The notes under the pieces: generated by a model
Database searches by the model: none
What the model saw: the letters and a program-made list of their open reading frames with translations, nothing else
Told to the model about the DNA's origin: nothing
DNA from: an uncultured Candidatus Saccharibacteria bacterium
Lineage (GTDB): Bacteria; Patescibacteriota; Minisyncoccia; UBA6257; GWB1-50-10
Length of the DNA stretch: 64,000 bases
Reading direction: 5' to 3'
NCBI GenBank assembly: GCA_964489845.1
Contig: CAZAZV010000002.1
Coordinates: forward strand, 770 to 64,769
Program-made: the position numbers and the translations under genes
In this document: piece by piece, positions 1-64,000 of the stretch
Position numbering within the stretch: the stretch's first letter is position 1
How the letters are laid out: each line of letters starts with the position of its first letter

Positions 1-173
1 CGCCTTTCATCGCTGCATGATATCAAGGCATCCACCGTTCACCCTTACGTTCTATTTGCTATAGAGAGCTTCTACCTCGAAAAAATGATTTTTCAAGTTC
101 AAAGAACGTTCTCATATTCGGTTCTCAAAGTTCGCTCGGTGCAATTCTCCACGACAGACCTCACACGATGCGG

Positions 174-200
174 AATAAAAAACCGCCGGTACGGCGGGGG
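174..200 (-). terminator. Rho-independent terminator ending the map-containing transcript
   Basis: GC hairpin ccgccggtacggcgg (183-197) followed on the minus strand by TTTTTTATT. Confidence 0.6.
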
Positions 201-748
201 TCATGGACAGCACTGCTAACGTGCCGGGTATCACGGCTTCCCGCCATGCGAGATATATTCGTGGAACTGCATGTATGGGAACATTATAGAGTACCCCCGA
301 GCGGCGTGTCAAATGAAGAGCCCCTCGACACGGTGTCGAGGGGCAATGCCGGAAAGAAAGGAGGAGCATGGCGAAAGTTCGCGCCACCGAGCGAGGGTCC
401 GCTCCCCTCTGGTGGCCTTGAGAATGAGACGAGAAACAAGGACTGTTCATGAGTGGAAGCTCTCCTTGTTATTTCGCCCGGTCAAGACCTGCGCGATGTC
501 CGGAGGTTACCGTGCTTCCGATGAAAGAGACCGCTGGGAAAGGCATAGCACCTTCATAGGCCTTCTTCTCCTTTGCCCGGCCGAAGTCGAGCCGATATGA
601 GGTTCTACGCGTAACGGTATCACAAATGAATCGGCGTGTCGATGGACGTCGTGTGCGTATTCTGTCTCGCGCTCGGGTTCGTTGTTCCCTCCGCCGGTGC
701 ACGCGCGCTGCGATATGGTGCGACGCAGGCGGGGTTCTTTTTTATTAC
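201..748 (-). other. About 550-nt apparently non-coding GC-rich region between the map stop and the terminator; candidate structured RNA(s)
   Basis: No credible ORF in any frame (only Arg-rich junk ORFs). Several perfect hairpins, e.g. gcccctcgaca-cgg-tgtcgaggggc at 320-345. Same transcript orientation as map. Confidence 0.3.
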
Positions 749-1513
749 TTAGTCGATAGCAACGAGCACCTCGGGACCGTGCGACGTAATCGCAACGGTC
801 GTTTCGAAATGCGCGCTCACGTCGCCGTGTTCCGTCGCGTAGCTTCCGTCCGTGCGCGGAACGGCTCGCTCCGATACGAATGCGAACATCGGCTCGAGCG
901 CGAGCACCATGCCTTCCTGCAGTTTCAATCCCGTTCCCCGCTCGCCGAAGTTGTACACGTCGGGCGCTTCGTGCAGCTCGAAGCCGACGCCGTGACCGAC
1001 AAGATTGTGTATAACCTTCACCTGGGAGCGGAGTGCCGTCTGCTCCACTTCATGTCCGATATCCCCAAGCCGGTGTTTTGTGTCGCACACCCGGAGCGCA
1101 TTGCCGAGCGCCTCGCGCGTCGCCCGCATGAGGCGCTTGTTGTCTTCCGACACGGTGTCGACGCCGACCGTCACCGCCGCATCGGTCACGTACCCGCGAT
1201 AGGTTACTCCCATATCGAGAGACAAGATATCTCCGTCGCGCAAAACGGTCCCGTTCGGCAAACCGTGCACGACGATGTTATTGAGAGACGCGCAGATGCG
1301 CGCCGGATACGCCGGCAGGCTCGGCTCGGGCCGGTATCCCAGAAACGCGGCATCGGCCCCCTCGGCGCGAAGCAGCTCCCCGGCAAGCGCATCGAGTTCC
1401 GAAAGTTTCGTGCCAGCAGCCGCGCGCACTTTGAGTGCCGAAAGAATGCGCGAAAGGATTACCCCAGAGGCCCGAAGCCCCTCGATGTCCTCGCTCGTTT
1501 TGATGCGAATCAT
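749..1513 (-). CDS. map: Methionine aminopeptidase type I
   Basis: 254 aa; metal-binding pita-bread fold motifs (VVHG, DGDILSLD, HNLVGHGVG, MVLALEPM); last gene after adk-secY. Confidence 0.9.
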   Translation of the reverse strand: MIRIKTSEDIEGLRASGVILSRILSALKVRAAAGTKLSELDALAGELLRAEGADAAFLGYRPEPSLPAYPARICASLNNIVVHGLPNGTVLRDGDILSLDMGVTYRGYVTDAAVTVGVDTVSEDNKRLMRATREALGNALRVCDTKHRLGDIGHEVEQTALRSQVKVIHNLVGHGVGFELHEAPDVYNFGERGTGLKLQEGMVLALEPMFAFVSERAVPRTDGSYATEHGDVSAHFETTVAITSHGPEVLVAID

Positions 1514-2202
1514 GCAGTGAGATGAAGCGCCGCTTTCACGCGTTCGTGCACTTCGTAGGGATATCCGGTGCCATCAACTTCCGTGACCGAAACGCCGAAC
1601 GTCCGTATTTTTTCCACGAGCGGAAGAATCCCTTCCGCGTACACCTTGAGGCGCGCCCGAATCGTCTCCGGATTGTCGTCTTCCCGTTTCTTCCCCTCCC
1701 CGCCGCAGAAGTTGCACCGCGCTCCCTCGGATGCGTTCATCATCGGCAAGCCGCACACCGAGCAAATAAAGCGCGTGGAATTGCGCCGCAACGATTCCTC
1801 GGATGGGACGCGAAGCAGCACCATATGGATGTGTTCTTTCCCGTAGTATTCCGCGAGCGCCGGGAGCAGTCCCTGGTGCTCCGCATCGCCGAACGCTTCG
1901 AACCCGGCGCGCGGCGAACCGCTCAAAATAATGTCGAGTCCCGCCTGCGCGATGCGGAATACTTTGTCGCGCTCGATCGCGAGCACCCACTTCGGGTCGA
2001 CGAGTTTGCCCGCCGCGTATTCCTCGCGCTTCTCCTTGATGTCAGGCGTGAGCGCGATGTCGGGAGAGAAAAGAAGGTGTTCCAGATACCGTCCGGTATC
2101 GAAGTGAATGAAGTGAAATGCCCGCGCCAGGAGCTCCGCTTGCGTTCCCTTCCCTGCCCCGGGAGGACCGTAGAGGATGATGGCTTGACTAGATTCCTTC
2201 AT
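1510..2202 (-). CDS. adk: Adenylate kinase, zinc-lid type
   Basis: ILYGPPGAGKGTQ P-loop; CSVCG...CNFCGG lid zinc ribbon. Confidence 0.9.
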   Translation of the reverse strand: MKESSQAIILYGPPGAGKGTQAELLARAFHFIHFDTGRYLEHLLFSPDIALTPDIKEKREEYAAGKLVDPKWVLAIERDKVFRIAQAGLDIILSGSPRAGFEAFGDAEHQGLLPALAEYYGKEHIHMVLLRVPSEESLRRNSTRFICSVCGLPMMNASEGARCNFCGGEGKKREDDNPETIRARLKVYAEGILPLVEKIRTFGVSVTEVDGTGYPYEVHERVKAALHLTA

Positions 2203-3454
2203 ATTCCCGTACCGAGAGCTGCGACTGCAGCTGCTTCATCACGTCTAGGGCGACGGCGACGACGATGAGCAGCGCCGCACCGCCGAGTGCGAAGGTCTGG
2301 ACGCCGGTCAAGACCTGCGTGACGTTCGGTAGTATCGCGACGAATCCGAGAAAAATCGCGCCGAAGAGCGTGATGCGGTGCACGACGCGCTGCAGGACAC
2401 CCGTCGTCTGCTCGCCCGGGCGGATGCCGGGGAGGAATCCCCCGCTCTGCCGCAAGTTTTTCGAAATCTCTTCCGGGTTGAACGTAATCGCGGTATAGAA
2501 GTATGTGAACATTCCCACGAGGATGAAGTAGATGCCGCTGTAGAGAACCTGATTGTTGAAAAGGTTCGTCACGAAGTTATTCGCCCGCGCCGCCAAGCTT
2601 CCCGAGAATACGCCGAGAACCTGCGCCAAAAATTGCGGGAAGAGGAGCAGTGAAATCGCGAAGATGATCGGGATCACGCCCGCTTGGTTGATTTTGAGCG
2701 GCAGATACGACGCGACGCCGCCGTAAAGCTTGTTGCCCCGCACCTGTTTCGCGTACGACACCGGTATTTTCCGCTCGCCTTCGTTCACGTGCGTCACCGA
2801 TGCGATGATGGCGATGGAGAGCACGATGTAGCCGATATACGTAGGGAGCATGCTCGGCGTGTACGAAGCGACGCTCGAAGTAACGGCTTCCGGCAGCCGC
2901 GCGACGATACCGGAGAAAATGATGATGGAAATGCCGTTCCCGATTTTATACTCGGAGATGATTTCCCCGATCCACACGAGGAGCATCGTACCCGCCGTGA
3001 TGATGGTGATATTCGCGAAAACCTGGAGGAACGAGAGCCGGGCGATGACTCCCTCAGACATAAGCAGATTCAGAAATCCATACCCCTGCATGAGCGCGAG
3101 GGGAACGGTGAGGTAGCGCGAGATGCGGTTGAACTTCGCCCGCCCTTCGGCGCCCTCTTCGTAGTACGCTTCCTTCAGCTTCGGGAAAATCATCATGAGA
3201 AGCTGCATGACGATAACCGCCGTGATGTACGGCCCGACGCCGAGCATCACGAGCGAGAGGCGGGACAACCCGCCGCCCGAGAATATGTTCAAAAATCCGA
3301 AGAGTTTGTTCGATGCGAAAAACTGCGCGAGCGCCTGTGCGTCGATGCCCGGTATCGGTATCGCCGCGAGCAGGCGGAACACGCCCAAGAGCGCGATGAC
3401 GGAAAGGACTTTCTTGCGGAGGTCGGGAATCTTGAAAACTTGTAGAATGTTCAT
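2189..3454 (-). CDS. secY: Preprotein translocase SecY
   Basis: 421 aa, 10 TM segments, position after rplO. Confidence 0.92.
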   Translation of the reverse strand: MNILQVFKIPDLRKKVLSVIALLGVFRLLAAIPIPGIDAQALAQFFASNKLFGFLNIFSGGGLSRLSLVMLGVGPYITAVIVMQLLMMIFPKLKEAYYEEGAEGRAKFNRISRYLTVPLALMQGYGFLNLLMSEGVIARLSFLQVFANITIITAGTMLLVWIGEIISEYKIGNGISIIIFSGIVARLPEAVTSSVASYTPSMLPTYIGYIVLSIAIIASVTHVNEGERKIPVSYAKQVRGNKLYGGVASYLPLKINQAGVIPIIFAISLLLFPQFLAQVLGVFSGSLAARANNFVTNLFNNQVLYSGIYFILVGMFTYFYTAITFNPEEISKNLRQSGGFLPGIRPGEQTTGVLQRVVHRITLFGAIFLGFVAILPNVTQVLTGVQTFALGGAALLIVVAVALDVMKQLQSQLSVREYEGI

Positions 3455-3459
3455 GGCGC

Positions 3460-3867
3460 TTATGCAACCGCCCCTCCCGCGTGCTCGATGGCCGCTTTTG
3501 CCTGTTTCGAGACCGGTATGCGCTGCACGGTCAGCTTCTTTCCTATCGGTCCGTTTCCCAAAAGCTTCGGTTGCTCCCCTTTCCTGATTATACCGCGACG
3601 CGCGAGTTCGTCACGCGTCACGACACTCCCCGCCTCGAATGCATCGAGAAGCGAGACGTCCACAGCAACCGGCTTCCGGTTCAAAGGACGGAACGTGACG
3701 CCGCGAAGCTTCGGAAACGTTTTCACGTATTCCTCCTTCGCGTTGTACTTGTGCGTTCCCGCGCGCGCCCGCTGTCCTTTCACGCCACGACCCGAATACG
3801 TCCCGCGCTTCCCGCCTCTCCCGATGCGCTTCCTAGAGCGCCGGGGTATGTTTCTGAGTAATTCCAT
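3460..3867 (-). CDS. rplO: 50S ribosomal protein L15
   Basis: RKRIGRGGKRGTYSGRG motif; directly follows rpsE with no L30 gene between. Confidence 0.9.
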   Translation of the reverse strand: MELLRNIPRRSRKRIGRGGKRGTYSGRGVKGQRARAGTHKYNAKEEYVKTFPKLRGVTFRPLNRKPVAVDVSLLDAFEAGSVVTRDELARRGIIRKGEQPKLLGNGPIGKKLTVQRIPVSKQAKAAIEHAGGAVA

Positions 3868-4339
3868 AGTGTTGCAACGCGCGAACCACCGCGCGCGCGA
3901 TGTTAAGTTTGTTCGACGTCGTACCCAAAAGCTTCGCCGAAACGTCCTTCACGCCGGCGAGTTCCAGAACCGCCCGCGCCGCGCCGCCGGCAACGAGGCC
4001 GTGTCCTTCCCGGCTGGGTTTGATTCTCACCCGCGCCGCGCCGTACTTCATGTCGATATCGTATGGAACCGTCCGGCCGTACTTCGGCTCGAAATGTATC
4101 AACTGTTTCTTCGCCGCCGTCCGCGCCTTGTCGATGGAACCGGCAACGTCCTTGCCGCGCCCGGTGCCGATACCGACCCGGCCCTTGCGGTCGCCGATGA
4201 CGATGCTCGCGCGGAACACGAACCGCTTGCCGCCGGCAACGACGCGCGTCACCCTCCGTATTTCGAGGACTACCTCGTCGAACTCGCGCGGTTCCCGCGG
4301 CGTTCGTTCTCCACGTTGTTCTCTTGGTCTTATCATCAT
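3833..4339 (-). CDS. rpsE: 30S ribosomal protein S5
   Basis: VTRVVAGGKRFVFRASIVIGDRKGRVGIGTGRGKDV. Confidence 0.92.
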   Translation of the reverse strand: MMIRPREQRGERTPREPREFDEVVLEIRRVTRVVAGGKRFVFRASIVIGDRKGRVGIGTGRGKDVAGSIDKARTAAKKQLIHFEPKYGRTVPYDIDMKYGAARVRIKPSREGHGLVAGGAARAVLELAGVKDVSAKLLGTTSNKLNIARAVVRALQHYGITQKHTPAL

Positions 4340-4359
4340 AATAATAAATGCTTTCCCCT

Positions 4360-4701
4360 CTAGAACTTGAGTCCTCCTTCCCGCGCCCCCTCGGCAACCC
4401 GCCGCACTCTTCCGTGATACCGGTACGGGCCCTTGTCGAAAGCGACCGTTTCCACATGCGCTTCCCGCGCCCGCTTCGCGAGCTCCTTGCCCATCTCGAA
4501 CGCGGCGTCCGTCTTGCGCGTCTTCTTTACCCCGCGCGTACTCGCGGAAGCGAGCGTGACGCCCTTCGCGTCATCGATAACCTGTCCGTATATATACCGG
4601 TTGCTGCGGAAAACCGACAAGCGGGGTCTCTGACTTCCCTTGATATGTGCGCGCGTCCGGCGCGCCCTTCGTATGGTGCGTGCGCTTTTCATAATCCTCA
4701 T
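4360..4701 (-). CDS. rplR: 50S ribosomal protein L18
   Basis: RPRLSVFRSNRYIYGQVIDD...AFDKGPYRYHGRV. Confidence 0.9.
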   Translation of the reverse strand: MRIMKSARTIRRARRTRAHIKGSQRPRLSVFRSNRYIYGQVIDDAKGVTLASASTRGVKKTRKTDAAFEMGKELAKRAREAHVETVAFDKGPYRYHGRVRRVAEGAREGGLKF

Positions 4702-5240
4702 CCAGCGCTGCTGGCTGCTTTCTTACCCGCTTTGCGGCGGACAACCTCGTCCGAATATCGGAATCCCTTTCCCTTGTATGGTTCGGCTTTCCTGAATTTC
4801 CGAATCTCGGCGGCAACTTGTCCTACAAGCTGGCGGTCGTGCCCTTTCACGCGAAGCGTGTTACCGTCTGTCACGAAAGTTATTCCCGCGGGCGCTTCGT
4901 ACACGACGGGGTGAGAAAAGCCAAGTGAGAGCGTGAGCGTGCTGCCCAAGAGCGCGACGCGGTACCCGACACCTTCCAGAATGAGCGTCTTCTCGTACCC
5001 TTCGGTCACGCCCCGCACCGCATTCGCGAACAAGCTCCGTACCGTCCCCCAATTCCGCCGCGTCTGCGCATCCTGCCGCTCCGCGGAGAAGCTCACCGCG
5101 CCATCCTGGAGTGCGTATGAAATGCCGGCGAGGAGCGGTACGCGAAGTTCCGTCTCGCCGCGAGACACCTTCAAGACGCCGTTCTCCGAAACGACATCCA
5201 CCCCTGCGGGGATAGTAACCGGTTGTTTCCCGATTCTGCT
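4698..5240 (-). CDS. rplF: 50S ribosomal protein L6 (start trimmed to MSRIGKQPV)
   Basis: IGKQPVTIPAGV...GVGYRV; Lys-rich C-terminal tail. Confidence 0.88.
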   Translation of the reverse strand, partial: SRIGKQPVTIPAGVDVVSENGVLKVSRGETELRVPLLAGISYALQDGAVSFSAERQDAQTRRNWGTVRSLFANAVRGVTEGYEKTLILEGVGYRVALLGSTLTLSLGFSHPVVYEAPAGITFVTDGNTLRVKGHDRQLVGQVAAEIRKFRKAEPYKGKGFRYSDEVVRRKAGKKAASSAG

Positions 5241-5247
5241 CATGGCG

Positions 5248-5619
5248 TTACCATATCTTGAATAAGAGCTTTCCGCCGACGCCTTCTTTCCGCGCCGCTT
5301 CTCCGGAGAGCACGCCCTTCGTCGTCGAGACGACAAGGAGTCCCGTGCCTCCCTTGACCGGTTTCAAATCCCGCGCGCCCGCGTATCGCGCGACCGATGG
5401 CTTCGAGAGCGTCTGGAACCCGTACGGGTGCGGTCGTGTCGGGAGCGCGAGCTTCAAGAGCTTCTTCGGGCTTCTGCCGAGGACGGCGATTTTGCTCACG
5501 AACCCGCGACTCTGAAGCAGCGTCGCCACGGCGGCGTCGATTTTCGTATACGGCGCCCGCACCGTCCGCCTGCCCGCGGCTTGCGCGTTCTTGATCCTGT
5601 TCACCAAATCTATATACAT
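5248..5619 (-). CDS. rpsH: 30S ribosomal protein S8
   Basis: MYIDLVNRIKNAQAAGR...VVSTTKGVLSGEAARKEGVGGKLLFKIW. Confidence 0.92.
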   Translation of the reverse strand: MYIDLVNRIKNAQAAGRRTVRAPYTKIDAAVATLLQSRGFVSKIAVLGRSPKKLLKLALPTRPHPYGFQTLSKPSVARYAGARDLKPVKGGTGLLVVSTTKGVLSGEAARKEGVGGKLLFKIW

Positions 5620-5658
5620 ATCATATATGGTAATCCTTTTACGCGGAGAGAAACCTCG

Positions 5659-5844
5659 TCACCAGCTCGCCTTTTTCACGCCGGGTATCTCGCCGTTGCT
5701 CGCGAGTTCGCGGAAACAAATGCGGCACACGTTGAAATCCCGCATATATCCCCGCACTCTCCCGCAACGGAAACAGCGCCGCACGATGCGGACGCTATAC
5801 TTCGGTTCCCGCTTCGACTTGATGATTTTTGATGTCTTAGCCAT
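5659..5844 (-). CDS. rpsN: 30S ribosomal protein S14 type Z (zinc-binding, 61 aa)
   Basis: [19 protein letters not shown]...[20 protein letters not shown]; ORF track extension upstream is spurious. Confidence 0.9.
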
Positions 5845-6340
5845 TGTCTTGTTCTTTCTTCTCGAGCGGCACGCCGAACTCGCGGTAAACCCTGAGCATC
5901 TCGTCGCGGTTTTGCTTCCGCCCGACGATGGTGACCTGCAAACCAAAGTCGGTCGCCGCGTCTTCCATATTGATTTCCGGAAAAACGGACTGGTCTTGCA
6001 ATCCGATATTCAAGTTACCGTGCTCGTCAACGGCTGTCAAAGGCAATCCGCGAAAGTCCCGCACGCGGGGAAGGACTGCCCGCATGAGGCGCGTGAAGAA
6101 ATCCGCCATCCGTTTCCCCCGGAGCGTCACCTTCAGTCCCACGGTATCACCCTGGCGGGTCCGGAATTCCGAGATGGACTTTTTCGCGACGGTCTGCACC
6201 GGTCGCTGTCCGGTGATTGCGGCGAGCGCGAGGGAAAGGTACGGCACGAGTTTCTTCTCGAAGTCCGCTTGTTTCCGCAATCTGCCGACGCCGGTGGTCA
6301 CGACGATGCGGTCGACGTACGATGTGATGTTACCATTCAT
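5837..6340 (-). CDS. rplE: 50S ribosomal protein L5
   Basis: [34 protein letters not shown]...[13 protein letters not shown]. Confidence 0.9.
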
Positions 6341-6644
6341 GGTTGCAGTGCTTGCATACGCGGGTTCCGCCTTTTGCCGTTCGCTTGACGCCGACTCTCG
6401 TCGGCTTCCCGCACGAGGGGCACACAACGAGTACGTTCGAGAGCGCGAAGGGAGCCGATTTCTCGACGACTTCCCCTTTCTCGCCCTGCCGCTTCGGGCG
6501 GACGTGTCGCTTGTGCGTGTTGACGCCGTCGACGGTCACCGTGCCGCGCGCGACGGCGACGTGCACCACCTTCCCGGTTTTCCCCTTGTCCTTGCCGGCA
6601 ATGACTTTCACCGTATCTCCCTTTTGTATCTTCGCAACGCTCAT
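6330..6644 (-). CDS. rplX: 50S ribosomal protein L24 with C-terminal CxxC...CxxC zinc-ribbon extension
   Basis: KOW core MSVAKIQKGDTVKVIAGKDKGKTGKV plus tail [30 protein letters not shown]. Confidence 0.85.
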   Translation of the reverse strand: MSVAKIQKGDTVKVIAGKDKGKTGKVVHVAVARGTVTVDGVNTHKRHVRPKRQGEKGEVVEKSAPFALSNVLVVCPSCGKPTRVGVKRTAKGGTRVCKHCNHEW

Positions 6645-6654
6645 GGCAGTGTGA

Positions 6655-7020
6655 TTAAATAACATCCCCCGAGAGGGAAATGATTTCCGGATATCCCTTG
6701 TCTTTCAGCTCGCGCGGTATGGGTCCGAAGATGCGCGTGCCGCGCGGCTGTTTCTTCTCTATCAGGACGACCGCGTTCTCGTCGAACGAGACGTACGAGC
6801 CGTCGGCCCGCCGGAAGGGCTGCCGCTGGCGGACAATCACGCCGCGCACGATGTCTTTCTTCTTGATCGTCTTGCGCGGCTCCGCCACCTGCACGGAGCA
6901 TACAACGACGTCGCCGATGCGCGCATAGTGGCGCTTGGAGCCGCCGAGAATGCGGAAGCAGCGAACCTTTTTGGCTCCGCTGTTATCCGCGACGTTCAAT
7001 ATGGCTCGTTCCTGTATCAT
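6655..7020 (-). CDS. rplN: 50S ribosomal protein L14
   Basis: MIQERAILNVADNSGAKKVRCFRILGG... Confidence 0.93.
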   Translation of the reverse strand: MIQERAILNVADNSGAKKVRCFRILGGSKRHYARIGDVVVCSVQVAEPRKTIKKKDIVRGVIVRQRQPFRRADGSYVSFDENAVVLIEKKQPRGTRIFGPIPRELKDKGYPEIISLSGDVI

Positions 7021-7021
7021 A

Positions 7022-7255
7022 TTATTTCTCTGCCTTTCCGATGATATTCCATCGCTTGCCTTTCGACAGCGGACGGACCTCCTGGATTACAACTTCGTCC
7101 CCGACATGGTACGCGTTTTCCGCGTCGTGCGCCTTGAGGCGCGTCGTCTGCTTCAGGTATTTCTCGTAGCGGGGGTGTTTCACGAGGTTGACCACCGTGA
7201 CAACCCTCGTCTTGTCCATCTTATCCGATGTAATGATGCCTTTCAGGGTACGCAT
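7022..7255 (-). CDS. rpsQ: 30S ribosomal protein S17
   Basis: GIITSDKMDKTRVVTVVNLVKHPRYEKY. Confidence 0.9.
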   Translation of the reverse strand: MRTLKGIITSDKMDKTRVVTVVNLVKHPRYEKYLKQTTRLKAHDAENAYHVGDEVVIQEVRPLSKGKRWNIIGKAEK

Positions 7256-7279
7256 AGAACGGGTTTTGGTTATTGGTTG

Positions 7280-7483
7280 TTAGTTTTTGGTTGTGGATTG
7301 CTTCAGAAGCGTCAAGAGTTGCGCGATGGTGCGCCTCGTCGCCTGGACTTCCTTCACATTGCTCACCTTGCCGAGCGATAAATCAAAGCGCAGGCTCTGC
7401 AGCTTTTCGCGCGCCTCGGCGAGGTGTTTCGTGAGCTCCGATTCGGGCAACGCTCGCGTTTTTTCGAATTCTTTCTTTTTCAT
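7280..7483 (-). CDS. rpmC: 50S ribosomal protein L29
   Basis: 67 aa, ELTKHLAEAREKLQSLRF. Confidence 0.85.
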   Translation of the reverse strand: MKKKEFEKTRALPESELTKHLAEAREKLQSLRFDLSLGKVSNVKEVQATRRTIAQLLTLLKQSTTKN

Positions 7484-7484
7484 G

Positions 7485-7898
7485 TTATTTGCTTGCCACG
7501 ATTTTCGCTTTCACCGGCAGCTTGTGCGCCGCGCGACGCAATGCTTGGCGCGCCAGGGTATCTGCAATGCCGTCGACCTCGAAGAGGATGCGGCCCGGAT
7601 ATACCGGCACGACGTAATGCGAGATGCCGCCCTTGCCTTTTCCCATCTTTACTTCAGCCGGAAACTTTGTGACCGGCTTGTCGGGGAAAATCCGAATCCA
7701 CAGTTTTCCTTCCCGTTTCAAAAAGTGCGTGATCGCGCGACGCGCCGCTTCGATTTGCGCGGCGGTAATCCACGCCTGCGTGAGCGCCTGCAAACCGAAG
7801 CTCCCGAAGTCGACGTTCGTCCCCCGCGTGTCGCGCTTCCGGTTGAGCGAGCGCCCCTTCTGCGTCCTGCGATACTTTTGTTTCTTCGGCTGCAACAT
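7485..7898 (-). CDS. rplP: 50S ribosomal protein L16
   Basis: MLQPKKQKYRRTQKGR...GKGGISHYVVPVYPGRILFEV. Confidence 0.92.
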   Translation of the reverse strand: MLQPKKQKYRRTQKGRSLNRKRDTRGTNVDFGSFGLQALTQAWITAAQIEAARRAITHFLKREGKLWIRIFPDKPVTKFPAEVKMGKGKGGISHYVVPVYPGRILFEVDGIADTLARQALRRAAHKLPVKAKIVASK

Positions 7899-7907
7899 GA
7901 AAATGCG

Positions 7908-8558
7908 TCACACTTTGTACAACCACACGTCGACGCCGATCGTGCCGTAGGTAGTGTAGGCAATGGCCCTCCCGAAGTCAATGTTCGCGCGGAGCGTTTG
8001 GAGCGGCATTTCGCCGAAACTCAACGATTCCGTGCGCGCAATTTCCGAGCCGTTCAATCGCCCCGATACGGTGAACTTCGCGCCCCGCACGGCCTTCACG
8101 ACCTGTACGAATTGCAGGTGCCGCTTCAGCACGGTGCGGAACGGGAGACGCTTCTCGAGGTCCTGGGCAATTTGCGCCGCGACGATATTCGCCGACACGT
8201 CGGTGCGTGGGATTTCCACGACGTCCAGGTGGAGCGAGAAGGTCATCGTGATGTGCCGCTCCTTCCGGAAGGTCTTCAGTTCGCGCACGACGAGTTTGTT
8301 CAAATCGTCGATGCCGCTCCCCCGCCGCCCGATGATAAGACCCGGCTTGTTCGTCTTGATGCTCACCCGGACATCCTCCCGCGTCCGCTCGATCTCAATA
8401 CCGGCGACGCTCGCCTTCGGCAGGTGCTTCATGATGATGCGCCGGAGGAGGCAGTCCTCCTCGAGGAAGAATTTCAATGACTTCTTGAAAAACCACCTGC
8501 TCGGCCAGGGTTGCGTGATGCCCAAACGTAATGATGTCGGTTTGATGCTTCTGCTCAT
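7908..8558 (-). CDS. rpsC: 30S ribosomal protein S3
   Basis: KH domain, RLGITQPWPSRWF, 216 aa. Confidence 0.92.
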   Translation of the reverse strand: MSRSIKPTSLRLGITQPWPSRWFFKKSLKFFLEEDCLLRRIIMKHLPKASVAGIEIERTREDVRVSIKTNKPGLIIGRRGSGIDDLNKLVVRELKTFRKERHITMTFSLHLDVVEIPRTDVSANIVAAQIAQDLEKRLPFRTVLKRHLQFVQVVKAVRGAKFTVSGRLNGSEIARTESLSFGEMPLQTLRANIDFGRAIAYTTYGTIGVDVWLYKV

Positions 8559-8563
8559 GGTTT

Positions 8564-9088
8564 TTACACTGACTTGCGACGGAACATGCGTTTCAGACCG
8601 CCGCGCCCGCCCTTCACGTGCTCGGCGCCCGCTTTCGACACCGGTCCCTTCTTCGCCGTTTCTTTCTCAACTTTCTCTTGCTTCGCTTTCTTCTCCGGCG
8701 CAGCGACGCGGTACCGGGGAATACGGACGGTGTCGCGCTCTGCGAGCTCGATGGAAACGTGGCTCATGCCCTTTCGCAACACATTGGTGGTGCCACGGGC
8801 CCGATACTCGACTCGCTTCAGAACCGGTCCGTCGTCGACACTAATGTGCGAGATAAACAGGTTGTCCTGCCGCGTCTCGCCGTCACGCTTCGCATTATGC
8901 ATGGCGGAGCGCAGGAGTTTCAAGAGCGCCACACTCGCGCGCCGCGGACTCACGGCGAGCTGCGCTTCCGCTTCGAGCGCCGAAAGCCCGCGCACGGTGT
9001 CAGCGACGAGCCGGACTTTGCGCGGCGCGATGTGGAGGTACCGCAAGTGCGCCGTTGCCCGTATCTTTTGTGTTTCCGTCTGTGCCAT
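8564..9088 (-). CDS. rplV: 50S ribosomal protein L22 with Lys-rich C-terminal extension
   Basis: ATAHLRYLHIAPRKVRLVADTVRG; 174 aa. Confidence 0.88.
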   Translation of the reverse strand: MAQTETQKIRATAHLRYLHIAPRKVRLVADTVRGLSALEAEAQLAVSPRRASVALLKLLRSAMHNAKRDGETRQDNLFISHISVDDGPVLKRVEYRARGTTNVLRKGMSHVSIELAERDTVRIPRYRVAAPEKKAKQEKVEKETAKKGPVSKAGAEHVKGGRGGLKRMFRRKSV

Positions 9089-9097
9089 GGATATTTG

Positions 9098-9415
9098 TTA
9101 TGACGCCTTCGGAGCCGGTGCGGCCGCTGCTTCCTCGCCCGCCTTCGTCAACTCCTTCTGCATCTTGCCGCCGTGCCGGATAAACTTTCTCGTCGCGGCG
9201 AACTCCCCGAGCCGGTGGCCGATCATGTCTTCCGTCACGCGCACGGAAATGAAGTTCTTGCCGTTGTGCACTTCAAACTCGTATCCCACCATTTCCGGGG
9301 AAATCTCCGAACCCCTGGCCCACGTGCGAATCGGACCGTCATTCGGCTTGCGACGCTCCATTTTCTTCAAAAGCTTTGCGTCGACGTATGGTCCTTTCTT
9401 TAAACTTCTGCTCAT
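9098..9415 (-). CDS. rpsS: 30S ribosomal protein S19
   Basis: [12 protein letters not shown]...[20 protein letters not shown]. Confidence 0.92.
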
Positions 9416-9435
9416 ACCCAGTATATCAACATGGT

Positions 9436-10209
9436 TTATTTCCTGCTTTTGCGCTTCGGCTTCCGCCGCACGACGATGAATTGATTCGACGATTTCTTCC
9501 TGTTGCGCGTCTTCCTGCCTCCCGTCACGTTGCCCCAGATATCCTTCGGCCGCTTCGTGCCGCGCGGGGCGCGTCCTTCGCCGCCACCGTACGGATGGTC
9601 GACGGGGTTCATCACCGAACCGCGCACGATGGGTCTCCTCCCCCGGTGCCGCATCCGGCCCGCGTTCTTCACGCGTTCCATATTGTGTCCGCGGTTGCCG
9701 ACGGCGCCGATGGTGGCAAAGTTCCCCCAGTGCACGCGACGAACTTCTCCCGAAGGAAGCTTCAAATGCGTAAATCCGTCTTCCTGCGCGAGGACCTGGA
9801 GCGACGTACCCGCCGCTCTCCCGAGAATCGCTCGCTCGCCGGGACGGAGCGTCACGTTGTAAACGAAACTGCCGACGGGAATCCGCTCTATGAGCGTGCT
9901 GTTTCCCGCGGTCAGGGGCGCGGTGTCTCCCGTCTGAACCTCATGGCCCGCCGCCATTTCGTCCGCCGCGAGCACATAGCGCCGCTCGCCGTCTTGGTAG
10001 AGTAGCCGTGCGATGCGGGCGGTCCGGTTCGGGTCGTACTCGATCGCCTCGACGCGCGCGGGAATGCCCCGCTTGCGGTATTCGAAATCGATGAGGCGGT
10101 AGAGCCGCTTCTCGCCTCCGCCGCGATGGCGCGTGGTAATCCGGCCCGCGTTGTTGCGCGCGCCCGCCCGCTTCCCCCCATATGTCAGATGTTTCAACGG
10201 CTTCGCCAT
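9436..10209 (-). CDS. rplB: 50S ribosomal protein L2
   Basis: [15 protein letters not shown]...PSGEVRRV...[13 protein letters not shown]. Confidence 0.94.
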
Positions 10210-10211
10210 AC

Positions 10212-10490
10212 TTATATATTGAATACCTCGATGGTCTCGCCCGGCTTGAGCTGCACAAGCGCCTTTTTCTCCGTTCGCAATCCTCCCGCCCTGCCCATGA
10301 GCCGCCCGACACGCCGCTTCGTATTCACGATGCGCACCGCGCGTACAGTCACGTGGTACTGCCGTTCCACCGCTTTCTTCACCTCCGGCTTCGTTGCGTC
10401 AGGATGCACGATGAATGAAAATACCTGGCTCGCCGCGCTCGCGCCACGGGATTTCTCGCTTACCAAAGGACGTTGCAACAGTTGTTTCAT
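10212..10490 (-). CDS. rplW: 50S ribosomal protein L23
   Basis: RPLVSEKS...FIVHPDATKPEVKKAVE. Confidence 0.88.
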   Translation of the reverse strand: MKQLLQRPLVSEKSRGASAASQVFSFIVHPDATKPEVKKAVERQYHVTVRAVRIVNTKRRVGRLMGRAGGLRTEKKALVQLKPGETIEVFNI

Positions 10491-11095
10491 AGTTTGATAT
10501 CCGAAAGCGCCTTTTGTTCGACGAGCACCGCGTTGTGGTTCATGAGCTGCACAACATCGAGCGAACCCGCGCGGACGGTGTCAAGGCGCGTCATGTTCCG
10601 CACGGCGCGGTAAAACGCCTTGTTGTCATTCGCAGTGAGGAGCAGTGTTTTCTTTCCGCCCTGCAGCTGCTTCACGCACGTCCGCGCTTCCTTCGGCGCG
10701 AGGTTGGCGTCGAATGCGTCAATCACTTTCAGGCCGCCATCCCGGTATCGCCGCGAGAAAAGCACGGCAAGCGCCGCCCGCCGCTCCTTCTTGTTGATTT
10801 TCCCCGCGAAATTGCGAATCGCACCGCCGAACGCGACGCCTCCCCCTTTCCACAACGGCGAGCGGACGGAACCGTGCCGCGCGCGGCCTGTCCCCTTTTG
10901 TCGCCACGGCTTGCGGCCGCCGCCGCTGACATCGCCTCTCCCCCGAGGATACGAGCGCTGCACCCGCGTGTTCGCGAGTGCGACGGTGAACGCCTGCTTC
11001 AGGAGTACGCCGTTCCACGGCGTGTTGAAGAGCGTGTCGGAGACCTCCGTCGTGCCGACTTCCTCGTTCTTCAGATTGTAAACGGGAATGTTCAT
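10487..11095 (-). CDS. rplD: 50S ribosomal protein L4
   Basis: [33 protein letters not shown]. Confidence 0.92.
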
Positions 11096-11517
11096 TTTGA
11101 AATCACTTCAACGGCGCCGCCTTTCACGCCCGGGACGGCTCCTCGTATAAAAATCTGCTTTTTCTCCGCATCGACGTGCGCCACCTTCAGATTCTTCACC
11201 GTGACGCGCTCTCGTCCCATCCGTCCCGCCATCCGCTTCCCCGGCATGACGCGCTGGGGGTCCGTCGAGCCGATGGAGCCCGGCGTGCGGTGCGTCTTCT
11301 TCGTGCCGTGCGACTTCGGTCCGCCGCTGAAGCCATGCCGCTTCACGACGCCCTGGAATCCCTTTCCCTTGCTCGTGCCGACGACGGTCACCTTCGTTCC
11401 TGCTTCCGGGAATACCATGTCCCCACCCCCGCTCTTCACGAGGACCTCCGTGACCGGTACGACGATGTCGTTCTGCCACAATTGGGACATTCCTTTTTTG
11501 ATTCCCTTGAGTTTCAT
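11092..11517 (-). CDS. rplC: 50S ribosomal protein L3, compact form (141 aa)
   Basis: [14 protein letters not shown]...[25 protein letters not shown]...[17 protein letters not shown]; internal loop region absent. Confidence 0.88.
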
Positions 11518-11565
11518 GTTTTAATCTTTTTCCCTTCGCTTTGCACTTTTCGCTTTACACTTTTA

Positions 11566-11682
11566 TTATCCTTGCCGCTGTTTGTGCTTCGGGTTCTTTT
11601 TACAAATCACATACACCCTGCCCTTCCGGCGGACAATCTGGCAATTCTTGCAAATCTTTTTGACCGAAGCTCTGACTTTCAT
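11566..11682 (-). CDS. rpmJ: 50S ribosomal protein L36 (38 aa), not in the ORF track
   Basis: Translated by hand from the minus strand: [38 protein letters not shown]; occupies the slot where rpsJ normally precedes rplC. Confidence 0.85.
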
Positions 11683-11783
11683 GTTTATAAACAACCGCGC
11701 CATCCCGCTTTTGGAGAAGCGTACTTCTCGTGTGTCTCACGCAAAATGCGGACCCTCAAAACGGGAGACGAGTCGTACTGAAA

Positions 11784-11812
11784 AGTGTACCTAAACGGAC
11801 AAAAACAGTCAA
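11784..11812 (-). promoter_or_regulatory. Sigma70-like promoter TTGACT-17-TACACT for the rpmJ-rplC operon (copy 1 of a duplicated promoter/5'UTR segment)
   Basis: Minus strand reads TTGACTgtttttgtccgtttaggTACACT about 100 nt upstream of the rpmJ ATG; about 60 nt identical to 12264-12330. Confidence 0.55.
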
Positions 11813-11837
11813 GAATCTACGAAATCACGCCGGTGAC

Positions 11838-11878
11838 CAAGAAAACACTCCGAAAAAATCGGAGTGTTTTCTTGGTCT
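11838..11878 (-). terminator. 18-bp perfect hairpin immediately after the small zinc-ribbon ORF stop (terminator-like)
   Basis: gaccaagaaaacactccg-atttttt-cggagtgttttcttggtc. Confidence 0.5.
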
Positions 11879-11883
11879 TTCGC

Positions 11884-12042
11884 TTAAGCACTTGGAGACT
11901 GATGCTCCGTTGCGGGCTGACCCTGGTCTTGCGGTTCTTGTTCCTGCCGAGGTTGAGTGTTCGCCTCAACCATCGGCACCTTGCACGCTTGGCACTCTCC
12001 CATCTGTTCGGAGGTTGCGCCGCACTGTGGACACTTGTACAT
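11884..12042 (-). CDS. Small hypothetical zinc-ribbon protein (52 aa), not in the ORF track
   Basis: Translated by hand: MYKCPQCGATSEQMGECQACKVPMVEANTQPRQEQEPQDQGQPATEHQSPSA; CxxC-x9-CxxC; lies between the duplicated promoter copy 2 and the hairpin. Confidence 0.4.
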   Translation of the reverse strand: MYKCPQCGATSEQMGECQACKVPMVEANTQPRQEQEPQDQGQPATEHQSPSA

Positions 12043-12283
12043 GTTTTTAAGGTCTTTACAACGACGTACGACTATTACCGTTTCCCAGAGTATGCCTTAT
12101 TAAACCACGTCTCGCGCATTATTGCAAAAATCCGAAGATGGATGTGCTGAAAGCGGCGGGTGAGTTATTAACCAGCAAGCAAAAGAGAGATAGAGAGGGT
12201 GGTTAAGAAGGCGACGGAGCAGCTCGGCGAGACGTTCAGGCGCCTCGGTAAAGAATGAAAACGAGAGACGAGTCGTACTGAAA

Positions 12284-12313
12284 AGTGTACCTAAACGGAC
12301 AAAAAACAGTTAA
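12284..12313 (-). promoter_or_regulatory. Second copy of the TTAACT-18-TACACT promoter/5'UTR segment
   Basis: Near-identical to 11767-11812; overlaps the T-tract of the upstream terminator. Confidence 0.5.
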
Positions 12314-12341
12314 GAAAGCCCCGCGGGAGCGGGGCTTTCTT
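12312..12341 (-). terminator. Rho-independent terminator of the cohesin/dockerin operon
   Basis: aagaaagccccgc-ggga-gcggggctttctt followed on the minus strand by aactgTTTTTTgtccgttt, directly after the 12352 stop. Confidence 0.7.
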
Positions 12342-12351
12342 GGTTATTGTC

Positions 12352-13143
12352 CTATGAATGCTTCTTGCGTCGACTCCGGACACCACTGTAAATCGCGTAA
12401 CCGAGGAAGACGAGCACGACGATAATAGCTATGCCAAGGAAGATGCTATTTGTACCGAACGTCACGAATGTGGCAACTTGAGCAAGAATAGATCCCGGGG
12501 GCACAACGATAGGTTGCTCCGTCGTCGTTGCAAGCTGCTTACCGGAAGTCGTTGCTACTTCTGTTACGGGAGGCACAGTTTCCGTCGCGGGCTTCGAGGT
12601 CGGTGTTACTTGCGTAACCGGCGCTGTTTGCGTCGGCACCGATGGCGCCGCTATTGCTACCGTCGTGCGCACCGCTGCGCTCGCGAGCACGTTCTGATTC
12701 CCCGCGTCAAGCGTAAGCGAGGAATTATCAAGCGCGATGGTTCCGGTACCGCTCTTCTTAGCGTGGAACGTAACGGTCCCGAACGTGACTGCCGACGATA
12801 CGCCACCCGGATAACCGGCGGTCTTAACAAGAACACCGTTCGTGTTGTCGGTCAGGTCGTAACCGGACTGGGTAAGCGGCATCCAGGTATTCGCGAACGC
12901 AAACGAAGTAACTTCCAAGAGATTGGCGGGGTACTGGAGCTCCGTTTTGACGGTGTAGTTTTTCACTCCTCCTGGATTTACTCCAACCGTCAGTGTGAAA
13001 CTCTGGCCCTGGCTGACATTCACAGTAACCGGCGCGAAAGACACACTCGTCGCGGCAAGCGCAGGCACAACAAGAACGAATGCACCGGATATTCCTACTA
13101 ACAGGGCAACTATTGATCTCCGCATGATAGTTAAACTGTCCAA
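12352..13143 (-). CDS. Membrane-anchored cohesin-like domain protein (signal peptide, beta-sandwich domain, Thr/Pro linker, C-terminal TM anchor)
   Basis: N-terminal signal peptide; FTLTVGVNPGGVKNYTVKTELQYPANLLEVTSF resembles the cohesin core; TQTAPVTQVTPTSKPATETVPP linker; C-terminal TM FLGIAIIVVLVFLGYAIY plus RSRRKKHS. Confidence 0.55.
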   Translation of the reverse strand: MDSLTIMRRSIVALLVGISGAFVLVVPALAATSVSFAPVTVNVSQGQSFTLTVGVNPGGVKNYTVKTELQYPANLLEVTSFAFANTWMPLTQSGYDLTDNTNGVLVKTAGYPGGVSSAVTFGTVTFHAKKSGTGTIALDNSSLTLDAGNQNVLASAAVRTTVAIAAPSVPTQTAPVTQVTPTSKPATETVPPVTEVATTSGKQLATTTEQPIVVPPGSILAQVATFVTFGTNSIFLGIAIIVVLVFLGYAIYSGVRSRRKKHS

Positions 13144-14240
13144 TAAACCATGAGCAGGTTGAAATCAAGAACGTCGACCTTACCATCACTGTTGAAATCA
13201 GCCGTGTCACTCGCACCCGTATTCCCCCAATGTACCATGAGCGTGTTGAAATCCAACAGGTCAACCTTACCATCTTTGTTCATATCAACTTTCTGGGAAG
13301 CGGGAGTCACGCTTATTCCTCCGCCTCCGCCGCCTCCACCCCCACCACCACTTGGAGCCGGAGTAGAGACAGTGTGAGAAGCCAAGAAATAGGATGCCCT
13401 CGTTGCGCCGAAGGTGCATGCTCCAGCACCCACCACGCATGTTGCCGGTGACGTAATCCCATCGCTTGTCCAACCGGAACTACCGGTTGTCGAACGAGTG
13501 ACGTTCAATGTCTGACCATTGAAACTCGCGCCCACGAAGATGGTGATGCTTATCGGTGAACTGAATTGCAACTCGGTACCTACCAGTCCCCATTGAAGCG
13601 CCCCATCAGCCACTACGCCCGAACCGAGTCCGGAAAGCGAACTGACAGCGGTAGAACTCGCGGTTAGGTTATTGGCGTCAAAAGTTCCGCCCCCCGCTCT
13701 CGTAATCGTGGTACCCTGCGGAAGAACCACCACGCTCGTACCGCCACTCACTGCAATGCTCACCACCACCTGCTGGGTGGTATTGACGGAGGTAGCGCTT
13801 CCCGCGGCTCCGGAAACAGCGAGTGTTCCGTTGTCCAATAAACTCGTGAGATTGGTGCTGCTGACCTCCACTTGGTTGATGGCAAACGATAGATTCAACT
13901 GTTCAACCATACCACTCTCGAACTGGGCAATCTGCGGCGCTTCAATTCCGGAAACCGAGAAGTGAATAGTGTCACCCGTCTGCAAGTCATCTCCTTGAAC
14001 CAACAGTTTCTGGTCATAGGCGCCTGGACCTCCGTACTGTCCCGCTACCGCCGTTGTCACTCTTCCCTTTTCAACGCCGTTAACACTGGCTATGAGCACG
14101 GTACCGACAGGAGCAGGAGCGTTGTTTATGGTGAGATTGCCATAAAAGATGTGTGGTAATTGAGGTACCTGCGCAAGAGCGGCTATCGGTAACGCCAAAA
14201 GCGCGGCAGAAATAACAAGAGCTCGAATTGATTTTCTCAT
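13131..14240 (-). CDS. Secreted dockerin-containing protein (signal peptide, beta-rich domain, poly-Gly linker, type-I dockerin)
   Basis: C-terminus has two canonical dockerin repeats, DMNKDGKVDLLDFNTLMVHW and DFNSDGKVDVLDFNLLMVYW, after an 11-Gly linker. Confidence 0.75.
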   Translation of the reverse strand: MRKSIRALVISAALLALPIAALAQVPQLPHIFYGNLTINNAPAPVGTVLIASVNGVEKGRVTTAVAGQYGGPGAYDQKLLVQGDDLQTGDTIHFSVSGIEAPQIAQFESGMVEQLNLSFAINQVEVSSTNLTSLLDNGTLAVSGAAGSATSVNTTQQVVVSIAVSGGTSVVVLPQGTTITRAGGGTFDANNLTASSTAVSSLSGLGSGVVADGALQWGLVGTELQFSSPISITIFVGASFNGQTLNVTRSTTGSSGWTSDGITSPATCVVGAGACTFGATRASYFLASHTVSTPAPSGGGGGGGGGGGISVTPASQKVDMNKDGKVDLLDFNTLMVHWGNTGASDTADFNSDGKVDVLDFNLLMVYWTV

Positions 14241-14300
14241 AGGCGTAATGACTTCGAGGAACTCCCCCGACGTATTTTTGTCGGGGCGCCATCGTCAATA

Positions 14301-16967
14301 TTAGAGGTTGTTCTTCGTGAATGACTTGGCGGCATTCATAAAGACCCAGTAGCCGTCATGCGTGGAGAGGTCCTTTGCCGGCAATCCGGTAATGGGGTTT
14401 GCGTTCAGGTCTCTGTCCCCGTCGCTCGCCCATGGATTACTGCCGGAATCTTTCCGTGCGTTGTAGGTATCCGGTACGTAGAGCGTTATCATACCGGCCA
14501 CCGTTTCCGTGTTTTGGATGGACGAGAACTCGTCTTGTACCGTACCGGAATTATTCGTCCCGACCAAGTTCCATCCGGCGACGAGGTCTTTGCTTGTCTG
14601 TGACGGCGCACTGCTTGTGTCGGCGTACCTGAACCCTACGCCGCCACCACTATCTACCTTCGTGTAGAACGCGCTGATTGGTTTGACGATGTCCGCGTTA
14701 TCTGCGGCTGGCGAACCGAATGCCCCATTCCCATAAATGAGTAGTGCCACGGTCCCCGTCGCATTGTTATCCACAACCGCAGGTGCTTCAGAGAGAAGTT
14801 TCGGAGCGGAAATTAAAGCCCACGCATCTGCATCGGTGAGAGCGATGGTTTCGTCGTACGTATCTCCATTCGCTTCCAAGAGCCACGGCCGGTAACTGAC
14901 ATCCGCAGAAACCGCTCCGGCGGCAGGACCCGAAGCAGCGCCCCAGTAGTTATCAGTTGCATCAAGTGTTCCGGAACCTCGTGCGGCGTAACCGACCGCA
15001 GCCATCGAATTGTCATAGATACTGTTGTTGTGCACAACCGTCTCCGCGTCAATCGGCTGATTGACATATATCCCAGCAGCATTCCCGTATATCTCATTCC
15101 CCGCTACTGTCACCGCCGAAGAATCGGCGCGTACCGTCGAGGGCAAATTGGTGGTATAGTCGGTATTATCGAACGCAACGCCGGCACCTGCGGTATAGCC
15201 GTGGACTGCGTTGCCCGCTATCGAGGTCGCGTAGAACTGCCCGCCGATACCGGAGCCATTCGCGAGGGAATCGGTGCCTATGACTTCATTGTCAGAAATC
15301 ATACTGCTACTCAAATACCCCGTAATACCGAATTGGGAATTTTCTACTTTGTTGTTGGAGATGGTGGCTCGCGTGAGAACGCCGTCATTGGTATCTGCCG
15401 TATTGGCGTCATTGCCGCCGGTAATCCCACTCGTACCTGCACCTTTCACCAAGTTCTGCTCCACATCAGCTACCTTAGCTTGCCAGAGATTAATGCCATC
15501 AACACTCGCCGACTCAATAATGTTGTTTTTCACAACCACATTGTCCGTGACTCCTCTGACATGAATCGCCTTTGCCGGACTGCCGCCGATTGTGAAACCG
15601 TCGATGGTCACCGTACCAGTTATTGGTCCGAATGGACCGATTTGTACGGACCCGGACGGATCGCCGGAAGAAATGACGGATTCATCACCGCTTCGAGTTC
15701 TCGCATCATTACCTGCCTGTGCGCCGTTCAAGATAAGCGGCTTATTGATATGGAGCGTTTCACTATATGTTCCAGCTGCAACATTAATCGTGTCATCATT
15801 ACCCGCATTTGCAATCGCTTCAGCAATAGTGTTGTATCCGATCTTACTCGTCTCATTGAACGCGTTATAACTACGAGTTATGGAACAATCTGATGTTTCG
15901 CACCAAGGAGAGAACGAGACGGCTCCATCAAGACTGCTAGTTGCTGGGCCGGTCACGCTCCCCCAATAATTATTAGCCGCATTAATAGCTGGGCTTCCAG
16001 CGGTCGTTGAGATATTGTACTCGTTATCTGTAAACCTTACGTTAGTGATGCTAGATAGGATTCCCCCGCCATACGCAAGTACGCCCGCTGCAGTATCATC
16101 GTCAGGTGCATAGTTGAAATTGGAGATGTTTGCACCGGTAACAGACCCCGTAACAGTACCACCACCTCTATTCCACAAAACAATTCCATTCTGCGCAATT
16201 GCATCCGTCGGACCGGCGCCTGTAATGCTGCCACCAAAAACGGTTAAGGTAATGGTGGCATGTACGCCGCTCGTGGCACCATTGCCATTGATGGCATCAA
16301 TGCCGTTCTTCTGGAATCCAGAGATATCGCAATCACTCACGGTCAAATCTGCTGTTTGTTCGTTACCAGCGTCAACCGCTATTCCTTGTCCCGTTTGACT
16401 CCCGTTTATTGTATATGTACCGGCTATGGCACAATTTTCTAAACTACCCGTTGATGCATTCCAGAAAAGAAGAGCATCCGGACCACCGCTACCAGGCGCT
16501 TTCCCATTATCCTTAATACCCAAACTCTGGAGAGTAATATTGGTTGAGCTACTCACCAACACCGATACCTTCATGTTCGCGGTGTACTTGTGGGTAATAC
16601 CACTCGCAACGAGCATCGTCGGTTGTATAACGGTAGAGGACTTTCCAGCACCGATAATTAGTAAATCCGACTTATTGACCACTGAGAAACTTTCGTATTG
16701 ACCGGCTACGACGGTGATTGTATCGCCAGCGGACGCAGCATCAATAGCGGACTGAATCGAGCTGCAAACAGGATCAGTTGCACTGCATGTGCTGGTTGCA
16801 GACGAACCATCGACTGTCCACGACGTTGTCGCCGCTTGCGCAACACCCCCAAGGAACAAAAAACCGCTCACGAGTAACGCTGCGGTTATGATAACTGTAG
16901 AAACTTTGAGAACTGTTGAGTTGAAGAACGAAAAAGATTGTATAAGGGGTTCGCCCAAATGATTCAT
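14301..16967 (-). CDS. Secreted right-handed parallel beta-helix (PbH1) repeat protein, about 889 aa
   Basis: Signal/TM MNHLG...FLGGVAQA; many PbH1-type repeats (NNIIESASVDGINLW, ISNNKVENSQFGITG, GNAVHGYTAGAGVAFDNTDY, HNNSIYDNSMAAVG). Confidence 0.7.
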   Translation of the reverse strand: MNHLGEPLIQSFSFFNSTVLKVSTVIITAALLVSGFLFLGGVAQAATTSWTVDGSSATSTCSATDPVCSSIQSAIDAASAGDTITVVAGQYESFSVVNKSDLLIIGAGKSSTVIQPTMLVASGITHKYTANMKVSVLVSSSTNITLQSLGIKDNGKAPGSGGPDALLFWNASTGSLENCAIAGTYTINGSQTGQGIAVDAGNEQTADLTVSDCDISGFQKNGIDAINGNGATSGVHATITLTVFGGSITGAGPTDAIAQNGIVLWNRGGGTVTGSVTGANISNFNYAPDDDTAAGVLAYGGGILSSITNVRFTDNEYNISTTAGSPAINAANNYWGSVTGPATSSLDGAVSFSPWCETSDCSITRSYNAFNETSKIGYNTIAEAIANAGNDDTINVAAGTYSETLHINKPLILNGAQAGNDARTRSGDESVISSGDPSGSVQIGPFGPITGTVTIDGFTIGGSPAKAIHVRGVTDNVVVKNNIIESASVDGINLWQAKVADVEQNLVKGAGTSGITGGNDANTADTNDGVLTRATISNNKVENSQFGITGYLSSSMISDNEVIGTDSLANGSGIGGQFYATSIAGNAVHGYTAGAGVAFDNTDYTTNLPSTVRADSSAVTVAGNEIYGNAAGIYVNQPIDAETVVHNNSIYDNSMAAVGYAARGSGTLDATDNYWGAASGPAAGAVSADVSYRPWLLEANGDTYDETIALTDADAWALISAPKLLSEAPAVVDNNATGTVALLIYGNGAFGSPAADNADIVKPISAFYTKVDSGGGVGFRYADTSSAPSQTSKDLVAGWNLVGTNNSGTVQDEFSSIQNTETVAGMITLYVPDTYNARKDSGSNPWASDGDRDLNANPITGLPAKDLSTHDGYWVFMNAAKSFTKNNL

Positions 16968-17081
16968 ATTTTTAGGTGCTGTGGGGGCGTTTTGCAGAGA
17001 ACGTTCGACCTGCCATCCCGAGCAAATACCCCGCACATGTGGTGCTGAAATTAAGGAGCACCAAGTTTGGCCTTAGTTACG

Positions 17082-17109
17082 AGTGTAGAACCATTGAGCT
17101 CGATGTCAA
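17082..17109 (-). promoter_or_regulatory. Promoter TTGACA-16-TACACT for the beta-helix/dockerin/cohesin operon
   Basis: Minus strand reads TTGACAtcgagctcaatggttcTACACT about 110 nt upstream of the 16967 start. Confidence 0.5.
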
Positions 17110-17278
17110 GAGTAACCAAAACAGCGCCTCCCAGAGGTGGATAAAAAGCGGAAAACGGCATATCACGCCAAATTCGTCAAGAAAACTTAGTAACGAATTG
17201 AAAAAGAACGCCAGCAATCAACTACGGTGATTGCACTTTTAATACTCCGAAGCGGGTGGGTTTCTTTCAATCATTTTC

Positions 17279-17318
17279 TCTAGAACGAGAAACCCTGCCA
17301 TATGGCAGGGTTTCTCTG
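17279..17318 (-). other. Perfect 13-bp palindromic hairpin immediately downstream of rpsJ
   Basis: gagaaaccctgcc-atat-ggcagggtttctc; no T-tract, so function (terminator or processing site) is uncertain. Confidence 0.35.
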
Positions 17319-17639
17319 TTACACCATCTTCACTTCCACGTCTATGCCGGCGGGGAGATTCAAGCTCCCGAGCGCTTCAACGATGCGCTGACTCGCTCCC
17401 GGCACTTCGATAAGGCGCTTATGCACCTTCATCTCGAACTGTTCGCGCGACTTCTTGTGCACGAAGGGAGAACGGTTCACTGTGTATCGCCGGATGGCGG
17501 TCGGCAGCGGAATCGGCCCGATGACTTCTCCGCCGTACCGCTGGATCGCCTCGACGATCTGGCGAACCACGCTCTCGATAAGGCGCGCATCGTAACTCCT
17601 GACGCGCAACCGCAATTTGCTTGTCTCCTCCTTAGCCAC
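17319..17639 (-). CDS. rpsJ: 30S ribosomal protein S10
   Basis: LRLRVRSYDARLIESVVRQIVEAIQRYGGEVIGPIPLPT...VHKKSREQFEMKVHKRLIEV. Confidence 0.92.
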   Translation of the reverse strand: MAKEETSKLRLRVRSYDARLIESVVRQIVEAIQRYGGEVIGPIPLPTAIRRYTVNRSPFVHKKSREQFEMKVHKRLIEVPGASQRIVEALGSLNLPAGIDVEVKMV

Positions 17640-17640
17640 G

Positions 17641-18837
<1,197 letters not shown>

Positions 18838-18877
18838 ATATGTGTGTTTCGCGCTGTTTTATGCGTGTTCGACCTTA

Positions 18878-18906
18878 CTTCAGTTTTCGGTATCGGTAGT
18901 ATAACG
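18878..18906 (-). promoter_or_regulatory. Candidate tuf promoter TTGCCA-17-TATACT
   Basis: Minus strand reads TTGCCAtttatcgtcggattcgtTATACT about 40 nt upstream of the tuf ATG. Confidence 0.45.
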
Positions 18907-18929
18907 AATCCGACGATAAATGGCAACCC

Positions 18930-19367
18930 TTACGGCGTCGCTCGCTCGCGCGACGGTTTGAGGAGCAGTGCGTAACCTGCGGCACTCACAGCAACCGCCG
19001 TGACAATACCGAGCGCGAGCGCGAGCGGCGAGGCGAAGCCGAGGTATGCCTGCCCCAGTCCCTGGAGCACCGCCGTCCCGAGCATGAGCCATCCCGCCGC
19101 TTCATGGAAGAGCAACACGCCCAGTGCGAGCGTGAAGAGGAGCGTCGCGTACGTCGAGGGAAACGGAAACCCGAACATATGGAACGTGTGGACGATGAGG
19201 CCGTTCGAAACGACGAGTGCGAGCACGATGCATGCGGCGAAGAAGCATGCGCGCTGCTTCGTTTCGACCCCTTTCGCGACGAGGACGAGCGCCACGGCGC
19301 CCGTGAGGTACGGGAGGTACACGGCGAACACTCGCATCACGATGGTAGTGACCGCGTGAAACTGCAT
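18930..19367 (-). CDS. Hypothetical integral membrane protein (about 145 aa, 4 TM)
   Basis: Hydrophobic segments; start set at MQFHAVTTIVMRVF, and the ORF track's upstream extension is Arg-rich junk. Confidence 0.5.
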   Translation of the reverse strand: MQFHAVTTIVMRVFAVYLPYLTGAVALVLVAKGVETKQRACFFAACIVLALVVSNGLIVHTFHMFGFPFPSTYATLLFTLALGVLLFHEAAGWLMLGTAVLQGLGQAYLGFASPLALALGIVTAVAVSAAGYALLLKPSRERATP

Positions 19368-19372
19368 ACGCG

Positions 19373-19579
19373 TTACTTCCCTGTGTATGGCAGGAGCGCC
19401 ATGCGGCGAGCGCGTTTCACCGCCCGCGCGAGCGCGCGCTGGTGCTTGGCGCAAATACCGGTGTGGCGCGGGTCGATGATTTTCCCCTGCGCCGAAACGT
19501 ACTGCCGCAGGAACCCGATGTCCCTGAAATCGATATCTGTGATATTCTTCGAACAAAATGCGCACTGCGTGTGTCTCAT
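19373..19579 (-). CDS. rpsR: 30S ribosomal protein S18
   Basis: [60 protein letters not shown]. Confidence 0.88.
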
Positions 19580-19599
19580 GTGCCGAATGTGTCTAAATC

Positions 19600-19667
19600 T
19601 TACGAGTTGAGTGTAACGAAACGAAGTAAATTTAGCAACAGATTCGAGCATCCCGCCGCAGCGGGAT
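19600..19667 (-). promoter_or_regulatory. Terminator-promoter module (hairpin cccgctgcggcggg, then TTGCTA-17-TACACT) upstream of rpsR; identical copy at 22320-22386
   Basis: 68-nt exact repeat; minus strand reads aatcccgctgcggcgggatgctcgaatctgTTGCTAaatttacttcgtttcgtTACACT. Confidence 0.55.
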
Positions 19668-19671
19668 TACC

Positions 19672-20157
19672 CTAGAACGGTATGTCTCCGCTGTCGATTT
19701 CGATTCCGTCCTCGACCTGTATCTCCGGAACGCTCTCTGGCTGCGGCATCGAGGCGGGTTTCGCGGCTCCGCCGTACGGCCGGTTGCCGCCTCCGGGAGC
19801 CGTCGGATTCCCTCCCCCGACGCCCCCCGCGGAGCCGGGGCCGAACTGCACACGGTCGGCGACGACTTCCGTCCGGTATCTCGTCTGCCCGTCCTTGCCT
19901 TCCCACTTCCTCGTCTGCAGCCGTCCCTCGACGAAAACCGTCGCTCCCTTCTTCAGAAACTGGTGCGTGATTTCCGCCTGGCGCCCCCACACGACGACGT
20001 TATGAAACTCGGTCTGTTCCTGCTTCGCCCCCGCCTGGTCTTTCCATACCCGATTCGTTGCGACCGAGAAGTTCGTCACCGCCGTACCGGACGTGGTGTT
20101 CCGCAGTTCGGGGTCCCCCGTCAGCCGCCCGATGATGAATACTTTATTCAAATCCAT
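19672..20157 (-). CDS. ssb: Single-stranded DNA-binding protein
   Basis: OB fold, Gly-rich tail, C-terminal DIPF. Confidence 0.92.
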   Translation of the reverse strand: MDLNKVFIIGRLTGDPELRNTTSGTAVTNFSVATNRVWKDQAGAKQEQTEFHNVVVWGRQAEITHQFLKKGATVFVEGRLQTRKWEGKDGQTRYRTEVVADRVQFGPGSAGGVGGGNPTAPGGGNRPYGGAAKPASMPQPESVPEIQVEDGIEIDSGDIPF

Positions 20158-20193
20158 ATCAGAAGCGTAAAGCGCAAAACGAAAAGTGTAAAG

Positions 20194-20538
20194 TTAGGCC
20201 TCGATTTTCAATCGGCGCAAACGCTTCGCCTGCAGGCGGTTCTTCGGGAGCATATTGCGGACGGCGCGGCGCACCGCTTCACGCGGGTCCCGCTCCAAGA
20301 GCTGCTCGAGCGTCCGCGACTTCAAGCTGCCGATGCGCGTGCTGTGGCGGTAGTACCGCTTCTGCGTAAGCTTGCTGCCAGTGAACTTGAGCGAAGCGGC
20401 GTGCACGATTTTTACGACATCCGTCCCTGCGAGGCGCGGTTCGTAGCTCGGTTCGTGCTTCCCCTGCAAGATGAGCGCCGCCTCCGTCGCGATGCGCCCG
20501 AGCGCTTTCCCTGTTGCGTCTATGACATGTTCTTTCAT
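20194..20538 (-). CDS. rplM: 50S ribosomal protein L13 (short form)
   Basis: HVIDATGKALGRIATEAALILQGKHEPSYEP...AVRNMLPKNRL. Confidence 0.85.
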   Translation of the reverse strand: MKEHVIDATGKALGRIATEAALILQGKHEPSYEPRLAGTDVVKIVHAASLKFTGSKLTQKRYYRHSTRIGSLKSRTLEQLLERDPREAVRRAVRNMLPKNRLQAKRLRRLKIEA

Positions 20539-20539
20539 G

Positions 20540-20893
20540 TTACTTCACGAATTCTATGGTCGCCTTCCGCGCGTTGTCCTGCACGCGCCGTTCCATGTGC
20601 CGGATGACGCGGGTGTATCCGCCGTGCCGCTCGGCGTACCGAGGCGCGATCTCGTGCTGCATCCGGTATGCCGCCTGTTTCGGCAGCCGTTTCAGGAGCT
20701 GCCGCAAACCCGCGATGTTCTGCCGCTTGCCGTAGGTCACCAAGCGGTCCGCGAGCCGCTTCAATTCCTTCGCGCGCGCTTCCGTCGTCACGATGCTGTC
20801 CCGCATCACGAGCTGGTACGCCAAATCACGCAAAAAGTTCTTGCGGTCGCCGCGCTCTCTGCCGAATTTTCTGCCGCGCTTCAGGTGACGCAT
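20540..20893 (-). CDS. rplQ: 50S ribosomal protein L17
   Basis: MRHLKRGRKFGRERGDRKNFLRDLAYQLV...HGGYTRVIRH. Confidence 0.88.
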   Translation of the reverse strand: MRHLKRGRKFGRERGDRKNFLRDLAYQLVMRDSIVTTEARAKELKRLADRLVTYGKRQNIAGLRQLLKRLPKQAAYRMQHEIAPRYAERHGGYTRVIRHMERRVQDNARKATIEFVK

Positions 20894-20903
20894 AATTCAC
20901 GTG

Positions 20904-21686
20904 TTACTTCGCGCTTTTCGCTTTGCGCTTCGCGCTGCCGCTCTTTGCGGTTTTCTTTCCGACTTCCGGTTCTATCTCCTGTTTCGTCTCCGAGGGGAAC
21001 GCTTCCGCGACTTTCGCGAAGTGGTCGCGCATGATGTTGCTTGCCTGGTGCAGCGCCCGCGACGGGCTGATGGAGCCGTCGGTCGTGATGGTGAGCCGCA
21101 GCTTGTTGTAGTTGGTGCGCTCGCCGACGCGCATATTCTCGACTTCCGTCTCGACGTTCACGACCGGAGAAAACATGCAGTCCAAGAGAATCGTCCCGAC
21201 CGGCAGCCGTTCCGCTTGCCGCTCTTCGGCCGAGAGGTATCCGAGTCCTTTCTCGACGACGAGCTCCATCGAGAGCTCTGTCTTGCCATCGGTGATTTCG
21301 GTGATGTACAAATCCTTGTTCACGACTTCGGCGAGCGGGTTCGATTCGATGTCTCCCGCCGTCACTTTCCCCTTCCCCTTCGCCTTGAGATACAGCGTCT
21401 GCGGTTCGTCGGCGTGGAAGATGAAACGCACCTGCTTGAGGTTCAGGATGATGTCCAGCACGCTGTCCATCACGCCCTCCATCGTGGAGAACTCGTGTTT
21501 CACGCCTTTGATTTTCGCCTGCGAAATCGCCGCGCCGGGAAGCGACGAGAGGAGCGTCCGCCGCAGGGCGCTGCCGATGGTAATACCGTAGCCCGGATAG
21601 AGACCTTCGATGGAAAACTCGCCCACTGTGTCGGTTTCCTTTCCTTTTTTGACGTTCACCGTATCGCTCAAGTATGAGTAGTCCAT
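20904..21686 (-). CDS. rpoA: DNA-directed RNA polymerase alpha subunit, N-terminal domain only, with Lys-rich tail and no recognisable alpha-CTD
   Basis: 260 aa; dimerisation/assembly domain (GYGITIGSALRRTLLSSLPGAAI...) ends in KKTAKSGSAKRKAKSAK. Confidence 0.8.
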   Translation of the reverse strand: MDYSYLSDTVNVKKGKETDTVGEFSIEGLYPGYGITIGSALRRTLLSSLPGAAISQAKIKGVKHEFSTMEGVMDSVLDIILNLKQVRFIFHADEPQTLYLKAKGKGKVTAGDIESNPLAEVVNKDLYITEITDGKTELSMELVVEKGLGYLSAEERQAERLPVGTILLDCMFSPVVNVETEVENMRVGERTNYNKLRLTITTDGSISPSRALHQASNIMRDHFAKVAEAFPSETKQEIEPEVGKKTAKSGSAKRKAKSAK

Positions 21687-21699
21687 ATGAAAATAAGTG

Positions 21700-22302
21700 T
21701 TAGTTGTTGGTTGCGACCAAACTCACGTCGAAAAGCTCGAGGGCGTCCGTCGTCGGTTCGCCCGTGCACGTTCCCGAGAGCTTCTGCGGGTCGACCGTGA
21801 GCCACGTCGGGAGCGACTGCTTCGTAAGCCGCTCCTGCAATCCATTGAAGAGCGCGCTCCCCCGCGACTCGGGACGGATACTCATGATGTCTCCCTTCCG
21901 CACCTCGTACGATGAGATAGTCACCTTGCGTCCATTTACCAGTATATGTCCGTGTGAAACGAGCTGTCGAGCGACCCGTATCGACGGCGCGAAACCAAGG
22001 TAGCGCGTGACGCTGTCGAGCCGCCGCTCGAGCGCCTTGATGATCGCCTCGGGATTGCCCTCGTGCGCTTCAAGCACGCGCTGCAGCGTGTGGTTGGTGA
22101 GCCCGTAGCTCCACTGCATCTTCTGCTTCTCCCGCAACTGGTGACTGTAGTCGGAGGGTCTCCGCTGCCGCTTCGCGCCGTGCATGCCCGGTCGGTACGG
22201 CCGGCGTACCATGACGCACTTCGGAGAATTGCAGCGCTCCGCTTTCAGGAAAAGCTTTTCGCCGAGCGCCCGTTCAACTTTTTCTTTCAAGTGTTTCCGC
22301 AT
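21700..22302 (-). CDS. rpsD: 30S ribosomal protein S4
   Basis: CNSPKCVMVRRPYRPGMHG zinc motif; S4 domain. Confidence 0.92.
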   Translation of the reverse strand: MRKHLKEKVERALGEKLFLKAERCNSPKCVMVRRPYRPGMHGAKRQRRPSDYSHQLREKQKMQWSYGLTNHTLQRVLEAHEGNPEAIIKALERRLDSVTRYLGFAPSIRVARQLVSHGHILVNGRKVTISSYEVRKGDIMSIRPESRGSALFNGLQERLTKQSLPTWLTVDPQKLSGTCTGEPTTDALELFDVSLVATNN

Positions 22303-22319
22303 GTGCCGAAGATGTCTAG

Positions 22320-22386
22320 GTTTACGAGTTGAGTGTAACGAAACGAAGTAAATTTAGCAACAGATTCGAGCATCCCGCCGCAGCGG
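22320..22386 (-). promoter_or_regulatory. Second identical terminator-promoter module (TTGCTA-17-TACACT) upstream of rpsD
   Basis: Exact 68-nt repeat of 19600-19667. Confidence 0.55.
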
Positions 22387-22392
22387 GATTCT

Positions 22393-22845
22393 TTAGATTC
22401 TCCTTGCTTTCTTCGGCCGCGGCCCGTTGTGCGGCAGTGGCGTGATATCCGAAATGGAGGTCACCTCGAAGCGCTGCGTCGCGAGTGCGCGGAGTGCTGC
22501 ATCGCGACCGCTTCCAATACCGCTCACGAACACCGCGATTTCGAAAGGACCCGTCCGCTCCAGTTTCTCGCTGATGGCTTCGATGACTTTCGACGCAGCG
22601 AAGGGCGTCGCCCGCTTCGGTCCCGAGTAACCGAGCGAGCCGGAGCTCATCCACGCGACGGTGTTCCCCGCCTCGTCCGTGACGGTCACGGACGTGTTGT
22701 TATAGGAAATCCGCAGGTACAGCCGCCCGCGCTCGATGCGCTTCTTCGCGCCTTTCCCGATTTGGGCGGCGCGTTTCTCTTCGACAACCTGCGCTTCTTT
22801 CGCCGCTGTCTCGGTCGTTTGTTTCGCTACTTTCTTCTTGCCCAT
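22393..22845 (-). CDS. rpsK: 30S ribosomal protein S11
   Basis: GRLYLRISYNNTSVTVTDEAGNTVAWMSSGSLGYSGPKRATPFAA. Confidence 0.92.
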   Translation of the reverse strand: MGKKKVAKQTTETAAKEAQVVEEKRAAQIGKGAKKRIERGRLYLRISYNNTSVTVTDEAGNTVAWMSSGSLGYSGPKRATPFAASKVIEAISEKLERTGPFEIAVFVSGIGSGRDAALRALATQRFEVTSISDITPLPHNGPRPKKARRI

Positions 22846-22859
22846 GCCAAATATCTCTT

Positions 22860-22930
22860 AATTTACAAGTTGAGTGTAACGAAACACAGTAAATTTGGCA
22901 AGATATTTGAGCACGCCGAGCTTGTCGAGG
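22860..22930 (-). promoter_or_regulatory. Diverged third copy of the promoter module (TTGCCA-17-TACACT) upstream of rpsK
   Basis: About 75% identical to the 19600/22320 repeats; same TACACT -10 element. Confidence 0.45.
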
Positions 22931-22978
22931 TGACGCTCCACCAAACCGCTCGTGTTGCACGCTCGCGGGGCGGGAGCG

Positions 22979-23362
22979 TCATTTCAACTCCACTTTACGC
23001 TTTCCGCTTCCCGCCGTGTGGCGAACGTTACCGCGCACCGTTCTCGTGTTGCGCCGCGTCCGCTGGCCCCGCACCGGCAGTCCTCTGCTGTGCCGCATGC
23101 CCCGGTACGCGTGAATCGTCTTCAACCGCTGGATGTTCTGCTTTATGAACTGACGCAGCTCTCCTTCGATGCGGTACTTGCCGTCGATGATGGATTGTAT
23201 CTTGTTGACTTCGTCGGGGGTCAGATCCTTCGCCCGTTTCTCGGCATCCACGCCGGCTTCGGCCAAAATATTCCTCGCTGCCGAGGTTCCGATTCCTTTG
23301 ATGTAGCGGAGTGACGCCCACACCTTCTTTTCGTCTGGGATGGTAATACCGACGATGCGCAT
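22979..23362 (-). CDS. rpsM: 30S ribosomal protein S13
   Basis: MRIVGITIPDEKKVWASLRYIKGIG...RGLPVRGQRTRRN. Confidence 0.92.
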   Translation of the reverse strand: MRIVGITIPDEKKVWASLRYIKGIGTSAARNILAEAGVDAEKRAKDLTPDEVNKIQSIIDGKYRIEGELRQFIKQNIQRLKTIHAYRGMRHSRGLPVRGQRTRRNTRTVRGNVRHTAGSGKRKVELK

Positions 23363-23390
23363 ATGAAACTGGTTTTTAGTTGTTAGTTAA

Positions 23391-23609
23391 TTAGAGACGC
23401 CTGACTATCCTACCTCGTTCTGATTTCTCGTCAGGCATTTCGACGATAACGGCGTCCCCGGGAACGACTCTGATGCGGTACAGCCGCATCTTCCCCGCCA
23501 GGTGAGCCAGTATGGTTTTCCCTGATTCGAGCGTCACGCGATACTGCATGGCGGGAAGTGCTTCTTCCACCTTCCCCGTCACCGTAATCACATGTTTTGA
23601 AGTGGGCAT
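23391..23609 (-). CDS. infA: Translation initiation factor IF-1
   Basis: VTGKVEEALPAMQYRVTLESGKTILAHLAGKMR...RIRVVPGDAVIVEM. Confidence 0.88.
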   Translation of the reverse strand: MPTSKHVITVTGKVEEALPAMQYRVTLESGKTILAHLAGKMRLYRIRVVPGDAVIVEMPDEKSERGRIVRRL

Positions 23610-23769
23610 AAAACGCAGAGGTTATACTAACAGGCGATTGAATGAGCGTCAACCCCGATGGTGCCAGGACGCGCTCGCGCATCCCCCACAAAATACTGTC
23701 GTGTCCAACGTATAAGAGACGGTATGTGCAACATTCATAGTTGGTCTGTGTAGATTGGCACTATCGGGG

Positions 23770-25347
23770 TTAGCTGCCGATTTGGACGACGATTTTCTTG
23801 GCGTCATTCGGTATGTCTTTGAAAAAGCTTGGCCACAAATTCACCTGCGCGCTCTTCAGGCCGGGAACCGAAAGGAGCGTAGTTTTCACCGACGCCTCGC
23901 TCTGCCCCATGAGCTGCCGCTCGACGCTCGCCACATCGAGCTTGGGGAGGGCGGTGAAGCTCCCCGTCACGGTAAACCGCAGGGTGCCGTTCTCGAGCGT
24001 GGAGGTGCTGAAAGAAAATTTCGGGTCGCTCATCGTCACGTCGTAATCGACGGGCGATTTCACCGCGGCGAGCACCGCGGTTTCGAGGTCGGATTCCTTG
24101 AACGCGATTTCTGTAAGCGTCCCCTCCGCGAAGACGCTGAACGTGTCATCTTTGCTCACGGTTTGGTCGACGTTGAACTGCGTGAGCGTGAAGGTCTGCG
24201 CGCCATCCGGAGACACGAGTCCCCCGCCGCTCGTCACTTGCATTTCCTGCGCCACGGCATCGCGCAAAATCGTTGTCACCTGTCCTTTCGCTGCAGTGAT
24301 GTCCGCATCCGTCGCGACGACATGCGCGCCGCTCGTGCCACCCGTGAGCGCGCCCGCCGGAACGCCGTAAATTTTCTGGTACTGGTCCGTGAGACCGTAA
24401 TCCTTGAAGCCGGGTATGGTCCACCGCTCGCCGCTCGACGGCGTGTAGTTGTACGACTCACCCGGTTGGTCAGCAACGATGGTCGCTTCCACCTTCCCCG
24501 GCACGCCGCTTGCCTCGGCCGGAACCGTGACGCGCGACGGTATCCGATACGTCAGTCCTTTCGGCGAAACAAACCGCGTGCTGGCGATAAGCGTCTGCGC
24601 GGAACTCCGCTCGTTGTAGATGTAGATGCTGCCGCTTGCCTTGCCCGAATCCGTCGAGCTCCCCGTCGCCGGGAACGTTTCCGTCACGTTCTTCGTGCTC
24701 GTGAAACGCTCGCCGGGAAGGATGATGTTCGTGCCGTCCACCGAATACACCGACACGTCGGTTCGGACGGTTACTGGGTTGCTGAATGTCACGGGGGTTT
24801 TCACCAAATGCAACACGATGGTCGCCCGCGGAAAATAGGTACTCCCCACCGCCCCGACGCCGCCCGCGAGGAGCAGCACGCCGAGCGCGATGGCGACCCA
24901 GCGCACGTTGAATTTCGTGGCGGGAAGCTTGCTCCGCTCGTGGCGCTCTTTCTTCTCGGGCCTCCTCGGGAGCGACACCGGCGTCGTCAGGAGCGGCCGC
25001 TCGGCACGAGCTCCGTCCCGCGCCGTACGCGGCTCCGATTTCGGAATCCGCTTGATGATGTCGACAACCATCCGTTCGTTCCTGCCGAAAATGGAATTCC
25101 GCGCCCCGAGCTTCGCCGCATAGGCAAGTTCCTCAAGATGTCGGTCGGTCGAGGTGACAACGACGTACACGCCCTGTGCATCCGCTTCGCGCTTTACGGC
25201 GTGGAAATTGTCGAGCGACTCGGCGAGCACCGAATCGCCTGGAATGTGCAAAACAAGACGCGCTCCCTTCCCCGCTTTGCCAAGGAGCGCGATGACTCGC
25301 TCAAGCCCGTCTTGCGGCTTCAGAAATATCTTTTTCCCCTCAGACAT
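23770..25347 (-). CDS. Hypothetical single-pass membrane protein with large extracellular beta-rich domain
   Basis: 525 aa; cytoplasmic N-terminal domain, TM at WVAIALGVLLLAGGVGAVG, Thr/Ser-rich C-terminal region. Confidence 0.5.
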   Translation of the reverse strand: MSEGKKIFLKPQDGLERVIALLGKAGKGARLVLHIPGDSVLAESLDNFHAVKREADAQGVYVVVTSTDRHLEELAYAAKLGARNSIFGRNERMVVDIIKRIPKSEPRTARDGARAERPLLTTPVSLPRRPEKKERHERSKLPATKFNVRWVAIALGVLLLAGGVGAVGSTYFPRATIVLHLVKTPVTFSNPVTVRTDVSVYSVDGTNIILPGERFTSTKNVTETFPATGSSTDSGKASGSIYIYNERSSAQTLIASTRFVSPKGLTYRIPSRVTVPAEASGVPGKVEATIVADQPGESYNYTPSSGERWTIPGFKDYGLTDQYQKIYGVPAGALTGGTSGAHVVATDADITAAKGQVTTILRDAVAQEMQVTSGGGLVSPDGAQTFTLTQFNVDQTVSKDDTFSVFAEGTLTEIAFKESDLETAVLAAVKSPVDYDVTMSDPKFSFSTSTLENGTLRFTVTGSFTALPKLDVASVERQLMGQSEASVKTTLLSVPGLKSAQVNLWPSFFKDIPNDAKKIVVQIGS

Positions 25348-25356
25348 AATACGAAA

Positions 25357-27075
25357 TTAGTATACCACACCGCGGATGCGGCGGACGCCGCGCGCGGCAG
25401 ACTCTTCCTTCGTGATTTTAAACGTCCCGATTTCCCCCGTACGCGTCACGTGCGGTCCTCCGCAGAACTCCTTGCTGTAGGCATCCGCAAGTGAGTTTCC
25501 TATGTAGTAGACGGAGACAACGTCGGGATACACGTCCCGCGTCGAGTGGAGCGCTCCTGTCTTTTCCGCCTCCGTCTTCGGCAACTCGATTTTTTGCACC
25601 GGTAAATCCTCGCGTATTTTCCCGTTCACCAATTCCTCCACGCGCGTTTTTTCTTCGTTCGTCAATTTCCGCTCGAAGCCGAAATCGAAGCGCGTCCGCT
25701 CCGGCGTGATGTCGGAACCCTCTTGCGGAATCTCCGCATGGAGCACGTCGCGGAGTGCCTGGTGGAGCAGGTGCGTCACGGTGTGCAAGCGAACGACTCG
25801 TTCCTCTTCCTCGCTCGTCCCCGCTTTCAATTCCCCGGTGTCAAGCGTGAGGCCGTGCCCGCCGAACTTCTTCCCCGCCCCCGCGCGGGAAATTTCCTGG
25901 TGCTTCTCGAATTCCTTGTCGAAATCCTCCCGATGCAGAGCACTCACTTTCGTGCCGCTGACGTCTTTCACGACCTCGTACGGAAGTCCGAAGGTTTGGT
26001 AGAGATAAAACGCGCGCGGCGCGTCGACGACAGCGAATTTTTCCAACTCTTTCAGCCCGCGCTCGAGCGCGGCCGAAAATTCCTCGCGCTCTTTCTCGAA
26101 AACATCGAGCACGAGTTTTTCGTCGAGTTCGCGATACGCCTCGCGGTATGACGCCACGACGGCGCGAAGCAACCGAGGCACATCGAGCCCTCTCCGCTCC
26201 CAAACAATGAGGCGGCGCAGGAGGCGGCGCAGAACGTATCCCGCTTCCTTATTCGACGGCAAGACACCGTCGGATATGAGGAACACAATCCCCCGTCCGT
26301 GGTCCGCGACAATGCGCTGCTCTTTCTCGGACAAGGAATCGGGGAGAAGCGCGATGAGCGGCTTGAAAAGGTCCGTTTCGAAAATCGTGGGGGTACTCTG
26401 CGAAACCATCGTGAGCCGCTCGAGTCCCATGCCGGTATCGACGCCGGATATCGCGAGCGGAGCGAGCCGCTTCTCCACATCGGCATAGAATTCGTTGAAC
26501 ACAATGTTCCACACCTCGAGTCCCCGCACGTACACCTCCGTCGTCGGCCCGCACGGCCCCTCGTTTCCCGTCGGTCCCCAGAATACGTCCGTGCCGTCGC
26601 CGCGGATATCCCGAACCCCGAGTGATTCCCAGATGACACGTGATTCGTCGTCACGAGGAACGTCCTTGCGCCAGTCGCCGTCCGGTACCTTGTCGGGGTC
26701 GAAAATTGTTACATAGTCAATGCTCAGTTTCATCACGTTTGTGATGAAATCGTATGCATATTCAATCGCTTCCTTTTTGAAATATCCGCCGAAGGAAAAG
26801 TTTCCGAGCATCTCAAAGAAGGTGAGGTGACTCTCGTCGCCCACCTCATCAATATCCGATGTGCGGAAACACTTCTGCACCGATGCGACGTTCCTGCTCC
26901 CGAAACGTTTTTTCGCACCGAGTTCTCCCGTGTAGTACCGCTTAAACTGCTGCATCCCCGCAGTAGTGAGGAGCACCGACGCATCGTTGGGTATGAGTGA
27001 CGAAGACGGAACTACGACGTGTCCCTTCTGCTCAAAATACTCGAGAAACTTTTTCCTAATCTCCGCGGACGTCAT
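25357..27075 (-). CDS. alaS: Alanyl-tRNA synthetase, short form (572 aa; catalytic and editing domains, no C-Ala domain)
   Basis: TTAGMQQFK...QKCFRTSDIDEVGDESHLTFFEMLGNFSFGGYFK; editing motifs THLLHQALRDVL and FCGGPH. True start at the internal MTSAEIRK, which shares 1 nt with the rpoD stop (TGATG). Confidence 0.85.
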   Translation of the reverse strand: MTSAEIRKKFLEYFEQKGHVVVPSSSLIPNDASVLLTTAGMQQFKRYYTGELGAKKRFGSRNVASVQKCFRTSDIDEVGDESHLTFFEMLGNFSFGGYFKKEAIEYAYDFITNVMKLSIDYVTIFDPDKVPDGDWRKDVPRDDESRVIWESLGVRDIRGDGTDVFWGPTGNEGPCGPTTEVYVRGLEVWNIVFNEFYADVEKRLAPLAISGVDTGMGLERLTMVSQSTPTIFETDLFKPLIALLPDSLSEKEQRIVADHGRGIVFLISDGVLPSNKEAGYVLRRLLRRLIVWERRGLDVPRLLRAVVASYREAYRELDEKLVLDVFEKEREEFSAALERGLKELEKFAVVDAPRAFYLYQTFGLPYEVVKDVSGTKVSALHREDFDKEFEKHQEISRAGAGKKFGGHGLTLDTGELKAGTSEEEERVVRLHTVTHLLHQALRDVLHAEIPQEGSDITPERTRFDFGFERKLTNEEKTRVEELVNGKIREDLPVQKIELPKTEAEKTGALHSTRDVYPDVVSVYYIGNSLADAYSKEFCGGPHVTRTGEIGTFKITKEESAARGVRRIRGVVY

Positions 27076-28250
27076 CAATATCCCTCCAGGTGCTTCACCT
27101 TCCGGTGCTTCCGAATCTGCTCGATCGCCTTCGCCTCGATCTGCCGTATCCGCTCGCGCGTCACGCCGAAGTCCTTGCCGACTTCTTCCAGGGTGTGCGT
27201 GATGTTGTCCTCGAGCCCGAAGCGCATGGAAAGAATTTTCTGTTCCCGCTCGGTGAGGTCGACGAGAATGTCCCTGATTTGCTCCTTCAAAAGGGCGTAG
27301 TTCGCCTGCTCGTCCGGCGGAATGCTCTGCTCGTCGGGCAAGAGGTCCGAGAGCGTGGAGTCCTCCTCGCTGTCGCCGATGGGCATTTCGAGCGACAACA
27401 CTTCCTGCGAAATTTTCTGGATATACCGCACCTTTTCCACCGGCACGCCCATCTCGACGGCGATTTCCTCGGGGAGCGGCTCGCGCCCCAACTCCTGCAT
27501 CAGCTGCCGCCGCTCCTGCGTATACTTTGTAATCGTCTCCACCATGTGCACGGGGATGCGGATCGTGCGCGAGTAGTCGGCCAAAGCGCGCGTCACCGCC
27601 TGGCGTATCCACCACGTCGCATAGGTCGAGAACTTGAATCCTTTGGTGTAGTCGAATTTCTCGACCGCCCGCGTGAGTCCGATGTTCCCTTCCTGGATAA
27701 GGTCGAGGATGCTCATGTACGGGCTCCGGTTCACGTACCGCTTCGCGATGGACACGACGAGACGCAGGTTCGCCTGCACGAGTTTCTTGCGGGCTTCTTC
27801 GTCGCCCTGCTCGATGCGCTTCGCGAGTTCCTTTTCCTCGCGCGACGTGAGGAGCGGCGTTTCCCCGATCTCTTTCAGGTACATCTGCACGACATCCGGC
27901 ATCCCCTCGCTCGCACGGGTCGCGGCTTTCAATTCCTGCTTGCTTACTTCTTCGCTGTCCGCGGTAACCAGCGGCAGCGCCTCGAGCACTTTCACGCCTT
28001 CCGCTTCCAGTTTCTCGTACACGCTCTCGATAAGGGGGATGTTGCGCTCAATGTACGGGAAGTAGCGGAGTATTTCCACGTCCGTCACGAAACCGCGCTG
28101 CTTCCCCCGTGCGACGAGTGTCGCAAGATTCTCGTCGCGGTCTTCCCCTTCCGGAACGGCAATGTGCTGCTGCGTCTCGTGGCGCTTGAGCCCCGATTCG
28201 CTCTGTGCGGAAAATCCGCACACGCTGCAGATAAATGTTTTCTTAGCCAT
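27075..28250 (-). CDS. rpoD: RNA polymerase sigma-70 factor with N-terminal C2H2-like zinc finger
   Basis: Regions 2 and 4 ([42 protein letters not shown]; [23 protein letters not shown]); N-terminus [24 protein letters not shown]. Confidence 0.88.
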
Positions 28251-31098
28251 TGGTGCGCAACGTATCCAGTTCCCCCGAGAGTTCCGAAAATTGCTTCAGC
28301 AGCCGCTCGCGCTCGGCTTCTCCGATGACGGAAGCGATACGCGATTTGATTTCTTTCTGCTTCACTTTGAGCATCTCGATCCGCAGCTGCCGCATAAGTT
28401 CTTTGAGTTCGTCTGCCAGTTCCTCATGCGGAACATTGTTGAACAAATAACTCGCCTCGAGTTCCAGGAGTCCCCCCTCGGCCGTTCTGCGCAGGAGTAT
28501 GTCCTGGTAATGCTCCGGCAAAAGGTCCTGCTCCGATTCCACTTCAGCATAAAACGAGTCATCGGAGAACGCAACGGTGAGGAGCCGCCGCGCGATGCGG
28601 TCTATGCGTTTCACTTCGGCTTCCTGCGGCGTCTCCGCTTCGACCGGCGCCGGTCCGCCGGCTTTTACGGTCGCGAACGCCTCGCGGAGCATCTGCTCCG
28701 AAATGCCCGCTGCGCGGGAGAGTTCCTTGAGCCACATATCCTGCTCCACGGCGCTCTCAAGGCGCGAGATGAGCCGCAGCATCGTCCCCACCATCCGCTT
28801 CCGCGCCGCGGGGTCGAGCGTGCCGCCGAAACGGACGGCGAAGAGCCGCTTGAACGCGGGTTCGGCTTGCGCGACACGTTTTGCGAACCCCTCCGCGTCT
28901 CTTTCCACAAACTCCGCCGGGTCTTTAAAGGTGCCGAGATCAACCGCCTTGACATAAAAATCGAACGTCCCGAGGAGCTCGAGGGAACGCTCGAGCGCCT
29001 CGATGCCCGCCTCGTCGCTGTCGAAACTCACGACCGCCGTGTCGGTGAGCCGCCGCAACGCGGTGAGATGCGCCGGCGTCAAACTCGTCCCGCACACCGC
29101 GACGGCATTCGTCACGCCCGCCTGGTGCGCCATGAGGGCATCCATATATCCCTCCATGACGAAAACGCTTTTCTGCTGCGCGATGTCCCGCTTCGCCTGC
29201 GAGAACCCGTAGAGGAGTTTCGATTTTTGGAAAATCGGCGTCTCGGGAGAATTCACGTACTTGGGGTTATTGTCGTCGTCCGCGAGCACGCGCCCCGCGA
29301 AACCGACGACCCTGCCGATATTGTTCCAGAGCGGGAACATCACGCGGTTCGCGAAAAAATCTTTGTAGAGTCCTCCTCGCTTCACGGCAAAGCCCGCTTG
29401 GACGAGTGTCTCGATGGAATGTCCTTTGTGGAGGAGGTACACGGTGAGCGCGTCACCACCGGGCGCATAGCCGAGCTCAAAGCGTTTCGCTGTCTCGCCG
29501 GTGAGGCCGCGTCCCTTCAGGTACGCGATCGTTTCCGCGTTCTCTTTTAGCTTGCTCCTGAAGAAGTCCCGCGCGAGCTCGTTCACTTCGTACAATTCGG
29601 CGAAGCGGTGCTCCATGCCGCCCCGGCCGCGCGAAAGTTCGATACCCGCCCGCTCGGCGAGAAGCTGGAGCGCCTCGGGAAACTCAATGCCCTCGTAGAG
29701 CATCACGAACTTGATGACGTCTCCCCCCTGTCCGCAATTCGCCACCGCAAAATGATTTGCTACGTATGAATGGTCTTCGTCGACAGTTAAGTTATAGACA
29801 GGACCGGTATACGGTTCTTTCCACACTTCCTTTACGGGAAGGAGCCAATAACGCCTTCCTTCGACCTCCTCGTATATGAAGCTATGCTGGGACTTCGCCT
29901 CCTCCGACCAGAGGATTCTGTAGACCTCGCGATGATTCACGCCTCGCGCATCGTGCCTTGTCCCCCGAACTCCGAAAGAAGGAAAGAGGTTGTTTCTTAA
30001 GAGTATGTCAATAACCTGCTCAGCAAGAATTCTCGAAATACTCGTGATGCTTTTATGCGTTTTTGTGGAACGACTGAATATACCGGTATGCCCATCGCCT
30101 CTGAAAATGGCATCGACCAGCACCTTCTGCTTTTCTGGAGGTAAAACTTGGAACACAAAGGGTATGTGTTTATACTCTGCTCCCTTGCCGCAAAGATTCT
30201 CAAAAATATTGGCGAGCTGTGCATGGCACGCGGTAATTTCGAGACCTGTTTTCTTTGTCTTGTTCGGATTTCTTTCATAAATCTTCGCTTCAAGTCCGAA
30301 AACGTTTTTCACGAGACGGACGATATCGTCGGCAAATTCCCGCTCATGATTCCCCAAACTGAATCGGATATACGCCCGATGACTGCTTCCCTCAGCTATC
30401 CAATAACCGAGAAGTCTCAGAAAGTCGTCATCAAGGGCAATGTTGAGTGAAATATCCCGCGAATGAGGACCAAACGTATATCCCTTGGTCAAATAGTCAT
30501 TGAGGTCGATGCGGGTCAGTTCGGCAACCGAGTTCTCAATCGGATAAAACACAAAATCGGCCGGTGCAATGCTGCCCGCATTGATTTCGATGATACTTCC
30601 GTGTTGCCGCGCCGCCTCGGAGAGCGTACGGGCCGTGCCCCGCGATACCGCATCGCGGCACAGACGATAAAACTGTTTGGTTTTCTTGCGGTAAGAAGTT
30701 GCGGGTCGCAGAACCTTCAGCTTATGGTCAGCGGTCATGGATACTGTCTCATTAAGTTTTCTCGTTCTCACATGAACTAAATCGCCCACATAATTTCTCA
30801 CATGAGTCGCGAGTACTCTCCGAACCTTCCCCGAACCGGAGTAGACGTAATGATTCTCGTCAATGTCTTCTATGTTATGGAGACCAAAGGGAGTTTTTAC
30901 CTTCTGACCCGGCGGGAAACACCCGAAGCAGTGCCACATCCGTCGCTCGGGAGACACCATGAAGGACGGAGTTTTCTCCTGATGGAAGGGGCAGAGCGCT
31001 TTGTAGTTCTTGCCCGCCGGCCTCAGGTCGATGTATCCCTTTAACACATCGAGAATGTCGGTGCGCTCTTTCACGCGCTCCACGTCAGTTGTTGCCAT
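28243..31098 (-). CDS. dnaG: DNA primase DnaG interrupted by a 395-aa LAGLIDADG intein in the zinc-binding domain
   Basis: Exteins: [24 protein letters not shown] | [12 protein letters not shown], then TOPRIM ([17 protein letters not shown]...SFDSDEAG). Confidence 0.85.
29737..30921 (-). mobile_element. Intein (Cys1 ... Asn395, with a Cys at the following extein position) with a LAGLIDADG homing-endonuclease domain, inserted in the DnaG zinc ribbon
   Basis: Starts CFPPGQKV (block A), TADH (block B), [11 protein letters not shown] and [12 protein letters not shown] (LAGLIDADG blocks), ends ...HFAVAN followed by an extein Cys. Removal restores the HCFGCGQGGD primase consensus. Confidence 0.75.
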
Positions 31099-31173
31099 AC
31101 TGATATTATAGGCAGCCCCATGCCCAAACTCAAAATTATCGGTATCGGATACCCATAAAGTTATCCACAGGCA

Positions 31174-31202
31174 TTGACAAAAATCTGATTATTCGATATA
31201 AT
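31174..31202 (+). promoter_or_regulatory. Perfect consensus sigma70 promoter TTGACA-17-TATAAT
   Basis: TTGACAaaaatctgattattcgaTATAAT about 55 nt upstream of the 31259 ATG, which has a strong AAGGAGGA Shine-Dalgarno site. Confidence 0.6.
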
Positions 31203-31258
31203 ACGAGCAGTAAACCCGACGTTGTCGGGCTTCACAATCAAATACAAGTGCAAGGAGG

Positions 31259-31912
31259 ATGCGGATGGACAAATCGCAATCAATCGGGGCCGTACGCGGT
31301 TCGCAAACAAAACTCGAAGCATGCTTCGATAACCAGCTCAAGACGCTGGAACGGCGCGGCGTGGGAATTACGGTTCTCTCGAAACTCCAGGAACAGAGGA
31401 GCGCCGTCATCGACGAGGCGATTCGCATCATCGGCGGGCTGCCGGACGAAACGGACGATGGTAATTTTCCTTTCATCCCCATCATCCCGCTCACGTATTT
31501 CGGCTACTATGGCCTCGTGACGCTCGCGATGCACGATGCGGAAGAATACATCCAATTCGATGTAAGCGAGATAAGCGACGTTGTGAAAACACCGGAAGAG
31601 CCGTACTACGTCCTCAACGTAGAGGATGGGACAATGACGCGCGGCCTGACGGTGGAGAAGGGGACCAAATTTGTCATCGACCGGGAGAGATTCCCGCTCA
31701 CGACCGTTGAGGCGCTCAGCCTTTCCCTCGTCACGGACGTGCTCACTCGTCACGACATCGCGGCAACGTGCTCACGGCGCAAAAAGGACTTCACCAAGAC
31801 GGCGATGGTACCCCTCATCTCCCAGGACCACCTCGACTGGATACTGGGGTTTATCGGGAAACCGGACTGCGGAACGCCGTCATGCCAGCGCAGGCGCCGC
31901 CCCACCTCCTAA
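31259..31912 (+). CDS. Hypothetical protein (217 aa) with its own consensus promoter and terminator
   Basis: ORF with strong RBS; no recognisable domain. Confidence 0.5.
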   Translation: MRMDKSQSIGAVRGSQTKLEACFDNQLKTLERRGVGITVLSKLQEQRSAVIDEAIRIIGGLPDETDDGNFPFIPIIPLTYFGYYGLVTLAMHDAEEYIQFDVSEISDVVKTPEEPYYVLNVEDGTMTRGLTVEKGTKFVIDRERFPLTTVEALSLSLVTDVLTRHDIAATCSRRKKDFTKTAMVPLISQDHLDWILGFIGKPDCGTPSCQRRRRPTS

Positions 31913-31921
31913 TGTGCTAAA

Positions 31922-31948
31922 GGCAGGCCATCACCGACCTGCCTTTTT
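31922..31948 (+). terminator. Rho-independent terminator
   Basis: ggcagg-ccatcaccga-cctgcc followed by TTTTT. Confidence 0.6.
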
Positions 31949-31953
31949 CATAT

Positions 31954-32406
31954 TTACGCCTCGAGTGTTTTGAAAACGACTTTCCCGGAGTAGTCGAGCG
32001 CGTCTTCCGCCTTGATTTTCTGGAGCGGCGGGAGGTTTGAAACAGGAACAAATTTATATTCTGAATGTTCGTGACTCAACGTGATGTGGCTCATATCTGA
32101 AACGGCGCATGTGAAAACCGCAAGCTGTGTATGGATGCGGGGAAGGAAGTAGATGCCGGTGAGCGTCTTCGGCTCGACGTCGAGTCCCGTCTCTTCCCGA
32201 CACTCGCGCTTGAGCGCCTTATGGAGCGTTTCCGTTTTCTCCGCCGCGCCGCCGGGCAAACCCCACTCGTCATCGTACGAACTGTGCAGGAGGAGAATTT
32301 CTCCGGCGCTATTCATGATAACTCCCTGCACGGCGAGGCCGGGCGGCGAGAGGCGCGCAACGAGGTCTCCGAAGAGATATACCATGCGCTTCAATACGTG
32401 TTTCAT
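31954..32406 (-). CDS. NUDIX hydrolase
   Basis: Nudix box GLPGGAAEKTETLHKALKRECREETGL. Confidence 0.8.
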   Translation of the reverse strand: MKHVLKRMVYLFGDLVARLSPPGLAVQGVIMNSAGEILLLHSSYDDEWGLPGGAAEKTETLHKALKRECREETGLDVEPKTLTGIYFLPRIHTQLAVFTCAVSDMSHITLSHEHSEYKFVPVSNLPPLQKIKAEDALDYSGKVVFKTLEA

Positions 32407-32426
32407 AACCTCGATGCTATGCGGTT

Positions 32427-32657
32427 TTATAATGTCTCCAAAATTTCCAAATACTGCTCGCGGGTTATATTCAGGATACGGAGATTGTTGCGGATAACAA
32501 AAACCGGCAGCGTACTATCTTGCGGAACCACTACCGGTCTCTTAACGTCTTCACGGCGATAGATGCGATGGTCTCCCTTCTCACGAACAAACACGCAACC
32601 GACCCGGAGTAAAAATTTCTCGAACGTTTTCCAATCGACAGGACGAATCCTTGGCAT
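32427..32657 (-). CDS. hicA: HicA-family (YcfA-like) toxin
   Basis: 76 aa; FEKFLLRVGCVFVREKGDHRIYRR...PVVVPQ matches the HicA pattern; directly downstream of a HicB-like gene. Confidence 0.6.
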   Translation of the reverse strand: MPRIRPVDWKTFEKFLLRVGCVFVREKGDHRIYRREDVKRPVVVPQDSTLPVFVIRNNLRILNITREQYLEILETL

Positions 32658-32663
32658 CCTACA

Positions 32664-32945
32664 CTATGCGCAAACCGCAACCGAGACGGGTTCAGAACCC
32701 TGTGAGACAATTTCCGGCGGCTGCCAATTTCGCTCCAGCTTCTTCCAACCAAGCTCCGAGAGCACTTCATCAAGCGTTCCCATCTTGACCAATTCTTCAA
32801 AGAAAAGGCGGACCGCTTCGCCAAATCGTTGCTTCACCTGCATCTCACTCTCTCCCGACGTAGACAAATCCAAAGCGGGTGTATATGCCACATATCGCCC
32901 CTCTTCTTTTAAAACCGAAACCGGCAAAACGCAACGCATTTCCAT
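32664..32945 (-). CDS. hicB: HicB-family antitoxin (UPF0150 N-terminal domain)
   Basis: LKEEGRYVAYTPALDLSTSGESEMQVKQRFGEAVRLFFEEL. Confidence 0.6.
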   Translation of the reverse strand: MEMRCVLPVSVLKEEGRYVAYTPALDLSTSGESEMQVKQRFGEAVRLFFEELVKMGTLDEVLSELGWKKLERNWQPPEIVSQGSEPVSVAVCA

Positions 32946-33000
32946 AAGCTTAACTATATCATAAAAGTCTTAATTTTCAACGTACCCTTCATAAGTCAAA

Positions 33001-33027
33001 AAACCGCCGGTCTCTCGGCGGTTTTCA
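33001..33027 (-). terminator. Terminator of the rpsL-rpsG-fusA operon
   Basis: aaaaccgccgg-tctct-cggcggtttt, T/A-rich on both sides. Confidence 0.6.
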
Positions 33028-33049
33028 ATATAAACGTAGTTCGTAAAAA

Positions 33050-33125
33050 CTACTGTCCGACAATACTCTCGGCAATGTTTCTTGGCACAATGCCGTAGTG
33101 CGAGAATTCCATATTGAACGTCGTC
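33050..33125 (-). pseudogene. Diverged remnant of a fusA 3' end (last about 25 codons: ...[24 protein letters not shown])
   Basis: 42 nt identical to the true fusA 3' end, then about 75% identity to the stop codon. Confidence 0.7.
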
Positions 33126-33261
33126 GTCCCGCCAGGGCGGGACTCCTCCCCATAGGGCTTCAGCCCTCTGGTGTCACTCGCTTCGCTCGTTCCAGTCACC
33201 CCAAGCGGGGAAACTACAGTTTCCCCGACCCCCTTCGCACGTTCAATACGGTAAGTCCCTG
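33126..33261 (-). repeat. Family-1 structured miniature element, copy R, immediately downstream of the fusA stop
   Basis: About 135 nt with hairpins (gtcccgccctggcgggac; ggggaaactacagtttcccc) and a T-loop-like end cgttcaatacgg; about 70% identical to copies at 35392-35544 (inverted) and 45866-46035. Confidence 0.65.
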
Positions 33262-35391
33262 CTATTTCCCGACTATCTCTTCGGCGAGGTTTCTTGGCAC
33301 AATGCCGTAGTGCGAGAATTCCATATTGAACGTGCCTCTCCCCTGCGTCATCGAACGCAACGTCGTCGAGTAGCCGAAAAGTTCGGCGAGTGGTATCTCC
33401 GATTCGATGACGCGGACTTTCTCCCGCTCTTCCATCGCGGTAATCGAGCCGCGCTTCGCGTTGATGTCGCCCGTCGCGTCTCCCAAGAATTCGTTCGGCA
33501 CGATGACCTGCACTTTCATAACCGGCTCGAGGAGCTGCAAGCCCGCTTTGCGCGCCGCCGATTGGAATGCCATCGAGCCGGCGATTTGGAATGCCATATC
33601 CGAAGAGTCCACTTCGTGGAACGAGCCGTCGTAGAGGGTCACCTTCGCGTCGATGAGCGGGTAGCCGGCAAGCACGCCTCTCGCGGCGGCTTCCTTCACC
33701 CCCTTCCCCACCGACGGAATGAATTCCTGCGGGATGGCGCCGCCCTTAATCGCGTTCACAAATTCGAATCCTTCCCCGCGCGGCAACGCCTCGAGTTTCA
33801 AAAATACGTGCCCATACTGACCGCGCCCGCCCGACTGGCGGATGTACTTTCCTTCCGCCTCGGCGCTCCCCATAACTGTTTCCTTATATGCGACTTGCGG
33901 GCGTCCCTGCGTCGCCTCGACGCCGAATTCCCGCTTCATGCGGTCGATGACGATCTCAAGGTGCAGTTCTCCCATGCCGGAGATAATCGTCTCGCCGGTA
34001 TCGGGGTCGCCCGACACGCGGAACGTCGGATCTTCTTCACCAAGCTTGTGGAGCGCCACGCCCATTTTCTCCTGGTCCACTTTGCTCTTCGGCTCGACGC
34101 GGACGGAAATGACCGGCTCGGGAAAGACAATCGATTCCAGACGTATCGGATGCGACGGGTCGCAGAGCGTGTCGCCGGTTGTCGTGTTCTTCAGGCCGAC
34201 CAGAGCGCCGATGTCGCCGGCATACACTTCCGGAACTTCCTCGCGGTGATTCGCATGCATCCTGAGAATCCGCCCGATACGCTCCTTCTCGCCGTTCGAC
34301 GAATTCAGGACGTAGCTTCCGCTCTGCAGCGTTCCCGAGTAGAGGCGGAAGAACGCGAGCTTCCCCACGTAAGGGTCGGAGGCGATTTTGAACGCGAGGG
34401 CCGCAACCGGTTCGTCGTCCTTCGGGTGGCGCTCGAATTCCTCGTGCGTCTTCGGGTCGAATCCCTTCACGGGCGGCAAATCGGCGGGACTCGGGAGATA
34501 GTCGACGACGGCATCGAGCAAAAGTTGCACGCCTTTGTTTTTCAGCGCGCTGCCGCAGAAGACCGGCACCACCATTCCTTGCAACACTGCCTTCCGGAGC
34601 GCGTGCCGTATCTCGTCCACCCCAATCGGTTCTTCTTCCAGATACTTGTGGAGCAAGGCATCATCCGCTTCCGCCGCCTTTTCGAGCACTTCGTGACGGC
34701 GCGTTTCCGCTTCCTGTTTCAAGTGTTCCGGTATGTCTATCTCGCGTATTTTTTCCCCGTGTTCGCCCTCGAAGGTGTACGCCTTCAGAGCGACGAGGTC
34801 GATAACGCCGGAGAAGTCGGACTCGAGACCGATGGGTAGCTGGACAGCGACCGCATTCGGCGTCAGCCGCTCGCGGATAGAGCGCAATCCTTTTTCAAAA
34901 TCGGCGCCGGTCCGGTCAAGCTTGTTCACAAAGCAGATACGCGGCACGTGATACTCGTCGGCGTAGTGCCAGTTCGTCTCCGACTGCGGCTCGACGCCTG
35001 CGACGCCGTCAAACACGACGACGGCACCGTCGAGCACCCGAAGCGAGCGCTTCACCTCGACGGTGAAATCGATGTGCCCGGGGGTGTCGATGAGATTGAT
35101 GCGGTGCTCGTGCTCTTTCCGCAACTCCTTCAAGCGCTCTGCGTCTTCGACACCTCCCCGCACGTACGTGGGCGTCCAAAAACATGTCGTCGCGGCGGAT
35201 GTAATCGTGATGCCACGCTCGCGCTCCTGTTCCATCCAGTCCATAATCGCCTGCCCCTCGTGGACTTCTCCGATCTTGTGGGAAATGCCGGTATAAAAAA
35301 GGATGCGTTCGGAAACCGTCGTTTTCCCGGCATCAATGTGAGCGATGATACCGATATCTCTAACTTTCTCTATGGGGTATTTTCTGGGCAT
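33262..35391 (-). CDS. fusA: Elongation factor G
   Basis: 709 aa; [22 protein letters not shown]; domains II-V. Confidence 0.97.
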
Positions 35392-35544
35392 GATTGATTA
35401 CGAAATTATCAGGAAAGCGAACATTGATGCGCGAGAGGGGTCGGGGGAACTGTAGGTCCCCCGTGGAGGAAAGCACCGAGGAGTGAAACGACGAGGGCCG
35501 GAAACTGTGGGTTTCTGGGGAGCCCCGCCAAGGGGCGACGCGAA
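35392..35544 (+). repeat. Family-1 structured miniature element, copy L, immediately upstream of the fusA start codon
   Basis: Plus-strand sequence cattgatgcgcgagaggggtcgggggaactgtaggtcccccg... is homologous to the reverse complement of copy R, so fusA is flanked by inverted repeats. Confidence 0.65.
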
Positions 35545-35600
35545 ATCTGGGCAATAATACCGATATCCCGTACTTTCTCTATGGGGTAAAGTCGAGCCAT
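35545..35600 (-). pseudogene. Diverged remnant of a fusA 5' end ([19 protein letters not shown]...) 12 nt after the rpsG stop. The ORF runs on through element L for 63 codons.
   Basis: About 80% nucleotide identity to the first 19 codons of the intact fusA ([19 protein letters not shown]); native rpsG-fusA spacing retained. Confidence 0.7.
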
Positions 35601-35611
35601 ATCTTCAGAAG

Positions 35612-36082
35612 CTACCGCAGGAAACTCGCGAACGCGCGGTTCGCTTCCGCCATCTTGTGCATTGTCTGCTTGCGCTTGATCGCGTTCCCTTCTCCCTCCG
35701 CCGCCGTAATCAATTCCTGCGCCAGGCGCTTCGCCATCGGCGCACCCTTTGCCGCCTGCGCCGCTTCGATGATCCAGTTCGCCGCAAGGAAAAACTTCCG
35801 CCCGGGACGGACTTCGCGCGGTATCTGATAGTTCGCACCGCCGACCCGCCGCGACACAATCTCGAGACGCGGCGACGCATTCTCGATTGCCTGCTCGAAG
35901 ACTTTCAGGGGGTCGGTCTTCTTCTCCTTCTCGATTGCGTCGAACGCGTCATACATAACCTGCTCGGCAACGGACTTCTTGCCGTCCTTCATGAGGTAAT
36001 TGATGAACAGACCGACGTCAACGCGGTCATATCGCAGGTCCGGTTTCCGGTCCCGCTTCTTATAATACGTGCTCTTACGCAT
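35612..36082 (-). CDS. rpsG: 30S ribosomal protein S7
   Basis: [21 protein letters not shown]...[15 protein letters not shown]; start trimmed to MRKSTYY. Confidence 0.9.
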
Positions 36083-36488
36083 GGACCTGTTTCGCTCCAT
36101 ACTTCGAGCGCTTCTGTTTCCGCCCTTCCACGCCGGTCGTGTCCAACACGCCACGCACAATGTGGTAGCGCACGCCCGGCAAGTCCTTTACCCTGCCGCC
36201 GCGGATCATCACGACCGAGTGCTCCTGGAGGGTGTGTCCCTCACCGGGTATGTACGCCGTTACCTCGGCGCCGTTCGTGAGACGCACGCGCGCCACTTTC
36301 CGGAGCGCGGAGTTCGGCTTCTTCGGCGTCGTCGTGAACACCTTCGTGCACACGCCGCGCTTGAACGGCGACGGATATGACGCGCGCCGGTTTTTTACGC
36401 TGTTGAAACCGAACGAAAGCGCGGGCGCTTTCGGCTTGCGCCGAATCGAGACCCGCCGCTTCCGCACCAATTGATTGATGGTAGGCAT
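36075..36488 (-). CDS. rpsL: 30S ribosomal protein S12
   Basis: [12 protein letters not shown]...[19 protein letters not shown]. Confidence 0.95.
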
Positions 36489-36527
36489 ACTAAAATGTAA
36501 TCCCGCTATGGTAACAAGAACCCCGCG

Positions 36528-37169
36528 CTACGTCAATTGCATAAACGCACGCCACGCCTCATTTCCGGCGAGTGCATGAAATACGGAAGCAACGAGGTTA
36601 AAGAATATGTTACCAAACAACGCGAGAAAAAGAAAGACGAAGACAATACCGGCGAGTCCGGCGCCCTGCACCGCGAAAGAATACCGCGGCGGCAGGAAGA
36701 GCGTCATAATCTTCGAACCGTCCAGGGGCGGTATCGGGATAAGATTGAAGAGCGCGAGGAGCAGATTCAGAAACACGACGAAGCCGAGTAGTGCGAGTGC
36801 TGTCTCCGACAAATATCCTCCCGCGAAGCGGAGAACGAGTCCGAGTACGACGGCGATGACGGCGTTGGTCGCCGGTCCCGCGAGCGCGACTTTCAGTGGT
36901 CCGTACTTCATATCCCGCCACAGATGCGCGGGGTTGTATGGAACCGGTTTCGCCCACCCGAAAATCACCGGCGAGCCCGTTATAATCAAGAGAAGCGGCA
37001 AAATGAACGAACCAAAGAGGTCGAGGTGCGCGACGGGATTCAAGGTCAGGCGACCCGCGTCGCGGGCGGTCGTATCTCCGAGCCATTCCGCCGTGTACCC
37101 ATGCGCCACTTCGTGTATCACGACGGAAAACAAGAGAACGATGATTTGAAACAATGGAAACAAATTCAT
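36528..37169 (-). CDS. M50-family (site-2 protease-like) membrane metalloprotease
   Basis: HExxH motif in a TM helix (VVIHEVAHGY); LNPVAHLD; multi-pass membrane protein. Confidence 0.65.
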   Translation of the reverse strand: MNLFPLFQIIVLLFSVVIHEVAHGYTAEWLGDTTARDAGRLTLNPVAHLDLFGSFILPLLLIITGSPVIFGWAKPVPYNPAHLWRDMKYGPLKVALAGPATNAVIAVVLGLVLRFAGGYLSETALALLGFVVFLNLLLALFNLIPIPPLDGSKIMTLFLPPRYSFAVQGAGLAGIVFVFLFLALFGNIFFNLVASVFHALAGNEAWRAFMQLT

Positions 37170-37211
37170 ACGTATTAAATATAGTATAATGAGGTCATAC
37201 GATACGCAATT

Positions 37212-37874
37212 ATGATGAAGCACAAATCGGAACACCACGGAAAGATTTTCTTCGCCGTCCTCGTCGGCGGCGGCATCGTCATCTGGGGAATGTACCTCAC
37301 GGCACGACTGAACTCACTCCAAGCGTCTGTCGCCGCGCTCAATGCCGCCCTGAACCTCGAGACCACCACGACACCGGGCATCGTATACAACCCGGGCGCC
37401 TCGAGCACCGCCGCGTCGTCCTCGACGCAAACACAACCCACCTCACCGACCTCATCCGCGCAGCAGCCCGTCTCCGGACTTGTCATCCCTTCGGCAATCA
37501 GCTTCACCGCGCTCTCGAGTCCGCTCCTCACACCGCAAAGTGATATCTCGGTCACCTTGAACAGCGTGGCGAAACTTGACGACGGAAGTGTCGCGCTTTC
37601 CATAACGGCGTCGGCGCCGCAAGCGCAAAATTACACCGCGCTCGAGCCGAAGGCGCTCTTCAGCATCGTGAACGGACAAAATACCATCTACCCCTCCGGC
37701 GTTTCGCAGGGATTCGATTCCCTGGCACCGCGGGGCTCCGTCACCGGCACGGTCACGTTCAGTCCTGCCGGATTCGGCAACGCGATTATTCTCAAAATAG
37801 ACGCGGAGGACGGCAGCAGTTACTACGAATTCAATTTCGCCACCCAAACGTACAAACCGGCGTCACTGGGCTAG
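37212..37874 (+). CDS. Hypothetical membrane-anchored secreted protein (TM, Ser/Thr linker, beta-domain)
   Basis: N-terminal TM FFAVLVGGGIVIWGMYL; low-complexity linker; C-terminal globular domain. Confidence 0.5.
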   Translation: MMKHKSEHHGKIFFAVLVGGGIVIWGMYLTARLNSLQASVAALNAALNLETTTTPGIVYNPGASSTAASSSTQTQPTSPTSSAQQPVSGLVIPSAISFTALSSPLLTPQSDISVTLNSVAKLDDGSVALSITASAPQAQNYTALEPKALFSIVNGQNTIYPSGVSQGFDSLAPRGSVTGTVTFSPAGFGNAIILKIDAEDGSSYYEFNFATQTYKPASLG

Positions 37875-38204
37875 CGCCCGCTTCACGAACTCCTGCGCTT
37901 CCCGTCTGAATTTGTTCGTCTCTTCTTCTATAAACGCATCTACGTGCGGAACTTTTTGAACAAGGAACGATTCGATTTCTTTTTGGGTATTGCCCTTTTT
38001 CTCCAAAAGTTTACCAAACACTTCTTTGTCGGTTTCCGAGAGCGCGTCGAGGATACGCACAATCACCCGCTCCCAGATAATCTTTCCGACATCTTCTAAA
38101 ACGCGTATTCGCTCATCCGCAGGAAGCGAGTCCAAACCGAACAAAACACTCACATCCTGCGGCAACGTGTTCGTATCATCCATATCGTCCATCGTGGTGT
38201 TCAA
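37863..38204 (-). CDS. Hypothetical acidic protein (113 aa)
   Basis: ORF only; no recognisable domain. Confidence 0.4.
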   Translation of the reverse strand: MNTTMDDMDDTNTLPQDVSVLFGLDSLPADERIRVLEDVGKIIWERVIVRILDALSETDKEVFGKLLEKKGNTQKEIESFLVQKVPHVDAFIEEETNKFRREAQEFVKRALAQ

Positions 38205-38227
38205 ACAGCGCGACCTTTCATTTCAGT

Positions 38228-46281: not shown

Positions 46282-47917
46282 CTGTTTTGCCAATCTCGAT
46301 TTTTTCAAACAACGATTCAACCTTCCCTATAGTAGCCCGTTTCAGGGCATCGCGTAAATCGCCCGCCGCATCGTCTTTCCAGTCGGGGAACTCGACGCCG
46401 GTCATACGAGCGAGCTTCTCCACGGTGTCCGGGAGAAGCGGTGCGAGCGTGAGCTGCAGCGCGAGAACGATGAAAAGGGCGTTTCCGACGATCGCTTCCT
46501 TTTCGTCTCCCTCTTTTTTCCATGGCGACGCGCCGGTGAGGTACTTGTTTCCGAAATCGGAGAGCGCGAGGACGGCGTTCAGGTACTCCCGGAACGATAC
46601 GCGCTCGAGCGCATGCTCGGCTTCGTGAACCCGCCGCTCGACCTCGGCTGCAACCGCCGCATTGACGCTTCCGCCGAGCGTCATGCCCGCCGCGAGCGTG
46701 AGTGTCCGGTTCACGAAGTTCCCGAGATTGCCGATGAGCACGTTGTTGTGCTTCTCCGCGAAATCGCTCCAGCCGAAACTCGTGTCTGCATACTCCGGCA
46801 TAATGTACGTGAGATAGAAGCGCACGGCATCACGCCCGTGTTTCGCGACAAACTCGCGCGAATCAACGGTGACTCCCCTGCTTTTGGAAAACTGTTTGCC
46901 GCCGAGCGTGAGGAACTGGTTGATGGAGACGACATCGGGAAGATGCAGGCGCTCGTCGTACCCGTGGAGTTCCGCGGGCCAAAACATCGTGTGAAACGGT
47001 AGATTGTCCTTGCCCATAAAATAGTAGTGCGCCGCGAGGTCGCTGTACCACCACTCCTTCCAGTCGCCGTTCCCGCGCTCACTCCACTCGCGCGATGCGG
47101 TGTAGTATCCCATCACCGCTTCCCACCAGACGTAAAACCGCTTGTGCTCGATGTCGTCAATTCGCTCTGCGGGAGAAATGGCATCGACGGGAAATGGGAC
47201 GCCCCACTCGATGTTCCTGCTGAACGCCCGCGCTTCGAGCCCGCGCTCGAGCCATGCTTCCGTCTCGCACCGCACCCACTCTTTCCATTGCCCCGCGTGC
47301 TTCTGCACGTACGATTCAATAAACGGCTGCAGTTTCTTGAGGTCGAAGAAATAGTGTTCGCTCGCCTTGAGTTCAACTGGTTCCCCGCTCAGTGTACTCT
47401 TCGGTTCTTTGAGCTCGCCTTCCCCGATGACGCGTCCGCACGTATCGCACTGGTCGCTGCGCGCTCCTACTGCGCCGCAGTACGGACACACGCCTTCGAC
47501 ATATCGGTCGGGCAAAAATTTCTCCGCCTTCGGGTCGTAATATTGTTCCCGCGTATCTTTAAAGAGATATCCCTTCGCGAGAAAGCTCAGGAAAAATTCC
47601 TGCGCCAGCTTCTGATGGTTCTCGGTTGCCGTCTTCGTAAACAAATCGAAACTGATGCCCACCTCCTCGAACAGTTTGACGTGCCTCGGGTGGTACTCGT
47701 CGACGATATCCTGCGGTGAGACACCCCGTTTGTCCGCCTCGACGGTCGTCGGCGTACCGTAACAATCGGAACCGGATACCATAAGTACCCGGTTTCCCCG
47801 CAAGCGCGAGAAGCGCGCGAATATGTCGGCGGGCAAGAGGTAACCCGCGAGGTGCCCGACATGCAAGTCACCATTCACATACGGCCACGCGACGCCGATA
47901 AAAATGTGCCGCTTCAT
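46277..47917 (-). CDS. metG: Methionyl-tRNA synthetase (546 aa, no C-terminal tRNA-binding domain)
   Basis: HVGHLAGY (HIGH), CPYCGAVGARSDQCDTCG zinc knuckle, KFSKS-like FSKSRG; start trimmed to MKRHIFIG. Confidence 0.9.
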   Translation of the reverse strand: MKRHIFIGVAWPYVNGDLHVGHLAGYLLPADIFARFSRLRGNRVLMVSGSDCYGTPTTVEADKRGVSPQDIVDEYHPRHVKLFEEVGISFDLFTKTATENHQKLAQEFFLSFLAKGYLFKDTREQYYDPKAEKFLPDRYVEGVCPYCGAVGARSDQCDTCGRVIGEGELKEPKSTLSGEPVELKASEHYFFDLKKLQPFIESYVQKHAGQWKEWVRCETEAWLERGLEARAFSRNIEWGVPFPVDAISPAERIDDIEHKRFYVWWEAVMGYYTASREWSERGNGDWKEWWYSDLAAHYYFMGKDNLPFHTMFWPAELHGYDERLHLPDVVSINQFLTLGGKQFSKSRGVTVDSREFVAKHGRDAVRFYLTYIMPEYADTSFGWSDFAEKHNNVLIGNLGNFVNRTLTLAAGMTLGGSVNAAVAAEVERRVHEAEHALERVSFREYLNAVLALSDFGNKYLTGASPWKKEGDEKEAIVGNALFIVLALQLTLAPLLPDTVEKLARMTGVEFPDWKDDAAGDLRDALKRATIGKVESLFEKIEIGKTE

Positions 47918-48092
47918 CCCGATAGGTAACAAAAAGGTCCCGCTCTGAGATTTACCCGGACTGACGCCAGGTGGGTTTCCGCAGCGGCAGATCCCTGAAC
48001 GAATCAGCGAATCGGCGCGATAATAGGAATCCCTGAGGTAATTGTTTTTGATCCGAAATCTGAAAAGCGAGACCTCTCCCAGTATACCACCG

Positions 48093-48674
48093 CTACTCGT
48101 CAACACCAAACCGCTTGTAGTCGAAGGCGGGGATTTCCCCGAACCAGTGCGCCATCTCGTGTGCCGCCTCCTCCTTGGTTTCCGAGGCGTGGACGAGGTT
48201 CATGACCGCCCGTTTTTCGGCATTCGCCAAAACGGGCGAATCTATCGAGAAATCGCCCCGTATAGTGCCCATATCGGCGGTCGAGGGTATCGTCGGACCG
48301 GCGATTTTACGCACCACATCCACGGCATGCAGGCCCTGGACTACCATTTTCACGAGGGGAGCTGAAACCATGTAGTCAACGAGCCACTTCCGCACCTGTG
48401 TCCCGATTTCGAGAGGGTCGGCCGTGCCGAGTTCTTTGAGGGGGTCGACGCCCTGCTGCTTGTATGTGCCGAGCGTTTTCTCGCCGAGGCGTTTCACCCA
48501 CGCCTCATCCTTCGGATAGTGGGCGTCAATTGCTTCGCGTGTCGGCCGGAACATCTCCAGGGCGACGATCTTCAAATCGCGCTGCTCGAAGCGGCGGATG
48601 ATTTCGCCGATGAGCCCCTTCCGCACCCCGTCGGGCTTCACCAGCACGAATGTTTTTTCTTCTTTTGGACTCAT
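48093..48674 (-). CDS. ndk: Nucleoside diphosphate kinase (long form)
   Basis: KTFVLVKPDGVRKGLIGEIIRRFE...NLVHASE. Confidence 0.8.
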   Translation of the reverse strand: MSPKEEKTFVLVKPDGVRKGLIGEIIRRFEQRDLKIVALEMFRPTREAIDAHYPKDEAWVKRLGEKTLGTYKQQGVDPLKELGTADPLEIGTQVRKWLVDYMVSAPLVKMVVQGLHAVDVVRKIAGPTIPSTADMGTIRGDFSIDSPVLANAEKRAVMNLVHASETKEEAAHEMAHWFGEIPAFDYKRFGVDE

Positions 48675-48678
48675 GGTT

Positions 48679-50079
48679 CTATGGCGTATCGATTTTTAAA
48701 TGCAATGCCTTGAGTTGTCCTTCGTCGACCGGACTCGGCGCGTGCATGAGGAGGTCTCTCCCGTCCCCCGTCTTCGGGAAGGCGATGACTTCGCGGATGC
48801 TCGGTTCATTTTGCAAAATCATGATGGCGCGGTCAATCCCGTACGCAACGCCCCCGTGCGGCGGCACGCCGTAGCGGAACGCTTCGAGTAAGTGTCCGAA
48901 CTGCTCCTGTATTTCCTCCGGTCGGTGCCCCAGGAGCTCGAACACGGCACGCAAGAGACTCTGCTCGTGAATACGTATCGAGCCGCCCCCGATTTCGTAA
49001 CCATTCAGCACCACATCGTATTGCCGGGCGACGATCGCCTCCGGATTTTTCGCGAACCGCTCCCGCAGCTCATCGGCATCCTTCACTTTCGGCATCGTGA
49101 AGGGATGATGCACCGCCTGCCAGCGCCGATGCTCTTCACTCCACTCGAACGCGGGAAAATCGACGACGAAGAGGAAGGCGAGTTCGTTTGGGTCGTTTCG
49201 GTCGCTCCGCACATCCGGCTTGTCACTCTGGTATCGCTCCATCGCCTCCGCATACGTCATCCGGGGAATACGCCCATCCGGCCCGAGTGTCAGCTTTTTT
49301 TCCGGATACAAATCGCGCACGAGGGAAAGGAACACTGCTTCGGTGAGTGACATGATTTCTTCCTCGTCCGTGAAGCTCAATTCGACATCAACCTGCGTGA
49401 ATTCCGGCTGGCGGTCTCCCCTGGTGTCCTCGTCGCGGAAACACCGCACGATTTGGAAATACCGCTCGAGGCCGGCAACCATCAGGAGCTGCTTGTACTG
49501 CTGCGGCGATTGCGGAAGGGCGTAAAACATGCCGGGATGCACGCGCGACGGAACGAGGTAATCTCTCGCTCCCTCCGGTGTTGATTTACCCAAATCCGGC
49601 GTTTCCACCTCGACGAATCCCCGCGCCTCGAAAAACCTCCGCAGATGCGAGATAACACAGGCTCGTTGGCGGATGTTCCGCGCCATCCGCTCCCGGCGCA
49701 AGTCGAGGTACCGGTACTGCATCCGCTTGTCCTCGCCGATATCCCGTCCGTCCCCCTCCACCGATATGGGCGGCGTGTCCGCTTCCGCGAGCACGTCGAT
49801 GCGCAATACCTTCACCTCGTAGCCGCCGTTCGGAAGCTCCGGATTCTCCATCCCCTTCGGGCGCTTCCCGACCGTACCGTGCGCGCGGATGACCCATTCG
49901 GAGCGAAGTTTGTTCCCGTCCTCATATGCATCGCCAGCAAAAACGATTTGCGCGACACCGCTCCGGTCGCGCAGGTCGATAAAGATGAGTTTCCCGTGGT
50001 CGCGCCGCGCGGCAACCCATCCGGCAAGCTCCATCTCTTTCCCTTCATATCCCCCGATATCGCGCGCTAAAATACGCAT
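48679..50079 (-). CDS. aspS: Aspartyl-tRNA synthetase (466 aa)
   Basis: OB anticodon-binding domain RDHGKLIFIDLRDRSG; class II motifs FRDEDTRGDRQPEFTQVD, GGSIRIH; start trimmed to MRILARD. Confidence 0.88.
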   Translation of the reverse strand: MRILARDIGGYEGKEMELAGWVAARRDHGKLIFIDLRDRSGVAQIVFAGDAYEDGNKLRSEWVIRAHGTVGKRPKGMENPELPNGGYEVKVLRIDVLAEADTPPISVEGDGRDIGEDKRMQYRYLDLRRERMARNIRQRACVISHLRRFFEARGFVEVETPDLGKSTPEGARDYLVPSRVHPGMFYALPQSPQQYKQLLMVAGLERYFQIVRCFRDEDTRGDRQPEFTQVDVELSFTDEEEIMSLTEAVFLSLVRDLYPEKKLTLGPDGRIPRMTYAEAMERYQSDKPDVRSDRNDPNELAFLFVVDFPAFEWSEEHRRWQAVHHPFTMPKVKDADELRERFAKNPEAIVARQYDVVLNGYEIGGGSIRIHEQSLLRAVFELLGHRPEEIQEQFGHLLEAFRYGVPPHGGVAYGIDRAIMILQNEPSIREVIAFPKTGDGRDLLMHAPSPVDEGQLKALHLKIDTP

Positions 50080-50170
50080 GGATTTAAGTGTAAAACGAAA
50101 AGCGAAAAATGCAAAACGAGTGGAGAGGACGAACGCTCGGTGCCCAAGAGAGTAAGAAAACCGGAGCGCC

Positions 50171-50911
50171 CTACGGTGTCCCCGTCGCCTCAAACGGTTC
50201 GGGGAACACCATGAACTGCGGCGGGATATACAAATCGTCCCGGTCGATCGGCCGGATACCGAACGCGCGAAGCGTTCCGCTCGAATCTTCCACGAAGCCC
50301 CCGACGACCACCGTATCCCCGACCGAAATGTTCGGCAAAGGGGACGGCAGCATCCGCTTGTCCGTTATGAAAAGCATGCGCCCGAACATATCCCGGACGA
50401 TGATATGGTTGTCGGACAAATCCATGACCTGTCCGACGATCGCCGGCCCTCTGCTCCGATGGAATTCCATGCCGGGAACGCCGGCGAATCCCCGCACCGG
50501 CGCATTGAACTGCCGCACATCGAGCAGGACACCGACGACAATGAGCACGCACACGACGAGCCCCGCGGAGTACAAAAGCGGCCGCTTATACACGACACCG
50601 TAGTGCCGCAGGAGCGCTTCGAGCGCGATAATGAGCACTGCAACGACCGCGACGGTAAGCCACGGGAAACTTCCAATGAACATGCGCCACCCCCACGCGC
50701 CGAAGCCGGGGAGGAACCAGATGCCGTTGCGGTGCAGCGACAGGCGTATCCAGCCGATAACAAAAATGACCGCGGCGGCGACGAGCATGACAATGAGCGC
50801 GTAGAGCGCCGCGCGGAGCGCGAAGTACCACCTGCCGCGCGGCTTCAGATGCCCTGAACGGATACGCTCCATGACGCGACTGAATGCGTTTTTGTTATTG
50901 GTGTTCGGCAT
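50171..50911 (-). CDS. Hypothetical multi-pass membrane protein co-transcribed with the ECF sigma factor (possible anti-sigma / regulator)
   Basis: Overlaps the sigma gene stop by 17 nt; 4 TM; C-terminal soluble domain. Confidence 0.45.
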   Translation of the reverse strand: MPNTNNKNAFSRVMERIRSGHLKPRGRWYFALRAALYALIVMLVAAAVIFVIGWIRLSLHRNGIWFLPGFGAWGWRMFIGSFPWLTVAVVAVLIIALEALLRHYGVVYKRPLLYSAGLVVCVLIVVGVLLDVRQFNAPVRGFAGVPGMEFHRSRGPAIVGQVMDLSDNHIIVRDMFGRMLFITDKRMLPSPLPNISVGDTVVVGGFVEDSSGTLRAFGIRPIDRDDLYIPPQFMVFPEPFEATGTP

Positions 50912-51494
50912 GTGCTTCGTGGAGAGCGCGTTTCAGCAAATCCTTCGCGCGCTTCAACCTGATGGCGACTGTCCCTTTCGGTATTCGCATGATATCGGAG
51001 ATGGCATCGTATGAAAACTCTTCGAAATAGTACAGGACAAGCGGCTCGCGATATTTCGGCGGCAAGGCGTCAACGGACGCCTTCAAGAATGCTCTTGTTT
51101 CCTTGCCGCTCAAGTCCGCTTCAAGATTCTCGTCAGCGGCAAGGTGTGGGAACACCACATCAAGGTCGAAAAAAGTAAGCGGTTCCCGTTTCGTCCGCCG
51201 TATGAAATTGACCGCCTCATTGTGCGCGATGCGGTACAGCCATGGGGAAAATCTGCGTGCCGTGTTGAAACTCCGGATATTCAGATACGCTTTCACGAAT
51301 GCCTCCTGCACGATGTCGTCGCTGTCCAAATCTCCCGCGAAGCGCTTCGCATATCTCGTGAGCCGCTCCTGATACCGTCTCGTGAGCTCTTCGAACGCCT
51401 CCACGTCCCCGCGCTGCACGCGCGCGGCGAACTCCTCGTCGGAAACCCCATCATTATTCATACGCGCCTCGTCCGCACATTCTTTCACAGCCAT
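50895..51494 (-). CDS. ECF (sigma-24 family) RNA polymerase sigma factor
   Basis: Region 2 DIVQEAFVKAYLNIRSF...SPWLYRIAHNEAVNFIRR; region 4 EFSYDAISDIMRIPKGTVAIRLKRAK; start trimmed to MAVKECA. Confidence 0.8.
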   Translation of the reverse strand: MAVKECADEARMNNDGVSDEEFAARVQRGDVEAFEELTRRYQERLTRYAKRFAGDLDSDDIVQEAFVKAYLNIRSFNTARRFSPWLYRIAHNEAVNFIRRTKREPLTFFDLDVVFPHLAADENLEADLSGKETRAFLKASVDALPPKYREPLVLYYFEEFSYDAISDIMRIPKGTVAIRLKRAKDLLKRALHEAHAEHQ

Positions 51495-51503
51495 TCCTTT
51501 ACT

Positions 51504-51524
51504 TATACTATCTTTGACAGTATA
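51504..51524. promoter_or_regulatory. Near-perfect 9-3-9 palindrome TATACTATC-TTT-GACAGTATA in the 39-bp divergent sigma/mnmA intergenic region; candidate operator
   Basis: Seen directly in the sequence; overlaps a TTGACA hexamer. Confidence 0.35.
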
Positions 51525-51533
51525 AAGAAAGCG

Positions 51534-52589
51534 ATGCGGAATATCGCGAAGGGAAAGAGGGTGTTTGTGGGTCTCTCCGGCGGTGTCGATTCGTCGGTTG
51601 CGGCGCTCATACTCAAGGAACGCGGGTACGACGTGCTCGGCGTGTACCTGAAGTGCTTCAACATAGATGGCTGCGCGGTCCGCGATGCCGAAGATGCGCG
51701 CCTCGTCGCGGAGAAACTGGAAATACCGTTTTACGTCTTCGACTTGGAGGAGGAATACAAGCGGCGCGTCGTCAATTACATGGTGCGCGCGTACGAGCGC
51801 GGCGTAACGCCGAATCCGGATGTGATGTGCAACCGGGAAATCAAATTCGGCCTCTTCCTCGAAAAGGCGCTCTCGAGGGGGGCCGAGTATGTCGCGACGG
51901 GACACTATGTGCGATTGCGACGTGGTAAACTCTGCACGGCGCGCGATGCGAAGAAAGACCAATCGTATTTTCTCTGGACGCTCACGAAGAAAGAGCTCGC
52001 GCATTGTCTCTTCCCTATCGGCAACTACGTGAAACCGCGCGTGCGGAAGCTTGCCGAACGGGCGGGGCTCCCGACCGCGCACAAGAAGGACTCGCAGGGC
52101 ATCTGCTTCCTCGGCGACGTGAAGATACGAGATTTCCTGAAAGCGTATTTGCCGGTGAAAACCGGGAACGTGGTCACGCCCGATGGTGCCGTCATCGGCA
52201 CGCACGAAGGTGCGCATTTCTACACTATCGGTCAGCGGCGCGGCCTGCACGTTGCAACGGGTGAGCGGCTCTTCGTCGCCGCGAAAAATCTCGAGACGAA
52301 TACGCTCGTTGCCGTCCCGGCGGGAGATGAGCTATTGTACGGGAAAGACGTCACACTCACCGAGGTAAACTTCATAACCGGCACTCCCGCGCTCCCCCGC
52401 CGCGTCCTCGCCCGCATCCGTTATCAGCAACCGCTGCAGAAAGCAACGCTCTGCAAACTGCGCACAAACGACTATAAACTGGTCTTCGACAAGCCGCAGA
52501 AATTCGTCACGCCGGGACAATCGGCGGTTTGCTACAGCCGACAAGGATTCGGAACGCATGAGATGCTCGGCGGCGGCGTCATCGGCTGA
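51534..52589 (+). CDS. mnmA: tRNA-specific 2-thiouridylase MnmA
   Basis: VFVGLSGGVDSSVAA PP-loop; C-terminal CxxC region. Confidence 0.9.
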   Translation: MRNIAKGKRVFVGLSGGVDSSVAALILKERGYDVLGVYLKCFNIDGCAVRDAEDARLVAEKLEIPFYVFDLEEEYKRRVVNYMVRAYERGVTPNPDVMCNREIKFGLFLEKALSRGAEYVATGHYVRLRRGKLCTARDAKKDQSYFLWTLTKKELAHCLFPIGNYVKPRVRKLAERAGLPTAHKKDSQGICFLGDVKIRDFLKAYLPVKTGNVVTPDGAVIGTHEGAHFYTIGQRRGLHVATGERLFVAAKNLETNTLVAVPAGDELLYGKDVTLTEVNFITGTPALPRRVLARIRYQQPLQKATLCKLRTNDYKLVFDKPQKFVTPGQSAVCYSRQGFGTHEMLGGGVIG

Positions 52590-52621
52590 CGTATTGCAAA
52601 ATACGCGCGATTTCGGGTAAG

Positions 52622-53197
52622 ATGGGGAACATGCTTGAATACAACGAATTGAGGCCGGGCAAAACTTTCATATTGGACGGCGAACCGTATGTCGTACTCG
52701 ATTACAACTTCGTCAAGAAGCAGCAACGGCGGCCGACCGCCCAACTGACGTTAAAAAATCTTTTGAGCGGCAAAGTGCGGGAGTACGGCGCGCACCAGGG
52801 AAGCACATTCGAAGAAGCGGACATTGTGGGGAAAAACTCCCGCTTCATCTATTACAAGGAAAAGACCGGCGAATACTGGTTTTGCAGCGCGGACAACCCG
52901 AGCGACCGCTTTGCGTTGAAAGCGGAGGTTGTTGGCGACGCCCGGAACTATCTCAAGGAAAATCTGGAAGTGACTATCCTGTCCTTCAACGACCTGCCGA
53001 TATCGCTCCGCCTGCCGGCGAAAGTTGACCTCAAGGTGACCGATGCGCCGCCGAGCGTCAAAGGAGGTACGGTAAGCGGCGGCACGAAATCCGTCACAAC
53101 GGAAACGGGCTTGAAAGTGACGACACCGCTTTTCGTCAATGCGGGAGACGTCATTCGCGTGAACACCGCGAACAGTGAGTACACCGAGCGCGTTTAA
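52622..53197 (+). CDS. efp: Elongation factor P
   Basis: RPGKTFILDGEPYVVLDYNFVKKQQRRPTAQLTLKNLLSGK; 3 OB-like domains. Confidence 0.9.
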   Translation: MGNMLEYNELRPGKTFILDGEPYVVLDYNFVKKQQRRPTAQLTLKNLLSGKVREYGAHQGSTFEEADIVGKNSRFIYYKEKTGEYWFCSADNPSDRFALKAEVVGDARNYLKENLEVTILSFNDLPISLRLPAKVDLKVTDAPPSVKGGTVSGGTKSVTTETGLKVTTPLFVNAGDVIRVNTANSEYTERV

Positions 53198-54696
53198 TCT
53201 TTCTTCGCTTCTCCGTTTCCTCCAAGCGCCCGTTCGAGGATATCTTTCAATTCCTCAACATTAACGTCTCCGCGCGGCGGCTTCTCTCCGGCATGCGGAT
53301 GCAATGGCGCGGGACGCCCTTCGTCTTCCCGGTGAAGGACGGTTTTAAGTCGTTGCTCTCCCCGCTCGCTCACCCGCTCCACTGCCAGCCGCTCGTCCTG
53401 CCACTCCGCGCGCAATTTTTCTTCGACGTAACTCCGCGGCGAGCCGTAGCGCCGCTGCGAGTACTCGACGATGGTTTCCTTCTGCGAGTGTTCGGGAGGC
53501 GTGGGGGGCGGGAACGTCCGCGCCGAGAAGGGCTGCGAGGTGATGCCGTCTATCATCATCTTGATGATGACGTGGTGCTTCGCGAGATTCACGAGGTCCT
53601 GCGCGGTGTACTGCGGCCCGAATTCGGGCTCGAGAAATTCGGCATCCGCCGCGCCGATGCGGAAACAAACGAGTGTGCCGACGTTCCCAAAAATCGCGTC
53701 GCGCACGCGCGTGTTGCCGTTGTCATGCACAAGCTGGTTGATGTACTGGTGCGCCAAAACGAGATTCAGGCGGTACTTCCGCGCCTCGGAGAGGATGTTC
53801 GCGAACGAATCGGTCGCGAAGTTTTGGAACTCGTCGACGTAGAGCACGAAGTCCCGCAGTTCATGGAGCGGCATATCGCCGCGCGACATCGCCGCAAGTT
53901 GCAGTTTGGTAACAATGAGGGAACCAAGGAGCGCTGTGTTGTCCTCCCCAACCTGTCCCTTCGACAGATTGACGATAAGAATTTTCCCGCTGTCCATCAC
54001 CTCGCGCATGTCGATGGCAGAGCGGGGTTGTCCCAAAATATTCCGGAGCAACGGGTTCGTCACGAATTGCCCGACTTTGTTCTGTATCGCGGCAACCGCC
54101 TCAATCTGCAACCGCTGCGTGTATTGGGCGAATTCCTCTTTCCAGAAGTGCTTCACAACCGGGTCTTCGATGTGATTCACGATTTCGTCGCGGTACCGCC
54201 TATCGGAAAACATCCGCAGAATGCCGAGCACGGTCGACGATGGATTCTCGAGGAGCGCGAGGACAGTATTGCTCAAAATATATTCCATACGCGCGCTCCA
54301 CACGTCAGGCCAAATTTTCTTGAACACTCCCATCATACCCGATGCCAAGAGGTGCCGCCGCTCCACCGAAACCTCTTCGAAGGGGTTAAAGCCGATGGGG
54401 TGCTCGAGGTCGCCCGCGTCGAAATAGATAACGTCTTCCACCCGCTCCTCCGGCACGTAGTGCAAGATGTGCTCCGCGAGCTCCCCATGCGGGTCGACGA
54501 CGCCGATGCCCTTACCGCTCTGGATGTCGGACACGATCATATTCTCGAGGAGCGTCGATTTCCCCACGCCTGTTTTCCCGATGACGTAAACGTGCCGCCG
54601 CCGGTCGTCCGCCTTGATACCGAAGCGCCGTTCTTCTCCGCGATAGTCCGTAATGCCGATAGGGGTGATGAGAGGGGTAACGTTCGAGTAATCCAT
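53194..54696 (-). CDS. P-loop ATPase of the TraG/TraD/VirD4 (type IV secretion coupling protein-like, AAA_10) family
   Basis: Walker A VIGKTGVGKST; Walker B VLYVDEFQNF; about 500 aa soluble ATPase. Confidence 0.55.
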   Translation of the reverse strand: MDYSNVTPLITPIGITDYRGEERRFGIKADDRRRHVYVIGKTGVGKSTLLENMIVSDIQSGKGIGVVDPHGELAEHILHYVPEERVEDVIYFDAGDLEHPIGFNPFEEVSVERRHLLASGMMGVFKKIWPDVWSARMEYILSNTVLALLENPSSTVLGILRMFSDRRYRDEIVNHIEDPVVKHFWKEEFAQYTQRLQIEAVAAIQNKVGQFVTNPLLRNILGQPRSAIDMREVMDSGKILIVNLSKGQVGEDNTALLGSLIVTKLQLAAMSRGDMPLHELRDFVLYVDEFQNFATDSFANILSEARKYRLNLVLAHQYINQLVHDNGNTRVRDAIFGNVGTLVCFRIGAADAEFLEPEFGPQYTAQDLVNLAKHHVIIKMMIDGITSQPFSARTFPPPTPPEHSQKETIVEYSQRRYGSPRSYVEEKLRAEWQDERLAVERVSERGEQRLKTVLHREDEGRPAPLHPHAGEKPPRGDVNVEELKDILERALGGNGEAKKD

Positions 54697-54697
54697 G

Positions 54698-55999
54698 TTA
54701 GAAAGAGGGTAAATCGGCCGGCGGGCTGCTCTTGCGCGCCTCGATGCGCTGCAGCATCGGCGACTTGACGCCGGTAATCGGGAAGTGGAAGAGCGTCGCG
54801 AGTTCCTCCGCGTTGTAGATGTTGAATTTCCGCACGAAATCGCGGGCGCGGTAATGCGCGTAGAGTTTCCGCCGCTTCCGGTCCGTTTTGAGGTTCTTGA
54901 ATGGCTGCTTTGCGGTCGTCATGGTTTCCTTGTTCACGCCGAGCGCGTTGAGGTTCAAGGTACTGAACTGCCTGAACACACCCATGAGCGCGGTACTGTT
55001 CGAACCGGTAAACGCATCCTTCCGGTCAATATAGACGAAGCGGATGCCTCCTTCAAATCCTATCTTCGACATCTTGTGTTCCACCGCCTCGATGATGCGC
55101 TTGTTTCCCTCAGTGAGTCCTCCTTTTTCTTCTTTTTTCTCCTCTTTGCCTCCTCCCCATTCGGGCACCACGAACGGCGCCTTGAGAAGATTCTGGCCGA
55201 ACTCGCCGACGTTTTGCCCCTGTTTCCCCGCCCACTCGGAGAACTTCATTTTCTTCTCCGGTTTTTTCTTGCCGAGCACGATATCGATGACTTCCTGCGC
55301 TTTCTTCGTCCATTCGGTCCCCGTCGGCCGTATGAGAATTTGAATCCACGCGGCTTCCGAACGCTCGAGGCGGGACATAACCTCGGTAATGGCGCCGATG
55401 GGGTCGACGCGGCGCTCTTCCTCGCGCTCCTCGAACTCCGGGTATGTCCGCAGGGGGTATCCGTCCTCGCGCACGAGCGCAAGCTCGCTCCCGAAAAGTG
55501 TATATTCCTCGTTCGGCAAGTCAGCCGGGAATGAGCGGACATAGTCGTCCTCGTCCGGGACGAGCGATATTTCCACGTCGGGATAGTGCGCGTACACGAC
55601 CGATTCAATCATGTCGCGGTATCCTTCCGGTATCCGTATGTAAAAATGCACCGCGCCAGCGCGCCCCGCGACCTCGAAGCTCGCCCACTGTTCCACGACT
55701 CCCTTGAACCACTTCTTGTAAAATGAGACGCCGAACGAATACATCCCGTGCACCGTGGCGAAAACTTGCTCCATCGCCTTCGCGGTCTGGGGAACCTCGC
55801 GCGGCGCTGTGAGCTCCAAGAGCACCCATTTGATATCGTTCTTGAACCGCTCTTCTTTATAAAACAACCATGCTCTCGAGAACGCGAAAAAGAGAGCGAG
55901 AGGGATGACCACCCACCATATCAAAACAAAAACGCCCCAAAACGCATGGAAGCCAACCGTTAAGGCATCACGAACTGCTGTAAGAGCGGTCAATAACAT
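54698..55999 (-). CDS. Hypothetical membrane protein (N-terminal 2 TM plus large soluble domain) co-transcribed with the ATPase
   Basis: 1-nt intergenic gap before the ATPase gene; TM helices in the first 50 aa. Confidence 0.45.
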   Translation of the reverse strand: MLLTALTAVRDALTVGFHAFWGVFVLIWWVVIPLALFFAFSRAWLFYKEERFKNDIKWVLLELTAPREVPQTAKAMEQVFATVHGMYSFGVSFYKKWFKGVVEQWASFEVAGRAGAVHFYIRIPEGYRDMIESVVYAHYPDVEISLVPDEDDYVRSFPADLPNEEYTLFGSELALVREDGYPLRTYPEFEEREEERRVDPIGAITEVMSRLERSEAAWIQILIRPTGTEWTKKAQEVIDIVLGKKKPEKKMKFSEWAGKQGQNVGEFGQNLLKAPFVVPEWGGGKEEKKEEKGGLTEGNKRIIEAVEHKMSKIGFEGGIRFVYIDRKDAFTGSNSTALMGVFRQFSTLNLNALGVNKETMTTAKQPFKNLKTDRKRRKLYAHYRARDFVRKFNIYNAEELATLFHFPITGVKSPMLQRIEARKSSPPADLPSF

Positions 56000-56025
56000 T
56001 AGTAAAATTATAACACGTACGCAGA

Positions 56026-56240
56026 CCGCTATCCCCTGAAAAAGGACCCGCGCAGGGCGAGCTGGCAGAACTTGCCCGAACGAAGTGAGGTTACAAGTTC
56101 GCCATCCCGAGGAGCTCTGCCAGCAGGCGGAGCGAGGAGGGGCTACCTTCAGCGAGAGAGCGAGCCCGAGCGTGAACGCGTCCCGCTCGCGGGGCGGGAC
56201 GACGTGTTTCGCTTCAGGGGCGTAGCGGTCGGAGTAGGTC
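56026..56240. repeat. Family-2 structured repeat / candidate ncRNA (copy 2, about 215 nt)
   Basis: ccgctatcccctgaaaaaggacccgcg...gagcccgagcgtgaacgcgtcccgctcgcggggcgggacgacgtgtttcgcttcaggggcgtagcgg; homologous to 39541-39715 with a 40-nt insertion. Confidence 0.5.
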
Positions 56241-57286
56241 TACTTCAGCCGATATGCTCCCCCCGGCAGTCGCTCGAAATACTGCCGGTTCTGGAGGTTG
56301 AGCACGATGGTATTCTCCTTCGAAAACTTGCGCTTCTGAACGGCGTTTATCAGTTCCCGGGCGCTCATCGGCCCGTTTTCTCCCAAAATCCTCGCGATCA
56401 CTTCCCGTACCGTTCCTCCTTCGTACCCGTCTTCCTTCAACCCGTACGTTCCCCGGCCCACGAGCACGAACCGCTCGTCTTTGATGAGTTCGTTATGAAT
56501 GGTCTGAGGATGCACGCGCCGTTCGGCAAGTCCGACTTCCTGGATCATTTTCGCAATGTCTCTGAAGTGCAACGGCTTCCCGTGCTTCTTCAGTATCAGG
56601 TACGCGCGGTCGCGCGAGAATCGCGGCGTGATCTCGGGCCACTCCGCAAGTCCCACGTCTCCGAACACGTTCACGGTGACGCGGCGGGCGAGCGGCAGGA
56701 GCCGCCCCAGTTCCATGGCGTCGAACCACTCGAGATGCTTACGCTTCACAAGAATTCCTTCCGGTCCCGCTTGCTCGAATCTCTTGATGAGCTGCTTCAC
56801 GTCCCGCAGCACCCCGCTCTTCTGCCGCTCGTCGAGGTACCAAAACGCTTCCACGTCCCGATCGCCGGGAAAATAAAACGGCGCGCCGTTCGAAACTTCG
56901 AGGACGAAGTGCAGTTTGTTCGCGCACTGCTGCACCGAGTCGACAAGTCCTTTGCGCTCGAGGTCGGCGAGAAATTGCTCGCCGTGCGCGTAGCCGCCGC
57001 GTTCCTTCAGAATCACGTACGCGTCAGCGAGAAAATCCTGCAAAAGTCCCGCGAGAACATCTGCGAGCGCTTCCCGCGTTTTTTTCTCTATTTGCCGCAC
57101 CCGCTCGCGCGTCAGTTCAAGGTCGTCTCCGATTTCCTGGAGCGTCCGCCGCGTACCGCTTCGGTCGAGACCGAATCGTCCTCGTATGACTTCGCGCTGC
57201 TTCGGGGAAAAATCCGCAAGCGCGTCCCGCAATATGCCATCCAAATACGTCATAGGAAATCTAACAATAACACACAAGTTATCCAC
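56240..57286 (-). CDS. Sigma-70 region-4 HTH domain protein with large unknown C-terminal domain
   Basis: FSPKQREVIRGRFGL...TLQEIGDDLELTRERVRQIEKKTREAL. Confidence 0.5.
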   Translation of the reverse strand: MDNLCVIVRFPMTYLDGILRDALADFSPKQREVIRGRFGLDRSGTRRTLQEIGDDLELTRERVRQIEKKTREALADVLAGLLQDFLADAYVILKERGGYAHGEQFLADLERKGLVDSVQQCANKLHFVLEVSNGAPFYFPGDRDVEAFWYLDERQKSGVLRDVKQLIKRFEQAGPEGILVKRKHLEWFDAMELGRLLPLARRVTVNVFGDVGLAEWPEITPRFSRDRAYLILKKHGKPLHFRDIAKMIQEVGLAERRVHPQTIHNELIKDERFVLVGRGTYGLKEDGYEGGTVREVIARILGENGPMSARELINAVQKRKFSKENTIVLNLQNRQYFERLPGGAYRLK

Positions 57287-57289
57287 ACG

Positions 57290-58195
57290 TCAATCCCCCT
57301 TGTTTCTGCCCTGCCACAGGTACAGGAGCGGGCTCGCCACGAAGATGGATGAATACGTTCCCGCGACGGTCCCGATGAGTACGGTAAGGAGGAACCCCAT
57401 GAGTGACGAGGGGCCGAAAAGGAGGAGCGCAATGAGCACGACGATGAGCGTGCCGGATGTATTCATGGACCGCATGAGGGTCTGATTCACGCTGTCGTTC
57501 ACAATGTCTCCGAGCGGGATCCGTTCGTTCTTCCGCTCGAGGAGGTGTTCGCGGATGCGGTCGAAGACCACAATCGTGTCGTGCACCGAGAAACCAACCG
57601 TCATCAGCAAGCCGACAAGTATCGTCGTGTCCACGTCGAAGAGACCGAAATGTCCGAAGAGTGCCACCGCGCCAAGCGGGATGCTCACGTCGTGAAACAG
57701 CGCGATGAGCGTCGAGAAGCCGTACTTCCACGAGGAAACCCTCGCCGCCGCCTTGCGGAACGCCCACCCGACAAAGAAGGTAATCGCCGCAATCGCGCCG
57801 ATGAGCGCCCAGAGCGACTGGCGCCACAATGCTTTGCTCACCGTCGGCCCGATACTCGAGAATCCGAGCGTCTGGAACGTTCCAAACGCCTTCGTGAGCG
57901 CCTGCTCGTACGCCGTCTTATCCGACGGCATCATCTGTTTCACCCGTATGACGATGCCCTCCCCCACCCGCTCGGTCGCCACATCGGCATGAAACGTTTT
58001 TTCGACGAACGCCCTCACCTGCTCCGGAGAAACGGTTGTCGAGGAAGCAAACTGCACGCTCCACGACGTGCCACCGGACAAATCCGCACCCGGCTGCAAA
58101 CCGAACACGAACACGCACACCCACGCCGCGAAAACGAGCGCGAGCGCGACACCCAGGAAAACGTTTCTGTGTTTTATGACGTCAAGCTTATGCAT
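57290..58195 (-). CDS. secF: Protein-export membrane protein SecF
   Basis: 301 aa, 6 TM, follows secD. Confidence 0.85.
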   Translation of the reverse strand: MHKLDVIKHRNVFLGVALALVFAAWVCVFVFGLQPGADLSGGTSWSVQFASSTTVSPEQVRAFVEKTFHADVATERVGEGIVIRVKQMMPSDKTAYEQALTKAFGTFQTLGFSSIGPTVSKALWRQSLWALIGAIAAITFFVGWAFRKAAARVSSWKYGFSTLIALFHDVSIPLGAVALFGHFGLFDVDTTILVGLLMTVGFSVHDTIVVFDRIREHLLERKNERIPLGDIVNDSVNQTLMRSMNTSGTLIVVLIALLLFGPSSLMGFLLTVLIGTVAGTYSSIFVASPLLYLWQGRNKGD

Positions 58196-59456
58196 GGTTT
58201 GATTCCGATTCAGTGCCGGCAGTCCGCGGCGCCTTGCTCGCGCGGAGTATCGTCCTCGTGAACACGACAGCCGTCAGCATGCTTGTCGCGACACCAATGA
58301 AGAGCGCGAGCGCGAACCCGCGGACGAAACTCGTCGTAATGTAGAAAAGAATCACGGCGGAGATCATCGTCGCGATATTCGAATCGCGTATGGAACTCCA
58401 CGCGCGCTTGAAACCGTTCTCCACCGCCTGCGCGTACGGTATTCCCTGCCGCAGTTCTTCTTTCATTCGCTCGAAGACGAGCACGTTCGCATCGACCGCC
58501 ATGCCGAGCGACAGCACGATACCGGCGATGCTCGAGAGCGAGAGTGTCACGGGAACCAGCTTGAAAATCGTAAGGTTCAGGAGCGCATAGACGATGAGCG
58601 CGATGACGGAATAAATTCCCAGGCGGCGGTAGTACAGGAGCATGTAGAGCGCGACGAACGCGAACCCGACGACACCCGCGACGAGCGCCTCATGGAACGA
58701 TTTTGCTCCGAGGAGCGGGCTCACGGTTTCTTGGTCGACGAGCTGTATCGGGGCCGGAAGCGCGCCGGCATTGAACCGCGCGGCGAGCTGCTGCGCCGCT
58801 TCGACGGTGAAGTTGCCCGAAATCTGGGCCTTGCCTCCGGTAATTTCTTCTCGCACCGTCGGCTCCTCGAGCAGCTTGTTGTCCAAAAAGACCGCAATCG
58901 GCTTGCCGATGTTCTGCCGCGTCAGGTCGGCGAAGAGTTTCGCGCCGTTTTGCGTCAGTTCGAAATTGACGACGGGCGCGCTCGTGTATTGGTCGAAGGA
59001 AACGCTCGCGCCGGTCACGTCGCTCCCCGTAAGCCCTGTCGGGGTGTACGTCTCCGTCCCGTCTTTTGCGACCGTCACGGTGCGGAAATCCAGGGTCGGC
59101 GTCGTGCCGATTTCCGCAATGGCTTCGTCGAGGTTCTTGATGCCCGCGAGTTCAACGACCAGCCGTTCCTCGCTCCCTACTCTCTTGATGTATACCTGCG
59201 GCTCGCTCACGCCGAACAGGTCGACGCGTTTCTCGATGACGTCGCGCAAGCCGGAGAGCACACTCGACTCGTCGGAAGCGGGAACTTTACTCATATCGAT
59301 GCTGTACTCGAGATGGCTGCCGCCCGCCACATCAAGTCCTAGCCGCCACGGCCTGAAATCGGAAAGCTGGCTCCAGACCGGTTGGTACACGAAGAGCGCT
59401 CCGAACAGCGCGATGACGGTGAAAATGATGAGAATGGAAGAGTTCCGCTGCGTCAT
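58188..59456 (-). CDS. secD: Protein-export membrane protein SecD
   Basis: 422 aa; periplasmic domain plus C-terminal 6 TM; LGLDVAGGSHL. Confidence 0.88.
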   Translation of the reverse strand: MTQRNSSILIIFTVIALFGALFVYQPVWSQLSDFRPWRLGLDVAGGSHLEYSIDMSKVPASDESSVLSGLRDVIEKRVDLFGVSEPQVYIKRVGSEERLVVELAGIKNLDEAIAEIGTTPTLDFRTVTVAKDGTETYTPTGLTGSDVTGASVSFDQYTSAPVVNFELTQNGAKLFADLTRQNIGKPIAVFLDNKLLEEPTVREEITGGKAQISGNFTVEAAQQLAARFNAGALPAPIQLVDQETVSPLLGAKSFHEALVAGVVGFAFVALYMLLYYRRLGIYSVIALIVYALLNLTIFKLVPVTLSLSSIAGIVLSLGMAVDANVLVFERMKEELRQGIPYAQAVENGFKRAWSSIRDSNIATMISAVILFYITTSFVRGFALALFIGVATSMLTAVVFTRTILRASKAPRTAGTESESNHA

Positions 59457-59474
59457 AAAATGTTCACGGTAATA

Positions 59475-60698
59475 CTACTCCAAACTTCTCCTTCCCCGCA
59501 ACTCCCGGTGGTACGTGATGGCGAAGCGGTGCGCCTCGTCCCGCACGCGGATGAGCGTCTCCTCCGAGGTGCCGCGCGGCACGCGGCCGATAAACTCGTT
59601 CTTCTTCCGCTTCGGCCCTTTCGCAATACCGACGACCGGCACGGAAATATCGTGTTTCGCAAGCACTTCCTGCACCGCATGAACCTGCGCCACACCGCCA
59701 TCGACGAGGACAGTGTCCGGCAGCGGCCAGTTGTCCTGTGGCGGAATGTGCCGCAGGCGCCGCGCGAGCACTTCCTTCAGCATGCCGACATCGCCACCCG
59801 CTTCGGTCCGGAAAGCGCGGATGCGGAATTTGCGGTACTCGCTCCGCGAGGGTTTGCCGTTCCTGAACACGACCATCACGCCAACCGCCGACGTGCCCGA
59901 TATATTCGAGATGTCGTACCCCTCTATCCGTTCCGTTTGTTCCTCTCGCGCCGCATCTCTGCTGATGAGCGCGATATCGTTCACGTGTGTGAGGGCGAAA
60001 AGCTGCCGCTTCGCGCGCTCCGCCGCTTCGTATTCCTGCCGCTTCGCGTACGTTTTCATATCCCGCTCAAGCCGCCGGACGAGCGCCTGCCGTTCGCCTT
60101 TCAAAACCTGTTTCAGTCCACGAAGGTCGCGCCGGTACTTTTCCTTTTCGAAATTCCCCGTGCACGTCCCCGGGCAAAGACCGAGTTCCGCATCGAGGCA
60201 CGGCCGCTTGAACGTACCGATGTCGTGCGGGTTGTGCGTGCTGAACGGGAAAATCTTCCGAAGGAGCTTCAGCGCGACCGTAATCTGCGAACTTTGCACG
60301 AAGGGACCGAAGGCGCGCGCTTTTTCCTGCTCCGTGAGTTCCTTTCCGCGCATAAGTTTCACCTGGGGTGCCGCGCCGCGCGTCACAACGACATAGAGAA
60401 AACTCTTATCGTCTTTCTCCTTGACGTTGTACGGCGGGTAGTACCGCTTGATGAGCTGCGACTCGAGCATGAGTGCTTCGAGCGCGGTGTCGGTCTCCTT
60501 CGTCTCGATACCGTCTATCAAGTTCACCATGCGCTCAATGCGGCTGTCGTGGGGACGCTCGAAATAGCTTCGCACGCGGCGCGACAAATTCCCCGCCTTT
60601 CCGACGTACAGAATCTTCCCCCGCTTGTCCTTCATCAAGTACACGCCCGGCGTCTGCGGAATTTTCTCCAGTATCTTTTTGGTAGTATCTTGGATCAT
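59475..60698 (-). CDS. uvrC: Excinuclease ABC subunit C, short form (GIY-YIG plus RNase H-like, no C-terminal HhH)
   Basis: GVYLMKDKRGKILYVGKAGNLSRRVRSYF GIY-YIG; UvrBC motif region. Confidence 0.75.
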   Translation of the reverse strand: MIQDTTKKILEKIPQTPGVYLMKDKRGKILYVGKAGNLSRRVRSYFERPHDSRIERMVNLIDGIETKETDTALEALMLESQLIKRYYPPYNVKEKDDKSFLYVVVTRGAAPQVKLMRGKELTEQEKARAFGPFVQSSQITVALKLLRKIFPFSTHNPHDIGTFKRPCLDAELGLCPGTCTGNFEKEKYRRDLRGLKQVLKGERQALVRRLERDMKTYAKRQEYEAAERAKRQLFALTHVNDIALISRDAAREEQTERIEGYDISNISGTSAVGVMVVFRNGKPSRSEYRKFRIRAFRTEAGGDVGMLKEVLARRLRHIPPQDNWPLPDTVLVDGGVAQVHAVQEVLAKHDISVPVVGIAKGPKRKKNEFIGRVPRGTSEETLIRVRDEAHRFAITYHRELRGRRSLE

Positions 60699-60705
60699 TT
60701 ATTCA

Positions 60706-61029
60706 CTACCTCACTTCCGACCCGGGCATAACTTTCTTGTCGGGCGTGAGAAGCGCCAAACTGCCCCCATCATCGCTCGCGGCAAGGAGCATCCCCTGGC
60801 TCTCGAACCCCATGAGCGTCCGCGGCGCGAGGTTTACGACAACAACAATCTGCCGCCCGACGAGTTCATCGGCCTCGTAATACTTCGCGATACCGGCGAC
60901 GATTTGACGTTCCTCCGTCCCGATATCAACGCGCAGTTTCATAAGCTTCTCCGAGTCCTCAACCCGCTCCGCGGCGAGAACCTTCCCGACCCGCAATTCA
61001 ACGTTTTTAAAATCTTCAAAAGATATCAT
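60706..61029 (-). CDS. tRNA-binding domain protein (CsaA/Myf-like OB fold)
   Basis: LRVGKVLAAERVEDSEKLMKLRVDIGTEERQIVAGIAKYY...QIVVVVNLAPRTLMGFESQGMLLAA. Confidence 0.75.
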   Translation of the reverse strand: MISFEDFKNVELRVGKVLAAERVEDSEKLMKLRVDIGTEERQIVAGIAKYYEADELVGRQIVVVVNLAPRTLMGFESQGMLLAASDDGGSLALLTPDKKVMPGSEVR

Positions 61030-61056
61030 GGAATTATTTTATCATCACTTGATTAC

Positions 61057-61397
61057 CTATTGCAGCCGGCTCCCGAGCCCCACATCCGGCTTGCCGGGCG
61101 TGATAAGGACCCACCCGCCGCCTTTCATGTTCCTAAATCCGAGCGTCAGAACCTCGGAAGAAAAGGACGCGATGCGCTTCAGCGGGAAATTCACGACGCA
61201 GACGACAAGCATACTAGACAGTTCTTCTTTGGTATGCGCCCCGACGGCCCGCACGCTTGACGTTTTTACACCGAGCTCCGGCCCGAAATCTATCTTCAGC
61301 TTGAACGCCGGCATCCGCGCTTCGGGAAACTCATTGACCTCAACGACTTTCCCGACACGAATATCAATTTTTCAAAATCTTCGTATGCAACGGTCAT
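61057..61397 (-). pseudogene. Tandem paralogue of the tRNA-binding protein, disrupted by a -1 frameshift in an A5 run
   Basis: Frame 1 gives MTVAYEDFEK; after gaaaaattg the alternative frame gives IDIRVGKVVEVNEFPEARMPAFKLKIDFG... A 6th A would restore EKIDIRVGK. Confidence 0.55.
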
Positions 61398-61580
61398 GAG
61401 ATCCCCTTCGGCCGCTCTTTTCAGTTTTTCCTCATCGAATTTCACAGCTCCGCGTTTCGCAAAGTGATCATCTCCATCTTATTTTTATCATATAAGGTTA
61501 TATGATAGTATTTTGGCTTCCTGTAATTTCGGGAGGGTCGAGAACTACAAAAATTAAAGCATGGTGGCTGTCTTCTCGCT

Positions 61581-61628
61581 GCTCAATATCTTTAGAACGA
61601 GATGTTCTCTGAATTTCACCATTTTCAT
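61581..61628 (-). repeat. 48-nt exact direct repeat = duplicated 5' end (MKMVKFREHLVLKILS) of the ASCH gene at 62656-62859
   Basis: Identical to 62812-62859; minus strand reads ATGAAAATGGTGAAATTCAGAGAACATCTCGTTCTAAAGATATTGAGC, then a stop after 6 more codons. Confidence 0.75.
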
Positions 61629-62165
61629 ACCGGTTTCGATACAAGTTTCAGGTACACCTCGCGCAAGAGTTTAGTATCATCCAGCGCGTGATGCTCCCGA
61701 TATTTCGTGTGGTCAATCCCCAACTCGTGGTAAAAATTGTTTTTGTCGCCATGGTAATAACTCTCCGGACTCACGCCAAAACCGAAAAGGATTGACGCGA
61801 AATCAATCGGTATCCAGTGAAACGGTGCCACCAGTCCCGCATAATTTATAGAGATAGAGCGCATCAAATTGATTCACGTACGCGACCATAAAGGGTTCAC
61901 CATCTCCCACGAACTTTTTTATTCTCTTCGCCGCCTCTTCTCTCCCGATTTTCTCTTCCGTAAGGAATGGGACAACGTGCTCCTGTACCCATTTGTCCAC
62001 AGCACCATCCCATTCCAGTTCGACGTATAATTCCTCGCCATTCAGTTTCACGAGTCCTACGGAAAGCAACTCTCCTTTATAAGGGTCTAAGCTCGTAAAT
62101 TCGGTATCGACGAATACGATATTATCTGAAAAAGGCGTGAATGGTTTCATAATTTCTTCGGCCAT
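61625..62165 (-). pseudogene. DEDDh (DnaQ-like) 3'-5' exonuclease split by a frameshift near 61850
   Basis: Exo I VFVDTEFTSLDP and Exo II-like AYVNQFDALYL in one frame; Exo III HHALDDTKLLREVY in the overlapping frame (ORFs 61803-62165 and 61625-61867). Confidence 0.55.
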
Positions 62166-62701
62166 ATTGCCAGAAAGTAAGCACTCGAATCGGGTACGTT
62201 ATTGAACCACGCGAATCGCAAATGTTCTGCTCCTATCGTATGGCTCTTTCCGTCTTCCGGATCATTATATCGAAAAGCATCTTTCTCACCCCGGTAGCCA
62301 GTAATAACAATAAAATGACCGGCCTTCGTCAGAGGTAAGCGATGAAGCAGTGAGTAACGGATGTTTACGATAACCGGCACCCCCCGCTTTAGAAAAGTTA
62401 TGATATCCTTCGTATCCGGCAGTTTCAGCTTCGCGCCCCCATCAGCGAGTTTCCTATTGTACGAGAAACAGGAAATGTTAAACCCGAGTTTCCCAGCAAA
62501 GTCTGCGAGTTTCGTTGTTTTCACGCCGTAACTTTTCAGACCACCAACTTCCCGTATTATTTCTTTCTCGGGTATATCCCGTCCCCAGAAAGATAACACC
62601 ATCCTCAAAGAGGTTGTTCCACATGTATTTTTGCGCTGTTTGAATTTCGGTACGTTTATAAACATCTCCTGATTTTCGAAACACTTCTTACCGTAATCCA
62701 T
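62147..62701 (-). CDS. Papain-like (C39-like) cysteine peptidase
   Basis: QRKNTCGTTSLRMVLSFWG catalytic Cys context; downstream His in GHFIVITGY. Confidence 0.5.
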   Translation of the reverse strand: MDYGKKCFENQEMFINVPKFKQRKNTCGTTSLRMVLSFWGRDIPEKEIIREVGGLKSYGVKTTKLADFAGKLGFNISCFSYNRKLADGGAKLKLPDTKDIITFLKRGVPVIVNIRYSLLHRLPLTKAGHFIVITGYRGEKDAFRYNDPEDGKSHTIGAEHLRFAWFNNVPDSSAYFLAIWPKKL

Positions 62702-62859
62702 GCGGACATCGCGCCGAATGTTTCTCCCGTGTTCCAGTTCACAAGCTCAATGCGGTCCCCTTCCTGCAAATCCTTGTCGTCGAAAAGCCGCCACGTAACC
62801 GTCTTCTCGCCGCTCAATATCTTTAGAACGAGATGTTCTCTGAATTTCACCATTTTCAT
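62656..62859 (-). CDS. Mini ASCH-domain protein (67 aa)
   Basis: EHLVLKILSGEKTVTWR...FGAMSAWITVRSVSKI; paralogous to 63296-63727. Confidence 0.5.
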   Translation of the reverse strand: MKMVKFREHLVLKILSGEKTVTWRLFDDKDLQEGDRIELVNWNTGETFGAMSAWITVRSVSKIRRCL

Positions 62860-63299
62860 ACTCTCCTAAACTCATAATACATCCTAATGCATTCATCTTC
62901 GTCTCGAACAAGCTCCATCATCAACGCTTCTTCCGGTGAAACCCACCGGTGTTCCCGTAACTCGTCGGCTTTCAGTACAATCTCCGGCAAAATATTAAAT
63001 TCTATTCGAAACATATGAAATATGAAGTGATGTTCCGGCCACACCACATATACTTTCGTTAAATATTGCAGCGCCGCCTGCGATACATCCTGTCCGATTT
63101 CTTCCCTGATTTCTCTTGCCATCGCCTCCGATACATCCTCGCCAGCATCTACCTTACCAGCCAGAACACCCCACTTGTCTCCTTCTGGTTTATGCTTAAG
63201 ACGACGTAAAAGCAAGATCTTACCATCATGCTCTATGAAACAACTCACCACTTCGGGTATTGTCGGGTTAAATTCTTGTGGAATCTCTTTATATATCAT
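62856..63299 (-). CDS. NUDIX hydrolase
   Basis: GVLAGKVDAGEDVSEAMAREIREEIGQDV Nudix box. Confidence 0.8.
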   Translation of the reverse strand: MIYKEIPQEFNPTIPEVVSCFIEHDGKILLLRRLKHKPEGDKWGVLAGKVDAGEDVSEAMAREIREEIGQDVSQAALQYLTKVYVVWPEHHFIFHMFRIEFNILPEIVLKADELREHRWVSPEEALMMELVRDEDECIRMYYEFRRV

Positions 63300-63727
63300 C
63301 GCTGTATCTTTGAAATATCATCCACGGTAATCCACGCAGACATCATGCCAAATCCGGTCTTGTCGATTTCGAATGGCTCGATTTCCCGCGGGCTCTTGAG
63401 GAAGATAAACATACCATACTGCTTATCCCTGAATCGTTCAAAGAAGGCGGGTACGTCGGCTTCCTCAAGCCCGTCATCCTTGTAGTACCTATCGAGCAAT
63501 TCCCTGACTCGTTTCGACGTCAAATCGGCGAATTGCACTACCTTCTCAACTTCCGCTCTCACGCTCACCGGCTCGCCGGAGTTCTTGAAGTAAACGGTTT
63601 CCCCGGGCTTTACGGCATCCCACGGCTTACACTTCGTCACGGACCAGCGCGATTCAATCGTCTTCCGCCCGTCTAAGATTTTCGGCAAGAGTCCCCACGA
63701 TTTGCGCATAATTGCCACGTGTTCCAT
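63296..63727 (-). CDS. ASCH-domain protein
   Basis: LPKILDGRKTIESRW...FGMMSAWITVDDISKIQR. Confidence 0.6.
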   Translation of the reverse strand: MEHVAIMRKSWGLLPKILDGRKTIESRWSVTKCKPWDAVKPGETVYFKNSGEPVSVRAEVEKVVQFADLTSKRVRELLDRYYKDDGLEEADVPAFFERFRDKQYGMFIFLKSPREIEPFEIDKTGFGMMSAWITVDDISKIQR

Positions 63728-63730
63728 ATC

Positions 63731-64000
63731 TCACTTCAAAACTTTCTTCAGATATTTCCCCGTTTCGCTGCCGGCAACCTGGGAGACCTCTTCCGGCGTA
63801 CCTTCGGCGACGACGTGGCCGCCTTTCACGCCCCCGCCGGGGCCGAGGTCGATAATCCAGTCAGCCGACTTTATCACGTCCAGATTGTGCTCGATGACGA
63901 GGATGGTATTCCCCCGCTCCACGAGTTTCTGCAGTACGTCGAGAAGTTTCTGCACGTCGTCAAAGTGGAGTCCGGTTGTCGGTTCGTCGAGCAAATAGAG
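63731..64000 (-). CDS. uvrA: Excinuclease ABC subunit A, C-terminal fragment (gene continues beyond the window end)
   Basis: [54 protein letters not shown]. Confidence 0.85.

Follow-up and report, generated by a model that had tools for sequence, protein, structure and literature searches.

In the window (the whole 64-kb stretch of DNA that was analysed), which comes from a tiny, uncultured bacterium of the Patescibacteria, the ribosomal-protein genes rpsJ and rplC lie 5.8 kb apart. On the minus strand, tuf and rpsJ are followed by a hairpin, a promoter-like site and the genes for a beta-helix protein, a dockerin protein and a protein with a membrane anchor; on the same strand, a terminator and a small gene for a zinc-ribbon protein then precede rpmJ and rplC. 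The features are given below, with promoters and terminators assigned by consensus match alone.

18837-17641, minus strand: tuf, the upstream neighbour of rpsJ
17639-17319, minus strand: rpsJ (ribosomal protein S10; Pfam Ribosomal_S10, 8.2e-32), last gene of the tuf-rpsJ unit
17287-17316, minus strand: perfect palindrome of 15+15 nt (100% complementary), a terminator-like hairpin directly 3' of the rpsJ stop codon
17109-17082, minus strand: promoter-like TTGACA-16-TACACT, 10/12 consensus matches, ~115 nt before the start of the beta-helix gene
16967-14301, minus strand: beta-helix protein, 888 aa, predicted to be secreted (Pfam Beta_helix at 35.2 bits, cut-off 25.9)
14240-13131, minus strand: dockerin adaptor, 369 aa, predicted to be secreted (Dockerin_1, 30.4 bits against a cut-off of 22.9)
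13125-12352, minus strand: predicted membrane-anchored single cohesin, 257 aa, assigned by AlphaFold/Foldseek and the Pfam matches of orthologues; possible TTG start at 13143
12341-12312, minus strand: terminator-like hairpin with T-run, 13 pairs (8 G-C), 11 nt past the cohesin gene stop
12319-12258, minus strand: repeat copy A, with TTAACT-18-TACACT and the first ~20 nt of the putative transcript, ahead of the zinc-ribbon ORF
12042-11884, minus strand: zinc-ribbon ORF, 52 aa (MYKCPQCG...CQACKVPMVE plus an acidic/Pro-rich tail), from the ORF call
11835-11877, no strand assigned: perfect 19-bp hairpin (100% complementary) directly after the zinc-ribbon ORF
11819-11758, minus strand: repeat copy B, with promoter-like TTGACT-17-TACACT (11812-11784) and the first ~20 nt of the putative transcript, ahead of rpmJ-rplC
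11682-11566, minus strand: rpmJ (L36; Pfam L36, 9e-24), between rpsJ and rplC
11517-11092, minus strand: rplC (short L3, 141 aa; Pfam Ribosomal_L3, 4e-14)

The S10 protein is 57-91% identical to that of Patescibacteria genomes and, from rplC on, the ribosomal-protein cluster continues through rplD, rplW, rplB, rpsS, rplV and onwards, collinear with relatives. An earlier note on this DNA had claimed that the rpsJ-rplC linkage is interrupted here, and the synteny comparison that it proposed bears this out: of 26 related Patescibacteria loci, all from Paceibacteria-type genomes, 24 have a gap of ~90-500 nt that holds neither L36 nor the cassette. Because the gap is short in these loci, the extra 5.8 kb is derived, as had been supposed, and the lower G+C of the block agrees with this. 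The three genes named as the inserted content are all present, but the zinc-ribbon gene and rpmJ are extra as well; the latter occurs once in the window and was found by tblastn in none of the related loci that reach up to 10 kb past S10, and is by this comparison a further extra gene relative to related genomes. Many of the short spacers in relatives carry a terminator hairpin and a TTGACA-type promoter, and a hairpin equivalent to that at 17287-17316 sits after rpsJ in the closest relative, L001 (S10 91% identical), and in several others. Since a terminator and a promoter already part rpsJ from rplC in this clade, the cassette may be tolerated at this point. Insertions in the same spacer are found in at least two relatives, L001 and L027; in L001 the genes are different ones (Fic, NYN-like), the sequence ends 1.4 kb past rpsJ, and rpsJ and rplC are likewise not contiguous.

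The promoter upstream of the beta-helix gene and the terminator after the cohesin gene were both located where the earlier note had placed them. The pattern TTGACW-N15-19-TACACT occurs at three sites in the 64-kb window, the cassette promoter among them, against 0.01 expected. Repeat copies A and B are 98% identical over 48 nt, or over ~62 nt if one indel is allowed; a 31-mer from the repeat has exactly two occurrences in the 64 kb, where none would be expected, and copy A overlaps the tail of the terminator. It had been proposed that the block was inserted through a duplication of the promoter of the ribosomal operon. The repeat is real, but its copies, which lie 500 nt from each other, enclose just the zinc-ribbon ORF with its hairpin and leave the 5.5-kb block outside; no repeat flanking the whole cassette was found in a repeat comparison of the window, and this route of insertion is not supported. 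The zinc-ribbon ORF has ten small homologues with an identical CxxC...CxxC core (best E 6e-9), and its Pfam zinc-ribbon matches are weak.

An N-terminal hydrophobic segment is present in each of the three cassette proteins. In the 257-aa protein, the signal peptide is followed by a cohesin domain (residues ~25-160; nt 13053-12646), a Pro/Thr/Glu-rich linker and, according to hydropathy, a single C-terminal transmembrane helix (residues ~228-251) with a basic tail. Its cohesin domain is modelled by AlphaFold with pLDDT >90, and the top 46 Foldseek matches of the model in the PDB are all cohesins, with E-values down to 1.1e-8 and target-normalised TM-scores of up to 0.79. The protein itself has no Pfam match at all, Cohesin being missed even at E<=1, and a sequence profile of its family retrieved no solved cohesin; nonetheless, 30 of 42 family members match Pfam Cohesin, and orthologues 54-58% identical to the window protein do so over the full domain at 25.7-40.4 bits (cut-off 24.1). 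On the predicted fold, and through orthologues above the Pfam cut-off, the earlier suggestion of a cohesin-like ectodomain holds, although not by direct Pfam match of the window protein.

The 369-aa adaptor comprises a signal peptide, a transthyretin-like N-terminal beta-sandwich (residues ~27-120), a middle beta domain (~121-292), an 11-Gly linker (298-308) and, at 319-369 (nt 13286-13134), a type I dockerin of two repeats, in which the 12-residue calcium-loop motifs are DMNKDGKVDLLD from residue 319 and DFNSDGKVDVLD from residue 348. The linker and both repeats agree with what had been described, as do the dockerin and beta-helix assignments, each above its Pfam cut-off. The AlphaFold model has a mean pLDDT of 84, and its non-dockerin domains find only generic beta-sandwiches as fold matches. 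The adaptor has 104 homologues, and the dockerins are 49-64% identical among cassettes even where the remaining protein differs.

The 888-aa protein has an N-terminal hydrophobic signal or anchor, two right-handed beta-helix modules, at residues 69-355 and 378-696, and a C-terminal domain (~665-888) that is conserved; the protein lacks a dockerin. Its start codon is taken to be ATG 16967 because homologues align from residue 11-25, and the NCBI entry P0225 (679 aa) is an N-terminally truncated version of it. The C-terminal domain is 64% identical to that of the homologue in the L089 cassette, while the N-terminal parts are unrelated, and it is also detectable in the large protein of L081. The large cassette protein keeps a conserved C-terminal tail, and its N-terminal modules are swapped between cassettes. 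One further protein, P0238, has this double beta-helix, Pfam Dockerin_1 and Pfam Cohesin in a single chain.

Among nine independent loci, a dockerin-bearing gene adjoins the cohesin gene or lies two genes off in eight (the window, L081, L083, L085, L087, L089, L091 and L092), over a range of 39-100% cohesin identity; the exception is L093, a distant family member, in which the cohesin-family gene has no dockerin neighbour. The full three-gene form, with ~70% dockerin-protein identity, recurs in L087/L088 and L089/L090, where its genomic positions are unrelated. The form of other loci, also away from the ribosomal site, is a large protein with a dockerin gene and a cohesin anchor; in L085 and L091 the large protein bears its own dockerin, and the heads of other cassettes consist of YDG/MBG_2/Big repeats, which are typical of adhesins. 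The cassette is a conserved Patescibacteria module that occurs elsewhere in relatives and is not particular to the ribosomal locus. The conserved side-by-side arrangement favours a surface complex, as the earlier note had argued from the window.

We therefore think it likely, with some reservation, that the block is a surface-display cassette conserved in Patescibacteria, which here occupies the spacer between two transcription units of ribosomal-protein genes. The three-gene set probably serves to fasten a large protein of the cell surface to an anchor in the membrane. All three proteins would be exported by the Sec pathway. The C-terminal helix would keep the 257-aa protein in the membrane, and its Pro/Thr-rich stalk would lift the single cohesin off the membrane, where the two-repeat, calcium-dependent dockerin of the adaptor could bind it. 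The other domains of the adaptor would in turn grip the large protein at its conserved C-terminal domain, by which route a beta-helix protein with no dockerin of its own may join the complex. The product would be a non-covalently assembled outer-surface protein with an exchangeable 'head', and the ribosomal genes downstream would retain their own promoter in copy B. We infer export, both binding steps (cohesin to dockerin and beta-helix protein to adaptor) and the function of the beta-helix head, as an adhesin or a carbohydrate-active protein.

It is with respect to the head that another explanation has to be considered, namely that the cassette is a minimal enzyme-display system, similar to a cellulosome or amylosome, in which the cohesin-dockerin pair is the tether and the beta-helix head a polysaccharide lyase or hydrolase directed at, for example, a host cell wall or capsule. 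This overlaps with the surface-display cassette and differs from it in head function only. The head modules match NosD-like (2.3e-14, under the family cut-off) and parallel beta-helix repeat families, and related modules occur in proteins named 'glycosyl hydrolase family 28-related' in the source databases or carrying pectinesterase or Pel9A-like Pfam domains, L091 being counted with this evidence. The modules are, on these matches, of the NosD/CASH-like class, which takes in carbohydrate-active enzymes, and the earlier statement that no enzymes are present was too strong. Nevertheless, generic Beta_helix alone passes the Pfam cut-off in the 888-aa protein, with no catalytic family above it; the same modules are joined elsewhere with many structural or anchoring domains (PG_binding_1, SLH, Ig-like repeats), and the heads of other cassettes are adhesin-like. 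We regard an enzymatic head as possible but unlikely. That the cohesin and dockerin each bind other partners, encoded elsewhere or on host cells, with adjacency reflecting only co-regulation of surface proteins, seems improbable. Non-cellulosomal modules are widespread and often lack an identified partner (Peer et al. 2009, as cited by PMC10066038), and L093 lacks a neighbouring dockerin; against this, the neighbourhood is kept in the other eight loci, both modules are strongly conserved, the dockerins resist the divergence of the rest of the protein, and the 64-kb window contains one cohesin and one dockerin in total.

The position of the block might also be explained by a chimeric metagenome contig, in which a foreign segment of lower G+C was joined into the ribosomal cluster. 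Its G+C (51-53%) is indeed 5-7 points below that of the flanks (~58-60%), and a search for a second assembly across either junction found none, the only independent contig, L082, falling within the cassette. Even so, it would take two precisely placed misjoins to leave the ribosomal cluster after rpsJ and return at an exactly collinear point, copy B shares the unusual -10 hexamer TACACT with the cassette promoter, and L001 and L027 carry insertions in the same spacer; such an artefact is very improbable. Equally hard to credit is an ancestral origin in this lineage for the genes between rpsJ and rplC, with later loss in relatives. The closest genome, L001, is likewise interrupted, but by other genes, the short spacer prevails in the Paceibacteria-type loci, and cassette homologues lie at other, mutually different positions.

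Relative to the S10 operon (rpsJ-rplC-rplD-rplW-rplB...), gene order in the window is standard on both sides of the block; it departs from the standard in the distance between rpsJ and rplC and in having rpmJ before rplC, and, even without an insertion, the rpsJ-rplC spacer of this clade holds a terminator and a promoter. The cohesin fold of the 257-aa protein is that of the anchoring scaffoldins of clostridial cellulosomes (OlpA/OlpC type I cohesin-dockerin complexes, PDB 3ul4 and 4dh2) and of the Clostridium acetobutylicum CohA2-Doc0917 complex (6kgc), with Foldseek E of 1e-8 to 4e-7, target-normalised TM-scores of 0.63-0.73 and 12-14% identity. As in the OlpA/OlpC-type anchors, one surface cohesin would receive a dockerin-bearing partner; those proteins are anchored via SLH modules, whereas the window cohesin has no Pfam SLH match and a transmembrane helix as its predicted anchor. 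Unlike a cellulosome, the cassette has no multi-cohesin scaffoldin, CBM or CAZyme recognised by Pfam among its partners. The best structural agreement is with the cohesins on Clostridium perfringens glycoside hydrolases (2vo8, 2jh2, 2w1n and 2o4e; target-normalised TM-score 0.75-0.79, rmsd ~3 Å), which are non-cellulosomal too; these are parts of large secreted enzymes from a distant phylum, in contrast to the free-standing membrane anchor of the window.

Cohesin- and dockerin-like modules have been reported across bacteria and archaea, with partners mostly untested. Some members of the present families are already named 'cohesin domain-containing protein' or 'dockerin type I domain-containing protein' in the source databases, and a literature search found no published account of such a Patescibacteria cassette of cohesin anchor, dockerin adaptor and variable head. 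What is new is the pair as a conserved Patescibacteria cassette; non-cellulosomal cohesin-dockerin systems as such are already known (Peer, Smith, Bayer, Lamed & Borovok 2009, FEMS Microbiol Lett 291:1, as cited by PMC10066038). Like those systems, the cassette has a cohesin and a type I dockerin outside any cellulosome, on proteins without glycoside hydrolase domains. Unlike the known non-cellulosomal modules, the pair in the window forms a conserved cassette in which a single cohesin is carried on a C-terminal transmembrane helix and comes with a small, dedicated adaptor bearing the dockerin and with a large protein whose head varies.

The genes in and around 11760-17319 all lie on the minus strand, and the S10 protein places the organism among the Patescibacteria, of the Paceibacteria/Jorgensenbacteria type. 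In the order in which they are read, the features are:

18837-17641, minus strand, tuf
17639-17319, minus strand, rpsJ
17316-17287, perfect 30-nt palindrome directly 3' of the rpsJ stop codon
17109-17082, minus strand, promoter-like TTGACA-16-TACACT (sequence match)
16967-14301, minus strand, 888-aa ORF
14240-13131, minus strand, 369-aa ORF
13125-12352, minus strand, 257-aa ORF
12341-12312, G+C-rich hairpin with a T-run
12319-12258, promoter repeat copy A (TTAACT-18-TACACT), overlapping the tail of the cassette terminator, upstream of the zinc-ribbon ORF
12042-11884, minus strand, zinc-ribbon ORF, 52 aa
11877-11835, perfect 19-bp hairpin 3' of the zinc-ribbon ORF
11819-11758, promoter repeat copy B (TTGACT-17-TACACT), upstream of rpmJ-rplC
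11682-11566, minus strand, rpmJ
11517-11092, minus strand, rplC, then rplD, rplW, rplB, rpsS, rplV onwards

The three long ORFs form what we shall call the cassette, encoding a large beta-helix protein (888 aa), a dockerin-bearing adaptor (369 aa) and a membrane-anchored cohesin (257 aa). The earlier note had credited this stretch with its own promoter and terminator, and both the TTGACA-16-TACACT element and the terminator-like hairpin at 12341-12312 are present as sequence.

In its predicted topology the 257-aa protein starts with a signal peptide, continues with a ~135-aa beta domain and a linker rich in Pro, Thr and Glu, and closes with a single transmembrane helix near the C terminus and a basic tail. 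The proposal that its ectodomain (12352-13143) resembles a cohesin was a judgement from pattern, since the Pfam Cohesin model (PF00963) does not match the protein's own sequence at E<=0.1 or even at E<=1, and its gathering score is not reached. That the protein is a cohesin is nevertheless supported by three lines of evidence, namely its family, the Pfam scores of its orthologues and its predicted fold. The family is tight, with at least 174 Patescibacteria proteins of the same architecture, some of them already named 'cohesin domain-containing protein' in databases, and 30 of the 42 aligned members match PF00963 at E<=0.1. Six orthologues exceed the gathering cut-off of 24.1 bits (P0118, 40.4; P0042, 29.3; P0006, 27.2; P0015, 25.9; P0056, 25.9; P0063, 25.7), in four cases with a match that extends to profile position 137-138 of 139, and the matching orthologues are 45-58% identical to the protein in the window. 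A search of PDB chains with the family sequence profile returned no cohesin, only short matches to phage tail tube/major tail proteins at the first strand, so the relationship to solved cohesins is remote in sequence and a comparison of folds was needed. In the AlphaFold model, built on the family alignment, residues 26-160 mostly have pLDDT >90, and a Foldseek search of the PDB with this model gave cohesin modules at all of ranks 1-46 (E 1.1e-8 to 2.6e-5), with a probability of 1.00 and a target-normalised TM-score of up to 0.79. Every family member examined has one cohesin domain per protein, and the 64-kb window holds a single cohesin. As a separate observation, the family alignment (A1) keeps a SLLAxxGxxxTLGTxS motif that immediately precedes the transmembrane helix and the basic tail at the C terminus (12373-12500, residues ~210-251). 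A neighbouring, unrelated 439-aa protein in one locus (L093) has a similar ending (SLLAAMD...TM...KKRKKE), and endings of this type could be a shared sorting or anchoring signal.

The 369-aa protein begins with a signal peptide, followed by two beta-sandwich domains. The description of the protein (13131-14240) as ending in a two-repeat dockerin after an 11-glycine linker is borne out: a run of exactly 11 glycines occupies residues 298-308, and a type I dockerin (Pfam Dockerin_1, PF00404) is matched at residues 319-365 with 30.4 bits against a gathering score of 22.9. Type I dockerins consist of two tandem segments of ~22 residues, in which a 12-residue calcium loop with D/N at positions 1, 3, 5, 9 and 12 precedes a helix; here the segments are DMNKDGKVDLLD followed by FNTLMVHW and DFNSDGKVDVLD followed by FNLLMVYW, the loops reading as canonical calcium loops and the helices being predicted by the structure model at 328-336 and 357-367. 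At the DNA level the repeat is spaced 87 nt. No enzyme domain or signature was found in this protein by Pfam, NCBIfam or fold search, the last of these giving only generic beta-sandwich matches (transthyretin-like, usher C-terminal domain, ZU5-like), from which no function could be suggested.

The large protein encoded at 14301-16967 was rightly called a beta-helix protein, as Pfam Beta_helix (PF13229) scores 35.2 bits against a cut-off of 25.9, over three stretches. An N-terminal hydrophobic segment ending in AQA is followed by two beta-helix modules of ~300 aa (residues 69-355 and 378-696) and a C-terminal domain (residues ~665-888); each module is 45-65% identical to modules of many modular surface proteins from Patescibacteria, DPANN and methanogenic archaea, and Chloroflexi. 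The NCBI entry for this gene (P0225, 679 aa) begins at residue 210 of the ORF and so is without the signal peptide; alignments to homologues begin at residue 11-25, so that the start in the entry is probably too late and the 888-aa ORF the real gene. The contention that no enzymes are present is unproven either way. Pfam and NCBIfam scans gave no catalytic family above cut-off (the NCBIfam scan gave nothing at all above cut-off), but there is a sub-threshold NosD-like match, and some homologous modules sit in proteins named GH28-related or with pectinesterase domains. The beta-helix head could be an adhesin or a carbohydrate-active enzyme. A 1272-aa protein from a 7.8-kb metagenome contig (P0238) shares the double beta-helix, at 37% identity over residues 21-696, and carries Pfam Dockerin_1, Cohesin and FlgD_ig-like domains in the same single chain; it is a fused counterpart of the cassette.

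Nine independent loci, each with a member of the cohesin family, were compared. In eight of them a dockerin-bearing gene lies directly upstream or two genes away; the ninth (L093), with a distant family member, has no dockerin neighbour. From this conserved gene neighbourhood we infer that the 257-aa protein binds a dockerin. The full three-gene form occurs in L087/L088, between a methyltransferase gene and purD, and in L089/L090, adjoining a nucleotidyltransferase gene and DUF5677, in both cases away from ribosomal genes. The large, dockerin and cohesin proteins there are of 886-922, 370-375 and 238-253 aa, respectively, and the dockerin proteins are ~70% identical to that of the window. More distant versions (L081, L083, L092) have a short adaptor of ~200 aa, in which the LPHxFYG N-terminal domain is again joined through a Gly linker to a dockerin, with large partners built from YDG/MBG_2/Big repeats; in L085 and L091 the large protein bears the dockerin itself. 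What the large proteins of these cassettes have in common is a C-terminal domain with GWNLVG...GYWVFM motifs, for which the window and L089 show 64% identity and which can still be detected in L081; the N-terminal modules are swapped. Two stretches of the window with lower G+C, 30000-34000 and 60000-64000 (48-54%, like the cassette, against a window average of ~58%), gave no further cohesin or dockerin by tblastn.

In the canonical S10 operon rplC comes immediately after rpsJ; in the window the two are 5.8 kb apart. Of 26 related Patescibacteria loci, 24 have ~90-500 nt between rpsJ and rplC, with both L36 and the cassette absent; the 5.8-kb stretch of the window, together with rpmJ, is hence derived. 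The claim that the linkage between tuf-rpsJ and rplC has been interrupted by content that is not ancestral is thus upheld by synteny. The G+C content of the block is 51-53%, against 58-60% on both sides. The insertion site is, however, less remarkable than it first appears. In many relatives a terminator hairpin and a TTGACA-type promoter lie between rpsJ and rplC, along with a leader that contains another hairpin, and so the two genes are probably transcribed as separate units in this clade. Other DNA has also entered the spacer, independently. The closest genome (L001, contig CAYYYM010000034.1, 1190-2628; S10 91% identical) has, directly after rpsJ, a gene for a 278-aa Fic-domain protein (motif HPFEDGNGRIGR), flanked by a ~140-nt direct repeat of the rpsJ 3' end and terminator hairpin, whose loop differs between the two copies (CCAAGG and CCTTGG); a NYN/LabA-like ORF comes next. 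The same spacer with a different cargo looks like a recurrent insertion point. Elsewhere the spacer measures 1.65 kb, with a 250-aa ORF of unknown function (L027, 1552-3200), or 565 nt (L014). The position in the ribosomal cluster is accordingly the lesser point: in this clade the spacer marks an operon boundary at which foreign genes are repeatedly accepted, and the cassette is a tolerated insertion there, with no evident functional link to the ribosomal genes.

It is unlikely that the arrangement is a misassembly. Beyond the block the ribosomal cluster resumes at precisely the position that collinearity requires, and the unusual -10 hexamer TACACT is common to the promoters of the cassette and of the ribosomal genes. 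Exact-protein look-ups of S10 and the zinc-ribbon protein returned no second assembly across the junctions, and that of the cohesin protein returned one 1.3-kb contig only, inside the cassette. Nor does the block have the integrase or transposase and bracketing direct repeats of a mobile element or genomic island: all ORFs between 11.7 and 17.3 kb are accounted for and none is an integrase or transposase, repeats pairing the ends at 17.0-17.3 kb and 11.7-12.4 kb amount to 14-nt chance matches, phage records gave no DNA match and plasmid records no match to the cohesin protein.

The duplicated promoter segment had been taken as a sign of how the cassette arrived, by duplication of the ribosomal promoter. 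The repeat itself is real, ~62 nt with one mismatch and one indel, far beyond chance, and it spans the -35 and -10 hexamers plus ~20 nt beyond. Its reading as a scar of the 5.5-kb insertion is rejected, however, because the copies are 500 nt apart and do not bracket the cassette. As they enclose only the zinc-ribbon gene and its hairpin, with similarity ending abruptly on both sides, the sequence points to a recent local promoter duplication tied to that small gene. The zinc-ribbon ORF is probably a real gene, of unknown function, since ten small homologues keep the same MYKCPxCG...CxxCxVxMVE core. Rfam, searched with the block at E<=1 and the whole window at gathering score, gave no leader or other RNA except one tRNA-Gly, so the repeat is not a known RNA element. 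A third TTGACT-17-TACACT site (7953-7981), inside the 3' end of rpsC and just upstream of rplP, may be an internal promoter, and the organism may favour TACACT as a -10 hexamer.

The placement of rpmJ directly upstream of rplC, with its own predicted promoter, is unusual. No infA, rpmJ or rpsM ORF was found in the 748 nt (1-748) that remain after map (749-1513), Rfam gave no match in them, and no L36 was found in related loci reaching up to 10 kb past S10. Seven relatives (L009, L010, L011, L016, L019, L022, L024) share a leader upstream of rplC, with a TTGACA-type promoter in five, the motif GAGACAAGTAGCC and, after it and immediately ahead of the start codon, the hairpin AACAACCGG...CCGGTTGTTTTTTT; this looks like an uncharacterised ribosomal-protein leader or attenuator. 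The rpmJ leader of the window resembles it only partially, and matches no Rfam family. L3 in the window (11092-11517) is only 141 aa; most related Paceibacteria-type genomes match over 128-141 aa, and the L3 ORF of L027 has 208 aa. The short protein fits the shortening of ribosomal proteins in CPR bacteria reported in PMC9297842.

The genes of the cassette are securely identified, and as a conserved module it provides a useful lead on the surface biology of the CPR. With domain identities, fold, predicted topology, conserved neighbourhood and the pattern of conserved tail and variable head all observed, it is the last two that suggest how the cassette might work: the membrane-anchored cohesin would receive the dockerin of the adaptor, which in turn would hold the conserved tail of the large, variable outer protein, all three being presumably exported. 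Most Patescibacteria (CPR) are uncultured, and a life attached to other cells is assumed for them; how they hold very large surface proteins is, to our knowledge, poorly known. It is possible, if rather doubtful, that anchor, adaptor and tail domain form a plug-in display found throughout the Patescibacteria, on which these episymbionts would fit interchangeable heads, giant and fast-evolving, of adhesin or lytic type (beta-helix, YDG/MBG_2, Big repeats), for attachment to host cells or for attacking them. Were this so, it would be the main host-contact apparatus of the lineage, built from modules so far known mainly from cellulosomes. A compact, conserved anchoring module would also offer a testable handle, with two small domains whose binding is measurable and a tail domain as candidate cargo tag, and the cassette would serve as a marker for variable surface proteins, which probably decide host range.

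Among known systems, the predicted cohesin fold is nearest to clostridial type I cohesins and the cohesin modules of C. perfringens. In a cellulosome, however, a scaffoldin carries several cohesins and usually a CBM, and dockerins are borne by glycoside hydrolases or other CAZymes, whereas the window has a single cohesin, no CBM match in Pfam and a dockerin protein without an enzyme domain. With no recognised CAZyme partner either, the cassette does not qualify as a cellulosome, though its beta-helix protein may be an enzyme. Cohesin and dockerin modules outside cellulosomes are a known phenomenon (Peer et al. 2009, cited in PMC10066038). Since full-text literature searches returned no paper on a Patescibacteria cohesin-dockerin cassette, four features appear to be undescribed: the conserved form of the cassette in Patescibacteria, its transmembrane-anchored single cohesin, its small dedicated adaptor, and its tail-tagged, exchangeable large protein.

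What the first reader, a model, noticed from the sequence alone, without database searches (positions are those of the whole stretch)
28179..28250. The housekeeping sigma-70 carries an N-terminal C2H2-type zinc finger
RpoD begins [29 protein letters not shown], which fits C-x2-C-x12-H-x4-H (classical C2H2 spacing) ahead of the normal regions 2-4. C2H2 fingers are rare in bacteria. One in place of sigma region 1.1 is unusual and could confer additional DNA or protein contacts.
Basis: seen in the sequence. Interest (0 to 1): 0.5.

Follow-up and report, generated by a model that had tools for sequence, protein, structure and literature searches.

The report
Zinc finger on a bacterial sigma factor
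The main transcription-initiation factor (sigma-70) of an uncultivated "candidate phyla radiation" bacterium carries a conserved, eukaryote-style C2H2 zinc finger in front of its normal N-terminal domain. In close relatives the same finger also sits on the RNA polymerase alpha subunit, where the usual DNA-binding C-terminal domain is missing, so this lineage appears to have changed how its polymerase touches DNA.

Summary
rpoD (window 28250..27075, minus strand, 391 aa) starts [29 protein letters not shown], which is C8-x2-C11-x12-H24-x4-H29.

- **Conservation:** all 17 closest orthologue clusters (72-100% identity) keep the four ligands and nine other residues, with synonymous codon changes. 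On a tree built without the finger they form an exclusive clade.
- **Fold:** AlphaFold predicts a beta-beta-alpha fold (pLDDT 81-91). Its 50 best PDB matches are all classical C2H2 fingers.
the finger does not replace region 1.1. Region 1.1 is present (aa 38-105, Pfam E 5e-9), and the finger sits a fixed 18-19 residues ahead of its RG motif.

New context found here:
- Alpha subunits lack the alpha-CTD in the window and in all 120 nearest RpoA clusters. They end in Lys-rich tails.
- In at least four alpha clusters the same finger type sits at the alpha C-terminus. Three of those genomes could be checked for sigma, and all three also carry the sigma finger.
- The finger signature also occurs on RecT-type recombinases and HTH proteins.

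Best reading (inferred, not shown): the finger is an auxiliary DNA-contact module on RNA polymerase. I found no description of it in the searchable literature. Novelty: a new variant of known kinds. Interest 0.62.

The parts
27075..28250 (-). rpoD, a primary (group 1) sigma-70 of 391 aa. The start codon overlaps the dnaG stop by 8 nt.
   Evidence: ORF list. Pfam regions 1.1, 1.2, 2, 3 and 4 are all above threshold. Best NCBIfam hit is RpoD PRK09210, 446.6 bits. The identical protein P0001 is in the NCBI collection.
28164..28235 (-). C2H2 zinc finger, residues F6-H29. Predicted ligands are C8, C11, H24 and H29. Predicted strands are at 6-7 and 14-15, with a helix at 18-27/29.
   Evidence: Sequence. 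There are 13 invariant positions across 11 distinct orthologous fingers. Ligand codons change synonymously. AlphaFold gives pLDDT 81/91/87 for residues 1-30. Foldseek's top 50 PDB matches are all classical C2H2 fingers, rmsd 0.5-1.7 A for the well-superposed single fingers.
28236..28250 (-). Short N-terminal stub MAKKT. This is the remnant of the Lys/Arg-rich tail, which is 23-63 aa long in most finger-bearing orthologues.
   Evidence: N-terminal comparison.
28140..28163 (-). Acidic linker IAVPEGED (residues 30-37) between the finger and region 1.1.
   Evidence: pLDDT is below 50 for residues 29-36. Net charge is -3. The spacing from the last His to the RG motif of region 1.1 is fixed at 18-19 aa in all 17 orthologues.
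27936..28139 (-). Sigma region 1.1 (residues 38-105). It is present, not replaced.
   Evidence: Pfam PF03979, E 5e-9, 36.4 bits against a cutoff of 22.5. Predicted helices at 38-52, 57-63 and 71-83. Net charge is -4.
27108..27896 (-). Sigma regions 1.2 (aa 119-152), 2 (157-228), 3 (238-315) and 4 (329-381).
   Evidence: Pfam PF00140, PF04542, PF04539 and PF04545, E 5e-16 to 1e-21.
28243..31098 (-). dnaG (primase, 951 aa) immediately upstream and translationally overlapped with rpoD. It contains a 395-aa intein.
   Evidence: ORF list. Pfam Zn_ribbon_DnaG, DNAG_N, Toprim and LAGLIDADG_3. The dnaG-rpoD order is conserved in L001-L004 and L013.
20904..21686 (-). rpoA (260 aa): alpha N-terminal domain plus a basic tail (GKKTAKSGSAKRKAKSAK), with no alpha-CTD and no finger. 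This is context for the sigma finger. In relatives, this C-terminus carries the same finger type.
   Evidence: Pfam finds only PF01193 and PF01000, with no PF03118. C-termini of 120 relatives. Alpha fingers in L006, L007 and L013.

Best explanation
**What it is**
A genuine, zinc-stabilised, classical-type (beta-beta-alpha, 12-residue spacer) C2H2 mini-domain. It was added once to the N-terminus of the primary sigma factor in one sub-clade of Paceibacteria (Patescibacteria/CPR) and has been kept under purifying selection. It sits a fixed 18-19 residues ahead of the RG motif of an intact region 1.1. In most members a Lys/Arg-rich tail of variable length precedes it.

**Proposed function (inferred, not shown)**
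The finger is an auxiliary nucleic-acid (most likely DNA) contact arm of the RNA polymerase holoenzyme. Three points lead to this:
- Alpha has lost its C-terminal DNA- and activator-binding domain in the window and in all 120 nearest RpoA clusters. Both alpha (C-terminus) and sigma (N-terminus) instead carry flexible basic tails.
- In some genomes the same finger is grafted onto both tails.
- By analogy with single-finger-plus-basic-region DNA binders such as GAGA factor (my own knowledge), the tail and finger would add DNA affinity.

Because region 1.1 occupies the downstream DNA channel in the holoenzyme and is expelled when the open complex forms, a finger held close to it would most plausibly contact duplex DNA at the channel entrance or downstream face during promoter loading.

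**Shown:** sequence, conservation, predicted fold, domain order, loss of the alpha-CTD, the finger on alpha, and the finger on RecT and HTH proteins.
**Inferred:** zinc binding, DNA binding, and where the finger sits on the polymerase.
For: - **Conservation:** 17 of 17 nearest orthologue clusters keep the ligands plus 9 other invariant residues. Many codon changes are synonymous, including at the ligands.
- **Single acquisition:** the 17 form an exclusive clade on a tree built from residues 38-391, bootstrap 25/40.
- **Fold:** predicted beta-beta-alpha with pLDDT up to 91. All top-50 PDB fold matches are classical C2H2 fingers, many of them DNA-bound, such as BCL11A, CTCF, Zif268, SALL4 and Kaiso.
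- **Fixed position:** finger-to-r1.1 spacing is 18-19 aa, while the preceding tail varies from 5 to 63 aa and is about 40% Lys/Arg in relatives.
- **No alpha-CTD:** the window alpha and all 120 nearest alpha clusters lack PF03118 and end in Lys-rich tails.
- **Finger on alpha:** four alpha clusters end in the same finger signature (CGFxAKSERGL[KR]xH..QH; a fifth hit, P0331, is a fragment). The three such genomes whose sigma could be read (L006/L009, L007/L008, L013) also have the sigma finger.
- **Finger on DNA-handling proteins:** the sigma-finger profile finds single-finger hits at E 1e-9 to 1e-6. One is a Pfam-confirmed RecT protein (P0310), others look like RecT/SSAP proteins but are not Pfam-confirmed, and others are two-finger proteins with a weak, sub-threshold HTH_17 match.
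- **Helix positions:** an invariant Arg sits at helix position +6 and Lys/Arg at +5 (helix register).
Against:
- A single C2H2 finger alone usually binds DNA weakly. In the window protein the basic tail is reduced to two lysines, the finger's net charge is only +2, and the linker is acidic.
- Canonical base-contact positions -1, +2 and +3 are small residues (Ser, Ser/variable, Gly). The +6 Arg is not kept in the alpha and RecT versions.
- The finger is tethered next to region 1.1, at the downstream channel. That is not where the alpha-CTD works (upstream), so simple compensation for alpha-CTD loss is not geometrically obvious.
- Most relatives in the window's wider clade manage with basic tails alone.
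- Pfam C2H2 models match only below threshold.
- The exclusive clade has only moderate bootstrap support.
Confidence: 0.5

Rival explanations
1. Protein-protein docking module. The finger is a small zinc-stabilised adaptor that binds another protein, such as an RNAP core surface, a transcription regulator or a partner from the host or symbiont, rather than nucleic acid. It would give the polymerase a regulator docking site to replace the lost alpha-CTD.
For: - The alpha-CTD is also the main activator docking site, and it is missing here.
- The same module appears on two RNAP subunits.
- The canonical base-reading positions are small residues.
- Net charge is low.
- C2H2 fingers are known to mediate protein contacts (my own knowledge).
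Against: - The finger is embedded in Lys/Arg-rich tails typical of nucleic-acid binders.
- It recurs on RecT-type recombinases and HTH proteins, which handle DNA.
- No candidate partner was identified.
Confidence: 0.2
2. Intramolecular regulator or sensor. The finger modulates region 1.1 behaviour (autoinhibition of free sigma, or occupancy and ejection from the DNA channel), or it makes sigma activity depend on zinc or redox state through its two cysteines.
For: - The distance to region 1.1 is fixed and short (18-19 aa) while everything upstream varies.
- N-terminal sigma extensions strongly affect initiation kinetics in other bacteria. Deleting the Mycobacterium tuberculosis sigma-A N-terminal extension lowers Vmax about 100-fold (PMC11888270).
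Against: - The same finger at the far end of a long flexible alpha tail, and on unrelated proteins, argues for an autonomous module rather than an r1.1-specific partner.
- Sister lineages have a normal region 1.1 without it.
- C2H2 sites are usually structural rather than redox-sensing (my own knowledge).
Confidence: 0.15
3. RNA-binding arm. The finger and basic tail bind RNA, such as a nascent transcript, a small RNA or ribosomal RNA, and couple initiation to another process.
For: - Some C2H2 fingers bind RNA, for example TFIIIA (my own knowledge).
- Lys-rich tails bind any polyanion.
- One fold match was to a ribosomal zinc protein (rank 48).
Against: - There is no specific indication of RNA binding.
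- The associated proteins (sigma, alpha, RecT, HTH) act on DNA.
Confidence: 0.08
4. Annotation artefact or chance motif. The true start lies downstream and the Cys/His pattern is a fortuitous, untranslated or non-functional stretch.
For: - The bare pattern occurs by chance at about 0.14 per shuffled window.
- Pfam C2H2 matches are below threshold.
Against: - The next Met is residue 117, which would delete the conserved region 1.1.
- The finger is conserved at the protein level across 72-100% identical orthologues from independent assemblies, with synonymous changes.
- The predicted fold is confident.
- The ATG overlapping the dnaG stop is conserved.
Confidence: 0.02

Closest known systems
Classical (eukaryote-type) C2H2 zinc fingers, e.g. 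Zif268, CTCF, BCL11A and ZFY, and in particular single-finger-plus-basic-region binders such as GAGA factor
   Same: - C-x2-C-x12-H-x4-H spacing.
- An aromatic residue two positions before the first Cys, and Leu at helix position +4.
- A predicted beta-beta-alpha fold that superposes at 0.5-1.7 A on solved fingers.
- In most orthologues a single finger is flanked by a basic region, as in GAGA factor (my own knowledge).
   Different: - It is bacterial, and fused to an RNA polymerase sigma subunit rather than to a gene-specific transcription factor.
- It is a single copy.
- The core aromatic is at +2 after the second Cys (Phe13), with an invariant Ala at the canonical +4 position.
- Small residues occupy base-contact positions -1 and +3.
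- It scores below the Pfam thresholds (16 bits against 25).
- In the window protein the basic flank is almost absent.
Ros/MucR prokaryotic zinc-finger family (Agrobacterium Ros, Sinorhizobium/Brucella MucR)
   Same: A bacterial Cys2His2 zinc site on a hairpin plus helix, used for DNA binding (PMC9779718). There is a weak sequence match to Ros87, E 0.027.
   Different: - Ros has a 9-residue spacer and a 58-aa beta-beta-beta-alpha-alpha globular domain with a second helix.
- This finger has the 12-residue spacer and is followed directly by a low-confidence linker.
- Ros is a stand-alone regulator or silencer of alpha-proteobacteria, not an RNAP subunit domain.
- The second finger type seen in sister sigmas (C-x2-C-x9-H-x3-H) is closer to Ros in spacing, but it was not studied further.
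AFV1p06, the classical-type zinc finger of an archaeal virus
   Same: A classical-type finger outside eukaryotes. It is a single finger with disordered extensions and has been shown to bind zinc and DNA (PMC3541406).
   Different: AFV1p06 lacks the fourth His (a Glu replaces it), is a free small viral protein, and is archaeal. No specific sequence relationship was found here.
Alpha-subunit C-terminal domain (alpha-CTD) of bacterial RNA polymerase
   Same: A small DNA-binding module on a flexible tether attached to RNA polymerase (PMC8321222). In relatives the finger occupies exactly the alpha C-terminal position.
   Different: The fold is unrelated, since the alpha-CTD is helical (my own knowledge). 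The sigma copy is tethered at region 1.1, near the downstream channel, not upstream of the promoter. Neither UP-element-like nor activator contacts have been shown.
N-terminal extensions of primary sigma factors in other phyla, e.g. the 205-residue disordered extension of Mycobacterium tuberculosis sigma-A
   Same: A lineage-specific addition at the N-terminus of the housekeeping sigma, positioned near the downstream DNA channel and able to change initiation kinetics (PMC11888270).
   Different: The mycobacterial extension is long and disordered, has no metal site, and is not homologous. Here a folded 24-residue zinc module precedes a recognisable region 1.1.

Membership tests
Classical C2H2 zinc finger (Pfam zf-C2H2 clan) | Ligand spacing C-x2-4-C-x12-H-x3-5-H | tested here: met
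   C8-x2-C11-x12-H24-x4-H29. The spacing is identical in 17 of 17 orthologue clusters.
Classical C2H2 zinc finger (Pfam zf-C2H2 clan) | Beta-hairpin plus alpha-helix (beta-beta-alpha) fold, with the Cys ligands on the hairpin and the His ligands on the helix | tested here: met
   Prediction only. Strands at 6-7 and 14-15, helix at 18-29, pLDDT 81/91/87. The same elements appear in the full-length model. The top 50 Foldseek PDB matches are all C2H2 fingers.
Classical C2H2 zinc finger (Pfam zf-C2H2 clan) | Conserved hydrophobic core: an aromatic before the first Cys, a hydrophobic residue at +4 after the second Cys, and Leu three residues before the first His (PROSITE-style consensus, from my own knowledge) | tested here: inconclusive
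   F/Y/H at position 6 and an invariant L21 are present. Position +4 is an invariant Ala15, and the aromatic (an invariant Phe13) is shifted to +2.
Classical C2H2 zinc finger (Pfam zf-C2H2 clan) | Score above the curated Pfam gathering threshold | tested here: not met
   PF00096 scores 16.1 bits against 25.2, PF13894 scores 16.9 against 27, and the best hit, zf_C2H2_ZHX, scores 19.6 against 27.
Classical C2H2 zinc finger (Pfam zf-C2H2 clan) | Binds one Zn(II) tetrahedrally | not testable with these tools
   Needs metal analysis of purified protein.
Ros/MucR prokaryotic zinc finger | 9-residue spacer between the second Cys and the first His (C-x2-C-x9-H-x3-4-H) | tested here: not met
   The spacer is 12 residues. 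The Ros definition is taken from PMC9779718.
Ros/MucR prokaryotic zinc finger | A roughly 58-aa beta-beta-beta-alpha-alpha globular domain with a second helix and a large hydrophobic core | tested here: not met
   The helix ends at about residue 29 and is followed by a linker with pLDDT below 50 (residues 29-36) and then region 1.1.
Primary (group 1) sigma-70, RpoD | Regions 1.1, 1.2, 2, 3 and 4 all present | tested here: met
   All five Pfam models score above threshold.
Primary (group 1) sigma-70, RpoD | Passes the NCBIfam RpoD equivalog cut-off | tested here: not met
   The best hit, PRK09210 RpoD, scores 446.6 bits against a cutoff of 572, and RpoD_Cterm scores 340 against 354. This is expected for a divergent CPR lineage, and RpoD models are still the top hits.
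Primary (group 1) sigma-70, RpoD | Conserved dnaG-rpoD operon context | tested here: met
   dnaG lies immediately upstream, with an overlapping stop and start, in the window. dnaG is also upstream in L001-L004, L013 and L014.
Primary (group 1) sigma-70, RpoD | The only or essential housekeeping sigma of the genome | not testable with these tools
   Only 64 kb is available. The other sigma-like ORFs in the window are an ECF-type sigma and a region-4/HARE-HTH protein.
Single-finger-plus-basic-region DNA binders (GAGA-factor-like mode; functional analogy only) | One finger directly flanked by a basic region that supplies additional DNA contacts | tested here: inconclusive
   Met in 14 of 17 orthologue clusters, whose tails are 23-63 aa long and rich in Lys/Arg. 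In the window protein and its two closest relatives only 'AKK'/'ARKK' remains.

The most novel reading that the evidence does not exclude
In this Paceibacteria clade the RNA polymerase has replaced the lost alpha-CTD system with classical C2H2 zinc fingers built into its own subunits, at the sigma N-terminus and the alpha C-terminus. These fingers would read a specific promoter-proximal DNA element. A eukaryote-style zinc finger would then be an intrinsic promoter-recognition module of a bacterial RNA polymerase, drawn from a mobile pool of prokaryotic and phage fingers (RecT and HTH fusions).
Probability: 0.15. Interest if true: 0.85.

Novelty: new variant of a known kind. Interest (0 to 1): 0.62.

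Why it matters
- **An unreported sigma architecture.** Primary sigma factors are among the most conserved and best-studied bacterial proteins. I found no report of a folded metal-binding DNA-type module ahead of region 1.1 (literature). Region 1.1 is a key kinetic gate of initiation.
- **A possible answer to how these polymerases touch DNA.** Three observations fit together: the alpha-CTD is absent in the window and in all 120 nearest RpoA clusters, basic tails are present on both alpha and sigma, and the same finger occurs on the alpha C-terminus. Together they suggest that CPR/Paceibacteria polymerases make their peripheral DNA or regulator contacts differently from model bacteria. These organisms cannot be grown alone, their promoters are essentially unstudied, and few transcription factors are known for them (my own knowledge).
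- **Origin of C2H2 fingers.** The result adds a distinct family of classical-spacing fingers in bacteria, and possibly in their phages (RecT fusions), to the debate on where C2H2 fingers came from.
- **Directly testable.** The peptide is only about 30-110 residues long.

Tried and rejected
- **Word-index search with the N-terminus.** A search with the first 90 residues returned nothing, not even the protein itself.
- **Exact-protein look-up.** P0001 is not on record in the contig index, so the window's source record name was not recovered.
- **Finger profile against PDB sequences.** The best hits were rubredoxin and ribosomal zinc-knuckle matches to 'KKYxCxxCGF', covering 10-12 residues. This was rejected as evidence of a relationship because only the knuckle aligns. 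Full-length finger matches (MBP-1, Ros, ubi-d4, ZFAT) were weak, at E 0.002-0.3.
- **IMG/VR viral contig scan.** Finger-derived patterns gave 122 pattern matches, none confirmed. The possible phage link therefore rests only on the RecT-family fusions found in the representative search.
- **Representative search.** The top of the list is dominated by multi-finger, probably eukaryotic proteins whose scores add up over many fingers. Only single-finger hits were interpreted.
- **Finger replacing region 1.1.** Rejected.
- **Mis-called start codon.** Rejected.
- **Ros/MucR membership.** Rejected on spacer length and domain size.
- **Cited source for alpha-CTD loss.** The paper cited elsewhere for alpha-CTD loss in Parcubacteria (Nelson and Stegen 2015) does not contain the words 'RNA polymerase', 'sigma' or 'rpoA' in its main text. 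That attribution could not be verified.
- **Identical heptapeptide in adenylate kinase.** 'FICSVCG' also occurs in the adenylate kinase lid. I judged this a coincidental zinc knuckle.
Full report
**1. The observation**

The minus-strand ORF at window 28250..27075 encodes a 391-aa protein beginning [29 protein letters not shown]. The motif is C8-x2-C11-x12-H24-x4-H29. The full finger (F6-H29) is 28235..28164.

The ATG overlaps the stop codon of the upstream primase gene dnaG by 8 nt (ATGGCTAA). The 90%-identical orthologue has the same overlap.

As a bare pattern the motif is only mildly unusual. The six-frame translation of the window has one match, against 0.14 on average in shuffled sequence. 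Whether it is real therefore has to be decided by conservation and structure.

**2. The protein**

Pfam finds all parts of a group-1 sigma above threshold:
- region 1.1 at aa 38-105 (E 5e-9, 36.4 bits against a cutoff of 22.5)
- region 1.2 at aa 119-152
- region 2 at aa 157-228
- region 3 at aa 238-315
- region 4 at aa 329-381

NCBIfam's best models are the RpoD equivalogs, although the protein scores below their strict cut-offs, as expected for a divergent lineage. The gene order dnaG-rpoD-alaS is conserved in relatives. The only other sigma-like ORFs in the window are an ECF-type sigma and a protein with region 4 fused to a HARE-HTH domain.

So this is the housekeeping-type sigma. However, the finger is not 'in place of region 1.1'. 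It is an add-on in front of a complete region 1.1. The homologues identify the organism as a member of the Patescibacteria (CPR), class Paceibacteria, near Jorgensenbacteria. The window has 50-60% G+C.

**3. Conservation**

Of the 120 closest sigma clusters in a 5.8-billion-protein collection, the 17 nearest (72-100% identity, from NCBI, JGI, ENA and Logan assemblies) all carry the same finger. They share C-x2-C-x12-H-x4-H spacing and 13 invariant positions (C8, C11, G12, F13, A15, S17, G20, L21, R23, H24, T26, Q28, H29). They represent 11 distinct finger sequences.

At the DNA level, five loci differ at 10-21 of the 24 finger codons. Many of the changes are synonymous, including TGC/TGT and CAC/CAT at the ligands. 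This means the finger is translated and under purifying selection.

On neighbour-joining trees built only from residues 38-391, the 17 finger-bearing sigmas form an exclusive clade (bootstrap 25/40). This is consistent with one acquisition followed by retention.

**4. Structure**

- With a 50-sequence alignment, AlphaFold2 predicts strands at 6-7 and 14-15 and a helix at 18-27. A low-confidence linker (29-36) follows, and then the helices of region 1.1.
- The finger alone (39 aa, 11-sequence alignment) gives pLDDT 81/91/87 for residues 1-30, with the same beta-beta-alpha elements.
- Foldseek against the PDB returns only classical C2H2 fingers among the top 50, including ZFY, ZNF484, BCL11A, ZFAT, CTCF, the Zif268 chimera, SALL4 and Kaiso. 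For the well-superposed single fingers the rmsd is 0.5-1.7 A over 22-31 residues, and probability reaches 0.9-0.99 for most of the top-ranked hits. E-values stay above 0.1, as expected for so small a domain.
- Sequence models are less decisive. Pfam C2H2 families match at E about 0.001-0.05, below their thresholds. The PDB sequence search mostly picks up the Cys knuckle of rubredoxins.
- The finger differs from the textbook consensus. It has an invariant Ala at the usual hydrophobic position (+4 after the second Cys), and the aromatic is at +2 instead.
- It is not a Ros/MucR finger. Those have a 9-residue spacer and a 58-aa beta-beta-beta-alpha-alpha domain (PMC9779718).

**5. Anatomy around the finger**

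The distance from the last His to the conserved RG motif of region 1.1 is 18-19 residues in all 17 clusters. The segment before the finger varies from 5 residues (the window and its two nearest relatives) to 63 residues, and it is Lys/Arg-rich.

Most other Paceibacteria sigmas have only such a basic tail. The median tail is about 45 aa and about 43% Lys/Arg.

A second, different finger, RCPxCxKLFYxLxxHMxVH (C-x2-C-x9-H-x3-H), occurs in four sister clusters. It also occurs together with the first type in P0009.

In the window protein the finger has net charge +2, the linker -3, and region 1.1 -4.

**6. The wider context: the alpha subunit**

Scanning one genome per GTDB species with finger-derived patterns gave eight loci:
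- Five are rpoD.
- Two (L006, L007) are rpoA. These encode an alpha N-terminal domain, a charged linker, and then FICDVCGFEAKSERGLKSHKTRQHS as the last residues.
- One (L012) is a small protein in a phage-like region.

Pfam confirms that these alpha proteins have only the N-terminal domains and no alpha-CTD. The window's own rpoA (21686..20904, 260 aa) likewise has no alpha-CTD. It ends in a basic tail without a finger.

All 120 nearest alpha clusters are 237-295 aa long, lack PF03118 and end in Lys-rich tails. Four of them end in the finger. In the three alpha-finger genomes where sigma could be read (L006/L009, L007/L008, and L013, whose sigma is 82% identical to the window's), sigma carries the finger too.

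Loss of the alpha-CTD in Parcubacteria is mentioned in one paper (PMC8321222), although I could not verify its cited source. I found nothing on fingers attached to alpha or sigma.

**7. The finger elsewhere**

An exhaustive HMMER search of 1.84 billion representatives with the sigma-finger profile gave 405 hits at E <= 1e-3. The top of the list is made of multi-finger, probably eukaryotic proteins. The single-finger hits with the same signature (CxxCGFxAxSERGLKKHxTQxH, 42-53 bits) include:
- one Pfam-confirmed RecT-family protein (P0310; RecT, E 1e-28)
- proteins that look like RecT or other single-strand-annealing proteins by eye, with no Pfam confirmation
- two-finger proteins with only a weak, sub-threshold Pfam HTH_17 match
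- proteins of about 180 aa with no known domain
- an alpha fragment

A pattern scan of IMG/VR found none. The module is thus a distinct, dispersed family, mostly prokaryotic and possibly also phage-borne, that tends to be attached to DNA-handling proteins.

**8. Interpretation**

Shown:
- a conserved finger with a confidently predicted classical fold
- its fixed position ahead of an intact region 1.1
- absence of the alpha-CTD in the window and in all 120 nearest RpoA clusters
- basic tails on both alpha and sigma
- the same finger on alpha in relatives, and on DNA-binding proteins elsewhere

Inferred:
- it binds zinc
- it works as an additional nucleic-acid contact of the holoenzyme, alone or with the basic tail, in the manner of single-finger-plus-basic-region proteins

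In well-studied holoenzymes, region 1.1 lies in the downstream DNA channel and leaves it on open-complex formation (established knowledge; see also PMC11888270). A finger 18 residues away would most likely meet DNA at the channel entrance or downstream face.

Caveats:
- A single finger binds DNA weakly.
- The window protein has almost no basic flank.
- The canonical base-reading positions are small residues.
- The sigma finger is not positioned where the alpha-CTD acts.

The alternatives remain open. These are a protein-docking site, a modulator or sensor acting on region 1.1, and RNA binding. An annotation artefact is effectively excluded.

**9. Verdict**

It is wrong on one point, because region 1.1 is not replaced.

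The architecture appears undescribed. It is a classical-spacing C2H2 finger on a primary sigma, paralleled by the same finger on CTD-less alpha subunits. It counts as a new variant of known kinds: a known fold on a known protein in a new combination and context. Interest is moderate to high for bacterial transcription and CPR biology.

Noticed in passing
window 20904-21686 (-): rpoA encodes a 260-aa alpha subunit with only the N-terminal domains (PF01193 and PF01000) and a short basic tail. The alpha-CTD (PF03118) is absent. The same holds for all 120 nearest alpha clusters, which are 237-295 aa long.
   Followed up: yes
L006:2191-3078, L007:2194-3078, L013:10001-10828 (also P0121-P0123, P0126, P0331): In related Paceibacteria the alpha subunit ends in the same C2H2 finger type (F[IV]C[DE]xCGFxAKSERGL[KR]xHKxxQH) after a charged linker. 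This is the position where the alpha-CTD would normally be. The three genomes whose sigma could be read (L006/L009, L007/L008, L013) also have the sigma finger.
   Followed up: yes
P0018, P0020, P0024, P0044, P0009 (sigma N-termini); L008 and L009: A second, different finger, RCPxCxKLFYxLxxHMxVH (C-x2-C-x9-H-x3-H, a Ros-like spacer), is embedded in the Lys-rich N-terminal tail of sister-clade sigmas. P0009, L008 and L009 carry both finger types in tandem. It has no Pfam match.
   Followed up: partly
window 29737-30921 (-), within dnaG 28243-31098: The primase gene carries a 395-aa intein (residues 60-454) with a LAGLIDADG homing-endonuclease domain. It is inserted inside the CHC2 zinc-binding motif (WHCFG|CFPPGQ...FAVAN|CGQGGDV). 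One relative (L002, 957 aa) also has it. Three others (577, 559 and 563 aa) do not.
   Followed up: partly
window 56240-57286 (-): A 348-aa protein combines a sigma-70 region 4 domain (aa 22-74, E 1.5e-13) with a HARE-HTH domain (aa 227-284, E 5e-14) and has no regions 2 or 3. This is an unusual sigma-fragment fusion.
   Followed up: partly
window about 50895-51500 (-): An ECF-type sigma factor (regions 2 and 4_2) lies at the C-terminal end of a long open frame. It shows that the genome has at least one alternative sigma.
   Followed up: partly
P0310, P0321, P0322, P0365, P0271, P0330, P0252, P0276, P0278, P0360, P0368, P0371 (representative search): The same finger signature (CxxCGFxAxSERGLKKHxTQxH) is fused to several protein types. 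One is a Pfam-confirmed RecT-family recombinase (P0310). Others look like RecT/SSAP proteins but have no Pfam confirmation. Others are two-finger proteins with a weak HTH_17 match, and others are about 180 aa with no known domain. This looks like an uncharacterised family of classical-spacing fingers in prokaryotes, possibly also phage-borne.
   Followed up: partly
L012:2695-3075: A 126-aa ORF ends in CFVCGFEAKSERGLKTHRKRKHNI. It lies in what looks by eye like a phage structural-gene region, which was not tested, on a high-GC contig binned as Gemmatimonadales UBA2988.
   Followed up: no
window 1510-2202 (-): The adenylate kinase lid contains the heptapeptide FICSVCG, identical to sigma residues 6-12, within a four-Cys zinc lid (CSVC...CNFC). 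I judged this a coincidental zinc knuckle.
   Followed up: yes

Follow-up and report, generated by a model that had tools for sequence, protein, structure and literature searches.

Primases of the DnaG family are established intein hosts. The survey by Novikova et al. (2016; PMC4760082) counts 14 inteins in DnaG (COG0358), which places it in the top 15 of bacterial intein hosts by frequency. In phages, DnaG-like primases are likewise known to host inteins, as shown by the TOPRIM inteins of mycobacteriophages (PMC5050341) and by those of actinobacteriophages (bioRxiv 10.1101/2025.01.02.630785). These published inteins come from Actinobacteria, Proteobacteria and actinophages, with the phage examples placed in the TOPRIM/primase domain. 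The intein described here shares with them the primase family and its place in the replisome cluster of intein hosts, but resides in the zinc ribbon and in CPR/Patescibacteria and Omnitrophota. Our literature searches found no paper on the zinc-ribbon site of DnaG or on DnaG inteins in CPR bacteria, and none on inteins of CPR/Patescibacteria and Omnitrophota. What these groups are known for is LAGLIDADG endonucleases encoded by introns of rRNA genes.

Inteins of solved structure provide a second comparison. In the TliVMA and PhoVMA inteins (7qsu, 7qss, 7qst), PI-SceI (1vde), PI-PkoII (2cw7) and PI-PfuI (1dq3), as in the DnaG intein, the Hint domain is split by a two-motif LAGLIDADG endonuclease; all have Cys1, TxxH, a terminal Asn and Cys+1, and all interrupt an essential protein at a conserved functional site. 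By contrast, the hosts of the solved inteins are V-ATPase or DNA polymerase rather than the DnaG zinc ribbon, and the DnaG intein differs in its penultimate Ala and in Asn at block F position 4 (F:4).

Two described properties of inteins also bear on this locus. Splicing without a penultimate His is documented for the Ssp DnaE intein (Sun et al., 2005) and for archaeal examples (Chen, Benner and Perler, 2000), and mycobacteriophage inteins can have Gly, Lys or Ser as penultimate residue; a block F His has been proposed to take over the role of the penultimate His in Asn cyclization (PMC5050341). In addition, a reversible disulfide between an N-extein Cys at position -3 and Cys1 serves as a redox trap that blocks splicing step 1; it was engineered in Ssp DnaE and is found naturally in the MoaA intein of Pyrococcus abyssi (Callahan et al., 2011, reviewed in PMC3922620 and PMC10663303). 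Several inteins, mycobacterial DnaB in vivo among them, are reversibly inhibited by zinc (PMC10663303).

The host gene and the insertion site

The window, by which we mean the whole 64,000-nucleotide stretch of DNA that was analyzed, contains dnaG directly upstream of rpoD, with the following features.

28243..31098, minus strand: dnaG precursor ORF, 951 aa plus stop, made up of N-extein, intein and C-extein (ORF call, TIGR01391, Pfam)
30922..31098, minus strand: N-extein (59 aa) with the beginning of the CHC2 zinc ribbon (aligned with Aquifex DnaG 2au3)
30991..30993, minus strand: zinc ligand Cys36
30982..30984, minus strand: zinc ligand His39
30928..30930, minus strand: zinc ligand Cys57, position -3 relative to the intein
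28243..29736, minus strand: C-extein, comprising the remainder of the zinc-binding domain, RNA-polymerase core, TOPRIM domain, C-terminal domain and stop codon
29734..29736, minus strand: Cys+1, first C-extein residue, fourth zinc ligand and predicted nucleophile of splicing step 2
27075..28250, minus strand: rpoD (sigma-70), directly downstream of dnaG and overlapping its stop codon

The encoded protein is a DnaG primase. It scored 386.5 bits against the NCBIfam equivalog model TIGR01391 (cut-off 283.6), in two stretches that break at residue 59/60, and matched the Pfam domains Zn_ribbon_DnaG, DNAG_N, Toprim and DnaB_bind, so that a CHC2 zinc ribbon, an RNA-polymerase core, a TOPRIM domain and a helicase-binding C-terminus are all present. 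The gene belongs to a conserved dnaG-rpoD operon, and a protein identical to the precursor is already in NCBI (P0029). The 64-kb window covers part of the genome, and a second, intein-free dnaG may lie outside it. A search of all six-frame ORFs of the window with an intein-family profile found no intein besides the one in dnaG. Rfam and tRNA scans of the window returned one tRNA-Gly and nothing bearing on the intein.

A class 1 intein with a two-motif LAGLIDADG endonuclease

The insertion, which interrupts dnaG immediately before the last zinc-ligand Cys, belongs to the class 1 inteins and contains a LAGLIDADG homing endonuclease with two motifs. Its parts are as follows.

29737..30921, minus strand: intein, 395 aa, class 1, with embedded LAGLIDADG homing endonuclease, precursor residues 60-454 (profiles, fold, composition)
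30919..30921, minus strand: block A Cys1, predicted nucleophile of splicing step 1 (invariant in alignment A2)
30724..30735, minus strand: block B TADH, with Thr63 and His66 (both invariant in alignment A2)
30382..30414, minus strand: LAGLIDADG motif 1, with LLGYWIAEG and catalytic Glu177 (Pfam LAGLIDADG_3)
30082..30117, minus strand: LAGLIDADG motif 2, with AIFRGDG and catalytic Asp276 (alignment A2)
29761..29799, minus strand: block F, with F:4 = Asn377 and F:13 = His384
29737..29760, minus strand: block G, ANHFAVAN, with penultimate Ala394 and terminal Asn395 (TIGR01443 intein_Cterm)

The translated insertion runs from CFPPGQKV to HFAVAN behind the upstream flank MWHCFG. The sequence-only reading had described a LAGLIDADG intein of full length inside the zinc-binding domain of DnaG, and we confirmed the end points of the insertion to the base, its length, and every motif that had been quoted, including Ala in place of the penultimate His. 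The further claim that excision restores the zinc-ribbon motif also held: removal of the 395 residues rejoins HCFG/CGQGGD in frame (a slash marks the junction here and below), and the resulting 556-aa sequence aligned to Aquifex DnaG 2au3 without a gap across the junction (E = 2.7e-71).

Residue conservation and profile matches supported the assignment. Cys1 and the terminal Asn (here in FAVAN/C) were each present in 164 of 164 related inteins, all full-length in the case of Cys1. Across homologues with 26-66% identity, Cys1, T63, H66, E177, G277, N395 and the flanking Cys+1 were invariant and D276 nearly so; alignment A2 additionally showed G172, A176 and G178 of motif 1 to be invariant and G275 of motif 2 to be nearly invariant. 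Both motifs end in a catalytic acidic residue. Comparison with profile models gave matches above threshold to NCBIfam TIGR01443 intein_Cterm (22.3-24.5 bits; cut-off 15.6), to Pfam LAGLIDADG_3 (49.4 bits, E = 5.7e-13; cut-off 22.5) and to TIGR01445 intein_Nterm, which the isolated intein passed with 24.9 bits and the whole precursor missed with 22.1 bits (cut-off 24.5). Pfam Intein_splicing (PF14890) stayed below its cut-off (24.6 versus 35.8 bits); the inserted endonuclease is poorly covered by that model, and the NCBIfam terminal models pass. A class 3 intein, characterized by the lack of a nucleophile at position 1 and by a Trp-Cys-Thr triplet in blocks B, F and G, was rejected, because the element has Cys1, Asn at F:4 and Val at G:5; these same residues place it in class 1. 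Asn at F:4, in place of the commoner Asp, is the majority state in this intein clade (119/164).

The predicted structure agreed with this assignment. The AlphaFold2 model of the intein (pLDDT 92.3; pTM 0.91) had a Hint fold and an endonuclease of LAGLIDADG alpha-beta fold. Foldseek ranked the TliVMA intein 7qsu first (E = 2.7e-22) and PI-SceI, PI-PkoII and PI-PfuI next; it matched whole inteins at TMq values of 0.5-0.68 and also recovered mini-inteins, among them the Prp8 intein 6mx6. The matches to the solved inteins ranged from E = 2.7e-22 to 5e-11, yet identity was only 12-18%, and the best match in a PDB search by sequence was PI-PkoII at E = 4e-05. The central domain matched the endonucleases I-DmoI, I-SceI and I-Tsp061I (E = 2e-06 to 1e-04).

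Empty sites, distribution and base composition

Comparison with intein-free orthologues fixed the insertion site. In the closest relative (L001), which has the same dnaG-rpoD-alaS synteny, nothing is inserted and the DNA reads CAT TGT TTT GGA/TGC at the same codon boundary, within CGGCGGATGTGGCATTGTTTTGGA/TGCAATCTCGGGGGCGATGTCATC. The site was empty in 117 of the best 120 DnaG orthologues, among them the three closest (74, 63 and 63% identity); the remaining three carried the intein. An intact intein occupied this same site in at least 69 species-representative genomes of CPR/Patescibacteria and Omnitrophota, and about 95 same-site inteins were found in genomes and protein sets. Such retention at one site in 69 species genomes argues for selection on function.

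These counts and the published record temper what is new. Inteins had been said to be uncommon in DnaG, but COG0358 was already a leading bacterial host and the present site alone is occupied in 69 species genomes. The insertion point had been presented as new; the lack of a paper found on the zinc-ribbon site is in keeping with this, whereas the site was already present in those genomes and the exact protein in NCBI. Likewise, the non-canonical C-terminal junction is no novelty, because splicing without a penultimate His is documented. Thus, the intein is genuine, but elements of this type are already known and the claims of novelty were overstated; that the allele is undescribed is a fair, if modest, claim.

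The intein and its host gene differed in base composition and in relationships. The intein had a GC3 of 0.52 and each extein one of 0.76, a gap of 0.24 that points to recent arrival; seven of eight other genes checked had GC3 values of 0.62-0.81. The closest inteins, in P0126 and P0139, were 64-66% identical to the window copy, whereas their exteins were 46% identical, and over 58 carriers divergence of intein and extein was only weakly correlated (Spearman 0.37). On these grounds, and with empty sites in the three closest orthologues, the intein in the window looks recently acquired. Homologous inteins occurred in unrelated host proteins. No viral vector of the dnaG allele was found in IMG/VR or the GenBank phage set, where relatives of the intein had at most 29% identity and lay in other genes, such as those for portal protein, DNA polymerase and ribonucleotide reductase.

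Four carriers (L060, L061, L065 and L070) have an extra residue before Cys1 (HCFGG/C, HCFGS/C or HCFGA/C). A shifted or non-Cys N-terminal junction in these carriers was considered and rejected, because intein-free CPR DnaGs also include some with a CX3C knuckle (HCFGSCG, YCFGACG and similar; 10 of 120).

The penultimate residue and the block F His

A penultimate His (G:6), which is typical but not obligatory for class 1 inteins, is absent from the window copy and from every complete same-site intein (0/68 in genomes; 0/26 in protein sets), where G:6 is A, G, S, N or K. Like the previously described inteins without this His, the DnaG intein is of class 1 with a non-His residue at G:6; it differs from them in that the His is missing throughout an entire insertion-site allele. 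By contrast, His at F:13 was retained in 67 of 68 same-site inteins in genomes and in 24 of 26 in protein sets. Related inteins in other host genes showed the same association, with F:13 His in 19 of 22 that have a non-His penultimate residue compared to 41 of 116 that have a penultimate His (Fisher p = 1e-5, from counts that ignore shared ancestry). This pattern agrees with the published block F proposal (PMC5050341) and suggests that His384 likely substitutes for the missing penultimate His.

Proposed splicing and homing pathway

We consider it very probable that this bifunctional class 1 intein, inserted in frame in the essential dnaG gene between Gly59 and the fourth zinc ligand, both splices and homes. 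We infer autocatalytic splicing from the intact catalytic residues, the essential host gene and the conservation in at least 69 genomes. Cys1 would carry out an N-S acyl shift at the Gly59-Cys1 bond, assisted by Thr63 and His66 of block B, and Cys+1 would attack the resulting thioester to give a branched intermediate. Cyclization of Asn395, with block F His384 probably standing in for the missing penultimate His, would free the intein, and an S-N shift would yield HCFG-CGQGGD, thereby rebuilding the zinc ribbon of an active primase of 556 aa. The released intein is a predicted endonuclease that probably cuts intein-free dnaG at the conserved HCFG/CG site and is copied in by repair. Such homing, which is suggested by the patchy distribution, the foreign GC3 and the discordant similarities of inteins and exteins, would account for that distribution and base composition.

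The same observations bear on three other readings of the locus. If the 395 residues were a lineage-specific DnaG domain and no intein, an insertion would likewise be present, but such a domain would not be expected to match intein and LAGLIDADG profiles, adopt an intein fold, be missing from 117 of the 120 closest orthologues and have homologous inteins in unrelated hosts; this reading is refuted, and we give it virtually no weight. It is also very unlikely that splicing is impossible and dnaG disrupted or a pseudogene, as the penultimate Ala, Asn at F:4 and the sub-threshold Pfam Intein_splicing score might imply. The frame of 951 codons is unbroken in its conserved operon, extein GC3 and conservation are normal, and the non-His junction is kept with all nucleophiles intact in about 95 diverged copies, while inteins of this kind are known to splice; this reading was rejected. 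A dead endonuclease, with splicing intact and the intein kept by vertical descent only, would fit the failure to find a phage or other vector with the allele in IMG/VR and the GenBank phage set, and decay does occur in this allele: LAGLIDADG motif 2 has been lost from P0014, and in P0026, which is more distant, Asn replaces the catalytic Asp. However, Glu177, Asp276 and the invariant Lys251 are all intact in the window copy, its GC3 gap to its own exteins points to recent arrival, the closest orthologues are empty, and the intein is closer than the extein to those of distant carriers. We therefore regard loss of the endonuclease here as unlikely.

A fourth reading adds to splicing and homing and is compatible with both. 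Because the intein follows a CxxC zinc knuckle, the precursor has a Cys at -3 next to Cys1 and reads Cys57(-3)-Phe-Gly-Cys1, so that binding of zinc by Cys36, His39, Cys57 and Cys1, or a Cys-3/Cys1 disulfide, could tie up the Cys1 thiol and postpone primase maturation until conditions change. Nearly all carriers have this pair by virtue of the site itself; the four with a CX3C knuckle have Cys-4 instead. Precedents are the engineered Ssp DnaE and native MoaA traps and the reversible zinc inhibition of several inteins, and the AlphaFold2 model of precursor residues 1-500 keeps the split zinc-binding domain folded around the intein (block pLDDT about 71-88 over residues 1-59 and 455-490). In sequence, MoaA-type inteins likewise combine an N-extein Cys at -3 with a catalytic Cys1 as CxxC; in DnaG, unlike in the MoaA and Ssp DnaE traps, the CxxC makes up half of a zinc-binding site, and Cys1 could therefore be engaged by zinc in addition to oxidation. 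On the other hand, the Cys-3 geometry is automatic for an insertion before the second Cys of any CxxC and need not reflect selection for regulation, and a redox trigger is less obvious in host lineages that are mostly anaerobic groundwater and sediment bacteria. On balance, such a conditional switch seems doubtful. Its wider form, in which primase activation and replication would depend on zinc or redox through Cys1 and the allele-wide loss of the penultimate His with retention of the block F His would be an adaptation to a metal-binding junction, appears more doubtful still. If true, splicing, and hence primase activation and replication, would be tied to zinc availability or redox state.

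Implications

With the fourth zinc ligand in the zinc ribbon of DnaG, replisome proteins gain a well-supported intein site, and the allele at this site circulates widely in CPR/Patescibacteria and Omnitrophota. About 95 natural inteins that lack the penultimate His, nearly all with a block F His, make the allele useful for studying the catalysis of Asn cyclization, and its Cys-3/Cys1 junction in the zinc knuckle lends itself to tests of splicing that is conditional on metal or redox state. For genome annotation, the carrier proteins of 950-1000 aa that are entered as 'CHC2 zinc finger domain-containing protein', 'LAGLIDADG family homing endonuclease' or 'hypothetical protein' are intein-containing DnaG.

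An intein in the zinc-binding domain of DnaG

Conceptual translation of dnaG in the window gave a precursor in which a 395-aa insertion is preceded by ...MWHCFG on the N side and followed by CGQGGD... of the C-extein, starting with Cys+1. The coordinates and motifs assigned in the sequence-only reading were exact, and every block that it quoted was recovered by re-reading at its position.

Features of the dnaG precursor (Cys1 through Cys+1 re-read at their coordinates)
28243..31098, minus strand: dnaG precursor ORF, 951 aa
29737..30921, minus strand: intein, CFPPGQKV to HFAVAN, 395 aa by translation (residues 60-454)
30919..30921, minus strand: Cys1, first intein residue
30724..30735, minus strand: block B, TADH
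30382..30414, minus strand: LAGLIDADG motif 1 (11 residues), with Glu177
30082..30117, minus strand: LAGLIDADG motif 2 (12 residues), with Asp276
29761..29799, minus strand: block F (13 residues), with His384
29737..29760, minus strand: block G, ANHFAVAN
29734..29736, minus strand: Cys+1, first C-extein residue

Removing the insertion in silico left 556 aa in which the universal HCFGCGxGGD motif is restored. Profile and alignment evidence indicates that the host protein is a genuine DnaG. The precursor matched the NCBIfam dnaG equivalog at 386.5 bits (cut-off, 283.6), with the match split in two at residue 59/60, and contained the Pfam domains Zn_ribbon_DnaG, DNAG_N, Toprim, and DnaB_bind. The spliced sequence aligned with Aquifex aeolicus DnaG (2au3; E 2.7e-71) and the Bacillus zinc-binding domain (1d0q), in both cases gap-free across the junction. 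Alignment to the CHC2 motif identifies Cys36, His39, Cys57, and the Cys after the intein as the zinc ligands. The intein thus lies directly before the fourth ligand, and this ligand and the +1 splicing nucleophile are one and the same Cys.

The isolated insertion scored above the cut-offs of NCBIfam intein_Nterm (24.9 bits; cut-off, 24.5) and intein_Cterm (22.3; 15.6) and of Pfam LAGLIDADG_3 (49.4; 22.5), and below that of Pfam Intein_splicing (24.6 vs 35.8). PI-PkoII was the top sequence match among solved structures (E 4e-05). An AlphaFold2 model of the intein built from 17 homologues (pLDDT 92.3; pTM 0.91) had as its top PDB fold matches the endonuclease-bearing inteins TliVMA (7qsu; E 2.7e-22), PI-SceI, PhoVMA, PI-PkoII, and PI-PfuI; its central domain was matched by the free-standing LAGLIDADG enzymes I-DmoI and I-SceI, and its Hint part by mini-inteins. 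Cys1, Thr63, His66, Glu177, Lys251, Gly277, and Asn395 are invariant, and Asp276 nearly so, over homologues of 26-66% identity. These profile and model matches identify the insertion as an intein that carries a homing endonuclease, and the presence of Cys1 and absence of a Trp-Cys-Thr triplet assign it to class 1.

Absence of the penultimate His and proposed splicing mechanism

The penultimate Ala (Ala394, position G:6) pointed out in the sequence-only reading was confirmed, but it is not a peculiarity of this copy. Among the same-site inteins, neither the 68 complete copies from genomes nor the 26 from protein sets include one with a G:6 His; Ala, Gly, Ser, Asn, or Lys takes its place. The block F His of the DHSY motif (F:13) is present in 67/68 and 24/26 of these inteins, respectively. 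In the nearest inteins of other host genes, the C-terminal junction reads HN↓C (arrows mark junctions) and the F:13 His is often missing. Among 138 related inteins of other hosts, F:13 is His in 19/22 with a non-His G:6 residue vs 41/116 with a G:6 His (Fisher p = 1e-5, or 6e-11 with the DnaG copies added, shared ancestry being ignored). Splicing is documented for inteins without a penultimate His (Chen, Benner and Perler 2000; Sun et al. 2005; PMC5050341), and an upstream block F His can, in the published view, stand in for it in Asn cyclisation (PMC5050341). The pattern fits replacement of the penultimate His by the block F His.

The most probable mechanism is standard class 1 splicing, and the element shows nothing mechanistically new. 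Thr63 and His66 would help the N-S acyl shift at Gly59-Cys1, trans-thioesterification onto Cys+1 would follow, and Asn395 would then cyclise with the assistance of His384. A final S-N shift would regenerate the CxxC knuckle and leave the primase zinc-competent, and the freed intein would target empty dnaG alleles as a homing endonuclease. The analysis shows the element's anatomy, family, fold, distribution, and composition directly; splicing, the part played by His384, and DNA cleavage are inferred.

The precursor knuckle reads Cys57(-3)-Phe-Gly-Cys1; exactly such a Cys-3/Cys1 pair serves as a redox trap in the Pyrococcus abyssi MoaA intein, where it is native, and in an engineered form of the Ssp DnaE intein (PMC3922620; PMC10663303). 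Zinc inhibits splicing reversibly, including that of mycobacterial DnaB in vivo (PMC10663303). In an AlphaFold2 model of the precursor, the split zinc-binding domain is folded around the intein (residues 1-59 and 455-490; block pLDDT ≈71-88). Because the insertion site by itself dictates the Cys-3/Cys1 geometry, regulation is hypothetical, and we consider zinc- or redox-controlled splicing through this pair improbable.

Distribution and probable mobility of the intein

Scanning a single genome for each GTDB species returned 236 relatives, and among the best 80, 69 species (loci L002-L070) carried the intein at the same site, with the common pattern CFG↓C...N↓C(G/Q/S/D/H)xGGD. By record label, carriers are mostly Patescibacteria/CPR, with many Saccharibacteria and several Omnitrophota; they include Microgenomates-type (Levy-, Davies-, Woese-, Shapiro-, Collier-, Beckwith-, and Chisholmbacteria) and Parcubacteria-type lineages (Harrison-, Colwell-, Magasanik-, and Nealsonbacteria). 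Two DPANN-labelled records, L050 (Pacearchaeota) and P0023 (Aenigmarchaeota), have this intein in a bacterial-type zinc-ribbon DnaG, reflecting either mis-binned CPR contigs or cross-domain presence. Four carriers (L060, L061, L065, and L070) have one additional residue before Cys1. This residue is an extein variant, because a CX3C knuckle (HCFGSCG, YCFGACG, HCFGGCG) instead of the usual CX2C also occurs in intein-free CPR DnaGs (10/120); in CX3C carriers the intein still lies immediately ahead of the second Cys.

Searching 1.84 billion representative proteins with a profile gave 33,328 matching proteins at E <=0.001, which represent the broad intein and LAGLIDADG family and not the DnaG allele alone; among the matches listed were ≈17 full-length intein-containing DnaGs (959-1021 aa; intein at residues 58-61). 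Five giant proteins from this search (P0149-P0152 and P0168; 3000-4900 aa) have 4-11 matched intein/LAGLIDADG stretches each, indicating many inteins per single polypeptide. Distant relatives (L071-L081; 27-29% identity) in Armatimonadota, Bipolaricaulota, Nitrososphaerota, and Gammaproteobacteria end in HN↓CTAP and occupy another host gene, and the L081 ORF contains two inteins.

Several observations speak for mobility of the intein. NCBI already lists the exact window protein as P0029. The orthologues nearest to it, P0030 (74%), P0031, and P0032 (both 63%), lack the intein (561-577 aa), and only 3 of the 120 best DnaG orthologues are intein-sized. The empty site at the P0030 locus (L001), which has the same synteny, reads CAT TGT TTT GGA↓TGC AAT; the window reads CAC TGC TTC GGG↓intein↓TGC GGA. 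First and second codon positions of the predicted recognition region are conserved across carriers. The window intein shares 64-66% identity with its counterparts in P0126 and P0139, and extein identity to these two proteins is only 46%. Across 58 carriers, intein and extein identity correlate weakly (Spearman 0.37), and intein similarity exceeds extein similarity by >10 points in 216 pairs. The intein has a GC of 0.48 and GC3 of 0.52, compared to a GC3 of 0.76 in both exteins and 0.62-0.81 in 7/8 other window genes checked. The DnaG allele P0014 has lost its second LAGLIDADG motif by deletion, and in P0026, the intein of a PF01592-annotated (NifU/IscU-like) protein, the second catalytic Asp is Asn; such endonuclease decay is as expected of the homing cycle. 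Searches of viral collections for the allele returned solely relatives of <=29% identity, all in other genes, and no vector.

The sequence-only reading held inteins to be uncommon in DnaG; however, DnaG (COG0358) ranks within the top 15 bacterial intein hosts by frequency, its 14 listed inteins coming from Actinobacteria and Proteobacteria (PMC4760082), and also appears as a host in review tables. Actinophage DnaG-like/TOPRIM primases are likewise known hosts (PMC5050341; bioRxiv 10.1101/2025.01.02.630785). Our literature search found no paper on the zinc-ribbon insertion site or on CPR inteins. The element is therefore new, or at least undescribed, and of a well-known kind. Carrier sequences are public, and part of them bear the label "CHC2 zinc finger domain-containing protein", "LAGLIDADG family homing endonuclease", or "hypothetical protein". 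The interest of the element, modest overall, lies in a clean example, a large natural series in which the penultimate His is absent, and a junction that lends itself to zinc and redox testing.

Gene neighborhood of dnaG

Downstream of dnaG lie rpoD and then alaS, in the same order as in L001. The mechanically called alaS ORF (25357..27615, minus strand; 752 aa) starts at a GTG and shares ≈540 bases with rpoD. Pfam matches it from residue 185 onward, and its orthologue in L001 has 580 aa; the real start probably lies far downstream of the called GTG. A further ORF (14301..17036, minus strand; 911 aa), the eighth of the other genes checked, encodes a right-handed beta-helix domain; its GC3 of 0.52 is far below that of most neighbors, and it may also have been acquired horizontally. 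The interval between dnaG and fusA (EF-G) in the window (31100..33260) is unlike that of L001 (2600..6000), which encodes Ham1, GreA, and a histidine phosphatase. The window interval contains a weak DUF5701-like ORF (31259..31912, plus strand), a NUDIX hydrolase (31954..32406, minus strand), and a family-less 93-aa ORF, and GC dips to 0.46-0.51 near 32400..33150. This interval may be a variable island.

Follow-up and report, generated by a model that had tools for sequence, protein, structure and literature searches.

The fusA gene of the window, as we call the 64,000-nt stretch of DNA that was analysed, is bracketed by two inverted, homologous structured elements, termed L (at the 5' end of the gene) and R (at the 3' end), each lying beside a diverged duplicate of a fusA end. 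This arrangement, noticed in a sequence-only reading and reproduced here by tools, raises the question of whether a foreign copy took the place of an essential translation factor, or whether a resident gene was hit twice by a small element.

Repeats and elements at the fusA locus

The features of the locus are listed in Table 1. Besides its structured body, each element carries a stretch termed E, an inverted copy of 10-20 nt of the target that ends 3-8 nt ahead of the body and is joined to it by a purine-rich linker.

Table 1. Window coordinates of the features at the fusA locus and of the third element copy.
Feature	Position	Strand	Basis
Native intrinsic terminator of fusA, AAAACCGCCGAGAGACCGGCGGTTTTTT	32998..33025	-	Read from sequence
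Distal copy of the 3' target duplication ("remnant", ...NIAESIVGQ-stop)	33050..33121	-	Contiguous with native terminator
Element R body, same sense as fusA	33122..33236	-	
E of element R, CCGTATTGAACGTGC	33237..33251	-	14/15 complementary to fusA 33335-33321; fold
Gene-side copy of the 3' target duplication, last 23 fusA codons and stop	33262..33333	-	
fusA, intact and native, 709 aa	33262..35391	-	ORF list, protein identity, L001 alignment
Repeat copy, fusA side of element L	35335..35422	-	
Chimeric 63-codon ORF	35409..35600	-	ORF list
E of element L, ACATTGATGCGC	35421..35432	+	
Element L body, antisense to fusA	35433..35543	+	
Repeat copy, rpsG side of element L	35544..35633	-	
rpsG, 156 codons	35612..36082	-	ORF and sequence; 85% aa identity to L001 rpsG
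Copy 3 beside tRNA-Gly, architecture as in L and R	45852..46153	-	nhmmer; covariance model, 89 bits

At the 3' end of fusA, the gene-side and distal repeat copies match at 86% over 72 nt, with an uneven distribution of the changes: the first 45 nt are identical (0/45 differ), while 17/27 of the last 27 nt match (10/27 differ). The start of the gene-side copy overlaps the inverted repeat arm IRa (33321-33335, GCACGTTCAATATGG). The native terminator was not listed by a simple terminator scan; L001, the locus of the closest fusA relative, has a terminator at a similar distance.

At the 5' end, the last ~22 nt of rpsG form one end of the target duplication. The rpsG-side copy consists of the functional rpsG end (35633-35612), a spacer and a 57-nt fusA 5' remnant (35600-35544), which matches the functional start of the gene (35335-35391) at 44/57 positions; the spacer between rpsG stop and remnant ATG, given as 12 nt in the sequence-only reading, was measured to be 11 nt. 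In the fusA-side copy, fusA codons 1-19 are functional, whereas the preceding rpsG end (GTTCGC-TTTCCTGA) and spacer have decayed. Since the 29-nt spacer upstream of the real fusA ATG opens with this decayed rpsG 3' end (GTTCGC---TTTCCTG vs GTTCGCGAGTTTCCTG, collinear and 31 vs 33 nt from the ATG), the 5' repeat amounts to ~90 nt and is longer than the earlier reading, which had recognised its fusA part, had supposed.

The chimeric ORF begins at the native fusA start position, crosses the antisense of L and stops 17 nt upstream of the real fusA ATG. Its comparison with the equivalent frame of R revealed no protein conservation, and it may couple translation. According to the minimum-free-energy fold, the E stem of L encloses the fusA start.

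Element L is composed of hairpin 1 (35437-35463), GGAAAGCA, hairpin 2 (CCGGAAACTGTGGGTTTCTGG) and a 3' hairpin, with GCGACGCGA as terminus; it was scored by the covariance model at 101.5 bits (E-value 2.4e-25, seed member) and was also matched by nhmmer. Element R scored 65.1 bits (E-value 1.5e-15, seed member); its hairpin 2 covaries (CCAGAGGGC/GCCCTATGG) and its 3' hairpin is GTCCCGCCCTGGCGGGAC. The gene-facing ends of both elements have their complement within the fusA coding sequence, precisely where the duplication has its boundary, the first 10 nt of the E of L being an exact reverse complement (10/10) of fusA codons 18-21 (35330-35339).

The claim that L and R are reverse complements of each other holds for a 33-nt core (33206-33238 and 35431-35463, 85% complementary), within which a 27-nt pattern occurs at two places only in the 64 kb, namely in L and R, at a chance expectation of 0. 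Overall, identity is only ~55% over ~113 aligned columns, and each element measures ~110 nt. Judging from this alignment, L and R are diverged members of one family and not twin copies. Pairing of the two core arms into a long-range mRNA stem is possible on paper and would be a by-product of two opposed insertions.

fusA and its flanks in related genomes

The amino acid identities of FusA to L001, L004, L006 and L008 are 86, 80, 76 and 75%, compared with 87, 82, 81 and 75% for RpsL and 85, 72, 67 and 60% for RpsG. Along fusA, the identity to L001 revealed no foreign block. L001 aligns contiguously from rpsG into the 5' fusA remnant and is collinear with the window, only the 57-nt and 72-nt gene ends aligning twice. 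Because the nearest relatives of fusA, their order and the level of identity equal those of rpsL and rpsG, the gene is native. The alignment against relatives, put forward in the sequence-only reading as a test of replacement, thus places the intact gene in its genomic neighbourhood. An identical fusA protein (P0001) was found on a single contig.

The window differs from the relatives by two ~210-nt blocks only, each made up of an element and its duplicated target. In the relatives, the order rpsG-fusA-terminator is uninterrupted, and the empty sites in L001, L007, L008 and L009 read rpsG, 13-14 nt, fusA, none of them with an element. L006 carries a relic of an L-type insertion at the same site (21/25 match; reached by 1/3000 shuffles), and the E of this relic fits the His codon of L006 itself, CAT and not CAC. 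Presence and absence of the insertion thus vary among close relatives.

Judging from the 5' repeat, which holds the decayed rpsG end and the intergenic region of this very locus, the copied gene ends seem to have been duplicated from the resident target and not brought in from outside. What had been taken for gene remnants are thus scars left by insertion and do not testify to a replacement of fusA.

A family of small structured elements in Patescibacteria

The search for further copies that the sequence-only reading had suggested yielded a third copy in the window and more in other assemblies, all three window copies being found by both nhmmer and the covariance model. Copy 3 starts with an intact tRNA-Gly(CCC) gene (46153-46082), followed by an 18-bp terminator (46081-46043), an E at 46029-46017 (GCGAGAATCGAAC; 13/13 complementary to the T-loop and stem of tRNA-Gly), the body (46014-45897) and, as a remnant of the tRNA 3' end, 15 nt at 45866-45852. 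Besides the three copies in 64 kb, at least three lie in 8 kb of L011, a Patescibacteria-like assembly, after tRNA-Ser(GCT), tRNA-Ser(TGA) and a third tRNA, and others in at least eight further contigs. These include tandem copies after tRNA-Gln in L022, whose units contain trailer and terminator, and a copy after rplK in L014, which belongs to the same assembly as L001. A second subfamily was found in L013, L017, L018, L030 and L034; it sits in sense orientation directly upstream of the start codons of several genes, and its upstream hairpin is conserved between loci, which makes the hairpin the element's own part and not target-made.

The family body is non-coding, structured and multi-copy, measures ~95-140 nt and is conserved in GGGGGTC, hairpin 1, GGAAAGCA, CCGGAAACCGTGGGTTTCTGG and a final CGAC; the element's own ends share only GTCG/CGAC. 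The alignment of the copies revealed covariation in support of hairpins 1 and 2, with compensatory changes in 7/9 pairs of hairpin 1. The folding strand is fixed by hairpin 2, which has G.U pairs in 11/12 copies and on one strand only. Both hairpins are alike (GGAAAC...GTTTCC), and hairpin 2 and the single-stranded motifs are strongly conserved across low-GC and high-GC genomes. In R, copy 3, L011a, L011b, L011c and L022, six copies in all, T(C/T)GAAC immediately precedes the linker, and many copies contain GCGAAGC-type mini-hairpin motifs.

Along the element strand, the upstream flank is followed by target copy 1, E, the linker, the body, target copy 2 and the downstream flank. In 10/11 copies, 10 nt or more match exactly in inverted orientation and end 3-8 nt before the body, which was reached by 0/400 shuffles. 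All subfamily-1 copies with available flanks have direct repeats, whose detectable length is 9 nt at L014, 15-27 nt at the tRNA copies, at least 72 nt at R and ~90 nt at L. Where repeats can be traced, the left copy begins where the complement of E begins, and the right copy 0-4 nt after the body. The inserted block measures 180-230 nt and contains neither a conserved ORF nor an integrase gene.

At tRNA-Gly, both L011 tRNA-Ser genes and the L022 tRNA-Gln gene, the crossover lies in the T-loop, and the tRNA is restored, with a direct repeat reaching as far as its 3' end. The usual target of the family, as read from these junctions, is the T-loop of tRNA genes; hence the earlier description of the element ends as T-loop-like was apt. 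In fusA, two T-loop-like sequences were hit, GTTCAATATGG close to the 3' end of the gene and, antisense to it, CATCAATGT at codons 18-21.

Rfam 15, applied to the whole window at gathering score, returned only tRNAs and noise and no match to an element, and no match was obtained with R at E ≤ 10 or with four other copies at E ≤ 5. ARAGORN found neither a tRNA nor a tmRNA in the elements at all relevant loci, and resemblances to HDV-like, hammerhead, SRP-like and RNase-P-like RNAs noticed by eye (GAGGAAAG, GGAAAGCAGC) were without model support. BLAST of the body against plasmid and phage collections gave no match; pattern scans of IMG/VR with two patterns gave 0 and then 34 chance matches, none confirmed by nhmmer. 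Of the 21 pattern matches in metagenomes, 14 likewise proved to be fortuitous and to lie in coding sequence, and the same applies to L010 and L012, which the genome scan had returned. L and copy 3 give similar 63-aa ORFs and R does not; since the peptide similarity follows from nucleotide identity, a protein-coding reading was rejected. No convincing promoter for an element transcript was found in a promoter scan. The family is not described in the literature searched and is thus apparently an undescribed small mobile element of Patescibacteria.

Comparison of ~50 window ORFs with Pfam detected no reverse transcriptase, transposase, integrase, TnpA, RAYT or TnpB. The scanned ORFs with a Pfam match are housekeeping genes (ribosomal proteins, EF-Tu, SecY, RpoA, RpoD; further DnaG with an intein, aminoacyl-tRNA synthetases, UvrC, SecDF, a VirD4-like ATPase and HicA), and the rest gave no match. 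Neither the window ORFs nor the other loci examined revealed an insertion sequence that, sharing the ends of the element and encoding a transposase, could be its parent. Group II introns are reported to be absent from Patescibacteria, and the group I introns described in the same work, located at tRNA position 35/36, are unrelated to the element (PMC13011429).

Mode of insertion and comparison with known systems

We conclude that L and R are probably independent insertions of one family of small, non-autonomous elements in Patescibacteria-like genomes, each with its own target duplication, and not the ends of a cassette. The repeat of each copy matches its own target. Each insertion would duplicate the target between the hit site (p1) and a position p2, 20-90 nt further downstream, with E arising as a reverse-complement copy of the first 10-20 nt of the duplicated target. 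As the duplication spans a gene boundary, each neighbouring gene would keep one intact copy while the other decays, which would account for the diverged fusA remnants and for the tolerance of two insertions by an essential gene.

Extension of the repeats beyond the gene ends was significant for L (score reached by 22/2000 shuffles), marginal for R (74/2000) and not significant for copy 3, L011a and L011b. For L011a, the spacer can be aligned to the beginning of the downstream gene at an unchanged offset. Because the repeats of L011b and copy 3 are not statistically alignable beyond the tRNA part, a full-length duplication is evident only at L and, for the most part, at R, with weak evidence at L011a. 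Several observations speak against separate insertions with target duplication: perfect terminator hairpins in the first repeat copy of copy 3 and L022 are difficult to obtain from the second copy by drift; the strong conservation of the body across distant genomes could mean a host function instead of recent mobility; the 0/45 vs 10/27 split in the 3' repeat requires an extra event, most plausibly a gene conversion that the two repeat copies underwent later on; and no partner enzyme is present among the ~50 window ORFs, while the upstream hairpin of subfamily 2 is not target-made.

As to how such an insertion could come about, a copy-choice (template-switch) event may tentatively be considered. 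A DNA strand synthesised across the target would depart at p1, aided by homology between the T-loop and a T-loop remnant carried 3'-terminally by the donor, either a transcript or a single strand. The growing strand would then copy the element to its 5' end, snap back over 10-20 nt, giving E, and re-anneal by microhomology up to ~90 nt away to re-copy the target, giving the long repeat. Microhomology at p2 is seen in the native copy, with TATTGAA for R and GATT for L011a. The variable target duplication, junction microhomology and short linkers are present, but they are read from old, decayed insertions. Snap-back and microhomology activities are described for group II-intron-like reverse transcriptases in a preprint (bioRxiv 10.1101/2022.03.14.484287).

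Taken further, the family could represent a new class of bacterial mobile element, in which a gene-less, structured RNA or single strand of ~110 nt is template-switched into T-loop-homologous sites, writing E and re-copying up to ~90 nt of the target; we regard this as rather unlikely. If true, it would be a bacterial SINE-like or copy-choice retroelement able to occupy the ends of essential genes harmlessly. A variant of this rather unlikely reading would see E as a guide fused directly to a scaffold, re-homing the element to the same site.

Site-specific integration appears unlikely. In this reading, the mobile unit would be the entire block of 180-230 nt, comprising body, E, spacer and gene end, with an att site homologous to its target from the T-loop to the 3' end. 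As for genomic islands that target tRNA genes, an enzyme encoded elsewhere, a tyrosine recombinase or an HUH enzyme, would insert it, and the displaced native end would become the remnant. T-loop targets with a repeat from the T-loop to the tRNA 3' end are its classical signature, the tandem units of L022 include trailer and terminator, copy 3 and L022 have perfect terminators of their own in the first repeat copy, and 10/27 differences beside 45 identical nt are what a crossover adjacent to an imported end should produce. However, a ready-made, locus-specific gene end would be required for every target, including the antisense fusA segment with its rpsG end and two different tRNA-Ser genes in L011, where the bodies are 93% identical, yet each carries the 3' end of its own tRNA. 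Moreover, a DNA circle of ~200 bp is a poor recombination substrate, no integrase was found among the ~50 window ORFs scanned, and E is left unexplained. The sequence-only reading had alternatively suggested two att-type integrations that each carried a gene end; this is borne out as regards separate insertions, with single copies elsewhere, but not as regards carried ends.

Insertion of a single strand beside hairpins or TYGAAC by an HUH enzyme (IS200/IS605-type PATE or REP-like), with repeat and E arising from repair, is improbable. It would agree with the strand-specific, mutually similar hairpins, the hairpin always found directly upstream of the body, the T(C/T)GAAC motif of the six copies, and the mini-hairpins, which are typical of single-stranded DNA. 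Yet the IS200/IS605 family inserts without target duplication, the window ORFs scanned contain no TnpA, RAYT or TnpB, copy L has TTGATG at the motif position, and L014 is without such a motif.

Similarly improbable is that the host itself encodes a non-mobile structured RNA or DNA module, for example a regulator, a terminator or a 3'/5' UTR stabiliser, that multiplied by local duplication and is maintained by selection. Such a module would suit the conservation of hairpin 2 and the single-stranded motifs, the sense position of subfamily 2 ahead of start codons, and the E stem at fusA, which is kept in L006 despite a decayed body. Its presence, however, would not be expected to vary between close relatives, nor each copy to be flanked by target repeats; L is antisense to its operon, and tandem copies occur. 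Exaptation of individual copies is compatible with independent insertion.

That an incoming IR-fusA-IR cassette replaced the interior of a resident fusA, as first proposed from the inverted elements bracketing the gene and the remnants of both ends lying outside, has become very improbable. The fusA interior is as near to its closest relative as rpsL and rpsG are, with the relatives in the same order, and L001 is collinear; elements of only ~55% identity are not the matched ends of a recently moved cassette; single, one-sided copies occur at tRNA-Gly and elsewhere at tRNA and rplK genes; and rpsG sequence in the 5' repeat is unexpected in a fusA cassette. Collapsed or concatenated strain-variant reads at the fusA ends are hardly credible, even though the window is a metagenome-assembled contig whose duplicated ends diverge like strain variants, because the same architecture, with a conserved body between repeats, recurs in independent assemblies and projects, and mis-assembly does not yield a structured 110-nt element common to several genomes.

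With no sign of an essential translation factor replaced by a foreign copy, a false lead is removed, and a conserved, seemingly undescribed small element of reduced Patescibacteria genomes comes into view. Its signature, a long, variable target duplication together with a target-derived inverted micro-copy at fixed distance from a structured body, fits no standard bacterial transposition chemistry and points to template-switching or an otherwise unusual mechanism. The copies illustrate how an essential gene can tolerate insertions at its two ends, and how tRNA genes can tolerate them internally. They create new leader and trailer structures, and the stem over the fusA start codon or the bridging 63-codon ORF may be exapted. 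For annotation, the element is a hazard, yielding pseudo-starts, pseudo-ends and partial tRNA genes.

Among known systems, diversity-generating retroelements, which are common in Patescibacteria, resemble the fusA locus in their TR/VR pairs, where a gene 3' end including the stop codon is directly repeated across a short spacer. At fusA, however, neither a reverse transcriptase nor Avd is nearby, the body is unrelated and the gene 5' end is repeated as well; all four bases are affected among the 10 substitutions of the last 27 nt, and this lack of adenine specificity led us to reject the reading. IS200/IS605-derived PATEs and REP/RAYT elements share the strand-specific subterminal hairpins, insertion beside hairpins and miniature size, but they need a Y1 HUH transposase, none of which was seen in the window, and insert without target duplication. 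tRNA-targeting integrative elements (tyrosine-recombinase islands, P4-like phages and tycheposons) likewise insert into T-loops, form tandem arrays and leave a partial tRNA 3' end as direct repeat with the tRNA intact; unlike them, the family is ~100 times smaller, is without integrase or cargo, also occupies protein-coding ends on either strand and carries the extra inverted micro-copy E.

We know of no bacterial SINE-like element. Non-LTR retroelements and SINEs, which insert by target-primed or template-switch events, and the snap-back and microhomology activities of group II-intron-like reverse transcriptases (bioRxiv 10.1101/2022.03.14.484287) have in common with the family variable-length target duplications, junction microhomology, short untemplated or purine-rich linkers, snap-back inverted copies and non-autonomous structured RNA templates. 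However, no reverse transcriptase is linked to the element, none being found among the window ORFs scanned.

MITE-like repeats (Correia/NEMIS, ERIC, RUP, BOX and Rickettsia palindromic elements) are likewise non-coding, multi-copy and hairpin-rich at 100-170 nt, lie at gene ends or within genes, have no enzyme of their own and likely change transcript structure. To our knowledge, no related full-length insertion sequence exists for the present family. In contrast to MITEs with their fixed target repeat of 2-10 bp, the family has a variable one of 9 to ~90 nt and prefers T-loops; in place of terminal inverted repeats of its own, it has a locus-specific inverted repeat in which the target-derived E pairs with the adjacent target.

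Layout of the fusA locus and relatives of the gene

The window covers a core Patescibacteria genome region with ribosomal protein operons and the genes for EF-Tu, RpoA, RpoD, DnaG and aminoacyl-tRNA synthetases. Within it, fusA lies between two structured segments, element L on the rpsG side and element R 3' of the gene, and each segment adjoins a second copy of a fusA end. A repeat finder reproduced both duplications, at 86% identity over 72 nt for the 3' end and at 84% over a 45-nt core (44/57 across the whole 57 nt) for the 5' end, with repeat spacings of 209 and 212 nt at the two sites, as well as an inverted 33-nt core common to both elements (85%). The duplicated gene ends and inverted elements described in the sequence-only reading are thus real, and its 27-nt core pattern has two sites only in the 64 kb, with a chance expectation of 0. 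The description of L and R as inverted copies holds for the 33-nt core, overall identity being just ~55%, and the spacer between rpsG and the remnant measures 11 nt, not 12 nt. On the side facing fusA, both elements end in the reverse complement of a stretch of fusA coding sequence that lies precisely where the respective duplication starts, 33251-33237 in element R being complementary to 33335-33321 (14/15) and 35421-35430 in element L to 35330-35339 (10/10).

The best fusA relatives were retrieved with their flanking sequence for comparison. Identity of fusA to the loci L001, L004, L006 and L008 was 86, 80, 76 and 75%, respectively, that of rpsL 87, 82, 81 and 75%, and that of rpsG 85, 72, 67 and 60%; the relatives rank alike for all three genes, and fusA has no excess divergence. 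No mosaic block was found in nucleotide identity to L001 along the gene. In L001, L007, L008 and L009, rpsG is followed after 13-14 nt by fusA, and the element is absent from all four loci. L001, the closest relative, is collinear with the window, which differs from it by two additional ~210-nt blocks; double alignment is limited to the first 57 nt and the last 72 nt of fusA. We conclude that fusA is not foreign to its neighbourhood. Replacement of the fusA interior by an incoming cassette of inverted repeats around fusA, as had been proposed, is rejected on the native-level identity of fusA, equal to that of rpsL and rpsG, the lack of a mosaic block and the collinearity with L001.

In L007-L009, dnaG stands directly after fusA, so the fusA-dnaG interval is variable; in the window it holds the HicA/HicB-like pair, followed by NUDIX and DUF5701-like genes. 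DnaG of relatives measures 564-577 aa.

Features of the fusA locus, of the tRNA-Gly copy and of other parts of the window
Feature	Position	Strand	Remarks
rpsL, then rpsG	rpsG 36082-35612	minus	first genes in minus-strand order
Spacer from rpsG to remnant		minus	11 nt
fusA-like start	35600-35544	minus	57 nt, 19 protein letters
Element L (structured segment), then 29-nt spacer		minus	between fusA-like start and real fusA in minus-strand order; L itself antisense to fusA
Chimeric ORF	35409-35600		63 codons; old fusA start and antisense of element L
Real fusA	35391-33262	minus	709 aa
10-nt spacer, then element R (second structured segment)		minus	3' of fusA
Duplicate of the 3'-terminal 72 nt of fusA	33121-33050	minus
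Terminator	~33025-32998	minus
Copy 3, beside tRNA-Gly(CCC)	45852-46153		layout like element R: intact tRNA, spacer with 18-bp terminator, GCGAGAATCGAAC, conserved body, 15-nt tRNA 3'-end remnant
Two terminators in the copy 3 region	46081-46043; 45792-45769
Tandem duplication between metG and tRNA-Gly	46161-46276		60-nt unit, 1.9 copies, 94% identity
3' hairpin of element R	33126-33143
Near-identical hairpin	39595-39612		GTCCCGCCTTGGCGGGAC
Second GC hairpin	39637-39658		ATCCCGCCGGCCGGGGCGGGAT
dnaG	28243-31098		951 aa; intein with LAGLIDADG homing-endonuclease domain in zinc-ribbon region
HicA toxin gene, HicB-like ORF upstream	32427-32945		HicA 76 aa; HicB-like ORF without Pfam match
VirD4/TrwB-like type IV coupling-protein ATPase	53194-54696
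Two ~430-aa ORFs after VirD4/TrwB-like gene	54698-55999; 56072-57352		no Pfam match

The element family and its fold

The result of interest is the element family itself, apparently undescribed so far and unusual in the signature that its insertions leave. A BLAST search of element L against the window revealed a third copy at ~45.9 kb (88% identity over 58 nt), and exactly these three copies were recovered there by a profile and a covariance model; the match next in rank had an E-value of 0.05. Conserved patterns were then searched in species-representative genomes and metagenomes, in one scan each, and the further copies sought were found in other assemblies: 3' of tRNA-Ser(GCT) and tRNA-Ser(TGA) in L011, where a shorter variant also precedes a third tRNA 3' end; as tandem units 3' of tRNA-Gln in L022; and 3' of rplK in L014, which belongs to the same assembly as L001, whose fusA sites are empty. 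A second subfamily lies just upstream of differing genes (L013, identical to L021 and L031; L017; L018; L030; L034). No family in Rfam 15 matches the element, no copy was found in IMG/VR or in phage and plasmid collections, and no description of the family was found in the literature searched.

In the orientation that places the target complement first, the conserved part, or body, begins with GGGGGTC, which overlaps hairpin 1, and continues with (TGTA)GGAAAGCA, a variable hairpin, GCCGGAAACCGTGGGTTTCTGG forming hairpin 2, GGAG, and a 3' end made of a hairpin or a GCGAAGC-type motif with terminal CGAC. Compensatory changes were found in 7/9 pairs of hairpin 1. Hairpin 2 is nearly invariant; it has a G.U pair in 11/12 copies and covaries in element R, which identifies the strand read here as the folding strand. 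Overall, 95% of cells are paired; shuffles give 87%, and sliding the partners gives no more than 72%.

The short variant in L011 (7880-7975, minus strand) has the inverted target copy and the linker and, of the body, hairpin 1 and GGAGGAAA but no hairpin 2; its terminal GTGAC precedes a tRNA T-loop-to-CCA remnant. This variant shows that parts of the body are dispensable. In the L022 array (708-1028), the unit comprises the tRNA 3' part, a terminator, the inverted target copy and the body, and a second unit begins before the contig end; in the T-loop of the internal remnant, 4 of the first 12 nt are changed and 0 of the next 11. A GCGAAGC, GCGGAGC or GTGAAAC motif recurs in bodies (window 33160-33175, L013, L014, L017, L034). 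The motif corresponds to an exceptionally stable mini-hairpin of DNA that occurs in single-stranded phage origins, and may point to a stage as single-stranded DNA. The R-type 3' hairpin has two copies only in the window, against 0.03 expected; no element body was found around the one outside element R (39595-39658).

Predicted effects at fusA and features near tRNA-Gly

On the fusA mRNA, the complement of E, the inverted target copy just before the body, is predicted to pair with codons 18-21 and so to enclose the ribosome-binding region and start codon; the stem is seen in the minimum-free-energy fold. The chimeric ORF passes through the E stem, has its stop 17 nt ahead of the genuine fusA ATG and could couple fusA translationally to rpsG. 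In the fold, a 15-bp stem at the 3' end encloses the last 23 codons. The 33-nt L and R cores might also pair across the fusA ORF, which would be a by-product.

Each unit of the tandem duplication beside tRNA-Gly has a GTCCCGC...CGGGAC hairpin and a stretch directly upstream of the tRNA; the repeat may be a duplicated terminator/promoter module.

Probable target duplication and proposed mode of insertion

E measures 10-20 nt and ends 3-8 nt before GGGGGTC, with a purine-rich linker in between. An exact inverted match of at least 10 nt was found in 10/11 copies, and was reached by 0/400 shuffles; at copy 3, GCGAGAATCGAAC is the exact complement of the tRNA-Gly T-loop and T-stem (13/13). Since E carries target-specific bases (GCGAGAA at tRNA-Gly, CAGGAC at tRNA-Gln, and at both flanks of the fusA site), it is not merely a universal T-loop complement. 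The sequence complemented by E lies 59-91 nt upstream at gene-end copies and 20-28 nt upstream in L014 and the second subfamily. Wherever direct repeats are traceable (R, L, L011a, L011b, L022 and L014), the left copy and E's complement begin at the same point, and the right copy begins 0-4 nt after the body. Copy 3 has an extra ~35 nt between body and remnant, and direct repeats are weak at best in the second subfamily.

The repeat content favours duplication of the resident target as the source of the remnants. GTTCGC---TTTCCTG opens the spacer that precedes the genuine fusA ATG and is collinear with GTTCGCGAGTTTCCTG, the end of rpsG ahead of the remnant ATG (31 vs 33 nt from the ATG; score reached by 22/2000 shuffles), so the 5' repeat extends over ~90 nt and spans rpsG, intergenic spacer and fusA of this locus. 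E and its complement are separated by 91 nt at L and 84 nt at R, distances that the repeat lengths match (~90 nt at L; 72 nt at R, where a weak extension reaches TATTGAA). In L011, the tRNA 3' end joined to each of two 93% identical bodies is that of its own tRNA, and the spacer of one (L011a) aligns, at equal offset, to the beginning of the gene after the remnant; beyond the tRNA part, the repeats of L011b and copy 3 are unalignable. Each neighbouring gene would keep the contiguous repeat copy while the other decays, which accounts for both remnants and for insertions surviving only at gene ends. The alternative that the sequence-only reading had offered, two separate integrations with gene-end copies, is essentially right, except that the rpsG-containing 5' repeat points to target duplication as the source of those copies.

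Differences in the fusA 3' repeat number 0/45 and then 10/27, a split attributed to gene conversion, although import of the end, with a crossover next to it, would leave the same split. The remnants and intact ends are about equally far from L001 (5' 47, 48 and 44/57; 3' 18, 18 and 17/27), indicating that the insertions are old. In L006 (fusA 76%), the 230-nt rpsG-fusA spacer (3771-4000) contains a relic of an L-type insertion, with a 21/25 match in its E-proximal part (score reached by 1/3000 shuffles), a decayed body, a weak fusA 5' remnant and an E that follows L006's own His codon. Either an ancient insertion was lost elsewhere via inter-repeat recombination, or the site was hit twice.

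We consider it probable that members of a mobile family inserted here independently of one another, each duplicating its target. The main rival, trans-mobilised site-specific integration of a whole ~200-nt unit, accounts for the T-loop target, the L022 tandem units and the element-side terminators, but leaves E and the locus-specific content of the repeats unexplained. No partner enzyme was found among the ~50 ORFs of the window, all of which are housekeeping or without match.

For insertion with target duplication, a template-switching strand is put forward as a tentative and rather doubtful specific mechanism. The strand would depart from the target at p1, the hit site where the duplication begins, copy the element, snap back on itself to yield E, re-anneal through microhomology within ~90 nt and re-copy the target. 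Native microhomology is present as TATTGAA at R and GATT at L011a. Homology of any T-loop to the T-loop remnant trailing a donor copy would account for the preference for tRNA genes, and also for the two sites in fusA that resemble a T-loop.

Group II introns are reported to be absent from the phylum (PMC13011429). The signature combines a variable long duplication, a target-templated inverted micro-copy ending at the duplication start, a short purine-rich linker and a constant element 5' end; it departs from DDE, serine, tyrosine and Y1-HUH chemistry as known, and is consistent with a template-switching strand.
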